Under the pieces are notes generated by a model. It searched no databases. It was given only the letters and a program-made list of their open reading frames with translations, and was not told the DNA's origin. DNA of 64,000 nt from Candidatus Lustribacter sp. GTDB lineage: Bacteria > Vulcanimicrobiota > Vulcanimicrobiia > Vulcanimicrobiales > Vulcanimicrobiaceae. Below, piece by piece: positions 1-64,000 of this stretch (position 1 is the stretch's first letter; each line of letters starts with the position of its first letter). The position numbers and the translations under genes were made by a program. The stretch covers positions 608,001 through 672,000 of the forward strand of contig OZ255842.1 in the NCBI GenBank assembly GCA_965277805.1, in the 5' to 3' direction.

Positions 1-2
1 CG

Positions 3-98
3 CTGCTTCCGGTGACCGGGCTCGACGGAAAACTGGCCGGCATCATCACCCGCCGAGACGTCTTGGATACGTATCGTAACTCGATCGAACGCAGTTGA
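3..98 (+). CDS. C-terminal end of a CBS-domain protein (partial, runs off the left edge)
   Basis: Frame from nt 3 reads LLPVTGLDGKLAGIITRRDVLDTYRNSIERS*. LPV...GKLxGIITxRD is the typical CBS motif. Confidence 0.75.
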   Translation: MLPVTGLDGKLAGIITRRDVLDTYRNSIERS

Positions 99-100
99 CG

Positions 101-1093
101 TCAATAGCGTTCGTCGACGATGACGCGTTTGGTGATCCAGATCAAGAGCCCGCCGAGGATCCCGACACCGAGTAAAAAGACGAGTGAGTCGAGTACGACG
201 ATTCCGGTCGAAAGGCTTCCCCCGCAAAAGGCGATCACGCCGGCGACGGTGGCAAGTTCGAATCGCCTCAACGGGTTTGACGAGAACCCCGCGACATCGT
301 TCGCCGTTGCCAAAACATCTTCAGGCGCCCAGCCGGACGTAGGGATCAGGTCTGCGATCTTTCCGTCGCTTCCCACGATGACCAGCGTATCACCGTGTAT
401 GATGCGGCCCGGATCGGTTTCCAACGGATCGAGGGCGAATGAATCAAGCACGTTCTTGACCTGCGCCGGCTCGCCCGTGATGAGCGACCAGCGCGACGGA
501 TCTGCACCGAACTGGCTCCCATACGCTGCGAGTACGGCCGGAGAGTCCGAAAGCGGGTCGAGCGTCATCTCCACGAGGTGGAAATGGCGCGGATCGAGCC
601 GGTGCTGCAAGTACGCGAACTTCCCGCTGATCGCCGGGCAGATCGATCGATCCGGGCAGCGGGTGTAGATGAAACTCAACAAGAGCACCTTGCCGCGAAA
701 GTCACGGAAACGCGTGCTGCGGCCGTCTTGTGCAACGAAGCGGTAATCCGGCAACTCATCGCCGCGCGCCAACACGTGCGTGATGAGACGGTTCGGCAAT
801 CCGGGCACGAATTCGGCGGCCGCGTGCACGGCGTCCAGCGTGGCCGCACGCGGATCGAGATATGCATCGAAGGCCTCGCCGAGCTGCAAACGAGCGCTGC
901 TTCGATACCGGCGCGTTTGCGAGGGGTACATCGCCGGGACGCCGTCGATGGCCGCCACGACGGCACCCCCGGCCGGAATCGCGAGGACGCGTCCGTGTAC
1001 GGGGATTGCCCGTTCTTCCGCTGCGCTCGCATTTGAAGCCGCCAGAGCGCTGACGAGCAAGAGGTTGATGGCCAGGGCGAATGCGATTCTCAT
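101..1093 (-). CDS. SCO1/SenC family copper chaperone with extra N-terminal domain and C-terminal TM helix
   Basis: Signal peptide, FIYTRCPDRSICP (Cx5C), DPLSDSP, IIHG copper His, hydrophobic C-terminus. Confidence 0.85.
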   Translation of the reverse strand: MRIAFALAINLLLVSALAASNASAAEERAIPVHGRVLAIPAGGAVVAAIDGVPAMYPSQTRRYRSSARLQLGEAFDAYLDPRAATLDAVHAAAEFVPGLPNRLITHVLARGDELPDYRFVAQDGRSTRFRDFRGKVLLLSFIYTRCPDRSICPAISGKFAYLQHRLDPRHFHLVEMTLDPLSDSPAVLAAYGSQFGADPSRWSLITGEPAQVKNVLDSFALDPLETDPGRIIHGDTLVIVGSDGKIADLIPTSGWAPEDVLATANDVAGFSSNPLRRFELATVAGVIAFCGGSLSTGIVVLDSLVFLLGVGILGGLLIWITKRVIVDERY

Positions 1094-1710
1094 GACGCAG
1101 CTTGCTTCACTTCCGCCGCAAGTTCAGCCGGCGTGTCGCTCCAGTCGCCGTCACCGCGTATTCGGCCGTCCGGCCCGATGAAGACAACCGTCGAGCTGTG
1201 CGCCACGAGGTAGCCGAGCGCGCTGCCGTGCGCCGGGAGCGCTTGATGATAGACGTGATAGGCGGCATAGACGGGGGCGAGCTCTGCCTCCGTTCCGGTC
1301 AACCCGATGAACGACGGATCGAAGAGCCGAACGTATCTGCCGACAACGGCGTCCGTGTCGCGTTGCGGATCGACGGTGATGAAGACGACGTCGAACCGGG
1401 CTCCATTTGGACCGAGTTTGCGCTTCGCGCGCGCCAAAGCGGCAAGCGTCGCAGGACAGACGTCAGGACAATGCGTGTAGCCGAAGAAGAGCGCGACCGT
1501 CCGGCCTCGGAGGTCGGATAAGTGAAACGGCCGGCCGTATTGATCGATCAGCGTGAAGTTCGGCGCGAGGGTCCGCGGCGGTGCAAGCAGCAGCACGATT
1601 CCGGCGGCGATTGCGACGAGCAGAAGAAAACTCCCCGCGGCAATCGCGCGGCGGCGGCGGAAGAAGGGTTTCGCAGGCGCCGGGCGTTCTTCGTTCATGC
1701 GAACATTCAT
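1090..1710 (-). CDS. SCO1/SenC family protein
   Basis: N-terminal TM helix, FFGYTHCPDVCP, TVDPQRD, YLVAHSS. Overlaps the next gene by 4 nt. Confidence 0.93.
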   Translation of the reverse strand: MNVRMNEERPAPAKPFFRRRRAIAAGSFLLLVAIAAGIVLLLAPPRTLAPNFTLIDQYGRPFHLSDLRGRTVALFFGYTHCPDVCPATLAALARAKRKLGPNGARFDVVFITVDPQRDTDAVVGRYVRLFDPSFIGLTGTEAELAPVYAAYHVYHQALPAHGSALGYLVAHSSTVVFIGPDGRIRGDGDWSDTPAELAAEVKQAAS

Positions 1711-1826
1711 AGCTCACCGGGCCGCCGAGTACAAGCGCATCCGTCCGCGCGAAAAACGTTAACAATTGTTTCGTTTTTTCATAAACAATACGTCTCGCTT
1801 AAATATGCAAAACGAGGAGGAGCACG

Positions 1827-2456
1827 GTGCCTGAAGTCGGCACCGATTTGCGCATGGCCCAAGGTGTGAGACTGTTCGAAGACCCGCCGCGCTCGCTCGT
1901 CGGGGCCATCTGTGAGAGCCGTCTCAACTATTGGGCAGCGTACGCGGTGGATCTCAGTTGTCCGGCAATCTTCGCGTATCTTGGAATGCAGCACGCGGAA
2001 CGGTGGCCGGTCATCGTCCTCAGTTCGATGCTCGGCCTGGTGCTCTTCAGCCTGATCGAATACGCGGTCCATCGCTGGCTGCTCCACGATCTGAGAAGCG
2101 CCCTTGCAGATCTGCACGACGCGCATCACGCCAATCCCGAACGGACGTCTGCGTTCCTTTTCCCCACCAGCCTCTCGCTACTGATGCCGGCTTGGTTTCT
2201 GTTGAGGTGGGCGCACGTACCGGAGGCGTCGTATGTTCTGATGGGCCTTTCCGCCGGCTATGTCTCCTTCGACACGCTGCATCACATCGAGCACACGACA
2301 CGCATCAACCGGATTCCGTTCCGGTGGTTGAAACGCACATGGGCTTTCCATCGCGTGCATCACCGTCTCGATCGATGCAACTACGGCGTGATCACCCCGT
2401 TCTGGGATCACGTTTTTGGAACGCACCAGACACGGATCAAGAGGCTCCGACGGTGA
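1827..2456 (+). CDS. Fatty acid hydroxylase / sterol desaturase family membrane protein
   Basis: His boxes EYAVHRWLLH, HDAHH, HHIEH, HRVHH and NYGV..PFWD.VFGT. GAGGAGG RBS before the GTG start. Confidence 0.9.
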   Translation: MPEVGTDLRMAQGVRLFEDPPRSLVGAICESRLNYWAAYAVDLSCPAIFAYLGMQHAERWPVIVLSSMLGLVLFSLIEYAVHRWLLHDLRSALADLHDAHHANPERTSAFLFPTSLSLLMPAWFLLRWAHVPEASYVLMGLSAGYVSFDTLHHIEHTTRINRIPFRWLKRTWAFHRVHHRLDRCNYGVITPFWDHVFGTHQTRIKRLRR

Positions 2457-4968
2457 GCTCATCCGGAAGCGTTTCGATGGTCGCCGCATCGATCAGGCGC
2501 AGCGTGTAATGGGCGACGCGCGGGACGTAGACGCACGCAAGGCCCTTGTCCGTCGGCGGACAGTCCAGCCCCGGCGCGACGTACGCGCCGGTCGCGTCCT
2601 CCACCGCGTCGATGGCCGCGAGTCCCGTGCCGTACATGCGGCACATCGCGCTCGGCGTTGCGGGGCACGCGATCTGCGTCACCTCGGGTGCGCGAGCGAA
2701 GGTGCCCGGTAACGGTACCCAGTTGCTCCCGAGCCCTGTTGCCGCGTCGACGAGCTGCATCTGCAGCGTTCCGAAGGCTCGGTCGCGCAAGAGGTTGGGG
2801 TGGAGATCGATCGTGAGCGTGCCGGGCGTGCGCGCGTGGACGTCTGCATCCGCGACGGCCACGGCGGTCGGATCAGGGCGTGAGGCTTCGCAGGGTGTCG
2901 ACGGGGTCGCGCCGGCTTGCCGCACGCGCACGTTTACTTGGCGCGGAAGGGTGCCGCTCGCGCTCGCCAACGTAACGACGACGGGGCTCGTCGAGAGGTG
3001 AGGACCGGATGACGGATTGCCGAAGCCGGCCGCGGCAAGCCTCGGCCTCGGCGCGACGACCGTCAACGGAAAGACCTCGCCGCCCGTTCCGGCGTTGCTC
3101 GTAAGCTGGGCGGTTACGCGCTGGCCGATCGCGAGCCCGTCGCCCCCAAACGGAGGTCCATCGAAGCAGGCAGACGTGGCGCTCGAATTAGCTTCTTTCA
3201 CGTACGTCGCGCCGTTGGCGACGATGCCGCGGACGGTTTCCAGCCCTGAGCCGGCCAGACTGATGAATGCATCTCCCAGCGAAACGACGGCCGTTTTTGC
3301 ATCGACTTGCGCCGGCGGCGCCTGGATGCTCAGCGCTACCGATGCCTCAAAGGCTCGCCCGGACCGCGGGCCATCCTCGTAAAGGCGGATCTCCGCAGGG
3401 CCCGGCGAGATGCCCGTGAGAGAAGCGCTCAATTCGACCCGTCCCGCGTCGAGTTGCTTGGCGGTCAGCGCGATCGGCGCAGCGCTGCCGATTTGCATTT
3501 CCGCATGCGAGAGGCATGCTGCAGTTGCCGATGATGCGATGACATCCAGCGATTCGCCCGCTACCGGCGGATGGTGCGGAACGGTGGCGAGACTCCAGGG
3601 CCCATCCCCGGGAAACGCGAGCCGCATCGCCGCATTCTCCGGCGGCGAGACCGGGTCGAAGCCGAATCGGCCGCTCAAGGCGACGCTGTAGCCGCCGTCC
3701 GCGCTTGCTGCGAATCGCGACCGCTCGACGAGCGGCGCCGAGAGCGTGCGCGGATCGAGCGCGAGACGGTATGGGGCGTGACCGTCCGGCGAGACGAGCA
3801 GCGAAGCGCCGTTCACGTAGCGTGACGTGTGATCGAAGTGCAGCGGAATGGTGAAGCGGTCCGAACGTTCGCATACTCCGGTGCCCGGCGCATCGTTGAC
3901 GACCAGCGGCGCGTGTTCGGTCGCTTGGGGATCGCCGATCGTGAAAAAGAGCACGTCGGAGTAGGCTGCCGGCGGCCGGACGGTGGGTACCTTTACGCCC
4001 ATGAGCAGTTCGTCGCCTCGGGCTGCCGTTGGATCGGCGAGCGTGACGGTCGTCGGCAGATATTCGTATTCGAGATGCCCCGTCTTCACGAAGAGGTGCC
4101 AGACGGTCAGCAACGATGCGAGATACGGCGCGTATGTCAACGGCAGCGCAGCTCCGGCGACCCCGCCGAGGAACTGCGCTTGCGTCGGCGCGGCAAAGTT
4201 CGTTTGGTAGATGGTGGCATCCACGGCTTGCTGCACGCAGTTACTGACCTCTGCTGCCGGCTCGCCGGCGACGTAGCAGGCGTCGATCGTCGACGCGCTG
4301 ACTCCGAGGCTTTGCGCGACGCTTTCAACGCGGTACTGCTCCGAAATGGGATCCATGGATCCGCTTCCCAGTGAGGAGAGGAAGTCGCTCAGGAAGCTGT
4401 AGCGGTCGACCGCAGCATTGGTGCCTTGGGACATGTCGACGAAATCGGTCGGATGCGCGCCGACGTAATCGCGCACGCCGTCGACGCCCCGGGTTTTGGC
4501 GTCCTCCGGTATGAGAAAGAAAATCGGTATGCCGCGATAATCGCCGGCACCGTAAACGAAGTGAATACGGCCGGAAGCGGGCGCTGTTTTCGCCTTTCTG
4601 CGCGCGTTCGAAAAAAGCCGATCGGCCGGGCTGCTGCGTTCGAACAGCCAGTGTTGCCGCGCCGTTTCGGTAACGAACGCGACGTTCACGTGGTAGTTGA
4701 CGCTGCTCGGCGGCCGCCGGTAGTCCGGAAAGTCGAGGTCGACGATGTCGCCGGGCTTGAGCGCCGGCACGAGAGCCGCGGGCAACGTAACGGTTGTTTT
4801 GCCGACAATCCTCGTCACTGTGGCATCGATGTGCGATCCGGCCGCCGGACCGGCGCTGGCGGTAACGACGAATGGGACGCTCGGATTTCCCCCGGCGGCG
4901 GACGCCGGAAGCCACGGCATGACGAGCAGTGCGATGAAGACGGCCGACCAGCGGAGGCATGCAGACAT
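2437..4968 (-). CDS. Large secreted hypothetical protein (843 aa)
   Basis: Long ORF with signal peptide (PASA/A), beta-rich C-terminal half and several paired Cys. No family recognised. Confidence 0.8.
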   Translation of the reverse strand: MSACLRWSAVFIALLVMPWLPASAAGGNPSVPFVVTASAGPAAGSHIDATVTRIVGKTTVTLPAALVPALKPGDIVDLDFPDYRRPPSSVNYHVNVAFVTETARQHWLFERSSPADRLFSNARRKAKTAPASGRIHFVYGAGDYRGIPIFFLIPEDAKTRGVDGVRDYVGAHPTDFVDMSQGTNAAVDRYSFLSDFLSSLGSGSMDPISEQYRVESVAQSLGVSASTIDACYVAGEPAAEVSNCVQQAVDATIYQTNFAAPTQAQFLGGVAGAALPLTYAPYLASLLTVWHLFVKTGHLEYEYLPTTVTLADPTAARGDELLMGVKVPTVRPPAAYSDVLFFTIGDPQATEHAPLVVNDAPGTGVCERSDRFTIPLHFDHTSRYVNGASLLVSPDGHAPYRLALDPRTLSAPLVERSRFAASADGGYSVALSGRFGFDPVSPPENAAMRLAFPGDGPWSLATVPHHPPVAGESLDVIASSATAACLSHAEMQIGSAAPIALTAKQLDAGRVELSASLTGISPGPAEIRLYEDGPRSGRAFEASVALSIQAPPAQVDAKTAVVSLGDAFISLAGSGLETVRGIVANGATYVKEANSSATSACFDGPPFGGDGLAIGQRVTAQLTSNAGTGGEVFPLTVVAPRPRLAAAGFGNPSSGPHLSTSPVVVTLASASGTLPRQVNVRVRQAGATPSTPCEASRPDPTAVAVADADVHARTPGTLTIDLHPNLLRDRAFGTLQMQLVDAATGLGSNWVPLPGTFARAPEVTQIACPATPSAMCRMYGTGLAAIDAVEDATGAYVAPGLDCPPTDKGLACVYVPRVAHYTLRLIDAATIETLPDELTVGAS

Positions 4969-5014
4969 GGGAGGGTATTTTGATTCGCCAGCAGCGCGCT
5001 CATTGTGGCCGGAT

Positions 5015-5071
5015 CGTTGACATTTGTTATCAAATGCGACGTGAACGGCGATCGAACGTTGACTTTTGTTA
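5015..5071. promoter_or_regulatory. 15-bp direct repeat pair in a divergent AT-rich intergenic region (candidate operator)
   Basis: CGTTGACATTTGTTA (5015-5029) and CGTTGACTTTTGTTA (5057-5071), plus inverted repeat CATTTG-ttat-CAAATG (5021-5036). Confidence 0.5.
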
Positions 5072-5230
5072 CTAGAAAAAAATTTCGTCTGAAAACGCCC
5101 TAGGTCAAGGATTCAAATCTGGGAACTAGCGGGGTAAGGCGCTGTTGCAGGTGGCGAAATGCTTGTCGGCTCGGACAAGATCGAACGTGCTTGCGATGTG
5201 ACCTTGCAAGTAGACGAAGGAGTACTGAAC

Positions 5231-5818
5231 ATGCACGTTTCGCGACACGTCCTGGGACTAACTCGCAAGCTATCTCTCGTGTCAGCCATCATTGCCGCGT
5301 GCGTCGTGCCCGCGGTAGCACAAACGAACCCCGGTACGACGCAAATGTCGCCTGCCGAGCGGGCATTCGTTACCAACATGCTGCAAATATCGCGCGGGCA
5401 AATCGCGCTGGCGACGCTTGCTCAGCAGCGTATGAACGACTCATCCGCGGCGGTTTCTTTCGACGAAACGGCCAGTGAATGGTATGCGTTCCGTTCGCAC
5501 CTTGCAACGCTTGCTGCAGCGGTAGGAGCTCCGTCTCCCGTTGCCCTCAGCGCAGCGCAACAGGCGATGCTCGCGCAGCTGCAAAGCGCGCCGAGATCGA
5601 GAGTCATCGGTCTATGGGTGAAGCTCGAGCGGCAAGGCGATCAGGCCGCGCTTGCGCAGATCCGCGCGCAACACGTCGCGGCTAATTCGCCGGTCGGGCA
5701 ATTCATCGCGTACGCGTCGCCTGAGTTAACGACCTACGACCAGGCGGGGTACGATCACGTTATGACTGCCCAGAGCGTGAGCCCGATGGTGCGGGCCGGA
5801 GCGTATAGCTGGAAGTAG
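5231..5818 (+). CDS. Exported DUF4142-like protein
   Basis: GAAGGAG RBS before ATG 5231, signal peptide, then 'MSPAERAFV...QIALATLAQQR' and 'LSAAQQAMLAQL' pattern. Confidence 0.65.
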   Translation: MHVSRHVLGLTRKLSLVSAIIAACVVPAVAQTNPGTTQMSPAERAFVTNMLQISRGQIALATLAQQRMNDSSAAVSFDETASEWYAFRSHLATLAAAVGAPSPVALSAAQQAMLAQLQSAPRSRVIGLWVKLERQGDQAALAQIRAQHVAANSPVGQFIAYASPELTTYDQAGYDHVMTAQSVSPMVRAGAYSWK

Positions 5819-5849
5819 CTCGCGCGGCCAAGCTGCATACCGGCGTGAA

Positions 5850-5884
5850 GAAGGCCTCAGTCGACTGAGGCCTTCGCTCTTTTA
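5850..5884. terminator. Probable intrinsic terminator between convergent genes
   Basis: Perfect 26-bp palindrome GAAGGCCTCAGTCGACTGAGGCCTTC (5850-5875) followed by GCTCTTTTA. Confidence 0.75.
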
Positions 5885-6835
5885 TGATGCGGGGAACGCA
5901 CTGTATTCCTCGAGCGTGACCGGACGCTGCAGGGCTCCGTACTTCGCCGCAACGGTGAGGATCGGCTCGACGTAGCGCCGCTCGAACGTCGTTGCGAAAT
6001 AGAGCCGCTTCATCTGCGCGATGGCAGCCAGATCCATCTTCGATGCCTTCGCGAGCATCGGCGCCGACTCGGCGGTGTGTGTGTTGGCCCACTTCGCCGT
6101 GGCATAGATGCCGGCAACGAGTTTTTTCGCGAGATCGGGATTCTTTTGCAGCCATGCTTTGGTCGTGAACCACACGACGACCGCGATCTCCGGTCCGACC
6201 GCGAGATAGGTGTCGCCGAAGTCGCGGATCTGTCCGGCCTTCACCGCATCGGACTTGAACGGTTCGGTGATGAAGCTCGCTTGCACGAGCCCGCGCTGCA
6301 GCGCGCCGCCGACCTGTCCGAACGGCAGTTCGACGAATTTCACGCTCTCGCGCGAAACGCCGTTGATGTCGAGCCACGCCAACAGGCTGATGTGGTTGAA
6401 GTCACCGAGCGAACCGACGCCGAACGTGGCGCCGGTCAAATCCTTGGGCCTCTTGAACGGCGAGTCTTTGGCGATGACGAGATTTGCGTTGGCGTCGCGA
6501 CGCGAGTAGAGCACGGCCGGTGCGATCATCTGCAGCGGGAGACCGCGCGCGATCGCCGCGGCGACCGTCATCGGATTTGCTTCACCCACATCCAGGTCAC
6601 CGCCCAGAACCCCGTTGAGAATGGTCGCACCGCTCGGCAGCAGCGTGACGGCCGGCGTGATGCCGTTCGCGGCGAAGATTCCGGAATCGGTGCCGTAGAA
6701 CGCCTCGCCCGTCGCGTCGAGCGCTTGCGCGCCGATCTTTACGACGGGCGGAGCGGTTTGCGCGAGCACGGGTCGCGCGGCAGCCGCAACGGCGGCGCCG
6801 GCAATGAGCGAGAGGGCAGTGGTACGGGTAGGCAT
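5882..6835 (-). CDS. ABC solute-binding protein, SsuA/TauA/NMT1-THI5 type
   Basis: Signal peptide, 'GIFAANGI', 'GGDLDVG', 'KDLTGATFGV', 'VKFVELP'. Start is 6835 or GTG 6850. Confidence 0.88.
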   Translation of the reverse strand: MPTRTTALSLIAGAAVAAAARPVLAQTAPPVVKIGAQALDATGEAFYGTDSGIFAANGITPAVTLLPSGATILNGVLGGDLDVGEANPMTVAAAIARGLPLQMIAPAVLYSRRDANANLVIAKDSPFKRPKDLTGATFGVGSLGDFNHISLLAWLDINGVSRESVKFVELPFGQVGGALQRGLVQASFITEPFKSDAVKAGQIRDFGDTYLAVGPEIAVVVWFTTKAWLQKNPDLAKKLVAGIYATAKWANTHTAESAPMLAKASKMDLAAIAQMKRLYFATTFERRYVEPILTVAAKYGALQRPVTLEEYSAFPAS

Positions 6836-6874
6836 CGCGAATTTTTTCACGCGAAGCTAACAAACTCCGCTACA

Positions 6875-7846
6875 TCAAAGTTTGAGCAGCCGGTCGGCGT
6901 TGCCGTGGGCGATCTTTATTTTGTCGTCGGGGCTCACCGGCAGTGAATCGAGGAACGCCGCGCCGATCGCGTTGCTCGCGAACGGATAGTCGACGGAGAA
7001 GAGGATGCGGTCGGCGCCGAACGTGAGGAGCGCGCCGAGAAACGGCGGCACCGTAAACCAGCCGCTCGTCGTTATCCACACCTGATCGAGGATCGTGCGG
7101 CTGACCGAGCGCGATAGCCCGGTCATCTTCTCGGGCAGCGTGTCGTCGCAGCGCGCGAGCGCGGCCGGTAAGCCTTCGCCCATGTGTCCGATGATGATCT
7201 TCAGCTTGGGATGACGGTCGAACGTACCCGCGAGCACCATGCGGAGCACGTGCACGGCGGTTTCGGCATGCCAGCCCCAGCCGGATGTTGCGAAGAAGTT
7301 CGAAACGGCGGGGCTGAAGCCGTCGTAGTAGGCGGCGCGTACGCTTTCGGGCGGCAGGCCGGGGTGGATGTAGATCGGGACGTCGAGGGTTTCGGCGCGC
7401 GCGAGAATCGGCGCGAACATCGGATCGTCGAGGAACTTCCCGTCGGTCGTGCCGCTAACGAGCGCGCCGCGCAGGCCGCACTCGCGCACGGCACGTTCGA
7501 GTTCGTCGGCCGCCGCCTCGGGTGCCGTCAGCGATAGATGCGCGAACGACGCATAGCGTTCGGGGCGTGCGCGCACGACGCCGGCCAGCGCATCGTTGTA
7601 GCGCTTGGCGAACGCGGGCGCCGCATCGGGCGGCAACAGCGCCGCGCCGAGACCGGGCACCGACAGCACCTGGACGCTGATGCCGCTTTCGTCCATCGAT
7701 GCGATCCGCATGTCGTCGACGTCTTCGAGTTCGGCCTTGACGCGAACCGCGCCGCCGCGATGATCGCGGGAGGCGTACGGACTCGACGCGAGCTCCGCGG
7801 CAAACGCCGGCAGCGAAACATGTTCTTCGAGAGCAACGACGCGCAT
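6875..7846 (-). CDS. Amidohydrolase-2 family decarboxylase (2,3-dihydroxybenzoate/ACMSD-like)
   Basis: VALEEH, IYIHP, GHMGE, LFSVDYPF. Start set by comparison with the paralog at 41039-42007. Confidence 0.9.
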   Translation of the reverse strand: MRVVALEEHVSLPAFAAELASSPYASRDHRGGAVRVKAELEDVDDMRIASMDESGISVQVLSVPGLGAALLPPDAAPAFAKRYNDALAGVVRARPERYASFAHLSLTAPEAAADELERAVRECGLRGALVSGTTDGKFLDDPMFAPILARAETLDVPIYIHPGLPPESVRAAYYDGFSPAVSNFFATSGWGWHAETAVHVLRMVLAGTFDRHPKLKIIIGHMGEGLPAALARCDDTLPEKMTGLSRSVSRTILDQVWITTSGWFTVPPFLGALLTFGADRILFSVDYPFASNAIGAAFLDSLPVSPDDKIKIAHGNADRLLKL

Positions 7847-7858
7847 GCGGACCGGTTC

Positions 7859-7891
7859 AAGCATGAAAAGCCCAACCCTGCGCTAAAATAC
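7859..7891. promoter_or_regulatory. Divergent promoter element, copy 1 (30/33 identical to 42023-42055)
   Basis: AAGCATGAAAAGCCCAACCCTGCGCTAAAATAC. TAAAAT -10-like box lies 8 nt before ATG 7898, which has no RBS. Confidence 0.6.
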
Positions 7892-7897
7892 GCGGGC

Positions 7898-9076
7898 ATG
7901 AATCTCGTCCATCGAATCGCGGCTGCCGTTCTGTGCGCAGCCTGGCTTGCTACGCTCGCACCGCCTGCAACTGCTGCGCCCGAACCCTACGAGATCAACG
8001 CGATCCTGTCGCTGACCGGTAATCTGGCATTCGTGGGTGCGGATCAGCAGCAAGCGCTCAAAGCGCTCGAAGGATTCGTCAACAAAAACGGCGGCATTGC
8101 GGGCCGGCCGCTGTCCTTCGTCATCGCCGACGATCAGTCCGATGTGAAGACATCGCTGCAACTGGCGCAAGGCTTGATTTCGAAAAAAGTGCCGATCATT
8201 CTCGGCCCGTCGAGCCCGCAAGCGTGCGCCGCGATCGCGCCGCTGCTCACCAACGGACCCGTGCTGTACTGCATCGCGAACGCCGGCTATCCGGTGACGG
8301 GCGGTTACGAATTCCTGACGCTCTTCGGATTCGATGTGCAGTTCGCGGTGACGCTGCGGTATTTCCGCATGCTCGGCTTGCACAAGCTGGCGTACATCAC
8401 CGCGACCGACGCGGGTGGTTTGGATGCCGAACGCGCGATTCTCGCCGCCGCGGCGTTGCCCGAGAACAAAGACATTCAGATCGTGGCGCGCGAGCACTTC
8501 GGCCAAGGCGACCTGAGCACGACCGCGCAGATGGCGCGCATCAAAGCGGCCAATCCCGACTTCATGATCGCGTGGGCGACCGGGACGCCGGCCGGCACGA
8601 TGTTCCGCAGCGCAAAGGACATCGGCGGCCTCGATCTGCCGATCACGACCTCACCCGGCAACCTCAACGCGGCGTTCTTCAAACAGTACGGTTCGCTTTT
8701 GCCGAGCAACCTGTACTTCGCGACGGTACCGTACTACGCGAACAACGCATTGCTCAACCCCGCGGTGAAGACCGCGATCGCGAACCAAACCGCGGCCCTT
8801 GCCGCCATCGGCGTCAAGCCGGACGGCCTTGCGATCGGCGCGTGGGACCCGGCCGTGTTGCTCGTCGATGCGTTGCGTAAGCTCGGCCCCGATGCCTCCG
8901 CGGCCAAGCTGCACGACTACCTCATCAACCTGCGCGGCTGGGTTGGAGTGAACGGCACCTACGACTTCCGCGCGAACCCGCAGCGCGGGCTCGGGCAAAA
9001 CAACGTCATCATGGTGAAGTTCACGAGCAGCGGCAACGTGGCCGCCAGCAAGTTCGGCGGCGTGCCGCTACGCTAG
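7898..9076 (+). CDS. ABC solute-binding protein, LivJ/LivK (branched-chain amino acid) type
   Basis: Signal peptide, 'ILSLTGNLAFVG', 'NKNGGIAGRPL', 'DDQSD'. The ORF-track upstream extension is shadow of the neighbouring gene. Confidence 0.9.
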   Translation: MNLVHRIAAAVLCAAWLATLAPPATAAPEPYEINAILSLTGNLAFVGADQQQALKALEGFVNKNGGIAGRPLSFVIADDQSDVKTSLQLAQGLISKKVPIILGPSSPQACAAIAPLLTNGPVLYCIANAGYPVTGGYEFLTLFGFDVQFAVTLRYFRMLGLHKLAYITATDAGGLDAERAILAAAALPENKDIQIVAREHFGQGDLSTTAQMARIKAANPDFMIAWATGTPAGTMFRSAKDIGGLDLPITTSPGNLNAAFFKQYGSLLPSNLYFATVPYYANNALLNPAVKTAIANQTAALAAIGVKPDGLAIGAWDPAVLLVDALRKLGPDASAAKLHDYLINLRGWVGVNGTYDFRANPQRGLGQNNVIMVKFTSSGNVAASKFGGVPLR

Positions 9077-10828
9077 CGGCCCCGGGTTCTTGACGTACTT
9101 GTTTACGACCGCGTCCGCCATATGATAGGCGAGCGCGCCGACCGTTCCGGTCGGATTGTAGCCGGCGTTTTGCGGAAACGAACTCGCGCCGGTCACGAAC
9201 ACGTTTGAGACGTCCCACGTCTGACCGTACTTGTTGAGCACGCTCTGCGTGGGATCGCTGCCCATGATCGCGCCGCCGGTGTTGTGCGTGCTCTGATAGG
9301 GCACGACGCTATAGTGCGCTGCGAGCTGATTGATCACCGACTTGCTCGCGCCGGAAGCCTTCGCGATCTTCGCTAAGATGCCGGCCATGAAGGCCGACTG
9401 CTTATGCTCGTGCGGACCCCAATCGAAGGTCATGCGCAAGAGCGGCTGACCGTAGATATCTTTGTAGGTTGGATCGAGGTCGAGGTAATTGCCGCGATAG
9501 GCCTGCACGCCGCCCTGGGCGTTCATGCCGAACGCGCGATTGTAGTAGTGCGCAACGGTCTGTTTCCACTTCGCGCCCCAGCGCGGCGTACCGGGCGGCA
9601 CCGGGTGGAAGAGCACCGGCCGGCCGCCGTTCGTGTTCTGGCTAATGTCGGCGCCGCCGATGAAGCCGTAGGGGCTATGGTCGAAGTTGTCGCCGTTGAA
9701 GTCGTCGATCACGGTTCCGAGCGCGCCCGAACCCATGAACATGTTGAACACTTTGCCTTCGTCGAAGAAGAGCGTGCCGTTCGTGCCGGTCTGATAAGCG
9801 TAGTTTTTGCCGACGACACCGGTGTTCGTGACCGGATCGTACGGTTTGCCGATGCCGGAAAGCAGCAGCATGTGCACGTTGTTGAACGCGAAGGCGGTGA
9901 CGAAGATCATCGCGGCGGGCTGCGTCTGCTCGCGGCCTTGCGCGTCGAGATAGGTGACGCTGACGGCTTTCTTCTTCGAGCTGTCGAGGTTGATCCGAAG
10001 TACTTTGGAATTCGTGCGCAGCTCGAAGTTCGGCGACTTTCGCAGACTCGGCAAGAGCGTGGTCTGCATGCTCGCCTTCGCGCCCATCTCGCACGAGAAA
10101 CGCTCGCAGTAGCCGCAGTAGACGCAGAGCCCGAGCTGGTTGCCCTCGGGGTTCGTGTAGGGTTGCGATGAATTCGCCGACGGCTGCGGGAAGGTATGGT
10201 AGCCGAGCGACGTGCATGCATCGCCGAAGACCTTCATCGCATAGCTCTGCTTTTGCGGCGGGCTCGGGTACTCGCGCGAACGCGGGCCTTCGAACACGTT
10301 GCCGCCCGGAATGATCTTGCCGCGCAGGTTGCCGGCCTTGCCGGCGATGCCCGCGAGGTACTCGAACTTATCGTAATACGGCTCGAGCTCGTCGTACGTG
10401 ATGCCCCAGTCGGCCGACGTGCAATCCTCGCCCATGATCCCCGCACCGTAGCGCGCGATCGAACGGCTGCGCGTCTCGAAATCCCACGGCAAGAAACGCC
10501 AGGTCACGCCGTTCCAGTGCACGCCGGCGCCGCCGAGACCGTCGCCCGGCAAGAACGAACCCCACTGGCGCACCGGCAGCGCGGTCTCCGAGCGGTTGTG
10601 CCGGAACGTCAGCGTTTCTTTCGAGGCGTCTTGGAGCAGCTTGTAGCGGATGGCGTACGCCAGTTCGTCGTGCACGGCGGGGATCGCGAAATCCGGATCC
10701 GTATCGCGGTACTCACCGCGTTCGAGGCCGACGACCGTGTGCCCGGCCTTGGTGAGTTCGTTCGCGATGATGCCGCCGGTCCAACCGAATCCGATCGTTA
10801 CGGCGTCGACGGGTTTCAGCACGGCCAT
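9068..10828 (-). CDS. GMC oxidoreductase, gluconate 2-dehydrogenase flavoprotein-like
   Basis: IGFGWTG FAD motif, GLGGAGVHW, CVYCGYC..FSC, YQSTHNTGG, NPTGTVGAL. Confidence 0.92.
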   Translation of the reverse strand: MAVLKPVDAVTIGFGWTGGIIANELTKAGHTVVGLERGEYRDTDPDFAIPAVHDELAYAIRYKLLQDASKETLTFRHNRSETALPVRQWGSFLPGDGLGGAGVHWNGVTWRFLPWDFETRSRSIARYGAGIMGEDCTSADWGITYDELEPYYDKFEYLAGIAGKAGNLRGKIIPGGNVFEGPRSREYPSPPQKQSYAMKVFGDACTSLGYHTFPQPSANSSQPYTNPEGNQLGLCVYCGYCERFSCEMGAKASMQTTLLPSLRKSPNFELRTNSKVLRINLDSSKKKAVSVTYLDAQGREQTQPAAMIFVTAFAFNNVHMLLLSGIGKPYDPVTNTGVVGKNYAYQTGTNGTLFFDEGKVFNMFMGSGALGTVIDDFNGDNFDHSPYGFIGGADISQNTNGGRPVLFHPVPPGTPRWGAKWKQTVAHYYNRAFGMNAQGGVQAYRGNYLDLDPTYKDIYGQPLLRMTFDWGPHEHKQSAFMAGILAKIAKASGASKSVINQLAAHYSVVPYQSTHNTGGAIMGSDPTQSVLNKYGQTWDVSNVFVTGASSFPQNAGYNPTGTVGALAYHMADAVVNKYVKNPGPLA

Positions 10829-10830
10829 GA

Positions 10831-11628
10831 CTAGCGCACCCCCAGCGCTTTTTTCGCCAGCGCAACGTGGGTGTCCATATCGCTCATGCCGGACATGGCG
10901 GTTTCTTCCGAATGCTGCAAGTCGGCGATGCTCTGCGGTTGCACTTTGTACGGCACGTTGTGTTTCTCGACGAACGGATAGTACGCGGCTGCGGCGCCGG
11001 GGAAGCCGATCAGTTTCCAGCCGGCTTTGTTGCGATTGCCGCCATAGAGCGGATCGGCCCAGAAGCCCTCGATCGTGTTCGCGTAGAGCATCTCGAAGAA
11101 CGTTTTGGCCGGCACGGCATCGAAGCTGAGCTTGGCACCGTCGAGCGCCGTTAGGACGTCATCTTGGTGCGCGGCGGAAAGTTTATCGAACGTTTTGCCG
11201 TACGTCTTTTCGCAGTACGCGTTCGTTGCTGCGATGCCGAGGCGATACACTTGCTGCGGCGTGAGCGGCAGCTGGTATCCAAAGTCCGCCGGCGCGTCGG
11301 ATTGCCACGGTCCCGAGCGGTACATCTTGGCCGCGTAACCGAACTGCCCGCTGAGCTGCTGATCGATGTAGAACGCAACTCCCGCTTCGCGCCCGCCGGG
11401 CCCGAGCTCGTCCGTCGGAATCAATCGTTCGACCGCCGCTTCGACGAACGCCGATTCCGGCGAGGTGAGAAACGTGTACGCTTCGGGCTCGCTGCCGAGC
11501 GACGGCACGGGCGCCGGATGCTTCGGAACCGTCGCCGCCTCCGTTGCGGTTGTCGCCGGTATGGTCTCCGCAGCCACCACGGTCCCGACGAGTGCGACAA
11601 AGTCTTTCCGGCTAACGTGGTCCGGCAT
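10831..11628 (-). CDS. Gluconate 2-dehydrogenase subunit 3 family (Tat-exported)
   Basis: GGAGG RBS before ATG 11628, SRKDF Tat-like motif, RLIP, EGFWADPLYGGN, GWKLIGFPG. Confidence 0.9.
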   Translation of the reverse strand: MPDHVSRKDFVALVGTVVAAETIPATTATEAATVPKHPAPVPSLGSEPEAYTFLTSPESAFVEAAVERLIPTDELGPGGREAGVAFYIDQQLSGQFGYAAKMYRSGPWQSDAPADFGYQLPLTPQQVYRLGIAATNAYCEKTYGKTFDKLSAAHQDDVLTALDGAKLSFDAVPAKTFFEMLYANTIEGFWADPLYGGNRNKAGWKLIGFPGAAAAYYPFVEKHNVPYKVQPQSIADLQHSEETAMSGMSDMDTHVALAKKALGVR

Positions 11629-11797
11629 ACGGCGTCCTCCGCAACTGGTTGAAAGCTCTCCGGGCCAGGTTACCACCGCGGCGCCGTGAAGGCTAGTCCT
11701 ATGTTTCGGCGTCGCGCAGCCGTGACCGGCTACGATCCGAAGATCCTCACCCCCACCCTCGACCCCGACGAACTCGTAACGAAACTCTGAGGTCAAG

Positions 11798-12577
11798 ATG
11801 AGCGAACCCATGGTCCTGCCCCAACCCGTGTTCGACGTTCAACGAGCGGCGGAACGCGCGTCGTTCGATTTCGGCTGGCTGCGCACGAGCCACTCGTTCA
11901 GCTTTGCCGATTATTACGATCCGCGCAACGTGAACTGGGGCGCGCTGCGCGTGTTCAACGACGATCGCGTCGAAGGCGGCAAGGGCTTCGGCACCCATCC
12001 GCATCGCGATATGGAAATCGTGACCTACGTGCTCTCGGGCCGGCTCGAGCATCGCGACAGCATCGGCAGCCACGGCGTCGTCGGTCCGGGCGGCGTGCAG
12101 TTCATGAGCGCCGGCACCGGGATCCAGCACTCGGAATTCAACCACTCGCCAACCGAGGAATTGCACTTCTTGCAGATGTGGGTGCTGCCGGGCACGTTGG
12201 GCGTGAAGCCGCAATACGGCCAGATGGAATTCGGCTCCGAGGAGCGGCACGACACCTGGCTGCTCGTTGCGTCCGGCCAGCCCGGCCTCAGCGCGCCGGT
12301 TGCGCTCACGCAAGACGCGTCGTTCCGGGTGAGCCGTCTCTCCGACCACACGCTGCGCCACACATTCGATCCCGGACGGTTGGGCTTTTTCTTCGTTGCG
12401 TCGGGAACGATTGCGGCATCCGCGTTCGACAGCAGCGATGCCCCGGTCGGAACGCCGGTCGTGCTTCGCGACGGCGATGCCGTGCGGATCGCGGGGGTGA
12501 CGCGCTTTGAAATCAGCGGCGATGGTGAGGTCGCGCTGTGGGACGTGCCGCGGCCGCCCGACGGAGCGAACGACTAG
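11798..12577 (+). CDS. Pirin family protein (YhhW-like)
   Basis: HSFSFADYYDP, GFGTHPHRDMEI, MSAGTGIQHSE, FLQMW. Confidence 0.95.
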   Translation: MSEPMVLPQPVFDVQRAAERASFDFGWLRTSHSFSFADYYDPRNVNWGALRVFNDDRVEGGKGFGTHPHRDMEIVTYVLSGRLEHRDSIGSHGVVGPGGVQFMSAGTGIQHSEFNHSPTEELHFLQMWVLPGTLGVKPQYGQMEFGSEERHDTWLLVASGQPGLSAPVALTQDASFRVSRLSDHTLRHTFDPGRLGFFFVASGTIAASAFDSSDAPVGTPVVLRDGDAVRIAGVTRFEISGDGEVALWDVPRPPDGAND

Positions 12578-12582
12578 CGCGT

Positions 12583-14226
12583 ATGGTCCAGCCCGAAGAA
12601 TTGATGAACGTGCCGCTCTTTGCGGCGATGGCACCGGAGTTGCGCGCGCGCATCGCATCGCGTTCAGCCGACCTCTACGTGGACAAAGACGAGTGGCTCG
12701 TGCACGAAGGCAGCGCACCGTACTTCTGGACCGTGCTCGAGGGCCAGGTCGAGGTGGTGAAGCGCGTCGGCGGCGTGTGGAGTCAGATCACCTACTTCGA
12801 GCCGGGCGAGTACTTCGGCGAGACGCCGCTGATGCTGGGCTCGGACTCATATGCTGCCGTGCGCGCGCTGACCCCGGCGCGTTTGATGCGCACCGATCCG
12901 GCCGACTTTCACCTCATGCTGACGGCGTCGACCGAAGCGGGTGCCGACGTCGCGCGCACGGTGGTTCGCCGCATCGACGCGCGGCGCGAGTTCTACGTCA
13001 ACTCATCCATGACCGAAGCCGCGATCGTCGGCGATCGCTATGATCTCGCCTGTCACGACATTCGCGACTTCCTCTCGCGCAATCAGATCGCGTACGAATG
13101 GCTCGACCCGAGCGATCCCGGCGATGCGGGCAGCATGCCGCCGGCCGCGCGCGACGCCTCGCGCTTTCCGGTCGTCATTCTGGCAAACGGCACGCGGCTC
13201 GAGCAGCCGACGCCGCGGGAGTTAGCTGAAGGGCTCAAGCTGCAAACGATGCCGAGCGTCGCGGCGTACGACGTCGCGATCATCGGCGGCGGCCCGGCGG
13301 GCCTCGCCGCAGCCGTCTACGGCGGGTCCGAAGGTCTCTGCACGATCATGATCGAGCGCGAGGCGCCCGGCGGTCAGGCCGGAACGTCGTCGCGCATCGA
13401 AAATTATCTGGGCTTTCCGGCTGGGATCTCCGGCGATGACTTGGCAAACCGCGCGCTGCAGCAAGCGAAGCGGTTCGAAGCCGAGATTCTCGTGACGCGC
13501 AACGTCACCGGGATCGAGTCGAAGGACGGCTGTCACACGATCGCGCTCGACGGCGGCGATCGGATGGAGGCGCGCGCGATCGTCATCGCGACCGGCGTTT
13601 CGTGGCGCACCCTCGACGCGGACGGCGCCGCTGATCTCGTCGGGCGCGGCGTCTACTACGGCGCCGCGCAAACCGAAGCGCTCGGCATGCGCGGCAAAGA
13701 CGTGTTCCTGATCGGCGGCGGCAATTCGGCCGGGCAGGCTGCGATGTTCTTCGCCAACTACGCGCGCAGCGCGACGCTGCTGGTGCGTGGTTCGTCGCTC
13801 GAGAAGAGCATGTCGTCGTATTTGATCAAGCAACTCGCGACCAAGCACAACATCAGCGTCGAAACGCGAACGGTTGTAGCGGCGGTGAGCGGGACCGCGC
13901 ACATCGAGACGATCACGACCCGGGTTGAGCCGGACGGGAACACGCAGACGCGTCGCGCCGACGGTTTGTTCGTATTCATCGGCGCGGATGCCGAAACGGG
14001 GTGGATCCCGGAGGTGCTCGACCGCGATTCGCGCGGCTATCTCAAGACCGGGCGCGATCTCGATACCTGGCCGCTTGCGCGTCCGCCCTATCCGCTCGAG
14101 ACGAGCGTCCCGGGGATCTTTGCCGCCGGCGACGTGCGCAGCGCGTCGGTGAAACGCGTCGCCTCGAGCGTCGGCGAGGGCAGCATGGTCATTGCGTTCA
14201 TCCACGAGTACCTCGCCGCGCTCTAG
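12583..14226 (+). CDS. cNMP-binding domain fused to a thioredoxin-reductase-like flavoprotein
   Basis: N-terminal cNMP fold (GEYFGE), GGGPAG, SSRIENYLGFP, GGGNSAGQAA, GIFAAGDVR. Confidence 0.9.
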   Translation: MVQPEELMNVPLFAAMAPELRARIASRSADLYVDKDEWLVHEGSAPYFWTVLEGQVEVVKRVGGVWSQITYFEPGEYFGETPLMLGSDSYAAVRALTPARLMRTDPADFHLMLTASTEAGADVARTVVRRIDARREFYVNSSMTEAAIVGDRYDLACHDIRDFLSRNQIAYEWLDPSDPGDAGSMPPAARDASRFPVVILANGTRLEQPTPRELAEGLKLQTMPSVAAYDVAIIGGGPAGLAAAVYGGSEGLCTIMIEREAPGGQAGTSSRIENYLGFPAGISGDDLANRALQQAKRFEAEILVTRNVTGIESKDGCHTIALDGGDRMEARAIVIATGVSWRTLDADGAADLVGRGVYYGAAQTEALGMRGKDVFLIGGGNSAGQAAMFFANYARSATLLVRGSSLEKSMSSYLIKQLATKHNISVETRTVVAAVSGTAHIETITTRVEPDGNTQTRRADGLFVFIGADAETGWIPEVLDRDSRGYLKTGRDLDTWPLARPPYPLETSVPGIFAAGDVRSASVKRVASSVGEGSMVIAFIHEYLAAL

Positions 14227-14259
14227 GACGATTGCCCGCCGCGCCGGCAGCGCGTCCCG

Positions 14260-14931
14260 CTAAGCCTCCCACAGCATCGCTCGCGCCCACGCCCCGCTGC
14301 AGCCTCGAAGTTTGACCGGCGTCGCCACAAACAAACGCTCGCGCCCGTCCATCACCTCATCCGGGAAAAACAGTTCCTCGGTGATGAAGCCGCCGTTGCC
14401 GAGAATGGCCCGGTGTGCCGGCCCGGCTTTCGCCGGATCGTCATAGCCGCCCATGCTGACCGCATCGATCCCGACGCCCTTGACACCGCGCGAAACGAGA
14501 AGTTCGGCTGCATCGCCGCCCAAGTAGACGTACTGCGTCAAAAAGTCCGCGGTGTTAGCGCGTTGCCGGCCGCGGCCGGTATTGAGCAGGGCGATCGACC
14601 CCGGCTTCAGGCGGTCCAGTTGCGATTCGAGATCCCGCGGCGCGATTGCGGTCCCCGGCGGCATGGCGCGGAGATCAAAGATGACGGCGGGGCCGACGTA
14701 CGTCTCGAGCGGTACCTCGTCGATCGTCGCGCCCCCGTCAAAGAAATGGTAGGGTGCATCGCAGTGCGTTCCGGTGTGCGTGCTCATCTCGACGATTTCT
14801 TTGTTGACGCCTTGAACGGCGAGCATGTAGAACAAGCGAATTTGCACCGGACGGGGCGAGGAGTCGGGGTACTGCGGACAGTTCGGGAAGACGGGCTGAC
14901 TGAGGTCGTAAATACGAGACGGCGGGTTCAC
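14260..14931 (-). CDS. Cyclase family metal hydrolase (kynurenine formamidase-like)
   Basis: YDLSQP, HTGTHCDAPYHF, GVGIDA. Confidence 0.9.
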   Translation of the reverse strand: MNPPSRIYDLSQPVFPNCPQYPDSSPRPVQIRLFYMLAVQGVNKEIVEMSTHTGTHCDAPYHFFDGGATIDEVPLETYVGPAVIFDLRAMPPGTAIAPRDLESQLDRLKPGSIALLNTGRGRQRANTADFLTQYVYLGGDAAELLVSRGVKGVGIDAVSMGGYDDPAKAGPAHRAILGNGGFITEELFFPDEVMDGRERLFVATPVKLRGCSGAWARAMLWEA

Positions 14932-15803
14932 GCGAGCACCTCACGAGCGAGCGCCGCAAAGGCATTGCCGTTACGTTTCAGATGCGCGCCGATGTCGCCG
15001 GTCCAAAGCGAGTCCGGCAGCGATTCTTCGGAAAAGATCTCGAGCACGTACGGACCCTCGTATCCGGCGCGTTCCGCCGCGGCCAGAAGTTCGCGCGTCG
15101 GAATCGTGCCCTCTCCGAGGCTGCGCCGGTCGGCATTCGAGCGCGGGCGCTGCCAATCGCTGATTTGCACGACGAAGATCTTTTCGCGCGCACGTTCGAT
15201 TGTCGCCAAAAGATCGGGCGTTTGAAAAATATTCCAGGTGTCGAGACAGATGCCGAGTTGGTTGTGATCGATGCGTTGCACCAACTCGAGCGCAGCATCG
15301 AGCCCCCAAATTGCCGTATCCGTATGAAAGAGCACCGGGTTGAGCGGCTCGAAAGCAAGCCGTACCCCAAGGTGCGCCGCACGATCGGCGAGCTGCGGCA
15401 GCACCTCGAGCAGCGTGGCGTACACCCGGGCGTTGTCGCCATTGGGCGCGGCGCCGCTGATGACGACGAACGGCGTCCCGCCGGGCACATACGGCGCGAT
15501 CCGTTCCATCGATCGCTCGAAATGCCGCACGCGCACGTACGGATCGAGCGGCGCCGGCGCGAGACTGTCGGGATAGACGGCGTGCACGGTCGGCTGAACA
15601 GACGAAATACGCAGGCCCGCGCTGACGACTGCTTCCAGCTGGGGAGCATAGTCGGCCCGGTCGAGCTTGAACTCGCAGATCTCGATCCATCCCGCGCCGG
15701 CACGCGGGTACTCGATGAGGTCGCGCTCAAACGGCCATGGCGTCGTCGTGAACTGGCTGATCCCGAACCTTGCGGCGACCGCCTGTTCTTGCAACAGATT
15801 CAT
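14928..15803 (-). CDS. Sugar phosphate isomerase/epimerase (xylose-isomerase-like TIM barrel)
   Basis: AFEPLN, CLDTWN, QISD, GEG, YVLEIFS. Confidence 0.85.
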   Translation of the reverse strand: MNLLQEQAVAARFGISQFTTTPWPFERDLIEYPRAGAGWIEICEFKLDRADYAPQLEAVVSAGLRISSVQPTVHAVYPDSLAPAPLDPYVRVRHFERSMERIAPYVPGGTPFVVISGAAPNGDNARVYATLLEVLPQLADRAAHLGVRLAFEPLNPVLFHTDTAIWGLDAALELVQRIDHNQLGICLDTWNIFQTPDLLATIERAREKIFVVQISDWQRPRSNADRRSLGEGTIPTRELLAAAERAGYEGPYVLEIFSEESLPDSLWTGDIGAHLKRNGNAFAALAREVLA

Positions 15804-15829
15804 CGGCCGGCCACGAACATACGAAGGCC

Positions 15830-16294
15830 ATGGCCGAAACGCTTACCGAAATCGAGAGGCGACGCAGCCTCAACCTGCGGCAGCTGCTCACGCGCTCGAC
15901 GCGCGCGGTAAACGAGCGCATCGTTGCCGCATTGCGGGCGCGCGGCTTTCCCGACGCTCGCGCGGCGCATGCCTCGGTGCTCGCAAATTTGGAGCTTCGC
16001 GGCAGCACCATCAACGAAATCGCAAGCCGTGCGCTGCTTCCCAAGCAGGCGATCAGCAAAATGGTGCTGGAGCTCGAGGAGTTCGGATATCTCGAGCGAT
16101 CGCGAAACGACCAAGACGGCCGTTCGGTCGTCGTGCGCTTCACACGAAAAGGACGGAAGCTGATGACTGCCACGTTCGACGTTATCGCCGGCATCGAACA
16201 TGCGGTGCAAGCACGCCTCGGACCGCGCCGTTATTCTGCCCTCCGGTCGTCGCTGATGCTGCTGCTCGAGGAAGATGTCGCGTCGGGCGATTAG
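15830..16294 (+). CDS. MarR family transcriptional regulator
   Basis: wHTH 'TINEIA...KQAISKMVLELEEFGYLER...DGRS...FTRKG'. Confidence 0.9.
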   Translation: MAETLTEIERRRSLNLRQLLTRSTRAVNERIVAALRARGFPDARAAHASVLANLELRGSTINEIASRALLPKQAISKMVLELEEFGYLERSRNDQDGRSVVVRFTRKGRKLMTATFDVIAGIEHAVQARLGPRRYSALRSSLMLLLEEDVASGD

Positions 16295-16311
16295 CGCATT
16301 GCAAGGGTCCA

Positions 16312-18753
16312 TTACACGTCCTGCCGGAGTTCGATCAAGCAAAAACCCTGGCTCTCCAATTCGATGGCTATTCCGCGCGATAATTGCGCGGCCGTAAACG
16401 CTCCCGAATCCGTCCACGCTCCGTGCAGGCTGTTGAACTGTTTCGACGCGTATGACCCCCGGAGCGCAGCTAGCGCTACGGCAGCGGTGACGGTGAGACT
16501 CGAGGTATTGCCCACAAAGACCATGATGCTGTCGCCGTCGCGCAAAGCGAGCGCGATAACGTCTTGACCTTCGATCGTCAGCGATGACGAAATGTCCGTC
16601 TCGAACGCCGTCGCTGCGTCTGCGCACCGAAAGGTCGCGTTCGTGTACAATCGCACGTCGGGAGCGCGCACGATGAACCAAGTGACGCTCACTCCGGCCA
16701 GTAGCAGGTCCCGCACACAGGTCCATTTCCATTGGGCGGCAAGGCGCGGGACGATCGTCGGGGTTCCTCCGGAAAGCTCGAGGCCGGCTGCACCTTCGAC
16801 TGCGGCCCATAAATAGCGCGGCGGAAACCAGGGCGAGAGCATCATGCCCTGATTCACGAGCGTCTCTCCGTGCAGCCATTCGGAGAACTGACCGGGGACC
16901 GTGTTATTGCGACGCGGGTCCTTCGCATAATGCCGGAAGCCGTTGCGGAGCGCCCACGCCATGTTCTCGCTGTTAAATCGAGCCGCCGCAAAGGCGTACC
17001 AAAAGGCAACGCCGACCCACACGCCGCCCAGCAGACCGTAGCCGTGCGTCGGCCCGTAATTGACGGCATCGCGGGGCACGGTTCGAATTCCCGCATCGCT
17101 CCAGAACTCGCGCGCGCTCAAGCGCGCGATGATGCCGGCAGCGACTGCGTCGTCGGCGACGCCGAACATGACCGGAAAGACGAGATCGGAGGTGATGTCG
17201 GTGCGCGGCGTCCCATCGAGTTGGATGTTCAGATAATAGAGACCGGTTGCCGCGTCGAACAGATGTTCATTGATTGCGTCTCGCAATGTATCGGCTGCCG
17301 ACTTGAAGGCGGCGCTCTCCGTGTGCTTCTCGAGAAAGCGTGCCATGTGAGAAACCGTGAGTAATGCCGCATAGCACTCGGAATTGAGCTCCGTCGTCGC
17401 GCCGGACAGGCGGTAGTCCTTGATCACGTTGCGCCAGCCGCAGATGCCCCAATCCGAGACGCCATCGGCGGTACACCAGACCAGGCCCTGATCGTTACGT
17501 TGCGAGAGAATGTATTTTGCAGCCTTGACGGCGCGGGGGTAGATGCGCTCGAGAAAGCTGCGTTCGCCGGTCGTGTTGAAGTGATGCCAGAGCGCAAGGA
17601 TTAAGAGCGGCGTGTTGTCGTTGATATTGAGTTTGTAATCCGACGTCTTTCCGGTGCGAACGTCATAGTACTCGACGACGAGCCCTTTGGCTTCAAGATG
17701 CTCGGCGTACCAGAGAAGCGAGGCTTCCGCAAATTCGGGGCAAATGTAATCCGCCCCAAACGCGAACCACGCCGTATCGCGGGCGACGCTGTTATTCGAT
17801 CGGCTGGGGTCGTTCACGAAGCACCACCCGGTCGGCGCGAGCAGCATCATTCGCAGCATGTTCGCCTTTGCCCAGAGCACGCCGGCATTGACCTCATGAT
17901 CGGGGGTAAGGACGACGGAACGGTTCAGAATGTCGTGGTAATGAGCCCGCGTTTCAGCGAGCGCATCGGACGCCGAGGGCAATCGGCTGATGAGGGAAAG
18001 TGCCCGTTTTTGACCTTCGAGTGAGAACGTTACGATGAAGGCAAATTGGACGCGCTCGCCGGGCTTGAGTGTGTGGCTGAGATGGAGCACGCCGAGCGGA
18101 TCGGTCGCCGGACTTTGGGCCGCGCCGCCCAGCATACCGGGTGAGGCGGGCGCGATCGCCTTGCCGTGGTCCATCGTGGTTTCCCAGCTCGTCACCGTCT
18201 CGGAGCACGTGATGACGCGAGCGAAGTCCGGGTCCGACTCGTTCCATGCAACGATCGCGTTACGTCGCTTGTCGAATTTCGAGTCGACATCGTGACCCAT
18301 CTCGCCGCGCAACTGCGCGAACGCGTACGTTCCGATGGCCCGCGAAACGTCGGTCGGATTTGAAAGCGTCATGGTGAAGTACACGGCGGGCGGGTCGACC
18401 TGGTCGTCGCGCGGCTTCGTACTGAGGACGAAAACGTCTTCGTGGACGGCGATTCCGTTGGAAAGCCTGAAAAAATGCTCTTGGTGCTCGGGGTGGATAC
18501 GAAACGTGCCCGGCAGAGCCGTGAGGGGAATGCCCGTCGTCTCATCCCAATGATGCGGCACCAACGTCCCGATCAGCGTCTTCCCATAGTCGCTCGAATA
18601 GATCTTTTCGATGGCACCGGTGGCCTTGACGATGCACACGCACTTGGGTCCGCCGAGCGTGCTGCCGGCTGCAACCTCGGTGTCGGGAAGGTCGTAGAAC
18701 GAACCGCGCTGGCCCGCACCGACGACCTCACTAAGCCGCGTCCCTTGGGTCAC
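16312..18753 (-). CDS. Six-hairpin glycoside hydrolase (amylo-alpha-1,6-glucosidase/GDE-like)
   Basis: ARDTAW, DNTPLLI..LW, ELNSECY, GIRT, GGVW, FSEWLHG. Exact GH family uncertain. Confidence 0.75.
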   Translation of the reverse strand: MTQGTRLSEVVGAGQRGSFYDLPDTEVAAGSTLGGPKCVCIVKATGAIEKIYSSDYGKTLIGTLVPHHWDETTGIPLTALPGTFRIHPEHQEHFFRLSNGIAVHEDVFVLSTKPRDDQVDPPAVYFTMTLSNPTDVSRAIGTYAFAQLRGEMGHDVDSKFDKRRNAIVAWNESDPDFARVITCSETVTSWETTMDHGKAIAPASPGMLGGAAQSPATDPLGVLHLSHTLKPGERVQFAFIVTFSLEGQKRALSLISRLPSASDALAETRAHYHDILNRSVVLTPDHEVNAGVLWAKANMLRMMLLAPTGWCFVNDPSRSNNSVARDTAWFAFGADYICPEFAEASLLWYAEHLEAKGLVVEYYDVRTGKTSDYKLNINDNTPLLILALWHHFNTTGERSFLERIYPRAVKAAKYILSQRNDQGLVWCTADGVSDWGICGWRNVIKDYRLSGATTELNSECYAALLTVSHMARFLEKHTESAAFKSAADTLRDAINEHLFDAATGLYYLNIQLDGTPRTDITSDLVFPVMFGVADDAVAAGIIARLSAREFWSDAGIRTVPRDAVNYGPTHGYGLLGGVWVGVAFWYAFAAARFNSENMAWALRNGFRHYAKDPRRNNTVPGQFSEWLHGETLVNQGMMLSPWFPPRYLWAAVEGAAGLELSGGTPTIVPRLAAQWKWTCVRDLLLAGVSVTWFIVRAPDVRLYTNATFRCADAATAFETDISSSLTIEGQDVIALALRDGDSIMVFVGNTSSLTVTAAVALAALRGSYASKQFNSLHGAWTDSGAFTAAQLSRGIAIELESQGFCLIELRQDV

Positions 18754-19517
18754 AGGCTGCCCGCGTGCTTCGTCATCCCGCCGTCGATGACGTAGGTGGC
18801 GCCGGTGATATAGGCGGCCGCCTCCGACGCCAGAAACACCACGACGCCCGCGATCTCTTCCGGTTTGGCCATACGCCCGAGCGGAATCTCGGCGAGCAGT
18901 GCCTCGTATTCTTTCGCGTTCGCTTTCAGAGCGGCGTCCATCGGCGTATCGACGGCCCCCGGCGCGACGTCGTTCACGGTAATGTGCTCCTTCGCGAGCT
19001 CGAGGGCGACGGTACGCATGAGCATTCGCACACCGCCTTTCGCCGCACAGTACGGAGCGTTGGTCGGCATCGGCAACTCTTCATGGACCGACGAGATGTT
19101 GATGATGCGGCCGCCGCGCTTTTGCTTGACCATTTGCTTGGCGGCGGCTTGGGTGCAGAGCCACACGCCGGCAAGATTGACGTCGATCACCTTCCGGAAG
19201 AGTTCGAACGGCGTCTCCAGGAACGGATGTTTTTGTTCGATTCCGGCGTTATTGATCAAGATGTCGACGCCGCCGAACGCATTTACGGCAGCGGCGACAA
19301 GCGACTCAACTTGCTCCGGATCGGCAACATCTGCGCCGGTCGCAATCGCGCGCGCGCCGAGATTTTCGATCTCCTCGACCACGGCGTTGGCCGGTGCGAC
19401 GTCGCCATGATAGTCGATGACCACCGCTGCGCCTTCGCGGGCGCACGCGAGCGAAATAGCTTTGCCGATTCCGGTATCGCCGCCGGTAACGATGGCGACC
19501 TTATCCTTCAGGTGCAT
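18750..19517 (-). CDS. SDR, glucose 1-dehydrogenase-like
   Basis: TGGDTGIG, NNAG, ISSVHE, YCAAKGG. Confidence 0.9.
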   Translation of the reverse strand: MHLKDKVAIVTGGDTGIGKAISLACAREGAAVVIDYHGDVAPANAVVEEIENLGARAIATGADVADPEQVESLVAAAVNAFGGVDILINNAGIEQKHPFLETPFELFRKVIDVNLAGVWLCTQAAAKQMVKQKRGGRIINISSVHEELPMPTNAPYCAAKGGVRMLMRTVALELAKEHITVNDVAPGAVDTPMDAALKANAKEYEALLAEIPLGRMAKPEEIAGVVVFLASEAAAYITGATYVIDGGMTKHAGSL

Positions 19518-20796
19518 GATCCTCCTCGGCCGTCAGACGGTCGGAAATCCAGGGCAGACGCGCGACGTCTCGAGCGAACAAACCGCTCACGGTCCAATCA
19601 CCGGCGACCCGCAGCTTGCGCGTTACGCCGGGCAACTGCGCGAGGTAATACGCGCGCCACATCAGCCACGCCGGAAGGCCGGCGATCATGTGGTTACCGG
19701 GCAACTGAGCCACGGCATCGCGATCGCCGAGCGAAGCCATCATGCCGAGCGGCAGATAGGTAAACGGCTTCAGCGGTTTGCCGGTTAATGAGGCGACGAT
19801 ATTTTGAGCGAGCAGCGGTCCCTCGCGCACGGCGTTTTGGGCCAGCGGAGACACGTCGCCGCCGCCGCGTTTGGGGATCCGGGCGCAGTCGCCGACCCCC
19901 CAGATGCCGGCGACCCCCGGAACCGCGAAGTCGCTCCCGACCACCAGGGCGCCGTGTTCCGAGGTTTGCAAGCCCGTCGTGCGCAGCAGCGGCGCCGGCT
20001 TTTCTCCGGCCGTCCAAACGATCGTGTGACAGTCGAAGCGTTTGCCGCTTTTCAGCGCGAGGCCATCGGCGTCGGCCGACGCGACGTCTTCGCCAAGCTC
20101 GATACGGACGTTGCGGCGGCGCAGAGAGGCCGCGGCGCGTTTCCCGAACCAGGGAGCGAGGTGCTCGAGCAGCCGTTTTCCGCTCTCGACGATCACGATC
20201 TCCGGGGTCAGGTCGTGTAAGGTGGGATAAAAACGATGCAGCCGCTTGAGATAGGCGGCAAGCTCGCCCCCGGCCTCAACGCCCGTAAAACCGCCGCCGA
20301 CGATAACGAAACGCAGCCACCGGTCGCGCTCGACGCGATCGCGCGAGGCGGCCGCCGCTTCGAACGCGCTGCCCACGCGGGCTCGCAGTTTTGCTGCGTC
20401 CGGCAACGTCTTGAGCAGATACGCGTGCTCGGCAATGCCGGGAATACCGTGCGTGCTCGACTCCGAACCGAGTGCAAACACGAGATGGTCGAAGGGCAGC
20501 GTCGTTTGCGCACCGAGTACGCGAAGGTCGATGGTCACGGCGCGCGAGGCAACGTCGACCGACGATACTTCGCCCACCACAACCTCCGCGCGTTTCAGGG
20601 CCACCCGCAGCGGTTGCACGATGGCGCGCATATCGAGCGTACCCGTCGCCACTTCGGGCAGCATCGGCGTAAAGAGCTGGAAATTCTCGCGGCTAACGAG
20701 TGTGATATGGGCGTCTGACGGAGCACGCCGTTCCAGCTCCTGCGCGGCAGTTACACCGGCAAAACCTCCGCCCAAGATAACGATCTTCGTTGCCAC
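19501..20796 (-). CDS. Type II NADH dehydrogenase family flavoprotein
   Basis: GGGFAG, FTPMLPEVATG, VGGGFTGVE, WGVGDCA. GTG start inferred at 20796. Confidence 0.88.
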   Translation of the reverse strand: MATKIVILGGGFAGVTAAQELERRAPSDAHITLVSRENFQLFTPMLPEVATGTLDMRAIVQPLRVALKRAEVVVGEVSSVDVASRAVTIDLRVLGAQTTLPFDHLVFALGSESSTHGIPGIAEHAYLLKTLPDAAKLRARVGSAFEAAAASRDRVERDRWLRFVIVGGGFTGVEAGGELAAYLKRLHRFYPTLHDLTPEIVIVESGKRLLEHLAPWFGKRAAASLRRRNVRIELGEDVASADADGLALKSGKRFDCHTIVWTAGEKPAPLLRTTGLQTSEHGALVVGSDFAVPGVAGIWGVGDCARIPKRGGGDVSPLAQNAVREGPLLAQNIVASLTGKPLKPFTYLPLGMMASLGDRDAVAQLPGNHMIAGLPAWLMWRAYYLAQLPGVTRKLRVAGDWTVSGLFARDVARLPWISDRLTAEEDHAPEG

Positions 20797-20804
20797 GAAA
20801 ACCG

Positions 20805-21929
20805 TTAAACCTCGTACGCCGCCGCATCGCTGCGACGAAACTCGAGCCCAATCCCGGGTCGGAAGAGGTCCGGAGCCAGTGTGCCGTTCACCGGATCCGA
20901 AGGCCCATCGAAGAACATCTTCTCGATGCGCACATGATCGAAGAAGAACTCCATGTGGCGCAGCATTTTTGCGGCCGCAGCCGCGTGCACATGAAGGTAC
21001 GGCGCGCAGTGTGTCGAGAGCGGCACGAGGGCGCTCTGGCACAGGCCGTCGACGGCGAGAAAACCGGTAAAGCCTCCGCAACGCGTTGCATCCGCTTGAA
21101 GGACGTCGACGGTTCGCGCTTCGAGCATGCGCGCGTAGTGATACGGAGCGTAGCCATATTCGCCGGCCGCGACCTCCATGGTCGCGGGTGCGCGTTCACG
21201 CACCGCTGCCAAGCCCTGAAAATCCTGATGGTACACGGGCTCCTCGAACCAGGTCACGCCCGACGCCTCGAATTGGGAGGCGAGTTCGAGCGCTTGCTTT
21301 ACGGCGTACGCTCCATTGGCGTCAACGAACAGTTCCGCGCTCTCGCCGATCGCGTGCCGAGCGGCGGCAATCCGGCGTACGTCGGCACCGGGATCGCGAC
21401 CGATCTTCATCTTGACGCGCGGAATGCCGGCGGCAACCCAGCCGCTGAGCTGCGAGGTGAGTTCGGTAATATCGTACGAGGTAAACCCGCCGCTGCCGTA
21501 GACCGGAACGCGCTCGCGAGCCGTTCCGAGCAAGGCGGCGACCGGCATGTCCAGGAGTTTGCCGCGCAGATCCCACAGTGCGATGTCGACCGCCGATATC
21601 GCCATCGCGGTGATGCCCTCACGGCCGAGATTGCGAATCTTTGCAACCATGCTCGACCAGATCTCGCCGTGGGCGAACGCGTTCGCACCGACGACGACGT
21701 CGTGCAGGGTGTCGCGGATCAACGTCGCGGTTGCGGTGTCGGCATACGTGTAGCCAAGGCCGGTGCATCCGCCGGATTCGAGCTCAACGAGCACGAGCGT
21801 CGTCGCGTCCCAGACGTGCGTCCCGTCGGATTCATTCGGGCTCTCAGTCGGTACTCGGTAGGCCCGTACATCCATGCGCCGGACGGGCGCCGCGGTGCTC
21901 GAACGCGGACCCTGCACGCTCGACTTCAC
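20805..21929 (-). CDS. Mandelate racemase/muconate lactonizing (enolase superfamily) enzyme
   Basis: SAVDIALWDL, KMKIG, VDANG, WFEEP, AAGEY. GTG start overlaps the upstream TGA. Confidence 0.9.
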   Translation of the reverse strand: MKSSVQGPRSSTAAPVRRMDVRAYRVPTESPNESDGTHVWDATTLVLVELESGGCTGLGYTYADTATATLIRDTLHDVVVGANAFAHGEIWSSMVAKIRNLGREGITAMAISAVDIALWDLRGKLLDMPVAALLGTARERVPVYGSGGFTSYDITELTSQLSGWVAAGIPRVKMKIGRDPGADVRRIAAARHAIGESAELFVDANGAYAVKQALELASQFEASGVTWFEEPVYHQDFQGLAAVRERAPATMEVAAGEYGYAPYHYARMLEARTVDVLQADATRCGGFTGFLAVDGLCQSALVPLSTHCAPYLHVHAAAAAKMLRHMEFFFDHVRIEKMFFDGPSDPVNGTLAPDLFRPGIGLEFRRSDAAAYEV

Positions 21930-23716
21930 GGATGTGCCTCGTGCGGGAAGATGCCGGAGAGCAAGCTCTTGACCGATTGTCCGATGACCTGCATCTCGTT
22001 GGGGTCGCCTTTGACCAGCGCGGACGTTAGGTTCTTCGCTTGCTCGAACGAAATATGGGGCGGGATCATGGCCACGTTCGGATCGGTGTAGGCTTCGTAG
22101 ACCACGGGGCGATCGGCCGACAAAGCGGCGTCCCACGCCGGCCCGACGTCCTCGGGGCGATCGACGCGGATTCCCCGCAGGCCGATCGATTCTGCATATC
22201 TCGCGTACGGGAAATCGGGCAGTTGTTGTGAGGCGTCGAACTTCGGGTCGCCGGACTCGATTCGCATCTCCCACGTAACCTGGTTGAGATCGCGATTGTT
22301 GAGCACGAGGATGATCAGGCGCGGGTCCGACCATCGCTTCCAGTATTTCGCGATGGTGATCAGTTCGGCGTTGCCGTTCATCTGCATCGCACCATCGCCC
22401 GTCATTCCGATGGCCACGCGATCGGGAAAGCAGAACTTCGCGGCGATGGCGTACGGCACGGCCGGACCCATCGTCGCGAGGCTGCCCGAGAGCGAATACT
22501 TCATCCCGCGGCGCATTTGAAGATCGCGCGCCGACCAATTCGCCGATGTGCCGGCGTCGCCGCTCAGAATACAGTCGTCCGGCAGACGTGCTGAGAGTTC
22601 GGTAAAGACGCGTTGCGGGTTCAGCGGCTCCGCGGCATCCAGGGCGCGCGCATGAGTCACGTCGTTCCACCGTGCGCGCTTTTGCGCGATGCGGTTGCGC
22701 CATGTCGGATCGGCTTTTTGCGTCAGGAGCGGCAACAACGACCGCAGTGTCGCCGCCGCATCGCCGATGAGGTTGACTTCGTTGGCGAACCGCATCGAGA
22801 GATTCTTGCCGTCAAGGTCGATCTGGACGCCGCGCGCTTGGCCCGCCTTCGGTAGAAACTGGGCGTACGGATATGTCGTACCGACCATCAAGAGGGTGTC
22901 GCACGATGCCATCATGTCTGAACTCGGTTCAGTACCAAGAAGACCCAATGTGCCGGTTACATACGGGAGGTCGTCGGGAAGCGCGGCTTTACCAAGCAAC
23001 GCCTTTGCGACGCCGGCCCCTAACCGATCGGCGACGGCCATCACCTCATCGGCCGCCCCGAGGGCGCCGGCACCGATCAGCATGGCAACGCGTTCACCGG
23101 AGTTGAGGATTTCGGCAGCCGCGGCCAGATCGTATTCGGCCGGGATAACGACCGGCGCGCTGTAGCCGATACCCGACTGGAGTGTATTCGCGGCGTGCGG
23201 CGGATGTTCGACGGCATCCATTTCTTGAATGTCTTTGGGCACGATGATGCAGGTGACGCTCCGTGTTGCATGAGCGATGCGAAAGGCGCGGTCGACGATG
23301 TGGCGCGCCGCCGTCGGGCTGGAAATCTGGTAGACGTACTCCGACGCTACGTCCTTGAAAAGATTGACCAGATCAACTTCCTGCTGGTAGTTACCGCCGA
23401 GCGCCGTCGTCGCCGCTTGGCCGACGATTGCAACAACCGGGCGATGATCCAGTTTTGCGTCGTAGAGGCCGTTCAACAAGTGGATCGCGCCGGGACCGGA
23501 CGTGGCCAAGCAGCAAGCGACCTCGCCGGTATACTTCGCGTCGGCGGTCGCCATAAAAGCGGCCATTTCCTCATGCCGCACCTGAACGAAATCGATCTTA
23601 CCGTCGAGCCGGTCGAAGGCGCCCATGATCCCGTTGATGCCGTCGCCCGGATAACCGTAGATACGGCGAATCCCCCAAGCGTGAACCCGTTGTAGGATGA
23701 AATCACTGACAGTCAT
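21926..23716 (-). CDS. Thiamine-diphosphate-dependent enzyme (pyruvate oxidase/PoxB-like)
   Basis: YGYPGDGING, VRHEE, TSGPGAIH, GDGAMQM...NN. GAGGAG RBS. Confidence 0.93.
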   Translation of the reverse strand: MTVSDFILQRVHAWGIRRIYGYPGDGINGIMGAFDRLDGKIDFVQVRHEEMAAFMATADAKYTGEVACCLATSGPGAIHLLNGLYDAKLDHRPVVAIVGQAATTALGGNYQQEVDLVNLFKDVASEYVYQISSPTAARHIVDRAFRIAHATRSVTCIIVPKDIQEMDAVEHPPHAANTLQSGIGYSAPVVIPAEYDLAAAAEILNSGERVAMLIGAGALGAADEVMAVADRLGAGVAKALLGKAALPDDLPYVTGTLGLLGTEPSSDMMASCDTLLMVGTTYPYAQFLPKAGQARGVQIDLDGKNLSMRFANEVNLIGDAAATLRSLLPLLTQKADPTWRNRIAQKRARWNDVTHARALDAAEPLNPQRVFTELSARLPDDCILSGDAGTSANWSARDLQMRRGMKYSLSGSLATMGPAVPYAIAAKFCFPDRVAIGMTGDGAMQMNGNAELITIAKYWKRWSDPRLIILVLNNRDLNQVTWEMRIESGDPKFDASQQLPDFPYARYAESIGLRGIRVDRPEDVGPAWDAALSADRPVVYEAYTDPNVAMIPPHISFEQAKNLTSALVKGDPNEMQVIGQSVKSLLSGIFPHEAHP

Positions 23717-23796
23717 GGCCGCGCGAACTCCTCGATGGCGAATATAGTCATCATACCCGACTAATTTTTGTAACAAACGGATGCCGCGACAAGAAA

Positions 23797-24792
23797 GTGG
23801 GTAAGGACCGCGTAATCACCGATCCTTCGGAAGAAGCCGTGACCGAAAAATCTCCGGAACCACCGCTGCTACAAGACGCCCAAGCAATCGCCAAAGAGAT
23901 ACGTGAGGGGCGTTTCCAGCGCTGGCTTTCCCTCATTGCGGGTGTGTCGAGCGTTTTGAGCGGTCTCGAAGTGGCCTACGAACACTATCGGGGCGGGTAC
24001 AGCCGTCGGATCATGGTGACGCCCGTGATCCTGAGCGCAGCGCTCGCGGTAACCGGAGTTGCCGGATTTCGCAGTGCGCGTTCGGCGCGTGTCTTGCTGC
24101 CCTTCGTTTCGGCCGTAACGGCGCTCGACGCGTTGACCGGTTTTTATTTTCATGTTCGCGGCATCGCGCGCAAACCGGGTGGCTGGCGTTTGCCTGTTGT
24201 GAACATCGTCATGGGCCCGCCGATCTTTGCGCCTCTTCTATTCGCGACGAGCGCCTATTTGGGCTTAATCGCCTCGCAAATGAAGCGGTCCGATACGACT
24301 GAAGGCGGCGGGCTTCCGCTCGCTGCGCATGCGCGACACTGGACGACGCGCCTGGGCGCAAAGCATGAAGCGATCGACGCGGAGCAAGACCTGCGTGAAG
24401 GGCGTTTCCAAAAGCACCTCGCAGTTGCGACGGTCATCGCGGCGGGCTTTAGCGGCTTTGAGGCCTGGTACTCCCACTACAAGAGCAACTTCCGCAATCG
24501 CGCGCAGTGGACACCGGTCGTCATTGCTCCGTTGCTCATGGTCGCCGGAGGCGGTGCAATCGCAAGCGTTCGCACGGCGCATACGTGGTTACCGGCCATT
24601 TCAGCCGTCGCCCTCATCGACGGCTCCGTCGGCTTTTTCTACCACGTTCGCGGCGTGCTCCGGCGGCCCGGCGGTCGTGCGTTACTCTTCTACAACGTCA
24701 TCTACGGGCCGCCGATCTTCGCGCCGTTACTGTTCGCCGCGAGCGGCTTTCTCGGACTATTGGCGAGCCTGCTGCGGAGAGAGCACGAGTGA
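23797..24792 (+). CDS. Polytopic membrane protein with internal duplication, unknown function
   Basis: Two repeats of REGRFQ...HY...TPV...GFxxHVRG..R.PGG...GPPIFAPLLFA. Start uncertain. Confidence 0.8.
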   Translation: MGKDRVITDPSEEAVTEKSPEPPLLQDAQAIAKEIREGRFQRWLSLIAGVSSVLSGLEVAYEHYRGGYSRRIMVTPVILSAALAVTGVAGFRSARSARVLLPFVSAVTALDALTGFYFHVRGIARKPGGWRLPVVNIVMGPPIFAPLLFATSAYLGLIASQMKRSDTTEGGGLPLAAHARHWTTRLGAKHEAIDAEQDLREGRFQKHLAVATVIAAGFSGFEAWYSHYKSNFRNRAQWTPVVIAPLLMVAGGGAIASVRTAHTWLPAISAVALIDGSVGFFYHVRGVLRRPGGRALLFYNVIYGPPIFAPLLFAASGFLGLLASLLRREHE

Positions 24793-25556
24793 ACGAAAAC
24801 GATACCGAGGATCCGCGCCCGATCGATCCACGCACGGGCTCACCGCTTCGTGCTCTCACGCAGCCGGGCTACTATCCGGACTTCAGCACGCTTGCGCAGC
24901 AAAAATATTGGGATCCGAAGACGCGTTCGGTCATCCTGGATCGCGTGCATAACGTCCCGGCTTCGCGGTTTTTCGACGCGGGCCAAACGCGATTGCTCGA
25001 GGCGATCTGCGCGCGTCTTGTCCCGCAAGACGACCGCGACGACGCCCATCGCATTCCGATCGTCCCGCAAATCGATCGCCGGCTAGCTGACGGCGACGGC
25101 GATGGGTACCGCTATGAGGACATGCCCCCCGATTCAGAAGCGTATCTCCTCGGTCTTCAAGCAATCGACGAGTCGGCCCAACGCTTGTACGGCCGCGCCT
25201 TCATCCTGGCCGCATTTTCACAACAGGACGACCTCTTGAAGTCGCTGCACGACGGAAAGCCGCTCTTCGATCACCCGGTGTGGCAGCGGCTGCCGGTCAA
25301 ACGGTTCTGGATGCTGCTCCTTTCAGATTGCATCGAAGCGTATTACTCGCATCCATACGCGTGGGACGAGATCGGCTTCGGCGGACCGGCGTACCCGCGC
25401 GCATACATTCGGCTGGAGAACGGCGAGCCCGAGACCTGGGAAGTGGACGAGGTGCGCTACCTTTGGGCGGCGCCGCTTTGGTCGGCATCATCTGACGCGG
25501 TGACGTCCGGCGACGCCGATCATTACGGTGCAGCCGGACAGGGCGGTTCACATTGA
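24789..25556 (+). CDS. Gluconate 2-dehydrogenase subunit 3 family protein
   Basis: RLVPQ, AYYSHPYAWDEIGFGGPAYPR. GTG start overlaps the upstream TGA. Confidence 0.8.
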   Translation: MNENDTEDPRPIDPRTGSPLRALTQPGYYPDFSTLAQQKYWDPKTRSVILDRVHNVPASRFFDAGQTRLLEAICARLVPQDDRDDAHRIPIVPQIDRRLADGDGDGYRYEDMPPDSEAYLLGLQAIDESAQRLYGRAFILAAFSQQDDLLKSLHDGKPLFDHPVWQRLPVKRFWMLLLSDCIEAYYSHPYAWDEIGFGGPAYPRAYIRLENGEPETWEVDEVRYLWAAPLWSASSDAVTSGDADHYGAAGQGGSH

Positions 25557-27298
25557 AGGGGCCGCTCGGTGGAGCGTTCGAGGGCGCTGCGGGTAAACCG
25601 CACATGCTCGGATCGCTGCAGAAACTCGACGTACCGATGCGGCATTTTGCGCCTGACGACGAGGTCGACTACGCGATCGTCGGCACCGGAGCCGGAGGCG
25701 GCGTGCTTGCACAACGGCTTGCGCGAGCCGGGTTTCGCGTCGTTGCATTCGACGCTGGTCCGTTATGGGATACCGAACGCGATTGGGTCAGCGATGAAAA
25801 AGGCGCGCATAATTTGTATTGGAACGATCTGCGGGTTACCGGCGGTGACCATCCGCTCGCGTTCGGCGCGAACAATAGCGGCAAAGGCGTCGGGGGCGGC
25901 ACGGTGCACTGGGCCTCGTTCACGCCGCGCTTTCATCCATCGGATTTTCACACCTTTACGCTCGACGGCGTCGGCGCCGATTGGCCGCTGACGTATGACG
26001 ACCTCAAGCCGTACTACGAACTGCTGGAGTTAGAACTTCCGGTTGCCGGGCCGGCGCACTACCCCTGGGGCGATCCGCATGGCTATCCATATGCACCGCA
26101 CCCGATGGGCGGCGTCGGCGACGCGCTTATTCGAGGATGCACGTCGCTCGGCATCGGCGTGTCCGCGGGCGGTCCGGTTGCCATACTTAGCGCATCGCGC
26201 GGCGACCGACCGCACTGTATCTATCGCGGCTTCTGCATCCAAGGCTGTAAGGTTGGGGCGAAGGCGAGCACGTTGATCACTCACGTGCCCGACGCCATCG
26301 CACATGGCGCGGAAATCCGGCCCAACAGCATGGTGTCGCGGGTGCTCATGGGAAAAGAACGGCGCGCGACCGGAGTCGCATACTTCGATGCCGACGGCAA
26401 GGAACACGTGCAGCGCGCCCGGGCCGTTGTCGTCGCGGGATATGCCATCGAAACGCCGCGCTTATTGCTCAACTCGGCGTGCGACGGCTTCGAGAATGGT
26501 CTCGCGAATTCGAGTGACACCGTCGGGCGCTACCTCATGGCCCAGGCCGGAAACGTCATCGCCGGACGTTTCGACGATCCGATACGCATGTACAAAGCCC
26601 CGCCGGCCCACGCCCTCACCGAGGAATTCTACGAGACCGATCCCAACCGCGGCTTCGCGCGCGGCTTCGCAATTCAAACCGTCGGCCCGCTCCCAATTGC
26701 GTTTGCGAAGCAATTGGCAAACGCCAAAGGCGACTGGGGTTGGAGCCTGCGCCGCGACATGATGGATTACAACCACTGGGCGGCATTCGGCTTTCTCGGC
26801 GAAATCTTGCCGCATGCGGAGAACCGCGTGCAGCTTGCGGACGACCGTGACCGTTTCGGGATCCCGGTCGCCAAAGTAACGTTCAGCTTGCACGACAACG
26901 ACACGAAGCTGATCGAATTCGGCAAGCGCAAGACGATGGAGATCATGTCGGCAGCCGGTGCTCGCGAGGTCGTACAGGAGGCGCGCTACGCGCACCTGGT
27001 CGGCGCTGCGCGGATGGGAACCGATCCCGCAACGTCCGTCGTCGACGGGTTGGGCCGCACCCATGACGTCGCGAATCTGTTCATCTGCGACGGTAGCATC
27101 TTGCCGACGCAAGGCTCGGCGAATCCAGGGTTGACGATCATGGCGCTTGCGGCCCGTATCGCCGACCACTTGATTTGTGCCGGCGACGACGTGTTTCGCA
27201 CAAAGCGTCTTCCGATGAAAGCAACGCCGATTCGCCACGATCTTTCGCCGCCGGATACCTGGGGCCACGGCATGACTCGGATTCCGAAGCAACGCTAA
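25553..27298 (+). CDS. GMC family oxidoreductase
   Basis: VGTGAGG, GVGGGTVHW, CIYRGFCIQGC, HLVGAARMG, NPGLTIMALA. Confidence 0.92.
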   Translation: MKGPLGGAFEGAAGKPHMLGSLQKLDVPMRHFAPDDEVDYAIVGTGAGGGVLAQRLARAGFRVVAFDAGPLWDTERDWVSDEKGAHNLYWNDLRVTGGDHPLAFGANNSGKGVGGGTVHWASFTPRFHPSDFHTFTLDGVGADWPLTYDDLKPYYELLELELPVAGPAHYPWGDPHGYPYAPHPMGGVGDALIRGCTSLGIGVSAGGPVAILSASRGDRPHCIYRGFCIQGCKVGAKASTLITHVPDAIAHGAEIRPNSMVSRVLMGKERRATGVAYFDADGKEHVQRARAVVVAGYAIETPRLLLNSACDGFENGLANSSDTVGRYLMAQAGNVIAGRFDDPIRMYKAPPAHALTEEFYETDPNRGFARGFAIQTVGPLPIAFAKQLANAKGDWGWSLRRDMMDYNHWAAFGFLGEILPHAENRVQLADDRDRFGIPVAKVTFSLHDNDTKLIEFGKRKTMEIMSAAGAREVVQEARYAHLVGAARMGTDPATSVVDGLGRTHDVANLFICDGSILPTQGSANPGLTIMALAARIADHLICAGDDVFRTKRLPMKATPIRHDLSPPDTWGHGMTRIPKQR

Positions 27299-28251
27299 GC
27301 GAGGCGAGCCCGGCGACGACGGGCGAACTGCGCGAGCGAGCTCACGGCGACGCCGCCGTGTCCGTGAACTACGTCGTGCTCGTCATTGCGTCTTGCGTCA
27401 TCGCAACGCTCGGGCTTCTCGAGAACAGCGTCGCCGTGATCATCGGGGCAATGATCATCGCCCCGCTGATCGGTCCCATCCAGTCATTTGCGTTCGCCGG
27501 TGTCGACGGCGACGCGATTCTGTTGCGCAAATCGCTCACTGCCGCCGCGATCGGTGCGGTCATGTCGATCGCGATCTCATGGCTCATTGCGGCGCTCGTG
27601 GCGCTCCCGGCCTACGGTTCGGAAGTCGCAGCACGCACGCGGCCGAACGTCCTCGATTTGGTGATCGCGCTAGCCGCCGGCGGCGTCGCCGGGTACGCAC
27701 GCATTCGTCCATCGATTGCGAGTACGGTGGCGGGGACGGCAATCGCCGTTGCGTTGATGCCGCCCTTGTGCGTCGTTGGGCTCTTACTGGGTGCGCGAGC
27801 GTGGCAAGAGGCGATCGGCGCCGCGCTGCTTTTCGGCACGAACTTTCTCGGGATCGGGCTCGCGTGTATGATCGTGTACGCCGTCGCGGGTCGATTCGAA
27901 CGTCACAGCCGCTCGACGCTGATCGTGACGGCGGTCGTGGGGATCGCGATGACGTTTCCGCTTGCGGCAAGCTTCCTCGAGATCGCGCGCGAGTCACGAA
28001 TTGAAGCGGAGATCCGCAACGAACTCGTTTCCGACACCGTAACGTTTCAGCGAACGCGGCTCATCGGCGCGACATTCGATTGGTATGCGAACCCGCTTCA
28101 AGCCCGGTTGGACGTCAGTTCCGGAAGCGCGATTTCCGCGTCCCAGGTGCGCGATTTGGAGGCGTTCTTAGGCCGCCGCATCGGCCGGCCGGTCAAACTC
28201 GTACTCGAAGTGAGCCGCTACGATGTCGTGACCGACAGCGGGCATGAATGA
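27175..28251 (+). CDS. DUF389/TIGR00341 membrane protein
   Basis: IATLGLLENSVAVIIGAMIIAPL, ARTRPN, GTAIAVALMPPL. The only start upstream of the domain overlaps the GMC gene, so the 5' end is uncertain. Confidence 0.8.
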   Translation: MCRRRRVSHKASSDESNADSPRSFAAGYLGPRHDSDSEATLSEASPATTGELRERAHGDAAVSVNYVVLVIASCVIATLGLLENSVAVIIGAMIIAPLIGPIQSFAFAGVDGDAILLRKSLTAAAIGAVMSIAISWLIAALVALPAYGSEVAARTRPNVLDLVIALAAGGVAGYARIRPSIASTVAGTAIAVALMPPLCVVGLLLGARAWQEAIGAALLFGTNFLGIGLACMIVYAVAGRFERHSRSTLIVTAVVGIAMTFPLAASFLEIARESRIEAEIRNELVSDTVTFQRTRLIGATFDWYANPLQARLDVSSGSAISASQVRDLEAFLGRRIGRPVKLVLEVSRYDVVTDSGHE

Positions 28252-28278
28252 CCAATGAGCCGGCGACGCTATGGCTTT

Positions 28279-28689
28279 CTATTCCGTCGCAAGTGCCTGC
28301 GCTGCGGGTGCGGGTCGGCGCACCAGCAAGTTGAGTCCGGCCAGCACGACGGCGCCAGCGAGGGCAGCCCAGGTAACAGCCGGCGTGACGTAGGCCGACA
28401 AGCCCAGCGCGCGGTCGAGCGAGATGGCGCCCAGGTCGAATGCCGGGGCCAGCGCGGCGGCGACGTAGAGCGTGTTCAGCTCGTAGCCGCCGTTCGCCGC
28501 GGCGAAGCCCTTGCTGAAGTGGACCGAGACGATCGCCACGACCATGATCATGACGATGAGGGCCGGTCCGATCGGACCGCCGAGGCCCAGGACGGTGAGG
28601 AGACCGCCGCCGAGTTCGGCGCCGGCGGCGCCCAGGACGAAGAGTTTGCCCGGCCTCCAGCCGAGCTGCTCGAAGAAGCCGGACGTGCC
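28279..28689 (-). pseudogene. 5'-truncated DoxX family (CatD-like) gene
   Basis: Reads *GTSGFFEQLGWRPG...AELGGGLL..LGL...VHFSKGF...GGYE. An in-frame TAA sits directly upstream and the first TM helix with its HGxQK motif is missing. Confidence 0.75.
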
Positions 28690-28694
28690 TTATC

Positions 28695-29071
28695 ATGGCA
28701 TCTGAACCTACGTCAAGTAGCCTGGCTACGGATGATAGCCGGATCGATGTGGCCTTCTGCCCGCGCTTCCATAAAGCCATCGAACTGATCGGCAAGCGCT
28801 GGACCGGCGCCGTCATCCGCGTGCTGCTCGCCGGCCCCCCCGCTTCAACGAGCTGCTGGCGTCCGTGCCCGGTATGTCCGACCGGCTATTGACCGAGCGT
28901 CTGCGCGAACTCGAAGCGGAGCAGCTGATCCGCCGCGACGTCCAGCCCGGCTCGCCGGTGCGCGTCGTCTATTCGCTTACGTGCGCAGGCGCCGAGCTGC
29001 AGGTTGCTCTCGACGCGGTCGGTCACTGGGCCGAGCGCTGGATCGATCCGCCGGCCGCACCCGACGTATAG
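28695..29071 (+). pseudogene. Frameshifted HxlR family regulator
   Basis: FCPRFHKAIELIGKRWTGAVIRVLLAGP and RFNELLASVPGMSDRLLTERLREL...VVYSLT are in different frames, joined at a C7 run (28835-28841). Confidence 0.8.
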
Positions 29072-29105
29072 GCATTACCGGCCGCCTTCTCATATTCTCT
29101 CCGGC

Positions 29106-30188
29106 ATGACGAAAATTCGCGAGTTCATGACGGGCTGGGAAGGTGACACCCAGATTCAGATGACCGGTTGGACCGAGCGCACGAAAGAAGGCCTGCGCGG
29201 CACCGCCAAAGGCAAGCGCAAACCGCCCAACCTGCGCCCGTTCGATCTCATTCGCGCGCCGCATCAGCCGGTGCCGCTGCTCGCGAACGAAGACATGCGC
29301 GTCAGCGTCGATTCCGCCGCCGGTCCCGCGCTCTTCTTTCACCGCAACATCAACTTCGACGAGACGATCTTTCAGTTCGCCGGAACGAGCCGCGTCGAAA
29401 CCGAGATGGGCGTCGAGACGCTCGCACCGGGCGAGATGCTGCTGATCCCGCGCGGGATCGCGCATCGCAGCATCGGCGACAAAGATTCGCTGCGCCAGAT
29501 CGTGCACGTTCGCGACGCAATCACGGCCGTGATGGGCGAAGAGCTCTGCACGAGCCGCACGCAGTTCGAGCTCACGCGCATCGGCGGTCCGGATTACTCC
29601 GCCGCCGCGGCCGTTCCGGCACCGAGCGGCACCGTAATCGAGAAGATGTTTATCTGGGATGACGATCCGGCCGATGCGACCGAGGTCGAGCGGCAGGCGA
29701 GCGAGATGGTCGGCGTCGGCAGCACCGAGCGCGACAAGAAGATCAGCGCCGTGCGCCGGCTGCGGCCCTTCGATCTGTTCGAAGACGTCACCGGACGCAA
29801 AGGGCCCGGGCCGAAGTTCATGTCGTCGAACAACGCAATGTTTGAAGTGTATAACACGGTCGGCGAGCAGTTCGCGTTTCACCGCGCGCTCGAGAGCGAA
29901 GAGTTCGGCCTACAGTTCATGGGCGATAACACCAACATGTCCGAGTTCGAAGAGTCGTTCCCGATGACGCCGGGCGCGTGGTTCCTCATTCCGCTTGGCA
30001 TCGCGCATTCGGTCAAAGATTGCAAGCCTGATTTCCGGCGCATGGTGATCTACTCGCGCTTTCCGTTCAAGGTGCTGGCGGATGAATCGATGCACTTGAT
30101 CGAGAGCCGCTTCGACGTGCGCGAAACGGTGCTGGAAGAAGCGCCGTGGCATGCGGCCTCGCGCGAGCTCGCCGGCGCGACCGCGTGA
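29106..30188 (+). CDS. Bicupin protein (homogentisate/3-hydroxyanthranilate dioxygenase-like)
   Basis: Two repeats LRPFDL...FHRxxxxxE...PG...IPxGIAH. TATTCT lies 7 nt before the ATG, so the gene may be leaderless. Confidence 0.7.
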   Translation: MTKIREFMTGWEGDTQIQMTGWTERTKEGLRGTAKGKRKPPNLRPFDLIRAPHQPVPLLANEDMRVSVDSAAGPALFFHRNINFDETIFQFAGTSRVETEMGVETLAPGEMLLIPRGIAHRSIGDKDSLRQIVHVRDAITAVMGEELCTSRTQFELTRIGGPDYSAAAAVPAPSGTVIEKMFIWDDDPADATEVERQASEMVGVGSTERDKKISAVRRLRPFDLFEDVTGRKGPGPKFMSSNNAMFEVYNTVGEQFAFHRALESEEFGLQFMGDNTNMSEFEESFPMTPGAWFLIPLGIAHSVKDCKPDFRRMVIYSRFPFKVLADESMHLIESRFDVRETVLEEAPWHAASRELAGATA

Positions 30189-31360
30189 ACGTCGTCCGGC
30201 AACTTCTGGCGGCAGCGACCGCCGCGGCGATCGCGTTGACGACGGCATCGGCCGCGCCCGATCCGTTCGTGATTCCGGTCATCCTCAACGGCACCGGAGC
30301 GAACGGCTACGCCGGGCAAACCGAAACGGCGGCGCTGCACGTCTTCGAAGATTATTATAACAAGCACGGCGGTATCAACGGACGGCCGATCCATTTCACG
30401 ATCTACGACGATCAGACCGAACCGCGCGTCGCGGTTCAACTCGCCAATCAGGTGCTCGCGGCGAATCCGAAGCCGCTTGTCGTGCTCGGTTCGGGACAGG
30501 TTGCGACGTGCGCGGCGATGGCGCCGCTGTTCGAAAACGGTCCGGTGAACTATTGCTTCACGCCCGGCTTTTCACCGAAGCCCGGCGGCTACGTTTTCTC
30601 CGCCTCGGCGTCACTCGAGAAGATACTACCGGCGCAAGTGCGCTTCGCTCGCGGCCGCAATTGGAAGCGCATCGCCAACGTTTCGGTCACGACGGCGACT
30701 GGTCAATCGGCCGACTTCTATCTCAAGTACGCGATGGGATTGCGCGAGAACCGCGGCATGGAACTCGTCTTCAACGAGGCGTTCAATCCGGCCGACATCA
30801 GCGTCAGCGCGCTCGTTTCGCGCCTGAAGACCACCAACGCCCAAGCGATCATCACGCCGGCGTCGGGCGCCGCTTTCGGCACGCTCTTGCGCGCGCTCAA
30901 CGATGCCGGGGTTCATTTACCCGTGTTGACGTCGGCGGCGAACGAGCAACCCGATCTCTTGAAACAGTACACCGGCTTCTTGCCCACCGAGACGTACTTC
31001 AACGGTATGTTGTATTACGCGCGCGACGCGATCGGCAATGGGCCGCTGCGCGACCAGATCGACACGTTCTACTCGGCCTTCAAGGCCTCAGGCGCGCCGT
31101 ACACGCCCGACAGCGGTCAGGCGTGGGATCCGGCGCTGATCGTGCTCTCCGGTTTGCGCAAGCTCGGCCCCAAGGCCACGGCAGCCCAACTGCGCGATTA
31201 CATCGCCGGCCTGCACGGCTTCGCAGGCTCGAGCGGGTTCTACGATTTCCGCAGCAACGACCAGCATGGCCTCGATTCGGACGCCGTGATCTTCGTGCGC
31301 TGGGATCCGAAGAAGGGCGACTTCTTCAACGCCTCGCGCCGCGGCGGCGCCCCGCTTTGA
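30185..31360 (+). CDS. ABC solute-binding protein, LivJ/LivK type
   Basis: Signal peptide, NKHGGINGRPI, YDDQT. GTGA overlap with the cupin gene. Confidence 0.88.
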   Translation: MNVVRQLLAAATAAAIALTTASAAPDPFVIPVILNGTGANGYAGQTETAALHVFEDYYNKHGGINGRPIHFTIYDDQTEPRVAVQLANQVLAANPKPLVVLGSGQVATCAAMAPLFENGPVNYCFTPGFSPKPGGYVFSASASLEKILPAQVRFARGRNWKRIANVSVTTATGQSADFYLKYAMGLRENRGMELVFNEAFNPADISVSALVSRLKTTNAQAIITPASGAAFGTLLRALNDAGVHLPVLTSAANEQPDLLKQYTGFLPTETYFNGMLYYARDAIGNGPLRDQIDTFYSAFKASGAPYTPDSGQAWDPALIVLSGLRKLGPKATAAQLRDYIAGLHGFAGSSGFYDFRSNDQHGLDSDAVIFVRWDPKKGDFFNASRRGGAPL

Positions 31361-31376
31361 TGAAGGTCCGCTGCAC

Positions 31377-32330
31377 GTGAGCGGCTTGGAGAGCTGGAAG
31401 CTTCCGGGCAACGTGGTTCCGCCGGTTACGCCGTTCGATGCGGACGGCAACGTCGACTACGCGCGTTTGCAGCGCGAGATCGACTGGGTGGTCGCATCGT
31501 CACGTCCGGCCGCGATCTGCGTGGCCGGTGTCGAGGCGCAAGAGTATCAGTATCTTTCCGACACGGCGCGGCGCGAATTGATTCGGGAAACGATCGCTGC
31601 GATCGGCGGCCGGGTGCCGGCACTGGTCGGCATCTCGCACGCATCGTACCGGCGCTCGATCGACTTGGCGTCCCTCGCGCACCAGTTGGGCGCGTCGGCC
31701 GTGCAAGTGCTGCTGCCGAACCGTCCGTCGGGCGGCGCAGCGACCACCGGCGAGATCGTCAAGTACTACGAAGCGATCGTGCATGAGAGCGCGTTGCCGG
31801 TCGTCGCCTACCATAACCAAGGTCCGGGCGCCGATCTCGGCGTGCCCGCGTTGATGGAAGTGCTCTCGATCCCCGGCGTCGTGGGGTTGAAGGAGAGCTC
31901 GCGCAATCAGCGTTTCCTCGCGAACTTGCTGCGCGAAGCGCAAACGCGCAAGCTCGGACGGATCTTCACCACGCTCGAAGTGCTGCTCGGGACGCTGATC
32001 CTCGGCGCGGCCGGCGGCACGATGCCGGCGCCTGGTTCGGCGCTCGCGGCGCTGCTGGTGGAGGCGTTTCACGCGGGTGATTTAGCGCAAGCGGTGCGCA
32101 TCCAGCAACTGCTCAGCGAAATGCCGGCTCGCTGGATCGCGCACGGCCTCGTGGCTGTTTCGAAAGCGTCGCTGACCGCGATCGGTTTGGATTGCGGCCC
32201 GACGTATCCGCCGTTCGGCACGGTACCGGCGAAAGATGCCGAAGAGATTCGCGTGTTCTGGGAAGCGGCGCTGAACGAGTTTCCCGTGCTTCGCAGTTAC
32301 GAAGGGGAGCATTCCTTTGGCGCTCGTTGA
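31377..32330 (+). CDS. DHDPS/NAL family aldolase or hydratase-aldolase
   Basis: PPVTPFDADGNVD, AYH, Schiff-base GLKESS. The GxxGE motif is altered to GVEAQE. Confidence 0.85.
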   Translation: MSGLESWKLPGNVVPPVTPFDADGNVDYARLQREIDWVVASSRPAAICVAGVEAQEYQYLSDTARRELIRETIAAIGGRVPALVGISHASYRRSIDLASLAHQLGASAVQVLLPNRPSGGAATTGEIVKYYEAIVHESALPVVAYHNQGPGADLGVPALMEVLSIPGVVGLKESSRNQRFLANLLREAQTRKLGRIFTTLEVLLGTLILGAAGGTMPAPGSALAALLVEAFHAGDLAQAVRIQQLLSEMPARWIAHGLVAVSKASLTAIGLDCGPTYPPFGTVPAKDAEEIRVFWEAALNEFPVLRSYEGEHSFGAR

Positions 32331-33102
32331 CGGCATCAATCATCTGCTCGTCCAGGTGACGGATCTCGACCGCTCGGAGGCGTTCTACCGCGACGTTTTC
32401 GGCTTCGACGTCGTCGGGCGCGACCTCGTTGCGGAAGAAGGGCCGAATTCGCTCTTGCGCGCCGCCGGCGGACACATGATCCTGTTGGTGCAAGTTGCTG
32501 AGGTCACGCCGTTTCGTCCGAACAGCATGAGCACGCATCACGCGTTCTACTTACGCGAAGAACAGTACAATCAGGTGATGGAGCGGCGGCGAGCGAGCGG
32601 CTTCGACGTCGGCGACACGCGTGCGGTCTACCGCGCGAAAGGGCAGCTCAGTTTCGACGTCTTCGATCCCGACGGACACCGTTATCAAGTGCAGTCGGTC
32701 GGTAAGGCGTCGGCCGAAAATCTCCTCGCGAACGAAGGGAACGTCGCGTGCGGAAAGGTCGACGACTTTGCGATCGGTTCGGTCACGCACTTCAAGGACA
32801 AGCAGTTCTATCTGGTGCGTCAGGAACCGGGCTTTATGGCGATCTCGCACTGGTGTCCGCACATGAACGGCATGGTGGAGTATCGCGAATCGTACTGGTC
32901 GTTCTACTGCCCGTTTCACGGCGCGACGTTCAACCGCAACGGCGAGTGCACCGCGCATCAAAAGTACCCCACCATGCGCGTTCATCCGGTGTCGATCGGC
33001 GATGGCGGCGAGGTACTCGTGAACACGGACGAGCTGGTGAAGCGTCCTCGCGGGTTCAGTCCGGAGCAGTTCACGCCGGTGCCGGTGCTGCAGCATGGCT
33101 GA
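32317..33102 (+). CDS. VOC (glyoxalase/extradiol) domain fused to a Rieske [2Fe-2S] domain
   Basis: INHLLVQV..DLDRSEAFY...HHAF...DPDG, then CPH-x15-CPFHG. Confidence 0.85.
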   Translation: MALVDGINHLLVQVTDLDRSEAFYRDVFGFDVVGRDLVAEEGPNSLLRAAGGHMILLVQVAEVTPFRPNSMSTHHAFYLREEQYNQVMERRRASGFDVGDTRAVYRAKGQLSFDVFDPDGHRYQVQSVGKASAENLLANEGNVACGKVDDFAIGSVTHFKDKQFYLVRQEPGFMAISHWCPHMNGMVEYRESYWSFYCPFHGATFNRNGECTAHQKYPTMRVHPVSIGDGGEVLVNTDELVKRPRGFSPEQFTPVPVLQHG

Positions 33103-33565
33103 AGTCGAGAGCCTCAACCACACGGCGATGTGCGTGCACGATCTGGTGGAGGCCTTGAACTTCTACTGCAACGTGCTCGGCGGAAAGCGCGCGACGCGCG
33201 TCAACTTTCAGATCGAGGACGTGCTCGGCGGCGTGGCGGTCTTTCAGTCCGTCATCCTCGAAGACTACATGCTGGCGCTGGCGATCGCGCCCAACGACAT
33301 GCCGATGCCGCCCGCCGATCAGCACCGCGGCGCGCATGGGCTTCGCCATGGCTTCGTCGTGACGCGCAACCGGTTCGACGAGGTTCGCGCATCGCTCGAA
33401 GCGCACGGCGTGGCGTACGACGGGCCGGTCGACCATCCCGAGCACGGGCCGTTTGGTCAGTCGATCTACTACAAGGATCCGTCGGGAAATTTCCTCGAGA
33501 CGCTCTGGCGGCGCGACGAAGATGCGCTCAATCTTGGCAAACGCCGCTTTGTCAGCACCGAGTAG
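33095..33565 (+). CDS. VOC family protein
   Basis: LNHTAMCVHDL..ALNFY, HGF, YYKDPSGNFLE. Confidence 0.88.
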   Translation: MAEVESLNHTAMCVHDLVEALNFYCNVLGGKRATRVNFQIEDVLGGVAVFQSVILEDYMLALAIAPNDMPMPPADQHRGAHGLRHGFVVTRNRFDEVRASLEAHGVAYDGPVDHPEHGPFGQSIYYKDPSGNFLETLWRRDEDALNLGKRRFVSTE

Positions 33566-34481
33566 CACGGCGTTCCCGTTCGCGCCGGCGCGCGAAGCGA
33601 TTCGTCTCGACGGCATCGCCTTCGTCGCGCTGCAGACCGTCGACGTCGAGCGCGCGGCGGCGTTTTATCGCGACGTGCTCGGATTCGTTGCCGAGCCCAA
33701 GGCGGAATTGCCGCGCGCCGGCGTGCACGCGATCGTCCGATCCGCTTCGGGTCAGCGGATCGCGTTGTGCGCTGCGGGCGACGTGCCGTTACCGCCCGAT
33801 ATGGGGCGCCACACCGCGTTCGGCGTCACGTCCGAGGCCAAGGCTGCGATCGTGCGACGTCTGGAAGCGGCGGGCATCGAGGTGCTGCGGTATGAGGAAG
33901 ACCGGCCGGCGGAACGCGCCGAGAATTGCTACTTCCTCGATCCCGGCGGCAACCGCATCCAGCTCGTTTCGGCGCCGGAGCAATCGATCGATCATGCTTG
34001 CATCCAAGCCGTCGACATCGAGTGGGAAGAAGATCTCTACGTCGGGACGCTCGCTCTGCCGGTGGATCACGTCGTCGGCTGGCGAACCGAGGATTACAAG
34101 CGCGCCGTGCTTTGGGGCGAGGGCAAGGAAGCCATGGCGCCGGGAACGCGCCGCTGGGACAAACGCTTCGCGCTGCGTCCCGGCCAAGGTCCGATGATCG
34201 CGCGCCCCAACATGCAGCTCTTCGTGCACGCGGGCCGCAACGTGCTCGGCGTCTTTCTCGCCTACGAGCACTATCAGTTGCCGTTCGAAGAGCAAATCGT
34301 GGGTACGCCGCGCATCGGCTTCGCCACGACCGCGAGCGAGCTTCCCACGATCGCCGCGCGTTTCGCGGAAGCGAAGTTGCCGGTCGACGGCCCGTACGAT
34401 CACCCTGCCACATCACCGTACCGCGCGTCGCTCTACGCGAAAGATCGCGGCGGCAATTTCCTCGAGTTCACGGTTTCATGA
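33549..34481 (+). CDS. Two-domain VOC family protein
   Basis: DVERAAAFYRDVLG...HTAF...FLDPGGNRIQL and IDHACI...KDRGGNFLEF. TTG start inferred. Confidence 0.8.
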   Translation: MSAPSSTAFPFAPAREAIRLDGIAFVALQTVDVERAAAFYRDVLGFVAEPKAELPRAGVHAIVRSASGQRIALCAAGDVPLPPDMGRHTAFGVTSEAKAAIVRRLEAAGIEVLRYEEDRPAERAENCYFLDPGGNRIQLVSAPEQSIDHACIQAVDIEWEEDLYVGTLALPVDHVVGWRTEDYKRAVLWGEGKEAMAPGTRRWDKRFALRPGQGPMIARPNMQLFVHAGRNVLGVFLAYEHYQLPFEEQIVGTPRIGFATTASELPTIAARFAEAKLPVDGPYDHPATSPYRASLYAKDRGGNFLEFTVS

Positions 34482-35686
34482 CGCTTTATCCGCAGTTCTC
34501 GTTGCGCGAACGCGATCGCCGTTGGAAGGCCGTGCGCGACATCATGCGCGCCGAGAACATCGACGTGATCGTGGTGCCCAACAACACCGCGCACTCGACC
34601 GATTTTCAGGCCAACGCACGCTACCTCACGCACGTGGGCGGCGGCGGCGATGCGGACATCGCGGCGGTGATCCCGCTCGACGGCGACGTCACGGCAATTG
34701 CGAATCATCCGGAGCTGACGTTTCACGCCGGCATCCAGTCGTGGACGCGCGATCTGCGCAATGCCCGGCGCGACATGGGGAAGGGCACGGTCGAGCGGCT
34801 CAAGGAGCTCGGCATCGAGCGCGGGCGCATCGGCATCACCGGGCTCGGCGCCGGCACGCGCACGCCGATGGGCACGATCCTGCTCGGATTCTGGCGCGGC
34901 ATCGTCGATGCGTTTCCCAATGCCGAACTCGTCGATGCGACAAGCATTCTCGATCGCGTACGCTACGTGAAGAGCGATGAAGAAGTGGAAGCGCTGAGGC
35001 GGTCCGAGGAGATCATCGAGCAAGCGATCGCGGCGAAGATCGCGCACGCGAAGCCCGGTGCGGTCGATTGGGAAGTGTGGGCCGAAGTGATCTATGCGCT
35101 CACCAAGAACGGCTCGGAGCTGCCGGTGCACAATCAGTGGGCCTCAGGGAAACGCGTCAAGCATCCGATCACGCGCCCGACGCGGCGCAAACTCGAAACC
35201 GGCGATCTGATCGTCTCGGAGATCGAGGCGTCGTGGATCGGCTACCGCGCGCAGGCGATGCAGCCGGTGTTTGTCGGCAGCGCCGATCCCGTGTATCTCG
35301 AACTGATCAAGCTGCAGCGCGAGATTTGGAACACCGTGTTGGAGCAGTTGCGGCCCGGCGTCACCGTTGGCGAGCTTGTGGCGCTGACCGAAGCGACGTG
35401 TACCAAGCTGGCGCCCAAGAGCGGGCCGGCCGCGGGCGCGACCGCGATCCTCAACTTGCACGGCCGCGGCGCGGGCGACGACGGGCCGCTCGTGACGCCC
35501 TCGCAAAAGCGTCCCGAACAACTCGCCGTTCCGCTCGAAGCAAACATGGTGTTCATCTTCAAGCCGTTCGTGCGCTCGCAGAGCGGTGAAGATGAGTGCA
35601 CGTGGGGCGATACGGTCGTCGTTGCGCCGGCGGGCGGAAAGCGTTTGGGCAGCCGGCCGCACGATCTCGCCGTTTCCGGCACCTGA
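34478..35686 (+). CDS. M24 (creatinase/aminopeptidase P fold) protein with atypical active site
   Basis: FSLRERDRRW, RYVKSDEE, LRPG, NMVF, GDTVVV. ATGA overlap. Confidence 0.85.
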   Translation: MTLYPQFSLRERDRRWKAVRDIMRAENIDVIVVPNNTAHSTDFQANARYLTHVGGGGDADIAAVIPLDGDVTAIANHPELTFHAGIQSWTRDLRNARRDMGKGTVERLKELGIERGRIGITGLGAGTRTPMGTILLGFWRGIVDAFPNAELVDATSILDRVRYVKSDEEVEALRRSEEIIEQAIAAKIAHAKPGAVDWEVWAEVIYALTKNGSELPVHNQWASGKRVKHPITRPTRRKLETGDLIVSEIEASWIGYRAQAMQPVFVGSADPVYLELIKLQREIWNTVLEQLRPGVTVGELVALTEATCTKLAPKSGPAAGATAILNLHGRGAGDDGPLVTPSQKRPEQLAVPLEANMVFIFKPFVRSQSGEDECTWGDTVVVAPAGGKRLGSRPHDLAVSGT

Positions 35687-35688
35687 GC

Positions 35689-36732
35689 GTGAACGGACAC
35701 AACGTTCACCTGGTCGGCAGCGTGCCGTTGGCCGATCGCGACGCGGTGTTTCGTGCGACGGGCGAGATCCTCGGCGAGCGTTTGAAGCGCTATCCCGACG
35801 GCGAGACCGGCGATCGCGGCAACTGGGTGCAGTGGCAGCGGCATCTGGTCGTGGACAACCCGCAGTTCGTTCTTACCTCGAACGACCCGCTGGTCATCAA
35901 TCACGGCAGCACGCGACCGTATTTCCGCATCGTGCCGGGTGTCGATCCGGCGAGCGTGGCGTTCGCGCCGATCGGTTACGCGGAGAACGCGCGCGCGTCG
36001 TATCCCGCCTTCCGTGCGCTGCGCGAGGCCGGAGTGATCCCATCGTCCGCGCGTTTTCTGGTCGCGTTGCCGACGCCGCTTGCATTTTTGCAAGTCTTCA
36101 TCGACGCGCCGGACCGCGCACGAGTCGTTGCGGCGTACGAACGGCGCGTCCTGGCCGAGGTCGCGGAGATCGCCGCCGCGATTCCGCATCGCGACTTGGC
36201 GATCCAATGGGATACCGTGTTCGAGTTGCTGATTCTCGAGGGCGGCCGTGAAAGCAACATCGACGATTCGAGAGAGGCGCTCGTCGCGCGGCTGCTGGTC
36301 TGCGGCAACGCGGTGCCCGCCGAAGCGGACCTCGGCTTTCATCTCTGCTATGGGGACATGAACCACCGGCACTCGATCGAACCGCGCGATACCGCGCTCA
36401 TGGTCGAGATCGCGAACGCGCTCACCCGTGGCTTGCAGCGGAACCTGAACTATATTCACATGCCCGTACCGCGCGACCGCTTCGACGATGCGTACTTTGC
36501 GCCGCTGGCCGGCCTCGCGCTCGCTCCGGAAACCGAACTCTACCTCGGGCTCGTGCACATGACGGGCGGCGAAGACGGCATCCGGCGCCGGATCGCGGCA
36601 GCGAGCCGCGTACGGCCCGATTTCGGCATCGGTACCGAATGCGGCTTCGGCCGGCGGCCGCCCGAAACGATCGTGCCGCTGCTGCATCTGCATGCCGCGG
36701 CGGCGGAAGGTTGGACTGCCGAGGCTCGCTAA
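35689..36732 (+). CDS. Cobalamin-independent methionine synthase-like (MetE C-terminal/URO-D fold) Zn protein
   Basis: HLVGS, PDGE, IQWD, FHLCYG, LGLV, ECGFG. Confidence 0.7.
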   Translation: MNGHNVHLVGSVPLADRDAVFRATGEILGERLKRYPDGETGDRGNWVQWQRHLVVDNPQFVLTSNDPLVINHGSTRPYFRIVPGVDPASVAFAPIGYAENARASYPAFRALREAGVIPSSARFLVALPTPLAFLQVFIDAPDRARVVAAYERRVLAEVAEIAAAIPHRDLAIQWDTVFELLILEGGRESNIDDSREALVARLLVCGNAVPAEADLGFHLCYGDMNHRHSIEPRDTALMVEIANALTRGLQRNLNYIHMPVPRDRFDDAYFAPLAGLALAPETELYLGLVHMTGGEDGIRRRIAAASRVRPDFGIGTECGFGRRPPETIVPLLHLHAAAAEGWTAEAR

Positions 36733-36744
36733 CGCCGTCGTCGT

Positions 36745-37680
36745 ATGAACGATCGCCTTCCGCGTGCGAGTTGGCTCGCCTCAGGTGCTTCGGCCGCTGC
36801 GTTTGCAGCGCTGCCGTCAGGTGCGCGGGCGCAGAGCGCTGCACCGCTGCAAGTCGGTGCCGGATTGATCGAACCGCAAGCGCAGGCGTATTATGCTCGG
36901 GCCAACGGTTTCTTCAAGCAGCGCGGGCTCGATATTACCGTTGTGACGTCGGCAAACGGTGCGGCGACCACGGCGGCTGTAGCGGGCGGGACGCTGCAGA
37001 TCGGCGTTACCAGCGTACTCGGTCTCGCGCAAGCGGTCGGGCGCGGCTTGCCGTTCGTCACCTTCGCGCCGGGCGGCATTCACGATTCACGCTTTCCGGC
37101 CAGCGGTCTGCTCGTGCTGCCCGATTCGAAGATCGCGAGCGCGAAGGATCTGTCGGGAAAAATCGTCGCGGTCTCGACGCTCAAGGGGCTCGATCAGCTC
37201 GTCGTCGAGGCGCTCATCGATAAGCAAGGCGGCGACGTCAACACCGTGAAGTTCGTCGAGCTGCGTCCCACGGAAGGCCTCGCGGCGTTGCAACAAGGAC
37301 GCGTCGATGCGGTCAACCTCGAGGATCCCGAGTACACGGCGGCGCGCAGCCAAACGCGCCTGCTCGGCGACGCCGAGGACGCGGTCGGGAACGTCTTCGT
37401 CGAAACGACGTGGTTCGCCACCCGCGATTGGGTGTCGAAGAATACCGATGCGGCGCGCAAATTCCGCGACGCGATCATCGCCGCCGGCGCGTGGGCGATG
37501 GCAAACCCGCTACCCGCGGCCGCCATTCTGCAGCAAGATCTCAAGGTGACGACGACCCGCGCCACCCAACGCTTCGCGCCGCGTTTCAACCTGGCCGACT
37601 ACCAGCTGTTGCTCGATGCGGCGGCAAAGTTCAAATTCATCACCCCAATCAGCGCCGCCGACATGGTGATCGCGCTCTGA
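36745..37680 (+). CDS. ABC solute-binding protein, SsuA/TauA/NMT1 type
   Basis: GFFKQRGLD, KDLSGKIVAV, VKFVEL. Confidence 0.88.
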   Translation: MNDRLPRASWLASGASAAAFAALPSGARAQSAAPLQVGAGLIEPQAQAYYARANGFFKQRGLDITVVTSANGAATTAAVAGGTLQIGVTSVLGLAQAVGRGLPFVTFAPGGIHDSRFPASGLLVLPDSKIASAKDLSGKIVAVSTLKGLDQLVVEALIDKQGGDVNTVKFVELRPTEGLAALQQGRVDAVNLEDPEYTAARSQTRLLGDAEDAVGNVFVETTWFATRDWVSKNTDAARKFRDAIIAAGAWAMANPLPAAAILQQDLKVTTTRATQRFAPRFNLADYQLLLDAAAKFKFITPISAADMVIAL

Positions 37681-38609
37681 TGCGCCGCTCGCACGTGCTT
37701 GCCGCGGTCGCCGCGGCTGCGTTGAGTTCGGCCGTGCCTGCGCGGGCGGCCGACACCGCCCTCTCGGTCGGCGCGACGTTCGACGACGATATTTCCGCTA
37801 CGCTCTATGGTATCTCTGCGGGGATCTTTGCGCGCAACGGACTCGACGTCCACGTCGAACCGCTGCTGAGCGGTGCCGCCGGGGCGAGCGCCGTCGCTGC
37901 CGGAGCGTTGCCGATCGCGAAGTCGAGCACGATCGCGCTTGTCGCGGCGCACGCACACGGGCTGCCGTTCGTCATCATCGCGCCGTCGGTCGTGTTCACC
38001 GCCGACCGGCCGACGTCAGCGCTGATCGTGCGCAAAGACTCCACCTTGAAACCGGGCAAGGATTTCAACGGCAAGACGCTAGGCGTCTCGTCGCTCGTCG
38101 ACGCGCGCGTGATCTCGATCAAGGCCTGGATCGACCAGAACGGCGGCGACTCGAGTACGATGAAGTTCATCGAGATCCCGGCGTCGTCGGTGCTCTCGGC
38201 CGTCGATGCGGGCCGGATCGATGCCACGGTGGTCAGCAACACGCAGCTCGGCGATGCGGTGCAGTCGGGCCTGTTCAAGCAACTCGGCGAGCCGAACGCA
38301 GCGATCGGCAAACGCTACATCGTCAACACGTGGTACACCACGCGCGCTTACCTCGCGCAGAACCCCGACATCGTACACCGCTTCCTCGCCGCGCTTTTAA
38401 CGTCGGTCAATTACGCGAACGCCCACCCCACCGAGATGACCCAGTACCTCGCGCCCTTCGTCAAAATCGACGAAGCCAAACTGCGCAACATGACCCATTC
38501 GGTCATCGCCACGACGCTCGTCCCGGGCGAATACCAGCCCGTCATCGACGCCGCCGCCAAATACGGCTTCATCGACAAAGGCTTCCCCGCCCGCGACATC
38601 CTGTTGTAA
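37680..38609 (+). CDS. ABC solute-binding protein, SsuA/TauA/NMT1 type
   Basis: RR signal peptide, GIFARNGLD, KDFNGKTLGV, MKFIEIP. TGATG overlap. Confidence 0.88.
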   Translation: MRRSHVLAAVAAAALSSAVPARAADTALSVGATFDDDISATLYGISAGIFARNGLDVHVEPLLSGAAGASAVAAGALPIAKSSTIALVAAHAHGLPFVIIAPSVVFTADRPTSALIVRKDSTLKPGKDFNGKTLGVSSLVDARVISIKAWIDQNGGDSSTMKFIEIPASSVLSAVDAGRIDATVVSNTQLGDAVQSGLFKQLGEPNAAIGKRYIVNTWYTTRAYLAQNPDIVHRFLAALLTSVNYANAHPTEMTQYLAPFVKIDEAKLRNMTHSVIATTLVPGEYQPVIDAAAKYGFIDKGFPARDILL

Positions 38610-38617
38610 CTGAAAAC

Positions 38618-39226
38618 TTAGAGATACTTGAGGATCGACTCGGCGGTGAGTTCTTCGCCGGGGTCGTACTCCGGGGCGGTTTCGAGTTGTTCGAGGTCGT
38701 TGAGGCCGCTCTGTTTGTAGATGCGGTTGGTGATGACGATGACGCGCGCGGCGTGCTTGGGGTCGCCGTTGAAGTGCTGGCTGATGGTGTTCGGCGGGAT
38801 GTAGATCGTGTCGCCGGCTTCCCATTCGAAGCGCCGTTCTTCCGCTTGCGGTACCCACTGGTAGCGTTCGCCTTCGGCGATCGCGAGGTCGCAGTCGACG
38901 TGGATGTCGTAGCCGTAACCCTCGACCACGTATACGGCTTGTTCGGCCAGCTGACGGTGCCGTCCCGAACGGCTGCCGGGCGGAATGATCTGCATGTAGG
39001 CGTCGACCGTTTCGGCGCGCGTGTTCATCTCTTCGTTGACGAGGTGCTTGAGCAGACCGTGCGGTGAGTTCTCCCACGGATGATCGCTCGCTTTGATGAT
39101 CTTGCGGCGCGCTTTGTCGCGCTCCGGTTTGGTTTGCGCATCGTTGAGCAGCGAGGCGTAGTGCCGCCCGCCGACGTTCCCTTGGCGCCAGACCGAATAT
39201 TCATCCCACGGTGCTCGTTCGCTCAC
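38618..39226 (-). CDS. Cupin domain protein (gentisate dioxygenase-like half)
   Basis: PPGSRSGRHRQ..EQAVYVVEGYG, WEAGDTIYIPPN..SQHFN. GTG start overlaps the upstream TGA. Confidence 0.8.
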   Translation of the reverse strand: MSERAPWDEYSVWRQGNVGGRHYASLLNDAQTKPERDKARRKIIKASDHPWENSPHGLLKHLVNEEMNTRAETVDAYMQIIPPGSRSGRHRQLAEQAVYVVEGYGYDIHVDCDLAIAEGERYQWVPQAEERRFEWEAGDTIYIPPNTISQHFNGDPKHAARVIVITNRIYKQSGLNDLEQLETAPEYDPGEELTAESILKYL

Positions 39227-39855
39227 TTCTTTGCGCCCTCGACCGTCTCGAAGTGTACGTGCGCGTGATCCTCGTGGTAATGATCGTGATCGTGATCGTG
39301 TTCGTGTTCGAAGGGTGAGGGATCTTCGCGCGGCACGAAGCCGACACCGGTCGGTGAGGGCTCGTGCGAGAACGGCACGACGGTGCGCTGGAAGAGCATG
39401 TTCATGAAGAGATACATCGGTTTCGTCTTCATCACGAGGCAGCGCGCCGGCTTCTCGGTGCTGCGATTGAAGTGCTGGTGCACGCAGTTGTTGTGCACGA
39501 TCGCGATGTCGCCGGCTTCCCACTCATAGCGTACGCCGTCGTGCACTTCGGCGCCGATGCCGTCGAGAATGTAGAACACCGCCTCGTTGACGTGCCCGTG
39601 CTTTTGCGACACGCCGCCCGGCGCGTACTCTTCGAGATGAATGTGCAGCGTCTGGCCGAGTCCATGCGCGGGAATCAGGTAATCGCGGTTGTACATCTGC
39701 GGATAGCCGGAGAACGGCGTTTCCGAGCCCTTGCGCACGCGCGGCAGCGAACGCAGACGATTGAGTTCTTGCGTGAGATTGTACTGCCCCTCGATGCCGC
39801 GCACGAACACGCGCTCGTCCAGCGTATGATCGTGCGGTTTCTTCGCTTCTGCCAT
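39223..39855 (-). CDS. Cupin domain protein with His-rich tail
   Basis: PGGVSQKHGHVNEAVFYILDG.G, WEAGD...HQHFN, tail HEHDHDHDHYHEDHAHVH. Confidence 0.85.
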   Translation of the reverse strand: MAEAKKPHDHTLDERVFVRGIEGQYNLTQELNRLRSLPRVRKGSETPFSGYPQMYNRDYLIPAHGLGQTLHIHLEEYAPGGVSQKHGHVNEAVFYILDGIGAEVHDGVRYEWEAGDIAIVHNNCVHQHFNRSTEKPARCLVMKTKPMYLFMNMLFQRTVVPFSHEPSPTGVGFVPREDPSPFEHEHDHDHDHYHEDHAHVHFETVEGAKK

Positions 39856-39902
39856 GCGCCCTGAGTTCAACGCCGGAGGTCGAGCCCCCGGCAATCGAAA
39901 AC

Positions 39903-41042
39903 ATGCCGCTGATGCTTCAACGACGCGATTTCTTGGCCGGCGCCGCAGCTGCCGGCGCCGTGCTGGCGGGGGGCGAGCCGGCTTCGGCCGCGATCAGCTA
40001 TGCAAAACCCGCCGATTGGGACAAGATCGTGGCGGCGGCCAAACAAGAGGGCACGGTCGTGCTCTACGGTCCCTCGGGCGACTCGTTCTACGCCGCGCTC
40101 GTGACGCGTTTCCAGAAGGCGTTTCCGGAGATCAAGGTTCAGAGCACCATGGGCGTCGGCGCACAATTGGTGACGCGTCTGCAAGCCGAGCGCACGGCCG
40201 GACGTTATCTCGCCGACGTCTACGTCAACGGCAGCACCGTTGCGTTGCTGGGTCTCAAACCGGCCGGCGGCATGCAACCGCTTCCGCCGTGGCTCGTCCT
40301 GCCGGAAGTGACGAATCCCGGTGCGTGGCAGCAAAACATGCTGTGGTGGAACGACGGGCACGCCCCCAACACCAATCTCAGCTTCGCGGCGATTCTCTAT
40401 CCGGTCGCCTACTTCAATACCAACCTCGCCAAAGCGTCGTCCTTCCGCTCGTATTGGGATCTCGCCGATCCGAAATGGAAGGGTAAGGTCTGCTCCAACG
40501 ACATCCGCGTCATCGGCGCGGGAGGCGTTCCGGCGAGCTACATCTTCAAACAGCCCTCGCTCGGCGCGCCGTGGTTCAAGCGCTTCTTTGGCGACCTCGA
40601 CGTCGTGATGGGCCGCGATCAGCGTCAGCTCATCGATGGGCTCTCGCAGGGCCGCTACGCGATCGCGGGCTTCGTCTCAGCAGAAGAAGCGGCAACGGCG
40701 ATGGACCTCGGCCTGCCGATCGCACCGGTGCCGATCGATTCGCTCAAGGAAGGCTGCGCGGTCGGACCGGGCGGCGGCGCGATCTCGGTGCTCGACCGCG
40801 CGCCGCACCCGAACGCGGCGAAACTCTACACCAATTGGCTGTTATCGCGCGAAGGCCAAATCGCGTTTCAAGAAGAGACGAAGTACGCCTCGCTCCGCAA
40901 CGACGTGCCGAAGAGCAACCTCTTCCTCGCGCCGCGTCCGGGCAAAGCCTACGTCAACGCCGGCGCCGAACAGTACGGCTCCCTGCTCTCCGGCATCGGC
41001 ACGATGGTAACAGACATTCTCTCGAAGTCCGGCAAAGCCTAA
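39903..41042 (+). CDS. ABC solute-binding protein, Fe3+/AfuA/thiamine type (Tat signal)
   Basis: RRDFL, AAKQEGTVVLY, WDLADPKWKGK, APHPNAAKL..NWLLSREGQ. Confidence 0.88.
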   Translation: MPLMLQRRDFLAGAAAAGAVLAGGEPASAAISYAKPADWDKIVAAAKQEGTVVLYGPSGDSFYAALVTRFQKAFPEIKVQSTMGVGAQLVTRLQAERTAGRYLADVYVNGSTVALLGLKPAGGMQPLPPWLVLPEVTNPGAWQQNMLWWNDGHAPNTNLSFAAILYPVAYFNTNLAKASSFRSYWDLADPKWKGKVCSNDIRVIGAGGVPASYIFKQPSLGAPWFKRFFGDLDVVMGRDQRQLIDGLSQGRYAIAGFVSAEEAATAMDLGLPIAPVPIDSLKEGCAVGPGGGAISVLDRAPHPNAAKLYTNWLLSREGQIAFQEETKYASLRNDVPKSNLFLAPRPGKAYVNAGAEQYGSLLSGIGTMVTDILSKSGKA

Positions 41043-42007
41043 AGTTTTAACAGGCGGTCGGCGTTGCCGTGAGCGATCTTTTCTTTGTCGTCGGGGCTGA
41101 CGGGGAGGTCGTCAAGGAATTTGCGGGCGATGTCGTTGCGGCTGAACGGGTAGTCGACCGAGAACAGGATACGGTCGGCGCCGAACGTCAGGAGCGCGGC
41201 GAGAAACGGCGGGAACGAGAAGAAGCCGCTGCTCGTGATCGTCACGTGATCGAGGATCGTCTGGCTCACCGAACGCGGTAGACCGGTGATGCGTTGCGAG
41301 AGAAAGTCATCGCAACGCGCGAGCATCGTCGGCAGCCCTTCGCCCATGTGCCCGATGATGATCTTCAGACGTGGATGCTGATCGAACGTTCCGCTGAGCA
41401 CCATCCGCAGGACGTGGATCGCGGTCTCGGCGTGCCAGCCGAAGCCGGCGGTTGCGAACATCGATGAGACCTGTGGATTGTAGCCGTCGTAATATGCGTT
41501 GCGCACCGCCGCAGGCGGAACGCCGGGGTGAATGTAGATCGGCACGTTGAGCGCTTCGGCGCGCGCGAGCAGCGGTGCAAACGACGGATCGTCAAGGAAC
41601 TTGTCCTTGACCATGCCGCTCAACAGCGCGCCGCGGAAGCCGTGTTCGCGTACCGTGCGTTCGAGTTCGTCGGCCGCCGCCGCGGGTGCTGTCGACGGCA
41701 AGTGCGCGAACGCGGCGAACCGTGTTGGGTGTTTCCGCACGACTTCAGCAAGCGCGTCGTTGTAGCGCTTGGCGTAATCCGGCCCCGCTTCCGGCGAGAG
41801 CAGCACGGCACCCGGTCCGGGAACGGAGAGAATCTGCAGCGTGATGCCGTTCTCGTCCATCGACGGCAGACGCGCGCTTTCGATATCCTCGAGTGCATCG
41901 GCCCGGCTCGCACCGGAGCGGCCGCCGCGTTCGGCCGGAGCACGCTCCGCCAGCTCTTTGCTGAAGGCTGCGATGGAGACGTGTTCTTCGAGGGCTACGA
42001 TGCGCAT
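41039..42007 (-). CDS. Amidohydrolase-2 family decarboxylase, paralog of 6875-7846
   Basis: VALEEH, IYIHP, GHMGE, FSVDYPF, and the same C-terminus KIAHGNADRLLKL. Confidence 0.9.
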   Translation of the reverse strand: MRIVALEEHVSIAAFSKELAERAPAERGGRSGASRADALEDIESARLPSMDENGITLQILSVPGPGAVLLSPEAGPDYAKRYNDALAEVVRKHPTRFAAFAHLPSTAPAAAADELERTVREHGFRGALLSGMVKDKFLDDPSFAPLLARAEALNVPIYIHPGVPPAAVRNAYYDGYNPQVSSMFATAGFGWHAETAIHVLRMVLSGTFDQHPRLKIIIGHMGEGLPTMLARCDDFLSQRITGLPRSVSQTILDHVTITSSGFFSFPPFLAALLTFGADRILFSVDYPFSRNDIARKFLDDLPVSPDDKEKIAHGNADRLLKL

Positions 42008-42022
42008 GAGCGGCTCCGTTCA

Positions 42023-42055
42023 AAGCATGGAAAGACCAACCCTCCGCTAAAATAC
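42023..42055. promoter_or_regulatory. Divergent promoter element, copy 2
   Basis: AAGCATGGAAAGACCAACCCTCCGCTAAAATAC, 30/33 identical to 7859-7891. Confidence 0.6.
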
Positions 42056-42065
42056 CGGCTTGGCC

Positions 42066-43160
42066 ATGGCCGTCAGTGAAGCGAACGTCACCGTCACCGT
42101 CGACGGATTGTACAAGTCCTACACCGATCAGAAGCGTGTGGTCGGTGCCGTGCGCGGCGTGAGCTTCACAATTCGCGAAGGTGAGTTCTACACGCTGCTC
42201 GGACCGAGCGGCTGCGGCAAGACGACCACGATGCGCTGTATCGCCGGCCTCGAACAGACGGAACGAGGCGAGATCTCGATCCATGGTCAGCTCGTGTCCT
42301 CACCAGAAAAGAACGTGTTCGTTCCGCCCAACAAGCGCGACATCGGGATGGTGTTTCAGAGCTACGCGATCTGGCCGCACATGACCGTGTTCCAAAACGT
42401 AGCCTTTCCGCTCAGCGTGGCCGGCGTCCGCAGCGGTTCGAAAGAGATGCGCGAGCGCGTCGAGGAAGCGCTGGCGCTGGTCGAAATGGAAGACTACGGC
42501 GACCGCTTCGCAACGCAGCTCTCCGGCGGCCAGCAGCAGCGCCTCGCGCTCGCGCGTGCGCTCGTCCGCCGGCCGGCGCTCTTGCTCTTGGACGAGCCGC
42601 TCTCGAACCTCGATGCGCGGCTGCGCGATACGATGCGGACCGAGTTGCGCTCGCTGCAGCGCCGTCTCGGGATCACGACGCTCTACGTCACGCACGATCA
42701 GACCGAGGCGTTGAGCATAAGCAGCCGCATCGCGGTCATGCAAGACGGGCAGATCGTGCAGGAAGCGACGCCGCGCGAACTCTACCGCTCGCCGGCGAAC
42801 GCCTTTGTGGCGGAGTTCCTGGGCGTGAGCAATCGCATTCCGTGCACGGTCGCCGAAACCGGTGCCGTCGACACGAGCTTTGGCCGGGTGCAGCTCGCAA
42901 GCTCGGGCGCAGCTAGCGGCGCGACCGGCGTCGTGACGATCCGTCCCGAGCATCTGCGCCTGCACCGCAGTAGCGCGGCGCTGCCGAACGCCTTTGCGGC
43001 GCGCATCGCCTCGATCTCGTTCTTCGGCGAGCAATCGGAGTGCCACGTCGAGCTCAACGGCGCGACGTTGCGCGCGCGCGTGCCCTCCGATACGGAGTTC
43101 GCCGGCGGCGACGACGTGTGGCTCGAACTGCCCGCGCCGTCGTGCCGGCTGATCCTATGA
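42066..43160 (+). CDS. ABC transporter ATP-binding protein (FbpC/PotA type, TOBE domain)
   Basis: GPSGCGKTT, LSGGQQQR, LLLDEP, YVTHDQ. Confidence 0.93.
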   Translation: MAVSEANVTVTVDGLYKSYTDQKRVVGAVRGVSFTIREGEFYTLLGPSGCGKTTTMRCIAGLEQTERGEISIHGQLVSSPEKNVFVPPNKRDIGMVFQSYAIWPHMTVFQNVAFPLSVAGVRSGSKEMRERVEEALALVEMEDYGDRFATQLSGGQQQRLALARALVRRPALLLLDEPLSNLDARLRDTMRTELRSLQRRLGITTLYVTHDQTEALSISSRIAVMQDGQIVQEATPRELYRSPANAFVAEFLGVSNRIPCTVAETGAVDTSFGRVQLASSGAASGATGVVTIRPEHLRLHRSSAALPNAFAARIASISFFGEQSECHVELNGATLRARVPSDTEFAGGDDVWLELPAPSCRLIL

Positions 43161-44296
43161 CCGTCACGCGCCGGCGCGACTTTCTGCGTGCGGGCGCGGC
43201 CGCGGCACTGGCGGCGTCGGCCGCCGCTCCGGCAAGCGCCGCAATCAGCTATCAGAAACCGCCGGCTTGGGATGCGCTCGTGCGTGCCGCCACTGCAGAA
43301 GGCGCGCTCGTGCTCTACATTCCCGAGGGCGATGAGTACGAAGCGGCGCTGGTCACGCGCTTTCAGCGTGCGTTCCCGGCGATCAAGGTGACGAGCGCGA
43401 TCAACAGCGGCGCCGGAATCTCGCGCATCATCGTGGAGCGCTCGGCCGGGCGTTACATCCCCGACATTTGGGTTCAAGGCAGCACGATCGCGCTGCTCCG
43501 CCTCAAGCCGGTCGGCGCGCTGGCTACGCTGGATCCGCTCATCATTCTGCCCGAAGTTCTCGATCGCTCCGCATGGCTGCAGAATCAATTGTGGTGGAAC
43601 GACGCGCAGAAGCCGCTTACCAACATCAGCTTCGCCGGGTTGATGCTGCCGCCGGCCTTTGTCAACACCTCGATCGTGAAGCTCAGCGAGTTCAAATCGT
43701 ACTGGGATCTGGCGGATCCGAAGTGGCGCGGCAAGATCGCGGTCACCGACATCCGCACGATCGGGCCGGGCAGCGTGCCCGCGAGCTTCGTCTACCGGCA
43801 TCCCAAACTCGGTCAACCGTGGTTCGAGCGGTTCTTCGGCACGCTCGACGTCACGCTGAGCCGCAGCCAGCGCCAAATGGTCGACTGGTGCGTGCAAGGG
43901 CAGTATCCGATTATCGCGTTCACGTCGGCGACCGAGGCCTATACGGCGATGCAGCAAGGATTGCCGATCGAGCAGATCGCGCTCGAGCAACTCCGCGAAG
44001 GCGGTGCCGTCGGGCCCAATACCGGTTCGATCTCCGTGGTGAAGCCGGCGCCGCACCCCAACGCCGCAAAGCTCTATCTGAACTGGCTGCTTTCACGCGA
44101 GGGTCAACTCGCGTGGCAAGAAGAGACGAAGCAGTGCTCGCTGCGTCTCGACACGCCCAAGGATGGTTTGTATTTGGCGCCGCGCATGCACGCCGGCATC
44201 ACCTACGCCAACGGCGGCGCCCAAGAATACGGCGAAGCGGCGGCCGCCCTCAACGACGTGATCACCGGGATCTTGAAAAAGGCGGGGAAGGCCTAA
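43157..44296 (+). CDS. ABC solute-binding protein, paralog of 39903-41042
   Basis: RRRDFL Tat motif, SYWDLADPKW, APHPNAAKL. ATGA overlap. Confidence 0.88.
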   Translation: MTVTRRRDFLRAGAAAALAASAAAPASAAISYQKPPAWDALVRAATAEGALVLYIPEGDEYEAALVTRFQRAFPAIKVTSAINSGAGISRIIVERSAGRYIPDIWVQGSTIALLRLKPVGALATLDPLIILPEVLDRSAWLQNQLWWNDAQKPLTNISFAGLMLPPAFVNTSIVKLSEFKSYWDLADPKWRGKIAVTDIRTIGPGSVPASFVYRHPKLGQPWFERFFGTLDVTLSRSQRQMVDWCVQGQYPIIAFTSATEAYTAMQQGLPIEQIALEQLREGGAVGPNTGSISVVKPAPHPNAAKLYLNWLLSREGQLAWQEETKQCSLRLDTPKDGLYLAPRMHAGITYANGGAQEYGEAAAALNDVITGILKKAGKA

Positions 44297-45339
44297 CCGC
44301 GGACTTGCGCGAGCTCGCGAGCGCGTTTGAACGAGTCTTTATCCTTCACCGCAAACGCTTCGAGACGCGCGTGCTCGCGCGGGATGCGGATCATCGGTTC
44401 GTTCTCGGCCGGGTCGCGCACGAGCGCGATCGGATCCTCACCGCGCTCGACGCGCTTCATGTTTTCTTCCAGCAGTTTGTGGTAGAGGATCACGCCTGTG
44501 TCGCCGGCCGTGAGGTGCTCCTGCGTGCGATCGGCGATCGGCCCTTGCGCCACCCAGGCAATGAAGTCTTGTTTGGGGATCGTGTCGCCGTACGGCGCTT
44601 CGTCGCCGTCGAAGAGATTCAGATAGCGCACCGTGAGTGACTTCGGCTCCGCGCCCGGCGCGCGCGCGATCGTGCGGTAACCGATCTGGATCGTGTTCGT
44701 GTCGTCGACCGGAATGCGATACTGAAAACTCGCCTCGCCGGTCTGGCCGACGGCGAGCAGGTTCGGGAAAATAAGCGGATGACCGGTCGTCCAGTCGTCG
44801 CAGTCTTCGCTCGAGCCTTCGAGCAGGCGCCGCTTCATGATGCCGAAGCGGTAGACGTCGAAGGCGATCTTCAAATGCTGTGCGGGCTCCATCATCGGCG
44901 GCTTGCCGAGCCGCGCGCGTTCGTAGTTGCCGAACCGTGCGTGCAAGAATTCGAAGTGCACCGGATCGACGGAGTTGTCCATGCACTGCAGCCAATTGCA
45001 CGGCAGCGCCACGATCTCGACCGCACGATCGAGATCGTCCGCAACGAGAATGTCCCAGCGCGGCAAGAGCGGTGCCGGCTGCGGTCCGAAATAGGCGAAC
45101 AGCAAGCCGCCGAGTTCTTGCACCGGATAAGCCGCGTGCGCGGCGGCCAGGCTGAAGCTGCCGCTCGGTTCGCGCCGCAGGCTGAGGTCTTCCCCGAAAA
45201 AACGCACGGCTTTCACCGGAGCGGCGTCGAGCTCGATCGCGGCGCCGATGGGGTGCCAATAACGCCGCAAGAGGTTGCCCATCGGGGTTCCGGGCCCGAT
45301 TTGCGTCAACCGTTCGTTCTGCGATTGCGTCGTCGCCAT
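44293..45339 (-). CDS. Rieske non-heme iron oxygenase alpha subunit (phthalate 4,5-dioxygenase/LigX group) lacking the Rieske cluster segment
   Basis: GPGTPMGNLLRRYWHP, YPVQELGGLLFAY, CNWLQCMDNSVDPVHFEFLH, QD..AW.AQG, EHL...D.G. No CxH or CxxH. Confidence 0.85.
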   Translation of the reverse strand: MATTQSQNERLTQIGPGTPMGNLLRRYWHPIGAAIELDAAPVKAVRFFGEDLSLRREPSGSFSLAAAHAAYPVQELGGLLFAYFGPQPAPLLPRWDILVADDLDRAVEIVALPCNWLQCMDNSVDPVHFEFLHARFGNYERARLGKPPMMEPAQHLKIAFDVYRFGIMKRRLLEGSSEDCDDWTTGHPLIFPNLLAVGQTGEASFQYRIPVDDTNTIQIGYRTIARAPGAEPKSLTVRYLNLFDGDEAPYGDTIPKQDFIAWVAQGPIADRTQEHLTAGDTGVILYHKLLEENMKRVERGEDPIALVRDPAENEPMIRIPREHARLEAFAVKDKDSFKRARELAQVRG

Positions 45340-45367
45340 AGCTGTACTATCCGCCGCTCCGGCAGGG

Positions 45368-47062
45368 CTACCTGCTCGAGCGCAGGCCGACGTTCAAACC
45401 GAGCGTGCGCACGAGGATCGCCATGACGGTGGTGATCGCGGTAATGACGACCGTGATCACCGTCGCCGCTTCGCGCTGACCGTCGGCGACGAACCCCAAG
45501 GCCAGGAGCGAGAGCGTGCGCGTATCGGACGTCGCCAGCAGGATGATGTTCGATGTCGCGTTGGCGGCGTACATGAACTTGATCGCCGCCACCACGATGA
45601 GGGTCGGCGCAATCAGGGGCAGCACGATCTGGAAGTACGTGCGGACCCAGCCGGCCCCCGACATGCGCGCACTCTCCTCGAGATCGCCGCGCAGCTGCAG
45701 GAACGCCGCCTTGAGCGTTTGCGTCGAGAGCGTCATGCCGCTGAGGACGATCGCGATGACGAGCACCCAGATCGTGCCGTAGATCGGCCGGAAGATCGGC
45801 GTGCCGACGAACATCCACAATAGGCCCAGACCCGCGAGCGCGCCGGGAATCACGCTCGGCAGCCACAACAGAAAATCGAGTACGCCTTTACCCCAGGCCA
45901 CGCGCGCACGCACGAGCACATATGCCACGACCGAGAAGATGATCGGCGCGACGACGGCCGAGACGATCGCGATCTCGAATGTGTTGAACAGCGACTGATC
46001 GAAGGCGGGCGTGCTCAACGTGCGCTGCCAGTTGCCGAGCGTCCACGGGTGTGCGAGGGTGAAGAAGCCGAAGCGCGTCATGAAGCTGCCGGCGATCACC
46101 GACGCCAGCGGAACGGCCACGAGTAACCCCACGACCCCGGCGATCAGCACGAATACGGGCCACGTCCAGCGGCCGAGATCCATTTGCGCGGATTGGATGC
46201 GGCCGGTCACAGTGGTGTAGCTGCGGCGCGTCGTGAGCCAGCGCTGCACCGGCATCGCGATGAGCAGCAGCACCAGCGTCACGCTGCCGAGCGCGGTCGC
46301 CTGACCGAGCAGCGGCGGCACCTGTTGCGCGAGATCGACGATCTTCGTCGAGAACACGTAGAACCCGAACGGCACGCCGAGCAGCAGCTCGATCTCGAAG
46401 GATTCGAACAGCCGCACGAAGCCGAGGAAAAACACGATCACGAGCGCCGGGGTCATGATCGGCAACGTCACGCGCAGCAGCGTGCGCCAGCGATCGGCGC
46501 CCGACGTGTAGCCCGCTTCTTCGAGCGCCGCATCCATGTTGCGAAAGGCCGGCGTCAGCAGGATGACTTTCTCGGAGATGTCGCGGGCCATCAAGTGCAC
46601 CCAAACGATCCCGGCAAAGGAATAAATATTGAACGGTCCCGCGACGTGAAACGTCGTGGCCAGAAAATTGTTGAACACGCCGCGCGGATCGAGGAGCAGC
46701 ATCCACCCGAGCGTCGCCGAAAGCGGCGGCAAAAAGTACGAGAGCCAGAAGCCGAACTCGAGCGCCCGTCCGAACGGGACTTTGCTGCGGCCGAGCAGCC
46801 ACGCGAGCAGGATGCCGACGGGAAACGAGATCGCTTGATAGCATAGGCCGACCGCGATGGTATTCCACAGCGCTTGGCCGAGCCCGGGCCCGCGCCACGC
46901 ATCCGCCCACGCCCGCGCCGAATACGCCGGCGCTTGACCGGGCCCCGCGACGTTGAAGCTGTTGATGACGATCAGCGCGAGCGGGTAGACGACGAAAAAG
47001 CCGATCACCGCGATCAGCAGCAGCACGACGAGCTGCGCCGCGCTTGGCCGGGCGCGTGTCAT
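45368..47062 (-). CDS. ABC permease, FbpB/AfuB type (duplicated EAA loops)
   Basis: Many TM helices, LEEAGYTSGA and LEESARMSGA. Real start is MTRARP at 47062. Confidence 0.9.
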   Translation of the reverse strand: MTRARPSAAQLVVLLLIAVIGFFVVYPLALIVINSFNVAGPGQAPAYSARAWADAWRGPGLGQALWNTIAVGLCYQAISFPVGILLAWLLGRSKVPFGRALEFGFWLSYFLPPLSATLGWMLLLDPRGVFNNFLATTFHVAGPFNIYSFAGIVWVHLMARDISEKVILLTPAFRNMDAALEEAGYTSGADRWRTLLRVTLPIMTPALVIVFFLGFVRLFESFEIELLLGVPFGFYVFSTKIVDLAQQVPPLLGQATALGSVTLVLLLIAMPVQRWLTTRRSYTTVTGRIQSAQMDLGRWTWPVFVLIAGVVGLLVAVPLASVIAGSFMTRFGFFTLAHPWTLGNWQRTLSTPAFDQSLFNTFEIAIVSAVVAPIIFSVVAYVLVRARVAWGKGVLDFLLWLPSVIPGALAGLGLLWMFVGTPIFRPIYGTIWVLVIAIVLSGMTLSTQTLKAAFLQLRGDLEESARMSGAGWVRTYFQIVLPLIAPTLIVVAAIKFMYAANATSNIILLATSDTRTLSLLALGFVADGQREAATVITVVITAITTVMAILVRTLGLNVGLRSSR

Positions 47063-47919
47063 GAGATGCGGTAGCGTCCTTCCAGCGTCACGTAATCGTT
47101 GAGGCCGACGAGACTCGTCAGATCGTCGAACGCCACCATCGGCGGCCCGGCCGGAATATCGTCGGCGACCAGTGCTGCGAGCGCCGCTTGCATCGCGTAG
47201 ACGGCTGCCGGCAGCACGACGTTGTACGTCACGACTTTGAAGCCCATCGCGCGCAAATCGGCGCGGCTGACGACCGGCGTTTTCGGCATCATGCTGGCCC
47301 ACGTGTACTTGAACGAGCCCGCGAAGCGGCGCATCTCCTCGATGCCGGCGAGCGCCTCGATGAAGACGATGTCCGCACCTTCCTCGACGAAATCGTTGCA
47401 CCGTGCCAGCGCTTCGTCGAGCCCGTGACCGGAGCGCGCGTCGGTGCGGCCGATGATCACGATATCCTTCGCGCCGCGCGCATCGACGGCCGCGCGCATC
47501 TTCATGCGCGCCTCGGCCCGCGAGATCACTTCCCGCGCGCCGCCGTAGTGCCCGCATTTCTTCGGCCACACCTGGTCCTCGATCAAGAGCGACGCCGCCC
47601 CGGCCTTGGCGAACTCGGTGACGGTGCGGCGCACGTTCATCGCGTTGCCGTAGCCGGTATCCGCGTCGGCGATGATCGGAAAGCCCGGCGTCGCGTCGCA
47701 CGTGTTGCGGATCTGATCCAGCACGTCGGTGAACGTGATCAAGCCGGCGTCCGGCAGGGCGTAGCGGTGCGCCGAAATGGCAAACCCGCCGAGCAGCGCG
47801 ATCGGGACGCCGCTGCGCTGGGCGAGGCGCGCCGAGAGCGGATCGCCCACGAGGGGGCAGAGCAGCAGGTCGTCGTTCGCGAGCAGCTCGCGGAACGTCG
47901 CGGTAGCATTCGTTTCCAC
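47059..47919 (-). CDS. Isocitrate lyase/PEP mutase family enzyme (2,3-dimethylmalate or methylisocitrate lyase-like)
   Basis: DADTGYG, IEDQVWPKKCGH, GRTDA, GADIVFIE. GTG start with RBS. Confidence 0.9.
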   Translation of the reverse strand: METNATATFRELLANDDLLLCPLVGDPLSARLAQRSGVPIALLGGFAISAHRYALPDAGLITFTDVLDQIRNTCDATPGFPIIADADTGYGNAMNVRRTVTEFAKAGAASLLIEDQVWPKKCGHYGGAREVISRAEARMKMRAAVDARGAKDIVIIGRTDARSGHGLDEALARCNDFVEEGADIVFIEALAGIEEMRRFAGSFKYTWASMMPKTPVVSRADLRAMGFKVVTYNVVLPAAVYAMQAALAALVADDIPAGPPMVAFDDLTSLVGLNDYVTLEGRYRIS

Positions 47920-47995
47920 GCGACCCCCTTCTGCGAGGGAACCGGCATCCATCCAGCGCAGTTCGGCCCATGCGCCATCTGAGCGGGCAAATACA

Positions 47996-50029
47996 TTGAT
48001 CGTCGTAGCGATCGATATCGGCGGTACCTTCACCGACCTCTTGGGCTTCGATGATGCCGCCAAGACCTTCGTTCAAGCCAAGAGCCTGACGACGCCCGCG
48101 CAGTTGAGCGACGGCATCATCGACTGCATTCGCAAGAGCGGCTTGAACGGCGGCGCGATCGACGAGCTCATTCACGGTTCCACGACCGCGATCAATACCT
48201 TGATCGAACGCAAAGGTGCGAAGACCGGGCTGATCGTCACCACCGGGACGCGCGACGTGTACATCATCGGCCGTGGGAACCGCCCGGAATCCTACAACCT
48301 GCTCTTCCATCGCCATCGTCCGCTCGTCTCGCGCCGGATGACACGCGAGATCTCCGAACGCACCCTGGCCTCGGGCGAAGTCTATCGCCCGCTGGTTCGC
48401 GCGGAACTCGAAGACGCCGCGCGGTTCTTCGCCGAGAACGGCGTCGAGGCGGTGGCTGTGTGCTTCCTGCACTCGTATGCGAACCCGGAGCACGAGCGCA
48501 TCGCCGGCGACGTGATCCGTCAAGCGATGCCGGACGCGTACGTCTCGCTCTCGCATGAGATCTTGCGCGAGTACCGCGAGTTCGAACGCATGTCGACGAC
48601 GGTCGTGAACGCGTACGTCGGCCCGCGCGTCGGCGGCTACGTCAAGAGCCTCGCATCGAGTCTCGGCGAGGCCGGCTTTCGCGGCAACCTTTCGATCATG
48701 CGCTCCAACGGCGGCGTGATGTCGCCGGAGCTCGCAACGATTCACCCCGTCGCGATGATGGAGTCGGGACCGGTCGGCGGTATCATCGCGGCCGCCCGCG
48801 TCGGCACCGCGCTCAGCTATCCCAACGTGATCTCGTTCGACATGGGCGGCACGACTGCGAAAGCGAGTTTGATTCAGGGCGGTGAACCGAGCATCGCGCC
48901 GGGCTATTACGTCGGCGGTTACGCCAGCGGGCATCCGGTGATGATTCCGCTGGTCGACATCGTCGAAGTGGGCGCCGGCGGCGGGAGCATCGCGTGGATC
49001 GATGAGGTCGGCGCGCTGAAGGTCGGCCCGCAGAGTTCGGGTGCCGATCCGGGACCGATGTGCTACGGCGGCGGCGGGTTGGAACCGACGATTACCGATG
49101 CCAACGTCGTGCTCGGACGCCTGAATCCGAACGACTTCCTCGGCGGCGCGATGCAGCTCGATGCCGCTGCCGCGGAGCGCGGCATCGCCGAACAGATCGG
49201 CGCGCCGCTCGGCCTCAGCACGGTTGCGAGCGCGCAGGCGATCGTGCAGATCGCCGTCTCGAAGATGTCGCTCGCGGTACGTGAGGTATCGGTCGTCAAA
49301 GGCTTCGATCCGCGCGACTTCGTGCTCGTCGCCTCCGGAGGCGCGGGCCCGCTGCACGCGTTGGCGATCGCGCGCGATTTGCACATACCCACCGTGGTCG
49401 TGCCGCTCTTTCCATCGCACTTTTCGGCGCTGGGCATGTTGCTCGCCGACGAACGGCACGACTTCGTGCGCACGCACTTTGCCGATTTGGGCACGGTCGA
49501 TCTCACCGCGGTCGCGGCGGTCTTCGAAGACATGCTGATCGAAGCACGCGCACGCTTGAGCGGCGGGCGCGAAAGCTCGCGACAATACCAGCTCGACATG
49601 CGCTACGTCGGGCAAGAGTTCGCGCTGCCGGTGCCGGTCACCGAAGAGCAACTGACGAGCGGTGATCGCGCGACGATTCGCGCCGCGTTCGATCAGCTCT
49701 ACGAACAGCGCTACGCCTACCACTCACCCGACGAGCCGGTGGAGATGATCAACCTGCGCCTGACCGCCTACGGCCGGCAGCCGAAGTTGGAATTCCCCCG
49801 CCTCGCGCGGTCGGCGAAGCCGGCGCCGAGCGCGCACCGCGACGTCTATCTCGGCGGAACGGCCGCGGTGGCGACGCCCGTCTACCGGCGCGACGAACTG
49901 CCCGCCGGGGCGGTCGTTGCGGGTCCGGCGATCGTGCAAGAACTGGGCACAACGACCGTGCTCTTCGAAGGCGACGTGGGCACCGTCGCGGATTCCGGCG
50001 AACTCATCGTGTCCGTAGGAGCGGAGTAA
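47996..50029 (+). CDS. Hydantoinase/oxoprolinase A (ATP-binding) subunit
   Basis: IDIGGTFTD, HGSTTAIN, SGPVGG, DMGGTT, GAGGGSIA. TTG start inferred. Confidence 0.92.
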   Translation: MIVVAIDIGGTFTDLLGFDDAAKTFVQAKSLTTPAQLSDGIIDCIRKSGLNGGAIDELIHGSTTAINTLIERKGAKTGLIVTTGTRDVYIIGRGNRPESYNLLFHRHRPLVSRRMTREISERTLASGEVYRPLVRAELEDAARFFAENGVEAVAVCFLHSYANPEHERIAGDVIRQAMPDAYVSLSHEILREYREFERMSTTVVNAYVGPRVGGYVKSLASSLGEAGFRGNLSIMRSNGGVMSPELATIHPVAMMESGPVGGIIAAARVGTALSYPNVISFDMGGTTAKASLIQGGEPSIAPGYYVGGYASGHPVMIPLVDIVEVGAGGGSIAWIDEVGALKVGPQSSGADPGPMCYGGGGLEPTITDANVVLGRLNPNDFLGGAMQLDAAAAERGIAEQIGAPLGLSTVASAQAIVQIAVSKMSLAVREVSVVKGFDPRDFVLVASGGAGPLHALAIARDLHIPTVVVPLFPSHFSALGMLLADERHDFVRTHFADLGTVDLTAVAAVFEDMLIEARARLSGGRESSRQYQLDMRYVGQEFALPVPVTEEQLTSGDRATIRAAFDQLYEQRYAYHSPDEPVEMINLRLTAYGRQPKLEFPRLARSAKPAPSAHRDVYLGGTAAVATPVYRRDELPAGAVVAGPAIVQELGTTTVLFEGDVGTVADSGELIVSVGAE

Positions 50030-51771
50030 TGGCAGTAGCAGATCTCGCGAGCACCAGCCTCGACCCGGTCACCCTGGAAGTGATCCGCAACGCGCTGCCG
50101 GCGGTCGCCAATGAAATGGCCGCCGATCTGCAGCGCACCTCGTATAACATGATGATCTACGAGGTCCGCGATTTCTGCACGGCCCTGATCGATCCCGACG
50201 GCGCGCTGGTGAGTCAGAACGTCGGCGGCGTGTCGCATTTCGTGGCCGACCTCGGCGTGATCATCACCGACGGCGTGAAGCGTTACGGGAAGGACGGTTT
50301 CGCGCCGGGGGACGTGCTGATCACGAATCACCAAGCCGTGGCCGGGCAGCACCTCAACAACATCGTTATCTACATGCCGTACTTCTTCGAGGGCGAACTG
50401 CTGATGTTCTCGATGGTGCGGGCGCACTGGATCGACGTCGGCGGCATGAGCACGGGCTTCGGGGCAGGCCCGGAAGTCGGCGACCCGTGGCTCGAAGGCT
50501 TGCAGCTCGACCAGCTCAAGATCTACGAAGGCGGCAAAATCAACGATGCGCTCTATCGCGTCATCAGCGACAACATCCGTTTTCCCGAATCGTCGCTCGG
50601 CGACTTGAAGTCGCAGATCGCCGCCTGCCGCCTGGCGGCGCGCCGGCTCGACGAGATGTTTCAGAAATACGGCAAGCCGGTGATTCTCGATGCGATCGCG
50701 CGCATTTTCGATGAGACCGAGAAGAAGTGCCGCAACGTCATCGCACGCTTGACCGACGGTGTGTACGAAGCGTCGGCGGCGTTCGACGACGACGGCGTGC
50801 TGCTCGGCGTGCCGGTGCCGCTGCACGCGAAGGTCACGATCGCCGGCAGCGACATGACGATCGATCTTTCCGGCTGTTCGGGCGAACGCAAGGCGGCCGT
50901 CAACTCGCGCACGCTCGCGGCCGCACGCGTGGCGTACAAGGCGCTGACCGGTCCGAACGATCCGGTGAACGAGGGATCGTTTCGCGCGCTCGACGTGATC
51001 ATTCCCGAAGGGAACATCATGATGGCGCGTTTCCCCGCGCCGATGTCGGGCTGGAGCCTGATCGTGCCGACGGTCGTCGATACGATCATCGCGGCGTTGG
51101 CGAAGGCGATGCCGGATACGATCCCGGCGGCACACCACGGATTGCTCGGCGGTGCGGTCGTGTTCTTCGGCGTCGATCCGGTGACGAAACGGCGCTTCGT
51201 CGTGCAGAGCATCGAAGGCGGCGGCTGGGGCGGGCGCCCGTACGAAGACGGCGAGTCGGGCACGGTCTCGGTGTGTCAGGGCGACGTGCGCAACGGTTCG
51301 ATCGAGGGCATCGAGCTGAAGTGTCCGGTGCTGGTCGAGCAGCGTGCGCTGCGGCCGAACTCGGGCGGTGCGGGCAAATACCGCGGCGGCCTCGGCATCG
51401 ACATGCAAGTGCGGAACTTTGTCGACGGGTTGTGGAATTTCGAAACGTCGAAGCGCTTCGAATGTCCGCCGTGGGGATTGTGGGGCGGGACGTCCGGCGA
51501 AAACGCCGGCTACCTGCTGCGGATGTCGGGCACCGAAGCGTTCAAGCCGACCTCGGGCAGCCGCAAGCCGATCCCGGTCGACTCCTCGGTGATCGTGCGC
51601 ACGGGCGGCGGCGGCGGCTGGGGCAACCCGCACGAACGCGACCTCGCAGCCGTGCAGCACGACGTCCTCGAGGACTACATCTCCATCGAAGCAGCCCGCG
51701 ACCTCTACGGCGTAGCCATCACCCCCGACGGCATAATCGACGAAGCCGCCACAGCCAAACTCCGCGCCTGA
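50029..51771 (+). CDS. Hydantoinase B/oxoprolinase subunit
   Basis: DPVTLEVI, HLNN, AHWIDVGG, SGGAGKYRGG, TGGGGGWG. Confidence 0.92.
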   Translation: MAVADLASTSLDPVTLEVIRNALPAVANEMAADLQRTSYNMMIYEVRDFCTALIDPDGALVSQNVGGVSHFVADLGVIITDGVKRYGKDGFAPGDVLITNHQAVAGQHLNNIVIYMPYFFEGELLMFSMVRAHWIDVGGMSTGFGAGPEVGDPWLEGLQLDQLKIYEGGKINDALYRVISDNIRFPESSLGDLKSQIAACRLAARRLDEMFQKYGKPVILDAIARIFDETEKKCRNVIARLTDGVYEASAAFDDDGVLLGVPVPLHAKVTIAGSDMTIDLSGCSGERKAAVNSRTLAAARVAYKALTGPNDPVNEGSFRALDVIIPEGNIMMARFPAPMSGWSLIVPTVVDTIIAALAKAMPDTIPAAHHGLLGGAVVFFGVDPVTKRRFVVQSIEGGGWGGRPYEDGESGTVSVCQGDVRNGSIEGIELKCPVLVEQRALRPNSGGAGKYRGGLGIDMQVRNFVDGLWNFETSKRFECPPWGLWGGTSGENAGYLLRMSGTEAFKPTSGSRKPIPVDSSVIVRTGGGGGWGNPHERDLAAVQHDVLEDYISIEAARDLYGVAITPDGIIDEAATAKLRA

Positions 51772-51781
51772 ACTGTCATTC

Positions 51782-51823
51782 CAACGACAATTCGGGGTTG
51801 CTCAATGACAATTCGGGGTTGCT
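51782..51823. repeat. 21-bp tandem duplication at a convergent gene junction
   Basis: CAACGACAATTCGGGGTTGCT followed by CAATGACAATTCGGGGTTGCT (1 mismatch). Confidence 0.85.
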
Positions 51824-52701
51824 CGGAGTGCGTCGAGTTTGCTTTCGAGTGCTTCGCGTTTCGCGTCCGTCCAGGTGTGGAAGCCTTGGCCGGATTTGAC
51901 GCCGGTTTTTCCGGCGGCGACGAGGTCGACGAGGAGTTGTTGCGGGGCGTTGCTGACGTCGAGATCCGACAGCAACACTGACTGTATGGCCAACGTCAGA
52001 TCGAGGCCGACCAGGTCGGATTGTTCGAGCGGGCCCATCACGCCCAGGCGCGCGCCGAAGCTGTGTTTGACGACGAAGTCGACGGTCTCGGCGTCGCACA
52101 CGCCGGCTTGCACGAGCGCGATCGCTTCGCGTTTGAGCGCGTGCTGCATGCGGTTGCCGATGAAGCCCGGGATGTCGCGCTTCACGTGCACGGGCTGTTG
52201 CCCGATCTCCGCGAGCAGCTGCATCGTGCGCTCGATCGTGGACAACGATGTTTCGGCCGCTTGAACGACCTCGACCAACCGCACCGTGTACGGCGGATTC
52301 CAGAAGTGCGTGCCCGCCACGCGCTCACGCCGGGTTGCGGCGGCCGCGATGCGCGTGATCGGAATCGCCGAGGTGTTGGTGGTGAGGATCGTCGCCGGCG
52401 AACAGTGCGCATCGAGCTGCGCGAAGATCTCCATTTTCAGCTCGAGATATTCGGGCGCCGCTTCGATGACGATCTCGGCATCGGCCGGCACGCCGTCCAA
52501 ATCCGCAATGACCGTTACGGGCAGGTCGCCGCCGGCGGTCCCGCGCGCATCTGTGATCGCGCGCAAGCGCTCGGCCGCGGCGGCGCGCACCGCGGCGTGG
52601 GGTTCGACCACGGTCACCTGCCGGCCGGCCGTAGCGAAGAGGTGCGCGATGGCGAGGCCCATACGGCCGCCACCGACGACGGCGGCTTTGCGTTGCATCA
52701 T
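51802..52701 (-). CDS. 3-hydroxyacyl-CoA dehydrogenase family protein
   Basis: VGGGRMG, IEAAPE.LELK, TNTS, THFWNP, PGFIGNR, GPLEQSD. Confidence 0.92.
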   Translation of the reverse strand: MMQRKAAVVGGGRMGLAIAHLFATAGRQVTVVEPHAAVRAAAAERLRAITDARGTAGGDLPVTVIADLDGVPADAEIVIEAAPEYLELKMEIFAQLDAHCSPATILTTNTSAIPITRIAAAATRRERVAGTHFWNPPYTVRLVEVVQAAETSLSTIERTMQLLAEIGQQPVHVKRDIPGFIGNRMQHALKREAIALVQAGVCDAETVDFVVKHSFGARLGVMGPLEQSDLVGLDLTLAIQSVLLSDLDVSNAPQQLLVDLVAAGKTGVKSGQGFHTWTDAKREALESKLDALRATPNCH

Positions 52702-52764
52702 TGATTGGCCGCGTTCGCCGGTCCGACAGGCCGATCCGGGCGAATGGGCCGAACTCGTTGCGCA

Positions 52765-53505
52765 ATGTCGCCCCTCGAACGCGTTCTCGTCCCCGGTGCC
52801 GATGGAACGAGCGTGCCGCTGCATATTGCGCGCCCCGAACCCGCCGCGGAGCATCTGCCGGCGGGCATCCTCGTGCTGCAAGACGCGTACGGCTACAACA
52901 CCTACCTGGAGAGCACGGCGCGGCGTTTCAGCGATCTCGGCTTCACGGCCGTCGTGCCGGAGCTCTTCCATCACAGCGGCGGCGTGGGCATCGAGTACGA
53001 CGACGCGCGTGGCATGGAAGCCAACCGCGAACACATGCGCGCGCTCAACCCCGAGAACGTGCTCGACGACATACGCGCCGCTTACGCTTGGTTGCTGGCG
53101 GAGGGCACGGTTCCGCCCGAGCGGATCGCGGTGATCGGCTGGTGCCGCGGCGGTCAGGGCGCGTTCCTCGCCAACGCGCATTTGCCGCTGGGCGCCGCGA
53201 TCTCGATGTACGGCAATCGCATCGCGCCCGATCTGCTGCCGCTGGCGGCGGAGCAGCACGCGCGCATCTTGATGATCTGGGCCGGCGACGATCACTACAT
53301 TCCGGTCGCCGAGCGGCGGTCGATCGAAGACGCGCTGACCTCGGCGGGGAAGGCGCACGACCAGGCCGTATTCTCGGGCGCCGAGCACGGATTTTTTGCT
53401 CCGTCCTCGTACCACGCACTTGCAGCCGGCGTGTCTTGGTGTATGTCGGTCGAGTTTCTGCGCGCGACCGGCGTCATCGTACGCCGCGAAAAGGGAGTTT
53501 CATGA
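52765..53505 (+). CDS. Dienelactone hydrolase family protein
   Basis: GWCRGG nucleophile motif, DHYIP, GAEHGF. Confidence 0.9.
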   Translation: MSPLERVLVPGADGTSVPLHIARPEPAAEHLPAGILVLQDAYGYNTYLESTARRFSDLGFTAVVPELFHHSGGVGIEYDDARGMEANREHMRALNPENVLDDIRAAYAWLLAEGTVPPERIAVIGWCRGGQGAFLANAHLPLGAAISMYGNRIAPDLLPLAAEQHARILMIWAGDDHYIPVAERRSIEDALTSAGKAHDQAVFSGAEHGFFAPSSYHALAAGVSWCMSVEFLRATGVIVRREKGVS

Positions 53506-54689
53506 TTCGTTTGATCCGGACGGCAGCGGCCGTCCTGACCGCCGCATTGGTTGCCACGCTCGCTCCGGCGGCACGCGCCGCCGATCCATACGAGATCAAC
53601 GTCATCCTGCCGTTGACCGGCAACATCGCGTTCGTCGGCACGACGCAATTGCAAGCGCTCAAAGCGGTCGAAGCGTACGTGAACAAAACGGGCGGGATCG
53701 GCGGACGCCAGCTCTCGTTCGTGGTGCAAGACGACGGATCGGATGTGAAGACCGCACTGCAGCTCGCGCAAGGCCTGATCGCGAAGAAGGTTCCGCTGAT
53801 CATGGGCTCGTCGAGCCCGCAGGCGTGCGCGGCCATCGCACCGCTGGTGATGGCCGACGGCCCGTTGCACTACTGCTTGGCGAACGCCGGTACGACCGTC
53901 CCCGGCAGCTATGAATTCTTCACCCAGTTCACCAACGACGCGCAACTTACGGTGCTCATTCGGTACTTCCGCGAACGCGGCATGAAGAAGGTCGCGAGCA
54001 TCTTCTCGATCGACGGCGGCGGGCAAGACGCGGAACATGCGCTCACCACCGCGCTCGCGCTGCCCGAAAACAAAGACATGCAGCTCGTCGCACACGAGCA
54101 TTTCGCGCCGGGCGACATCGGCGTTGCCGCACAGATGACGCGCATCAAAGAGGCCGCTCCCAACGTGCTGATCGCCTGGGCGACCGGCGGCCCGGCCGGC
54201 ACGCTGCTGCGCAACGAGCGCGACGCGGGCATCGACATCCCGACCGTCACGTCGACCGGCAACCTCAGCGCGAACTTCTTCAAGCAGTTCGGCGCGATCT
54301 TGCCGACCAATCTGTACTTCGCGGCCGTGCCGTACTATTCGGGCGATACGTTGAGCAGCGGCCCCACCAAAGCCGCCGTCGCTACGATGACGAGTTCGCT
54401 GGCCGCGATCGGTTCGAAGCCCGACATGATCGAGATCAGCGGCTGGGATCCTGCGATGATCGTGGTCGACGCCTTGCGCAAATTGGGACCGGACGCGTCG
54501 GCCGCGAAACTGCGCGCGTACATGCTCAATATGAAAGGCTGGGTCGGGGTCAATGGGCCGTACGATTTTCACGCGAATCCCCAGCGCGGGGTCGGCGAGG
54601 CGAACGTCGTGATCGTGCGCTGGGATTCCGCTGCGAACACGGCAGTAGCCGTGAGCAAACCGGGCGGCGCGCTGCTCGGGGGCAAATAG
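53502..54689 (+). CDS. ABC solute-binding protein, LivJ/LivK type, close paralog of 7898-9076
   Basis: PYEIN.IL.LTGN.AFVG, SSPQACAAIAPL, YDF.ANPQRG are shared with the paralog. Confidence 0.9.
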   Translation: MIRLIRTAAAVLTAALVATLAPAARAADPYEINVILPLTGNIAFVGTTQLQALKAVEAYVNKTGGIGGRQLSFVVQDDGSDVKTALQLAQGLIAKKVPLIMGSSSPQACAAIAPLVMADGPLHYCLANAGTTVPGSYEFFTQFTNDAQLTVLIRYFRERGMKKVASIFSIDGGGQDAEHALTTALALPENKDMQLVAHEHFAPGDIGVAAQMTRIKEAAPNVLIAWATGGPAGTLLRNERDAGIDIPTVTSTGNLSANFFKQFGAILPTNLYFAAVPYYSGDTLSSGPTKAAVATMTSSLAAIGSKPDMIEISGWDPAMIVVDALRKLGPDASAAKLRAYMLNMKGWVGVNGPYDFHANPQRGVGEANVVIVRWDSAANTAVAVSKPGGALLGGK

Positions 54690-54692
54690 CTC

Positions 54693-55574
54693 ATGGCTAA
54701 CGCATTCAACGTGCCGCTGACCGGATCGATGGCACCCGGTCTCTTGGGCTTAGTGCATTTGCCGCGGATGTGGCAGAAGGGGCTGCTCCATACGCGCGGC
54801 CTGTTGCCGGGAGACTACGTCTTCGCCGATCGCGGCTTCGATCAGCGCATCATGGACGGCGTCGGGATCGATCGCGAGGCGTTCATTCCGTATCTGCAAA
54901 CGCTGCCGACCTATCTCGAAACCGAAGCGTGGGTGCGCGCGAACGCGACGAAGCTCGATCAGATTGCGGCCACGAGCGAAATGATCCTCAACCGTACGCC
55001 GTCGACCCCCGAATCCGGTGACAAACTGCGCGCGGCAGTCGGCATCACCGACGCGTCCGTCAACAACACCGCGCTGCTGAGCAACATCGACGATTGGGTT
55101 GCGCTGCACGCCTACGTGGTCGCCAACCAAGGTCAAACGGTCGCGCCGATGATCCCGGCGATCACGTCGCTCGCCGAAGGCCCGCTCGGGGTGTTGCACC
55201 TTCCGCGGCTTTGGGGCAAGGCTATGATCAAAACGCTCGGCGCGCTGCCCGAGGGCTATCATTCCGGCAGCGGTCCGCTCGACGAACAGCTCGCCGACAC
55301 GATCGGTATGGATCTGGCCGCGTCGGTGAAGTATACGAACGCCGAGCTGCCGCCGTACCTCATCTACGAGCAGTGGGTGCGCGAGCACGCGACCAAGCTC
55401 GACGCGGACACGCTGGCGGCGTGGAACACGCGCATGCGCACGCGCGAGAAACCCGCCCCGCTGGCGGCGGAGGAACGCAAGACCCTCGGCATCACCGATG
55501 AGAGCGAACGCCGCGGCGTGCTGCTCAACGACCTGATCGACTGGCACCTCTGGCACGAGGAGATAACGAAATGA
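54693..55574 (+). CDS. Tandem DUF5069-like domain protein
   Basis: Two repeats G..HLPRxWxK...LP..Y...D....G.D...W...ATKLD...GITD...LL...DW..H. Confidence 0.7.
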   Translation: MANAFNVPLTGSMAPGLLGLVHLPRMWQKGLLHTRGLLPGDYVFADRGFDQRIMDGVGIDREAFIPYLQTLPTYLETEAWVRANATKLDQIAATSEMILNRTPSTPESGDKLRAAVGITDASVNNTALLSNIDDWVALHAYVVANQGQTVAPMIPAITSLAEGPLGVLHLPRLWGKAMIKTLGALPEGYHSGSGPLDEQLADTIGMDLAASVKYTNAELPPYLIYEQWVREHATKLDADTLAAWNTRMRTREKPAPLAAEERKTLGITDESERRGVLLNDLIDWHLWHEEITK

Positions 55575-56500
55575 CCACGCGCGCGGCCTGGCTCTCATCC
55601 TGCGGGGCCGCGGCGCTCGCCGCAAGCGCGCCGCAGATCGTGCGTGCGCAGACGCGGCCGTCGATCCGCGTCGGCTGCGGCAACATCGAGTCGCACGCCG
55701 AGGCGTACTACGCGCGCGCGAACGGGTTCTTCGCGCAAAACGGAATCGACGTCGATATTCAAAACCTGCGCAACGGCGCGGCGATCGCGGCGGCGGTGTC
55801 GGGCGGTGACCTGCAGATCGGCGTTTCCAGCATCTTGCAGCTGGCGGAAGCGCGCGGCGCCGGCGTCCCGTTCGTGATCATCGTGCCCGGTGGCTTGCAC
55901 GACGGCCGGATCGCACACACCGCCAACCTCGTCGTCGCCCCGGGCGGCCCAATCGCGAAACCGTCCGACCTCAATGGAAAGATCATCGCGGTCAACACGC
56001 TCAACGGCCTCGACCAAATCATCGCCGACGCGCTGATCGACAAGAACGGCGGCGACTCGACGACGGTCAAGTACGTCGAGGTGCCGCCGGCAGCCGCCGA
56101 GTCCGTGATCGCGGGCCGCGTATCTGCCGCCCAGCTGGAGGAGCCCGAGCTATCGGGCGCCGGCACGCGCGTGCGCCGCTTAGGTGACGGCGAGGATGCG
56201 ATCGGGCCGCGCTTCGCCACAACCGGCTGGTTCACGACCGACGACTGGCTTGCGAAGAATAAGGATACCGTGCGGCGTTTCTCGGCCGCGATCTTCGCCG
56301 CCGGCGCGTGGGCGATGCAGAACCCGGAGAAAGCGGGCGCCGTGCTGCACGATGCGCTCGGGCTCACGCAGGCGCGCGGCACGCAGACGTTCGCGACCAC
56401 CCGCAACGCGGGCGAGCTTTCGCCGCTGCTCAACACGGCGGTCAGGTACAAGGTCGCTCCACCGGTGTCGGCCGGTCAACTTTTCTGGGACGGGAAGTAG
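55571..56500 (+). CDS. ABC solute-binding protein, SsuA/TauA/NMT1 type, paralog of 36745-37680
   Basis: AYYARANGFF, GDLQIG, DLNGKIIAV.TL.GLDQ, AGAWAM.NP. Confidence 0.88.
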   Translation: MTTRAAWLSSCGAAALAASAPQIVRAQTRPSIRVGCGNIESHAEAYYARANGFFAQNGIDVDIQNLRNGAAIAAAVSGGDLQIGVSSILQLAEARGAGVPFVIIVPGGLHDGRIAHTANLVVAPGGPIAKPSDLNGKIIAVNTLNGLDQIIADALIDKNGGDSTTVKYVEVPPAAAESVIAGRVSAAQLEEPELSGAGTRVRRLGDGEDAIGPRFATTGWFTTDDWLAKNKDTVRRFSAAIFAAGAWAMQNPEKAGAVLHDALGLTQARGTQTFATTRNAGELSPLLNTAVRYKVAPPVSAGQLFWDGK

Positions 56501-56593
56501 CGTAACGCGTCGTCGGAGCGTAGGGCATTTCGACCTCGCCTGGAAGGGCCAAATCCGGCTGCAAGCCGCTCAGGGTTGAGGGAGAAGGACATC

Positions 56594-57706
56594 ATGACCG
56601 ACGTCGTTACCCAGCGTGAATTCATGACCACGTGGCACAGCTCGCCGCGACAAGGCATCGAAGCGTGGTCGACGCGCAACAAGGCGAACCTGATCGGCTC
56701 GGGGACGAGCACCGACCGCGTGCCGCCGTTCCGGCCGTTCGATCTGCTCGCGCAGCCGAACGACGCGCTCGTCGTGCTCGAGAACGACGATCACCGCATC
56801 GGCGTGCAGAGCGTGTGCGGCGCGCAGCGCACGTTCGTGCGCCACATTGACTTCGACACGATCTATTTCCAGTTCGCCGGCAAGACCACGCTCGAGACCG
56901 AGTTCGGTGAGGTCGAGATGTCGCCGGGCGAGATACTATTCATCCCCGAAGGCATCGCGCATCGCTCGACCGGAACGGCCGACAGCCTGCGCTGGTTCGC
57001 GTTCGTGAACGAACCGTTCACCGAGTTCATGGACGGCGACGACGTGCACACCGGGCACACGGAGTTCCGCATGATTCGCCACGGCGGTCCGGATTGGAAA
57101 ATTCCGGCCGGCGCGGAGAAGCCGGTCAAGACCGGCGTCATCGAAGAACGCATGATCCGCTGGGGCCACGGACCGAACGACCGCACGATCATCCACCGCG
57201 ACTACGACTATCTCGTGGGCGCATCGAGCACGCACATCGCGGAGAAACGCAGCGGCATCCGCAAGCTGCGGGCGTTCGATATCTTCACCGGCGTCGCGGG
57301 GAAGAAGGGCGGCGTCGAGCCGATGTTCCGCGCGCCGCACCTCGAGATCAAGACCTATAACATCACGGGCGAACAGTTTGCCTTTCATCGTGCGCTACGC
57401 AGCGAAGAAGTCCGCATTCAGTTCCGCGGCGAGGCGCTCGACACGTGCGAGATCGACAAGACACTGGTCGCGCCGGGTGACGCGACCGTCATCCCGCGCG
57501 GCATCGCGCACTCGGTGATCACCGAGCCGCCCGATTCGCCGACGTTCCTGCGGCTAAACTTCTACAGCAATCTCTCGTGGCGTACGCCGAACGATCTGAC
57601 CGCGCATCAATACAAGAGCACGTTCGAGGTGCAGACGATCGTGCACGATGAGGCGCCGTGGCGCATCGAGGCGGGCTTAGTGGTACCGGTGGCGGCCGCA
57701 CGGTGA
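56594..57706 (+). CDS. Bicupin protein, paralog of 29106-30188
   Basis: REFMT.W, RPFDL, FQFAG...ETE.G, IP.GIAH twice, GEQFAFHRAL.SEE. GGAGAAGG RBS. Confidence 0.75.
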   Translation: MTDVVTQREFMTTWHSSPRQGIEAWSTRNKANLIGSGTSTDRVPPFRPFDLLAQPNDALVVLENDDHRIGVQSVCGAQRTFVRHIDFDTIYFQFAGKTTLETEFGEVEMSPGEILFIPEGIAHRSTGTADSLRWFAFVNEPFTEFMDGDDVHTGHTEFRMIRHGGPDWKIPAGAEKPVKTGVIEERMIRWGHGPNDRTIIHRDYDYLVGASSTHIAEKRSGIRKLRAFDIFTGVAGKKGGVEPMFRAPHLEIKTYNITGEQFAFHRALRSEEVRIQFRGEALDTCEIDKTLVAPGDATVIPRGIAHSVITEPPDSPTFLRLNFYSNLSWRTPNDLTAHQYKSTFEVQTIVHDEAPWRIEAGLVVPVAAAR

Positions 57707-58710
57707 TTCTCGCGCGCCTTTGCGCGCTGCTGCTGGCGTGGGTGGCGTTCGCGGCCGCAGCGCCGGTCCGGGCCGCCGACACCCCGCAGAAGATCACGAT
57801 CACGGTACCATCGTATGAAGTGGCCGATAGCGCCTACTTCATCGCGGTGCAGAAGGGCTACTTCGCCGCCGAAGGCCTCGACGTCACGCTGCAATTCGCC
57901 GGCGGCGGCACGGCCACGCCGGCCCTGATAGCGGGCGGTATCGAAGGCAGTGCGTCGAGCGCCGCCGCGCTCAGCGCGATCATGCGCGGTGCGGCGCTGC
58001 GGATCGTGCTCGTTTTCGAAGACAGCCCGTTCTACAACATCTGGGCGCACTCCGACATTCACTCGCTTGCCGATTTCAAGGGCAAGGCCATCGGCGTTGC
58101 AACGCGCGGCGATACCTTCGAGATCGCGACGCGTCTGGCTCTGCAACAAGCGGGCATCGCGCCCGACGACGTCGGCTACACGCCGATCGGCAGTGGCCTC
58201 GGTTCCGGTGCGGCGTTCGAATCGGGCGCGCTGGCGGGCGTCGTTCTCTCGACCAGCGAGGGCAACCAAACCAAGGACAAGGGCGGCCTGAAGAACGCTC
58301 ACATCGTGACCTCGTTTCTGGGCAAGGTGCACATGCCGTGGAACGGCTTCGTCGTCTCGGAAAAGCTGCTGTACGGGAATCCGGCGTTAGCGCGCCGGAT
58401 CGTGCGGGCGATCGTAAAGGGCAGCCGCTACCAGCAGGCGTTCAAGTCGCAGACGATCGCGATCGTGACGAAGTACAACGCCAGCGAGCAGCCGCTCGAG
58501 GGCAGCAACGATTACGATGAATTCATGCGCGGCAAGACGCCCGATCTCACCGTGAAGCCGGAATTCGCCGCTGCCGATCTCGACGTGCACGCGGGACTGA
58601 TGAAGCTGCCCAAAGATCAGCTGCCGCCGCTCGACAAGATTTACGATTTTTCGCTCGTGCGTTCGATCAACGCCGAACTGGATGCAAGCCGATGGAAACC
58701 CACGCCGTAA
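57703..58710 (+). CDS. ABC solute-binding protein, NMT1/SsuA type
   Basis: Signal peptide, KGYFAAEGLDV, DFKGKAIGV. GTGA overlap. Confidence 0.88.
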   Translation: MILARLCALLLAWVAFAAAAPVRAADTPQKITITVPSYEVADSAYFIAVQKGYFAAEGLDVTLQFAGGGTATPALIAGGIEGSASSAAALSAIMRGAALRIVLVFEDSPFYNIWAHSDIHSLADFKGKAIGVATRGDTFEIATRLALQQAGIAPDDVGYTPIGSGLGSGAAFESGALAGVVLSTSEGNQTKDKGGLKNAHIVTSFLGKVHMPWNGFVVSEKLLYGNPALARRIVRAIVKGSRYQQAFKSQTIAIVTKYNASEQPLEGSNDYDEFMRGKTPDLTVKPEFAAADLDVHAGLMKLPKDQLPPLDKIYDFSLVRSINAELDASRWKPTP

Positions 58711-59519
58711 GGCCGATCGAGCCGCCGGATCCCGCCGGCCTGGCAGCGTTTTGGAACAAACACCGGACCGCGATCACGCGCACCGCTGCGGTCGCGTTGT
58801 TCTTGCTCGTGTGGGAAGGCGCCGTGCGCTTCGGCGGGGTCAGCCCGCTGTTCCTCAGCAGCCCGTCGGCGGTCGCGGCGCGCCTCATCAAGGTGTTCGC
58901 CGATGGATCGATCTGGCCGAGCCTGCTCGCGACGGCCAACGTCGCGTGGTGGGGTGCGTTTCTCTCGATCGTGGTCGGCGTTCCGGTCGGCGTGCTGATG
59001 GGCCGCTCGACGATCGTGCGCGACACGCTCGAACCGTTCATCATGGGGATGTCGTCGGCGCCGATCGTCGCGTTTCTCCCGCTGCTGATCATTTGGCTCG
59101 GAATCGGACCGACCTCGAAGATCGCGCTGGTCTTCATCGGCTCCGTGTTCGTGATGATCGTCAACACCGAGACCGGCGTGCGGCAGATCGACTATCGCTT
59201 GATCGAGACGGCACGCTCGTTCACCGCGACCGAGTTCGACATCCTCACGAAGATCGTCGGTCCGGCCGCACTGCCGTTTATGATCGCCGGCGTGCGCCTC
59301 GCGATCGCGCGCGTGCTGATCATGGTCGTCGTGGCGGAGTTCTACGCGGCGACGGTCGGCATCGGTTACCTCATCTTCCAGGCCGGCTCGCAGTACGACA
59401 CGACGCTCGTGTTCGTGGGCGTCGTGATCCTGGCCGGCACCGGCGTGATCGCTAACGCCGCGCTGCGCGCGCTCGAGCGGCGCATTGCACCGTGGATGCA
59501 CACCGAGGCCGGCCGATGA
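58692..59519 (+). CDS. ABC permease, SsuC/TauC type
   Basis: WE...PS.V, P.VAFLPL, LIETARSFTA, VVAEF. Confidence 0.92.
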   Translation: METHAVRPIEPPDPAGLAAFWNKHRTAITRTAAVALFLLVWEGAVRFGGVSPLFLSSPSAVAARLIKVFADGSIWPSLLATANVAWWGAFLSIVVGVPVGVLMGRSTIVRDTLEPFIMGMSSAPIVAFLPLLIIWLGIGPTSKIALVFIGSVFVMIVNTETGVRQIDYRLIETARSFTATEFDILTKIVGPAALPFMIAGVRLAIARVLIMVVVAEFYAATVGIGYLIFQAGSQYDTTLVFVGVVILAGTGVIANAALRALERRIAPWMHTEAGR

Positions 59520-60292
59520 TCGAAGCGCGCAACATCACGCATCGCTTCCAAAGCACGAGCCGCGCGGGTCTGCCCGTGCTCGATAACGTCTCGTTGACGG
59601 TCGAACCGGGAAGCTTCGTTTCGCTGCTGGGCCCAAGCGGTTGCGGGAAGACGACGCTGCTGCGCATCATCGACGGGCTCGTGCAGCCGACCAGCGGCCA
59701 GGTCTTCATCGACGGCGTCGAGGTGCACAAGCCCGGGCTCGATCGCGCGATGGTGTTTCAGGAATTCAACCTGCTGCCATGGCGCACGGCGCTGAACAAC
59801 ATCGAGTTCGCGCTCGAATTGCACGGGGTGACCGGCGTCGAGCGCCGCGACCGCGCCCTCGAGGCACTGCAGCGCGTCGGCCTCGAGAAATTCTCGACGT
59901 ACTACCCGCATCAGCTCTCGGGCGGTATGAAGCAGCGCATCGGTCTCGCGCGGGCGCTCAGCACGAACCCCCGCTATTTGCTGATGGACGAACCGTTCGG
60001 CGCGCTCGATCCCATGGTGCGCGAGATCATGCAGATCGATTTGCTGAAGCTGCTCGATGCGGAAAAGCGCACGATCGTCTTCGTGACCCACAGCGTCGAC
60101 GAAGCGGTCTTCCTCTCGGACCGGGTGATCATGCTGCGAGCGAATCCAGGTTCGATTCTGAAAACCCTCGACATCGATTTGCCGCCGCGCCGGTTCGAAA
60201 ATGACGAAGAGATCAAGGCGTCGAGTGCGTTCGTCGCTTACCGCAATGAAATCTGGCACCTCTTGAAAGAACAGTTGCGCCGGCCGGCGTGA
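59516..60292 (+). CDS. ABC ATP-binding protein, SsuB/TauB type
   Basis: GPSGCGKTT, LLPWRT, LSGGMKQR, MDEPFGALD, VTHSVDEA. Confidence 0.93.
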   Translation: MIEARNITHRFQSTSRAGLPVLDNVSLTVEPGSFVSLLGPSGCGKTTLLRIIDGLVQPTSGQVFIDGVEVHKPGLDRAMVFQEFNLLPWRTALNNIEFALELHGVTGVERRDRALEALQRVGLEKFSTYYPHQLSGGMKQRIGLARALSTNPRYLLMDEPFGALDPMVREIMQIDLLKLLDAEKRTIVFVTHSVDEAVFLSDRVIMLRANPGSILKTLDIDLPPRRFENDEEIKASSAFVAYRNEIWHLLKEQLRRPA

Positions 60293-60305
60293 CGAGGAGA
60301 AAACG

Positions 60306-61532
60306 TTGACCCAAACAACCGATATCATCGCGACCGCGCCGCACTTCTTATCTCTGGCCGAGCGCGACCGCCGGCACGCGGCGATCCAGGCGCGTATGGA
60401 AGCCGACGGGCTCGACGTGCTGATCCTGCCGGCCAGCGCCAACCGTTGGGAACAATCGATGGCCGACTCGCGCTACGTGACCGGCATCGGCGGCTTCGGG
60501 ACCGAGACACTCACGATCGTGCCCCGCGGTCAGGCGCCGACGGCGTACGTGTTCAACCGGGCCGGCTGGTGGAAGTCGCACCCCAACCACTGGATCAATG
60601 ACGTCCGCGACGGGCGCAACCGGTGGACCAAGAACATCATCGAGCGGCTCGGCGAAATCGGCTTCACGCGCGGCCGCATCGGGCTCTCGGGGCTGGCGGG
60701 CAGCAACCGCACGCCCGACGGCACCGCACCGTATTACACCGTCGAATCGCTGAAGGCGAAGTACCCGCAGGCCGAGATCGTCGATGCGAGCGCCGTCATT
60801 CAGGATTTGCGTTCGATCAAGAGTCCCGAGGAAGTTCTGACATTGGAACGCTCGGCGCTGGTAACCGACGAGATGGTGGCAGCAATGGTTGCCGCAGCTC
60901 GGCCGGGCGTGACCGAACGCGCGGTATACGCCGCGATCGTGCACGCGATGCTGCTCGGCGGGGCGGATCTACCCTCGCTGCTGATCTTTGCGTCAGGGCC
61001 CGGACTCGAGATCGGGCACGGGCAATTCGTTCCGACCGATCGCGTACTGCAAGACGGCGATCTGCTGGTGAACGAGTTGGAGGCGCGCATTGCCGGTTAC
61101 GGCGCGCAGACTGTGGCGCCGGTGTGGATCGGTCGCCCGGACGAACGCTACGCGGCCGTCGCCAAGGCGGCTGAAGCCGTGTTCGAGACCGTGCTGCAGC
61201 ATTTGCGGCCGGGCGAGACGATGGGCAGCGTGATGAAGGTTTATTACGATGCGATCGAGCGGGAAGGCAAGGGCACGATGAAGGGTTCGTTTCCGCTCAT
61301 GCACGCGCGCGGTCTCGGCGATGAGGTGCCGCAGGTCATCGACGCCGCGGACCTCGAGCAGAGCGGCGGTGCCGAGCTGGTCGAGAACATGGTATTCGTG
61401 CTGAAACCGCGCGTGCGCGACGCGGGCGACTCGATCTCGGCGCAAGTCGGCGACACCGTCGTCGTCACGCCGAGCGGAGGGCGCCGATTGGGCCGCCGCC
61501 CGTTCGGCCTTTCCATCGTGAAGCCGAACTAA
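60306..61532 (+). CDS. M24-fold protein with atypical active site, paralog of 34478-35686
   Basis: LSLAERDRR, RSIKSPEE, NMVFVLKP, GDTVVV. GAGGAG RBS before TTG. Confidence 0.85.
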   Translation: MTQTTDIIATAPHFLSLAERDRRHAAIQARMEADGLDVLILPASANRWEQSMADSRYVTGIGGFGTETLTIVPRGQAPTAYVFNRAGWWKSHPNHWINDVRDGRNRWTKNIIERLGEIGFTRGRIGLSGLAGSNRTPDGTAPYYTVESLKAKYPQAEIVDASAVIQDLRSIKSPEEVLTLERSALVTDEMVAAMVAAARPGVTERAVYAAIVHAMLLGGADLPSLLIFASGPGLEIGHGQFVPTDRVLQDGDLLVNELEARIAGYGAQTVAPVWIGRPDERYAAVAKAAEAVFETVLQHLRPGETMGSVMKVYYDAIEREGKGTMKGSFPLMHARGLGDEVPQVIDAADLEQSGGAELVENMVFVLKPRVRDAGDSISAQVGDTVVVTPSGGRRLGRRPFGLSIVKPN

Positions 61533-61541
61533 GGAATCGAC

Positions 61542-62333
61542 ATGCGATTGAGCAACAAAACCGCGATCGTCACTGGGGCGACGGGGCAATTCGGTCACGT
61601 GATCGCGCGTGCGTACGCGCGCGAGGGCGCGAACCTCTACCTCTGCGAATTTTCCGAAGCGGCCGCCGCGCTGACGAAGTTGCGTGACGAAATCGCGGCG
61701 ACCGGCGCGAAGGTCGAGTGCGGGACGCACGACGTGAGCACGCAGGCCGGCGCGGCCGAACTCGCCGCGGCTGCACTGAAGTCGTTCGGCCAGATCGACA
61801 TCTTGCTCAACGGCACGTCGGGCGGCGGGCACGGCAAGGTGTTCGAGATTACCGAGGCCGCCTGGCGCCGGGCAATCGATCGCGGTCTCACGTCGTATTT
61901 CTTCACGTGCCAGCAAGTCGGTAAGGAAATGGCGCGGCGCGGCTCGGGCAAGATCATCAACATCAGTTCGATCGTGGGCCGGCTCGGCTCGGGCGGCGCC
62001 ATCGGCTGGGGCGCGAACAACGGCGGAATCGACGCGATGACCGCGGCCTTCGCGCAAGCGCTCGGCATGTACGGCATCAACGTCGTCGCGCTGGCGCGCG
62101 GCGCCACCGACACCACGCCGTATTCGGACGAAGCGATGAACGAACGGTTGCGGCGCTTGCCGTTCGGCCGGCTCGGCCGCGAAGACGACATCGTGGGTCC
62201 GGCGATCTTTCTCGCCACCGACGAAGCGAAGTGGATCGCCGGTTCGGTCGTCTACTGCGACGGCGGCTACGTGACCGCGGCCGCCACCGATGCCGAGTCG
62301 CGCCCCACCGAAGTGCCGTACCGCGGCAAGTAA
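61542..62333 (+). CDS. SDR-fold protein with non-canonical catalytic motif
   Basis: KTAIVTGATGQFG, FGQIDIL, GKIINISS, PFGRLG, DGG. WGANN replaces YxxxK. Confidence 0.85.
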   Translation: MRLSNKTAIVTGATGQFGHVIARAYAREGANLYLCEFSEAAAALTKLRDEIAATGAKVECGTHDVSTQAGAAELAAAALKSFGQIDILLNGTSGGGHGKVFEITEAAWRRAIDRGLTSYFFTCQQVGKEMARRGSGKIINISSIVGRLGSGGAIGWGANNGGIDAMTAAFAQALGMYGINVVALARGATDTTPYSDEAMNERLRRLPFGRLGREDDIVGPAIFLATDEAKWIAGSVVYCDGGYVTAAATDAESRPTEVPYRGK

Positions 62334-62334
62334 C

Positions 62335-62955
62335 ATGCTCGAAGTGTGGGGTGCGACGAGCGCCGCGAACGTTCAGAAAGTCACCTGGTTCCTCGAAGAG
62401 ATCGGCAAGCCGTATACGGCGCGCGGCATCGGCTACGAAGGCAGCGATCCGATCGACGAAGTGTACTTGAAGGTGCGCGGTGGCGAAGCGTCTCCGATTC
62501 TCAAAGACGGCGAACTCGTGCTGTGGGAAGGCAATGCCGTCATCCGTTATCTGGCGGAGACGTACGCGCCGGGCCGCTTCTATCCGCCAGCCTTCGCGGC
62601 GCGCGCGGAAGCCGATCGCTGGATGGACTATCAGCTCAGTACGATCCGCCCGCCGTTGCACGCGATGTTGCGCGACCATCTGGATTCGCGCGCCGTCACG
62701 CGCAACGCCGCCAAGCTGGCCGAAGCGATGGAACCGGTGGAAACAGCATTAGCGCAGCGGCCGTATCTGGCCGGCGAGACGTTCACGATCGGCGACATCC
62801 CGGTCGGCATCAACGCCTATCGCTGGTTTCTGCTCGACATCGAGCGGCCGGAATCGCCCGCGATCGAAGCGTGGGTCGAGCGCCTGAAGGCACGACCGGC
62901 GTTCGCAAAAGCGATCGTGCCGCCGAACAACCCCAACGTCGCGCTCCGCGCATAA
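62335..62955 (+). CDS. Glutathione S-transferase family (GstB-like)
   Basis: WG..SAANVQKV, LWEGNAVIRYL, YLAGETFTIGDI, RPAF. Confidence 0.9.
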   Translation: MLEVWGATSAANVQKVTWFLEEIGKPYTARGIGYEGSDPIDEVYLKVRGGEASPILKDGELVLWEGNAVIRYLAETYAPGRFYPPAFAARAEADRWMDYQLSTIRPPLHAMLRDHLDSRAVTRNAAKLAEAMEPVETALAQRPYLAGETFTIGDIPVGINAYRWFLLDIERPESPAIEAWVERLKARPAFAKAIVPPNNPNVALRA

Positions 62956-62973
62956 CGAGAAAGGCCGAACAGA

Positions 62974-63414
62974 ATGATTCACATGACCGACGAGATCCGC
63001 CGTTGGCTCGAAGTCGCGCCCGATGACGGCGTCCCGTGTCTCGTCGGCACGTCGACCAAAGACGGGCATCCGCAAATCAGTCCCAAGGGCAGCGTCGCCG
63101 TCTTCGACCCCGAGACACTGAGCTTTTGGGAGCGCAGCTTCCGTTCGAGCTACGATGCGATCGCCGAGAACCCGCACACGGTCGTCTACATGCGTAACCC
63201 GCACGGCTCGGTCGAGATCCCGCACCGCGGCTCGGCGCTGCGCTTCCATGGCGAGGCCCGCATCGCAACGAGCGAGACCGATCGCCAACGTGCCTGGGAC
63301 ATCAGCGGCAAATCCGAACAGGACCGCGATCCCGAACGCAAGGGCGTCGCTATCCTGATCCGCGTCGACCTCATCGAAGATCTCGGCGGTGCGGTCGTCA
63401 TGAAGCGGGACTAA
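62974..63414 (+). CDS. Pyridoxamine 5'-phosphate oxidase-like split-barrel flavin-binding protein
   Basis: LVGT.TKDG.PQISPKGS, ENP, LRFHGEA. Confidence 0.8.
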   Translation: MIHMTDEIRRWLEVAPDDGVPCLVGTSTKDGHPQISPKGSVAVFDPETLSFWERSFRSSYDAIAENPHTVVYMRNPHGSVEIPHRGSALRFHGEARIATSETDRQRAWDISGKSEQDRDPERKGVAILIRVDLIEDLGGAVVMKRD

Positions 63415-63423
63415 CCGCAAGGA

Positions 63424-63467
63424 TTGGCACCGGCCTGCGGCAAACCATAATCGTTGTCGAAAACAAC
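63424..63467 (+). promoter_or_regulatory. Candidate sigma70 promoter and operator for the Rieske gene
   Basis: TTGGCA-N16-CATAAT (63424-63451), then inverted repeat GTTGT-N5-ACAAC (63453-63467). Confidence 0.35.
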
Positions 63468-63471
63468 TAAC

Positions 63472-64000
63472 ATGGGTGTCGAGGGTATGATGCTGACGGC
63501 CGAAGAGCCATTTACGCTACGCGACCAGGTGTACGTGCAGACCGCGCCCGGAACGTTGGCCGGGCGCTATCTGCGCCGCTTTTGGCAGCCGGTCTACCAT
63601 AGCGTCGACCTGCTGCCCGGCGTCGCGCGCCCGCTGCAGATCATGTCGCAGTCCTTCGTGCTCTTTCGCAGCCAAAGCGGCGCCGCGTCGCTGCTCGACC
63701 CGCGCTGCCCGCATCGCATGGCGCAGCTCTCGATCGGACGCGTCGAAGGAGAGACGATCCGCTGCTTCTATCACGGCTGGAAATTCGGCACTGACGGCGC
63801 CTGTGTCGAACAGCCCGCGGAAGGCAACGCGTTCACCGATAAGGTTGCGGTGCGCTCGTATCCGGTTCGCGAATATCTCGGCCTGATCTTCGCCTATCTC
63901 GGCGACGGCGAGCCGCCGGAGTTCCCGCGGATCCCTGAGTTCGAGCGCTTCAGCGGTTTCGTCGAACTCGACTCCTACTCGCGCAGCTGCAACTACTTTC
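63472..64000 (+). CDS. Rieske non-heme iron oxygenase alpha subunit (partial, runs off the right edge)
   Basis: Not in the ORF track. My translation gives PGTLAGRYLRRFWQP...RCPHR...RCFYHGW...EQPAE...YPVREYLGLIFAYLG. Start is 63472 or 63487. Confidence 0.92.
   Translation, partial: MGVEGMMLTAEEPFTLRDQVYVQTAPGTLAGRYLRRFWQPVYHSVDLLPGVARPLQIMSQSFVLFRSQSGAASLLDPRCPHRMAQLSIGRVEGETIRCFYHGWKFGTDGACVEQPAEGNAFTDKVAVRSYPVREYLGLIFAYLGDGEPPEFPRIPEFERFSGFVELDSYSRSCNYF

Follow-up and report, generated by a model that had tools for sequence, protein, structure and literature searches.

A LigXa/phthalate-type oxygenase alpha subunit without its Rieske cluster module, kept under purifying selection in Candidatus Lustribacter

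The window, a stretch of 64,000 nucleotides of a Candidatus Lustribacter contig (genome G000 below), carries on its minus strand a gene for a 348-residue LigXa/phthalate-type alpha subunit without a cluster (44293..45339, ATG start, stop codon at 44293-44295). Our results support the conclusion that this protein is the alpha subunit of an aromatic-ring oxygenase minus its small iron-sulfur module, and that it is still under selection. The defining feature of a Rieske oxygenase is a pair of metal centres on one subunit. The catalytic domain and the fold place the protein in the LigXa/phthalate branch of alpha subunits. At the sequence level it has the two histidines (D-x2-H-x4-H) and the later aspartate of a predicted mononuclear iron site, and lacks the CxH ... 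CxxH signature of the Rieske [2Fe-2S] centre. Since all four cluster ligands are missing, it is a derived homologue and not a strict two-centre Rieske oxygenase.

Domain content was examined with Pfam: the LigXa_C family (PF19301) is matched with an E-value of 2.1e-12 (47.3 bits for a cutoff of 27), the Rieske domain PF00355 is absent at E-values up to 0.1, and a regular-expression scan found no cluster motif either. Both domains are present in 118 of the 120 best homologues. Residues 1-68 (45136..45339, minus strand) correspond, from the alignment and an AlphaFold2 model (mean pLDDT 89.7), to a conserved N-terminal helix and to basal beta-strands left over from the Rieske domain (modelled strands 28-33, 42-47, 50-56 and 62-65); residues 73-348 (44296..45123, minus strand) form the LigXa_C catalytic domain according to Pfam, alignment and fold match. 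The latter contains the mononuclear-iron motif D121-N122-x2-D125-x2-H128-x4-H133 (44941..44979, minus strand), where N122, D125, H128 and H133 occupy invariant columns in 61 aligned homologues. Equally invariant are Q257, D258, W262 and Q265 of the motif Q-D-x3-W-x2-Q, in which D258 (44566..44568, minus strand) is the presumed carboxylate ligand. From the family motif we take H128, H133 and D258 to be the iron ligands, and D125 to be the aspartate that forms the bridge to a neighbour's cluster in Rieske oxygenases. The closest solved relatives are the phthalate/isophthalate dioxygenases 7FJL, 7V25 and 9INA and the Cupriavidus oxygenase 7FHR. They match the nearest intact homologue by sequence with E-values of 6.5e-50 to 5.6e-44, and the model of the cluster-less protein at about 4e-20 (TM 0.64-0.69, identity 19-22%), the top fold matches being the phthalate dioxygenase chains 7v25/7v28 (E about 4e-20). 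Unlike our protein, these enzymes have a cluster and form alpha3-alpha3 hexamers, as described in the accessible part of PMC12445004.

Compared with the closest intact homologues (protein cluster P0003 and others, 402-404 residues), 54 residues are missing (402-54 = 348). The loss is in frame (162 bases), begins with the first Cys ligand, ends immediately ahead of 'AYPV' and takes in both the CxH and the CxxH loop; the catalytic domain with its iron site is retained, as is the basal beta-sandwich. The alignment places the junction between H68 (45138-45136) and A69 (45135-45133), in a fast-evolving scar of codons 55-72 (45124..45177, minus strand, junction 45136|45135), and the junction residues differ in each of five deleted orthologues. 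The original prediction had described an in-frame loss of the segment with the four cluster ligands, with frame, flanks and Fe motif kept. The alignment and the lack of PF00355 agree with the loss, and the invariant columns of D125, H128, H133 and D258 with the retention; the predicted junction interval (about 45130-45147) contains the aligned one. The predicted size of about 49 residues is reproduced by BLASTP against the gene at 63454, but has to be replaced by 54 when the closest intact homologues are used.

It had also been proposed to look for homologues with the same deletion and for sequence data across the junction. Such homologues were found in the genomes of the sister species G003 and G004, in the metagenome contig L021 and in the protein clusters P0001 (13 member sequences) and P0002 (18), and Logan contigs span the junction without a gap: record 7 of X1, a run which may be the source sample, covers 45055-45400 with no difference, and record 22 of X5, from a separate study, covers 44965-45197 with 9 differences and no gap. 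The deletion, seen in the assemblies of three species, in a metagenome contig, in two protein clusters and in the Logan contigs of two studies, is real and not an assembly error; an artefact of assembly or sequencing, in favour of which no point was found, has a practically negligible probability. No intact orthologue was found within the genus, where the best intact match reaches 65-69% and the closest intact paralogue of G000 is C1:494166-495383 (67%); at the syntenic site in G007 and G001, the closest homologues of the neighbouring binding protein (79% and 74%, respectively) precede a bicupin gene and not an oxygenase. Selection was measured by pairwise dN/dS (NG86) on three closely related species, which give values that are not independent: 0.058 for G000-G003, 0.127 for G003-G004 and 0.107 for G000-G004 over the whole gene (79 synonymous and 34 non-synonymous differences, dS 0.41, Fisher p 1e-28). 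Codons 1-54 (0.08-0.10) and the catalytic part (0.03-0.09) are constrained, and codons 55-72 (0.66-1.5, indistinguishable from 1, Fisher p 0.48) are the only neutral stretch of the gene. The flanking genes give 0.08-0.10 (binding protein) and 0.03-0.05 (permease): the gene is not decaying, and is under purifying selection like the transporter genes around it. That it is a newly disabled copy heading for decay, redundant in a family of about 90 paralogues, is accordingly very improbable. One cluster-less relative in G002 is indeed a 228-residue remnant lacking the H-x4-H motif, few of the matches listed are cluster-less (2 of 120, 4 of 120 and 2 of 120), and the G003 orthologue has a 1-base insertion. 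Against this stand not only dN/dS values equal to those of neighbouring genes with dS up to 0.41, but also a frame open in G000 and G004, and older cluster-less lineages still found at 68-70% identity. Moreover, 17 synonymous and no non-synonymous differences lie 3' of the G003 insertion, a sign that selection continues to act on the frame there, and a second frameshifted gene in G003 points to an assembly error behind the insertion. The outcome named beforehand as fatal to the original prediction, namely close homologues keeping the cluster and relaxed selection on this copy, did not occur: the deletion is kept and inherited at a dN/dS of 0.06-0.13, and the catalytic-only subunit that had been proposed is a maintained protein and not a wreck. 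In the metatranscriptome run X10 only short pieces were present, most with 4-8 differences and probably derived from paralogues; one 81-base piece without differences (44252-44332) falls on the overlap with the binding-protein gene, and the run gives no sign that our gene is expressed. X5 and X10 were the ones used among the soil, peat and permafrost runs with shares below 0.2, which are not taken as evidence of habitat.

The loss of the module is not restricted to this locus. A second paralogue (C1:3206285-3207388 in G000) is cluster-less in G000 and G003 and intact in G004 (96% identity), with a dN/dS of 0.058 after the loss. A third one (C1:3948984-3950081) lacks the cluster in G000, G003 and G004 and has it in G002, G006 and G001 (86% identity), with dN/dS of 0.08-0.12 among the deleted copies and 0.05-0.12 among the intact ones; just two residue differences are fixed between the groups outside the gap. 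Its loss in G004 and in G000/G003 was counted as one event, and the junction residues, which differ between G004 and G000/G003, fit one event followed by neutral drift. Paralogues 2 and 3 lost the same module independently of our gene; their junctions have drifted beyond reading for microhomology at the deletion ends. At least five more full-length cluster-less paralogues (LigXa_C without PF00355) occur among the matches listed: two in G002 and one each in G004, G005 and G006. On the catalytic-domain tree (121 rows), 11 state changes are required. Our protein retains the iron ligands and the bridging aspartate, and so does each of the 7 other full-length cluster-less paralogues examined. In G006 the TAG stop codon of an intact paralogue shares one base with the GTG start codon of the cluster-less gene behind it, a translationally coupled pair (L060 4989-6266 and 3856-4989), and in G002 an intact paralogue has a cluster-less gene about 270 bases upstream in the same orientation; of the 8 full-length cluster-less lineages in the genus, only these 2 show tandem pairing.

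The gene is located in an ABC-uptake cluster. Its immediate upstream neighbour, on the same strand and 28 bases from the start codon, is a fused two-domain ABC permease (45368..47050, minus strand; PF00528, TIGR03262-like architecture below cutoff). The permease-oxygenase order is repeated in G003 and G004, and the two genes probably form one transcript. The same-strand row is headed by a PEP-mutase/isocitrate-lyase-family gene (47059..48063, minus strand; PF13714, E 1.5e-36), whose product is prpB-like with 195 bits, below the cutoff of 354. On the other side, a periplasmic solute-binding protein gene (43157..44296, plus strand) converges on the oxygenase, the stop codons overlapping by 4 bases, and is accompanied by an ABC transporter ATPase with a TOBE domain (42060..43160, plus strand), identified by profile matches. 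Neither a Rieske gene nor a GST-like gene was found beside the oxygenase among the Pfam-scanned ORFs of 39223-51771; the nearest Rieske-motif ORFs are 12 and 18 kb distant. The ORF 62290-62955, 17 kb away, looks GST-like by eye and has no Pfam match. The Pfam catalytic domain is named after LigXa, the oxygenase of the 5,5'-dehydrodivanillate O-demethylase in Sphingobium SYK-6, and homologues of our protein are labelled LigXa in source databases. Equivalence to this DDVA O-demethylase was considered and rejected: an NCBIfam search at E-values up to 0.1 returned no family, hence no LigXa equivalog, and the neighbourhood is that of an ABC transporter and not of the lig cluster (ligZ, ligY). LigXa also differs in having a Rieske domain, and works with the ferredoxin LigXc and the reductase LigXd (PMC6874591, accessible part).

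Our preferred reading, with a probability of about 0.4, is that the protein is a catalytic alpha-prime subunit which joins an intact paralogue in a mixed oligomer and is fed by the Rieske centre of the latter. According to the accessible part of PMC12445004, Rieske oxygenases form head-to-tail C3 oligomers, in which one cluster lies about 12 A from the iron of the neighbour, and electrons are transferred over this distance between subunits, as against 45 A within a subunit. As electrons normally reach an iron site from the neighbour's cluster and not from that of its own subunit, a protein without cluster could still turn over next to one that has it. The in-frame deletion excised exactly the [2Fe-2S] cluster-binding subdomain and would have left the rest working; the product would co-assemble with an intact paralogue, of which the genome has roughly 90, receive electrons from the Rieske centre of its neighbour via the retained bridging D125, and turn over when placed beside a cluster-bearing subunit. 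What we infer here is that the subunits mix, that electrons take this path and that the protein is catalytic at all. The tandem pairs of G006 and G002 lend the idea of a hetero-oligomer indirect support. A putatively compatible donor for a cluster-less subunit also exists, since the intact C1:1219031-1220374 shares the lost Rieske segment of paralogue 3 at 86.8% identity (62% for the catalytic domains). Several points count against the mixed oligomer: tandem pairing is limited to the two lineages mentioned; besides the distances given for our gene, no Rieske-motif ORF was found within 10 kb of paralogues 2 or 3; co-assembly of paralogues 57-67% identical is putative; and in a mixed trimer each cluster-less subunit deprives one neighbouring iron site of its donor. 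The partner initially named at 63472 is unsupported: this partial gene (63454-63999, plus strand; PF00355, E 1.2e-19) is no more than distantly related (23% identity; it sits on a long branch, 1.69, of the tree) and was rejected. The same holds for the VOC-Rieske fusion at 32317, suggested as a donor, which is present in G000, G001, G003 and G007 and was not found in the deletion-bearing G004 (84% complete), a species pattern mismatched to the deletion.

The main competing explanation by analogy to a known system, which we hold to be rather unlikely, is a cluster-less homo-oligomer whose electrons would come from a small stand-alone Rieske protein or from a Rieske-bearing reductase docking where the subdomain was lost. 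NdmC, the non-heme iron oxygenase of the N7-demethylase NdmCDE of Pseudomonas putida CBB5, is likewise devoid of its own cluster, which is on another polypeptide, the reductase NdmD carrying an extra one (PMC4408171, accessible part); in the open literature searched, this was the only work found on a Rieske oxygenase without its own cluster. A distinct ferredoxin such as LigXc sets a similar precedent (PMC6874591, accessible part), 17 short ORFs of G000 matched in a motif scan, about 11 of them judged small Rieske-ferredoxin-like from length and motif, and a shared soluble donor would explain the loss of the module in three unlinked paralogues of one clade. The resemblance to NdmC, which was compared by description and not for sequence kinship, is nevertheless partial: our protein loses only the cluster-binding subdomain and keeps the basal beta-sandwich, and no NdmE-like GST gene is clustered with it, unlike in NdmCDE. 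No NdmD-like fusion of Rieske, flavin/NAD and plant-type 2Fe-2S domains was found by regular expression among G000 ORFs of at least 150 residues, where even the combination of Rieske and plant-type ferredoxin motifs is missing (a weak test); the lost segments have no relocated copy in the genome, the best tblastn matches being paralogues at 87% identity or less; the operon holds neither a Rieske gene nor a GST-like partner, and the VOC-Rieske fusion does not follow the deletion across species. Alternatively, electron supply may be dispensable, the chemistry being paid for by the substrate or by peroxide, or the protein may act as a beta subunit does, as a binding or structural partner without catalysis of its own. 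The peroxide shunt occurs in Rieske oxygenases. Purifying selection proves only some function, no donor is linked to the gene, and database clusters exist which have the catalytic domain only, without a Rieske family on any member (e.g. a LigXa_C-only one with 398 members; these come from a language-model look-up with scores of 0.86-0.89 and are leads only). We nonetheless find this unlikely, because the two residues fixed outside the gap after the loss in paralogue 3 are unlike a change of function, because an aspartate serving only to couple the iron to the neighbour's cluster is kept in 8 of 8 full-length cluster-less paralogues, and because a scaffold would not need intact iron ligands.

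The mixed oligomer may be extended to the genus as a whole. With about 100 oxygenase paralogues per genome, cluster-less alpha-prime subunits, arisen at least 8 times, would be regular parts of combinatorial heteromeric trimers, a generalization we consider doubtful. Two paralogous alpha subunits do meet in one complex in the NdmA/NdmB alpha3-alpha'3 heterohexamer; unlike our protein, NdmA and NdmB each carry their own cluster, and mixing within a trimer is not described in the accessible part of that source (PMC12445004). If the mixed-oligomer reading is true, one Rieske subunit powers the catalytic pocket of another, an architecture so far undescribed for this enzyme class. Subunit mixing would then be a new route to diversify the oxidation of aromatic compounds in soil and peat bacteria, and would offer engineers a natural template for splitting the electron-input module from the catalytic one. 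If no Rieske partner is needed, a new electron route to the iron site would be defined. These proteins are in any case natural variants minus one metal centre, which have arisen repeatedly and are kept by selection.

The target ORF (44293-45339, minus strand) encodes 348 residues in which Pfam recognizes the C-terminal catalytic domain of LigXa but nothing of the Rieske type; no NCBIfam family was assigned to it. A clear Rieske domain was found by Pfam in the product of the partial gene at 63454-63999, the intact oxygenase used as reference in the original prediction. Alignment of the two products, only 23% identical, reproduced the predicted gap of about 49 residues; the predicted length does not hold against the nearest intact homologues, relative to which exactly 54 residues are absent (402 - 54 = 348). 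The missing piece begins with the first Cys ligand, takes in the CxH loop as well as the CxxH loop and stops just short of 'AYPV'; we take it to be the cluster-binding subdomain of the Rieske fold. The beta-strands flanking the gap and the conserved N-terminal helix are retained, and N122, D125, H128, H133, Q257 and D258 occupy invariant columns across 61 homologues. Among the 120 best homologues listed in a database search, 118 have lengths of 391-422 residues and match PF19301 as well as PF00355; the two others, protein clusters P0001 (93% identity) and P0002 (91%), both of 348 residues, lack PF00355. The AlphaFold2 model is of high confidence over its whole length, with a mean pLDDT of 89.7, and 93-97 across the junction blocks, values which speak for plausibility and not for stability, the input alignment (61 homologues) being mostly made of intact homologues. 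Structurally it is matched best by phthalate and isophthalate dioxygenases, which also come out as the closest solved relatives when the sequence of the nearest intact homologue is the query. By the two-centre definition the target is not a Rieske oxygenase, and it is most aptly described as a derivative of the LigXa/phthalate branch that lacks the cluster.

The same deletion was found in two further species of the genus, G004 (92% protein identity) and G003 (95%), with the gene order around the target kept in both, and a metagenome contig of 112 kb encodes a protein identical to that of G004. Contigs assembled from public sequencing runs (Logan) cross the junction without a gap: one, whose run may be the source sample, shows 0 differences, and another, from a different study, shows 9. 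The predicted deletion is thus real and shared by homologues, and that it should be an artefact is barely conceivable. Purifying selection acts on the target, with dN/dS of 0.107 between the source genome (G000) and G004 (dS 0.41), 0.058 between G000 and G003 and 0.127 between G003 and G004, pairwise values that are non-independent because the three species are close kin. In the catalytic part (codons 73-348), where relaxed selection would have counted against the original prediction, the ratio is 0.03-0.09 and selection is not relaxed. It is 0.08-0.10 in the N-terminal stub (codons 1-54) and 0.66-1.5 at the junction (codons 55-72), where it is indistinguishable from 1 and where the residues are unlike one another in all five deleted orthologues. 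The flanking binding-protein and permease genes gave 0.08-0.10 and 0.03-0.05. One extra base is inserted in the G003 copy, and 3' of it 17 synonymous and 0 non-synonymous differences from G000 were counted. We read this insertion as either a fault of the assembly or a very recent change, since a second G003 gene is likewise frameshifted and the assembly (10 contigs) has an estimated completeness of only 72%. Single frameshifts in two of the few G003 genes inspected (L012; C2:1067050-1067833), in sequence otherwise under selection, together with this low completeness despite so few contigs, suggest an indel-prone assembly. Decay of the target appears quite improbable beside these ratios.

The source genome is a single contig of 5.53 Mb containing the window (C1:608001-672000), and 117 of its ORFs of at least 150 residues match the family profile. 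The LigXa/phthalate-type alpha subunits are thus very largely expanded in it; first-look candidates number 50-194 per genus member versus 0-7 in other genera of the same family (2-4.5 Mb). The CxH...CxxH motif is missing from five of the 117 ORFs. Three of these are full-length genes, one being the target, and two are fragments located in a degraded cluster (C1:1081561-1084364). This cluster holds four overlapping family fragments (profile positions 4-278, 3-108, 115-360 and 295-380) and has the appearance of two oxygenase genes that were broken or frameshifted.

Both other full-length genes miss the same module as the target. Paralogue 2 (C1:3206285-3207388), which shares 47% identity with the target, has no cluster module in G000 and G003; the G004 orthologue is intact, at 96% identity over the shared part. 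The dN/dS of paralogue 2 after the loss is 0.058 (29 synonymous and 6 non-synonymous changes). Its start codon, at the same position, is ATG in the intact G004 gene, GTG in G003 and TTG in G000 (L039/L040/L041). Paralogue 3 (C1:3948984-3950081), with 32% identity to the target, is without the module in G000, G003 and G004; its orthologues in G002, G006 and G001, 86% identical, retain it. For paralogue 3 dN/dS is 0.08-0.12 in the deleted group and 0.05-0.12 in the intact one, and only two fixed residue differences separate the groups outside the gap. The losses in the three genes, which belong to three different subfamilies, are therefore independent of one another. A short junction-spanning profile gave 281 matches in the eight genomes of the genus; among the 150 listed, 14 run through the junction, eight already known and six new. 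Five of the new ones (two in G002, one each in G004, G005 and G006) are of full length, with the iron motif preserved and a LigXa_C but no PF00355 match; the sixth, also from G002, is a remnant of 228 residues that lacks the His pair. There are therefore at least eight full-length cluster-less lineages within one genus. Outside it cluster-less forms are small lineages. Relative to paralogue 2, P0124, P0134 and P0202 (a partial sequence) show 68-73% identity, and P0121, at 93-94%, groups in the tree with paralogue 2's own cluster-less lineage. P0300 together with P0391 makes up another lineage, and P0246 shares 92% catalytic-domain identity with the G006 gene. This tree, built with FastTree from just the catalytic domain (121 rows and 242 columns, after exclusion of gap columns), requires 11 changes between deleted and intact states, a count from a quick method with some unreliable deep branches; four loss events are backed independently of it by intact orthologues at 79-96% identity. 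A language-model look-up returned, as leads only, LigXa_C database clusters mostly or wholly without the Rieske family, one being commonest in Vulcanimicrobiota.

On the minus strand the target is preceded by genes for a PEP-mutase-family protein and a fused ABC permease, and it converges with an ATPase and binding-protein pair. Its stop codon overlaps that of the binding-protein gene by 4 bases (44293-44296), which leaves no room for a terminator between them. Paralogue 3 lies between hisA and a GGDEF gene, and paralogue 2 is flanked by a BNR-like gene on one side and by one for an NMT1-type binding protein on the other; no Rieske-motif ORF was found in the neighbourhoods examined of the three genes. 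Tandem pairs were observed in two other lineages. In G006 the cluster-less gene comes after an intact paralogue, and its GTG start shares one base with the TAG stop of the latter (57% identity counting gaps); in G002 a cluster-less gene, itself behind a MarR gene, precedes an intact paralogue on the same strand by about 270 bases (54% identity). The window also holds a hydantoinase/oxoprolinase A and B pair (47777-51771, plus strand; best match caprolactamase subunits, below cutoff) and amidohydrolase_2, cupin and many NMT1-type binding-protein genes, which together point to a dense catabolic island.

In Rieske oxygenases the cluster is about 12 Å from the neighbour's iron and about 45 Å from its own, so that electrons always come from another polypeptide (PMC12445004, section 6). 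Lack of a cluster does not by construction make a subunit dead; a cluster-bearing neighbour is all that it needs. The evidence fits a catalytic alpha-prime subunit that would be served in trans by a Rieske centre: iron ligands and bridging Asp are kept, the sequence hardly changes after the loss, and selection resembles that on intact orthologues. The iron of such a subunit would receive electrons from the Rieske centre of a neighbouring subunit, and the donor would be an intact paralogue in a mixed oligomer. In view of the tandem pairs with translational coupling, and of how many paralogues there are to draw on, we tentatively regard this donor as the most likely one (probability of about 0.4). 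The Rieske segment lost from paralogue 3 has an 87% identical counterpart in an intact paralogue, with only 62% identity between the two catalytic domains; a near-native donor surface thus exists in the cell.

The main rival is a separate Rieske protein as donor, as in NdmCDE, where NdmC lacks the cluster and NdmD has an extra one (PMC4408171). About 11 small Rieske-ferredoxin-like ORFs were detected by a motif scan of G000. A motif scan of its ORFs of at least 150 residues revealed no NdmD-like fusion, no relocated copy of the lost domain was found in this genome, nor any linked partner gene around the target, and we hold such a donor to be somewhat unlikely. A role needing no external electrons, or a purely structural one, is judged unlikely. 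Only two reductase-like ORFs with flavin/NAD and plant-type 2Fe-2S motifs appeared in a simple motif scan of G000 (696136-697368 and 2507336-2508502), very few for more than 100 oxygenase genes. A glyoxalase/VOC-Rieske fusion of 261 residues (32317-33102, plus strand) stands ahead of two more VOC genes; it occurs in G000, G001, G003 and G007, and no copy turned up in G004.

In principle the target would work as NdmC does, but its anatomy is different: the whole domain is absent from NdmC whereas a subdomain is excised here. The NdmCDE system further includes a Rieske-reductase fusion, of which the G000 scan gave no counterpart, and a GST-like partner, none being linked to the target. As NdmE is GST-like, we note a 221-residue ORF (62290-62955, plus strand), GST-like by eye and without Pfam match at E 1e-5, about 500 bases upstream of the intact gene at 63454, with a PNPOx gene (62974-63414) between them. 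Beyond the NdmC literature no published account of cluster-less Rieske oxygenase forms was found, subscription journals being outside the scope of the search. What makes these genes noteworthy is their recurrence within a single genus, the clean excision of a subdomain and the tandem alpha/alpha-prime operons, which together make heteromeric assembly directly testable.
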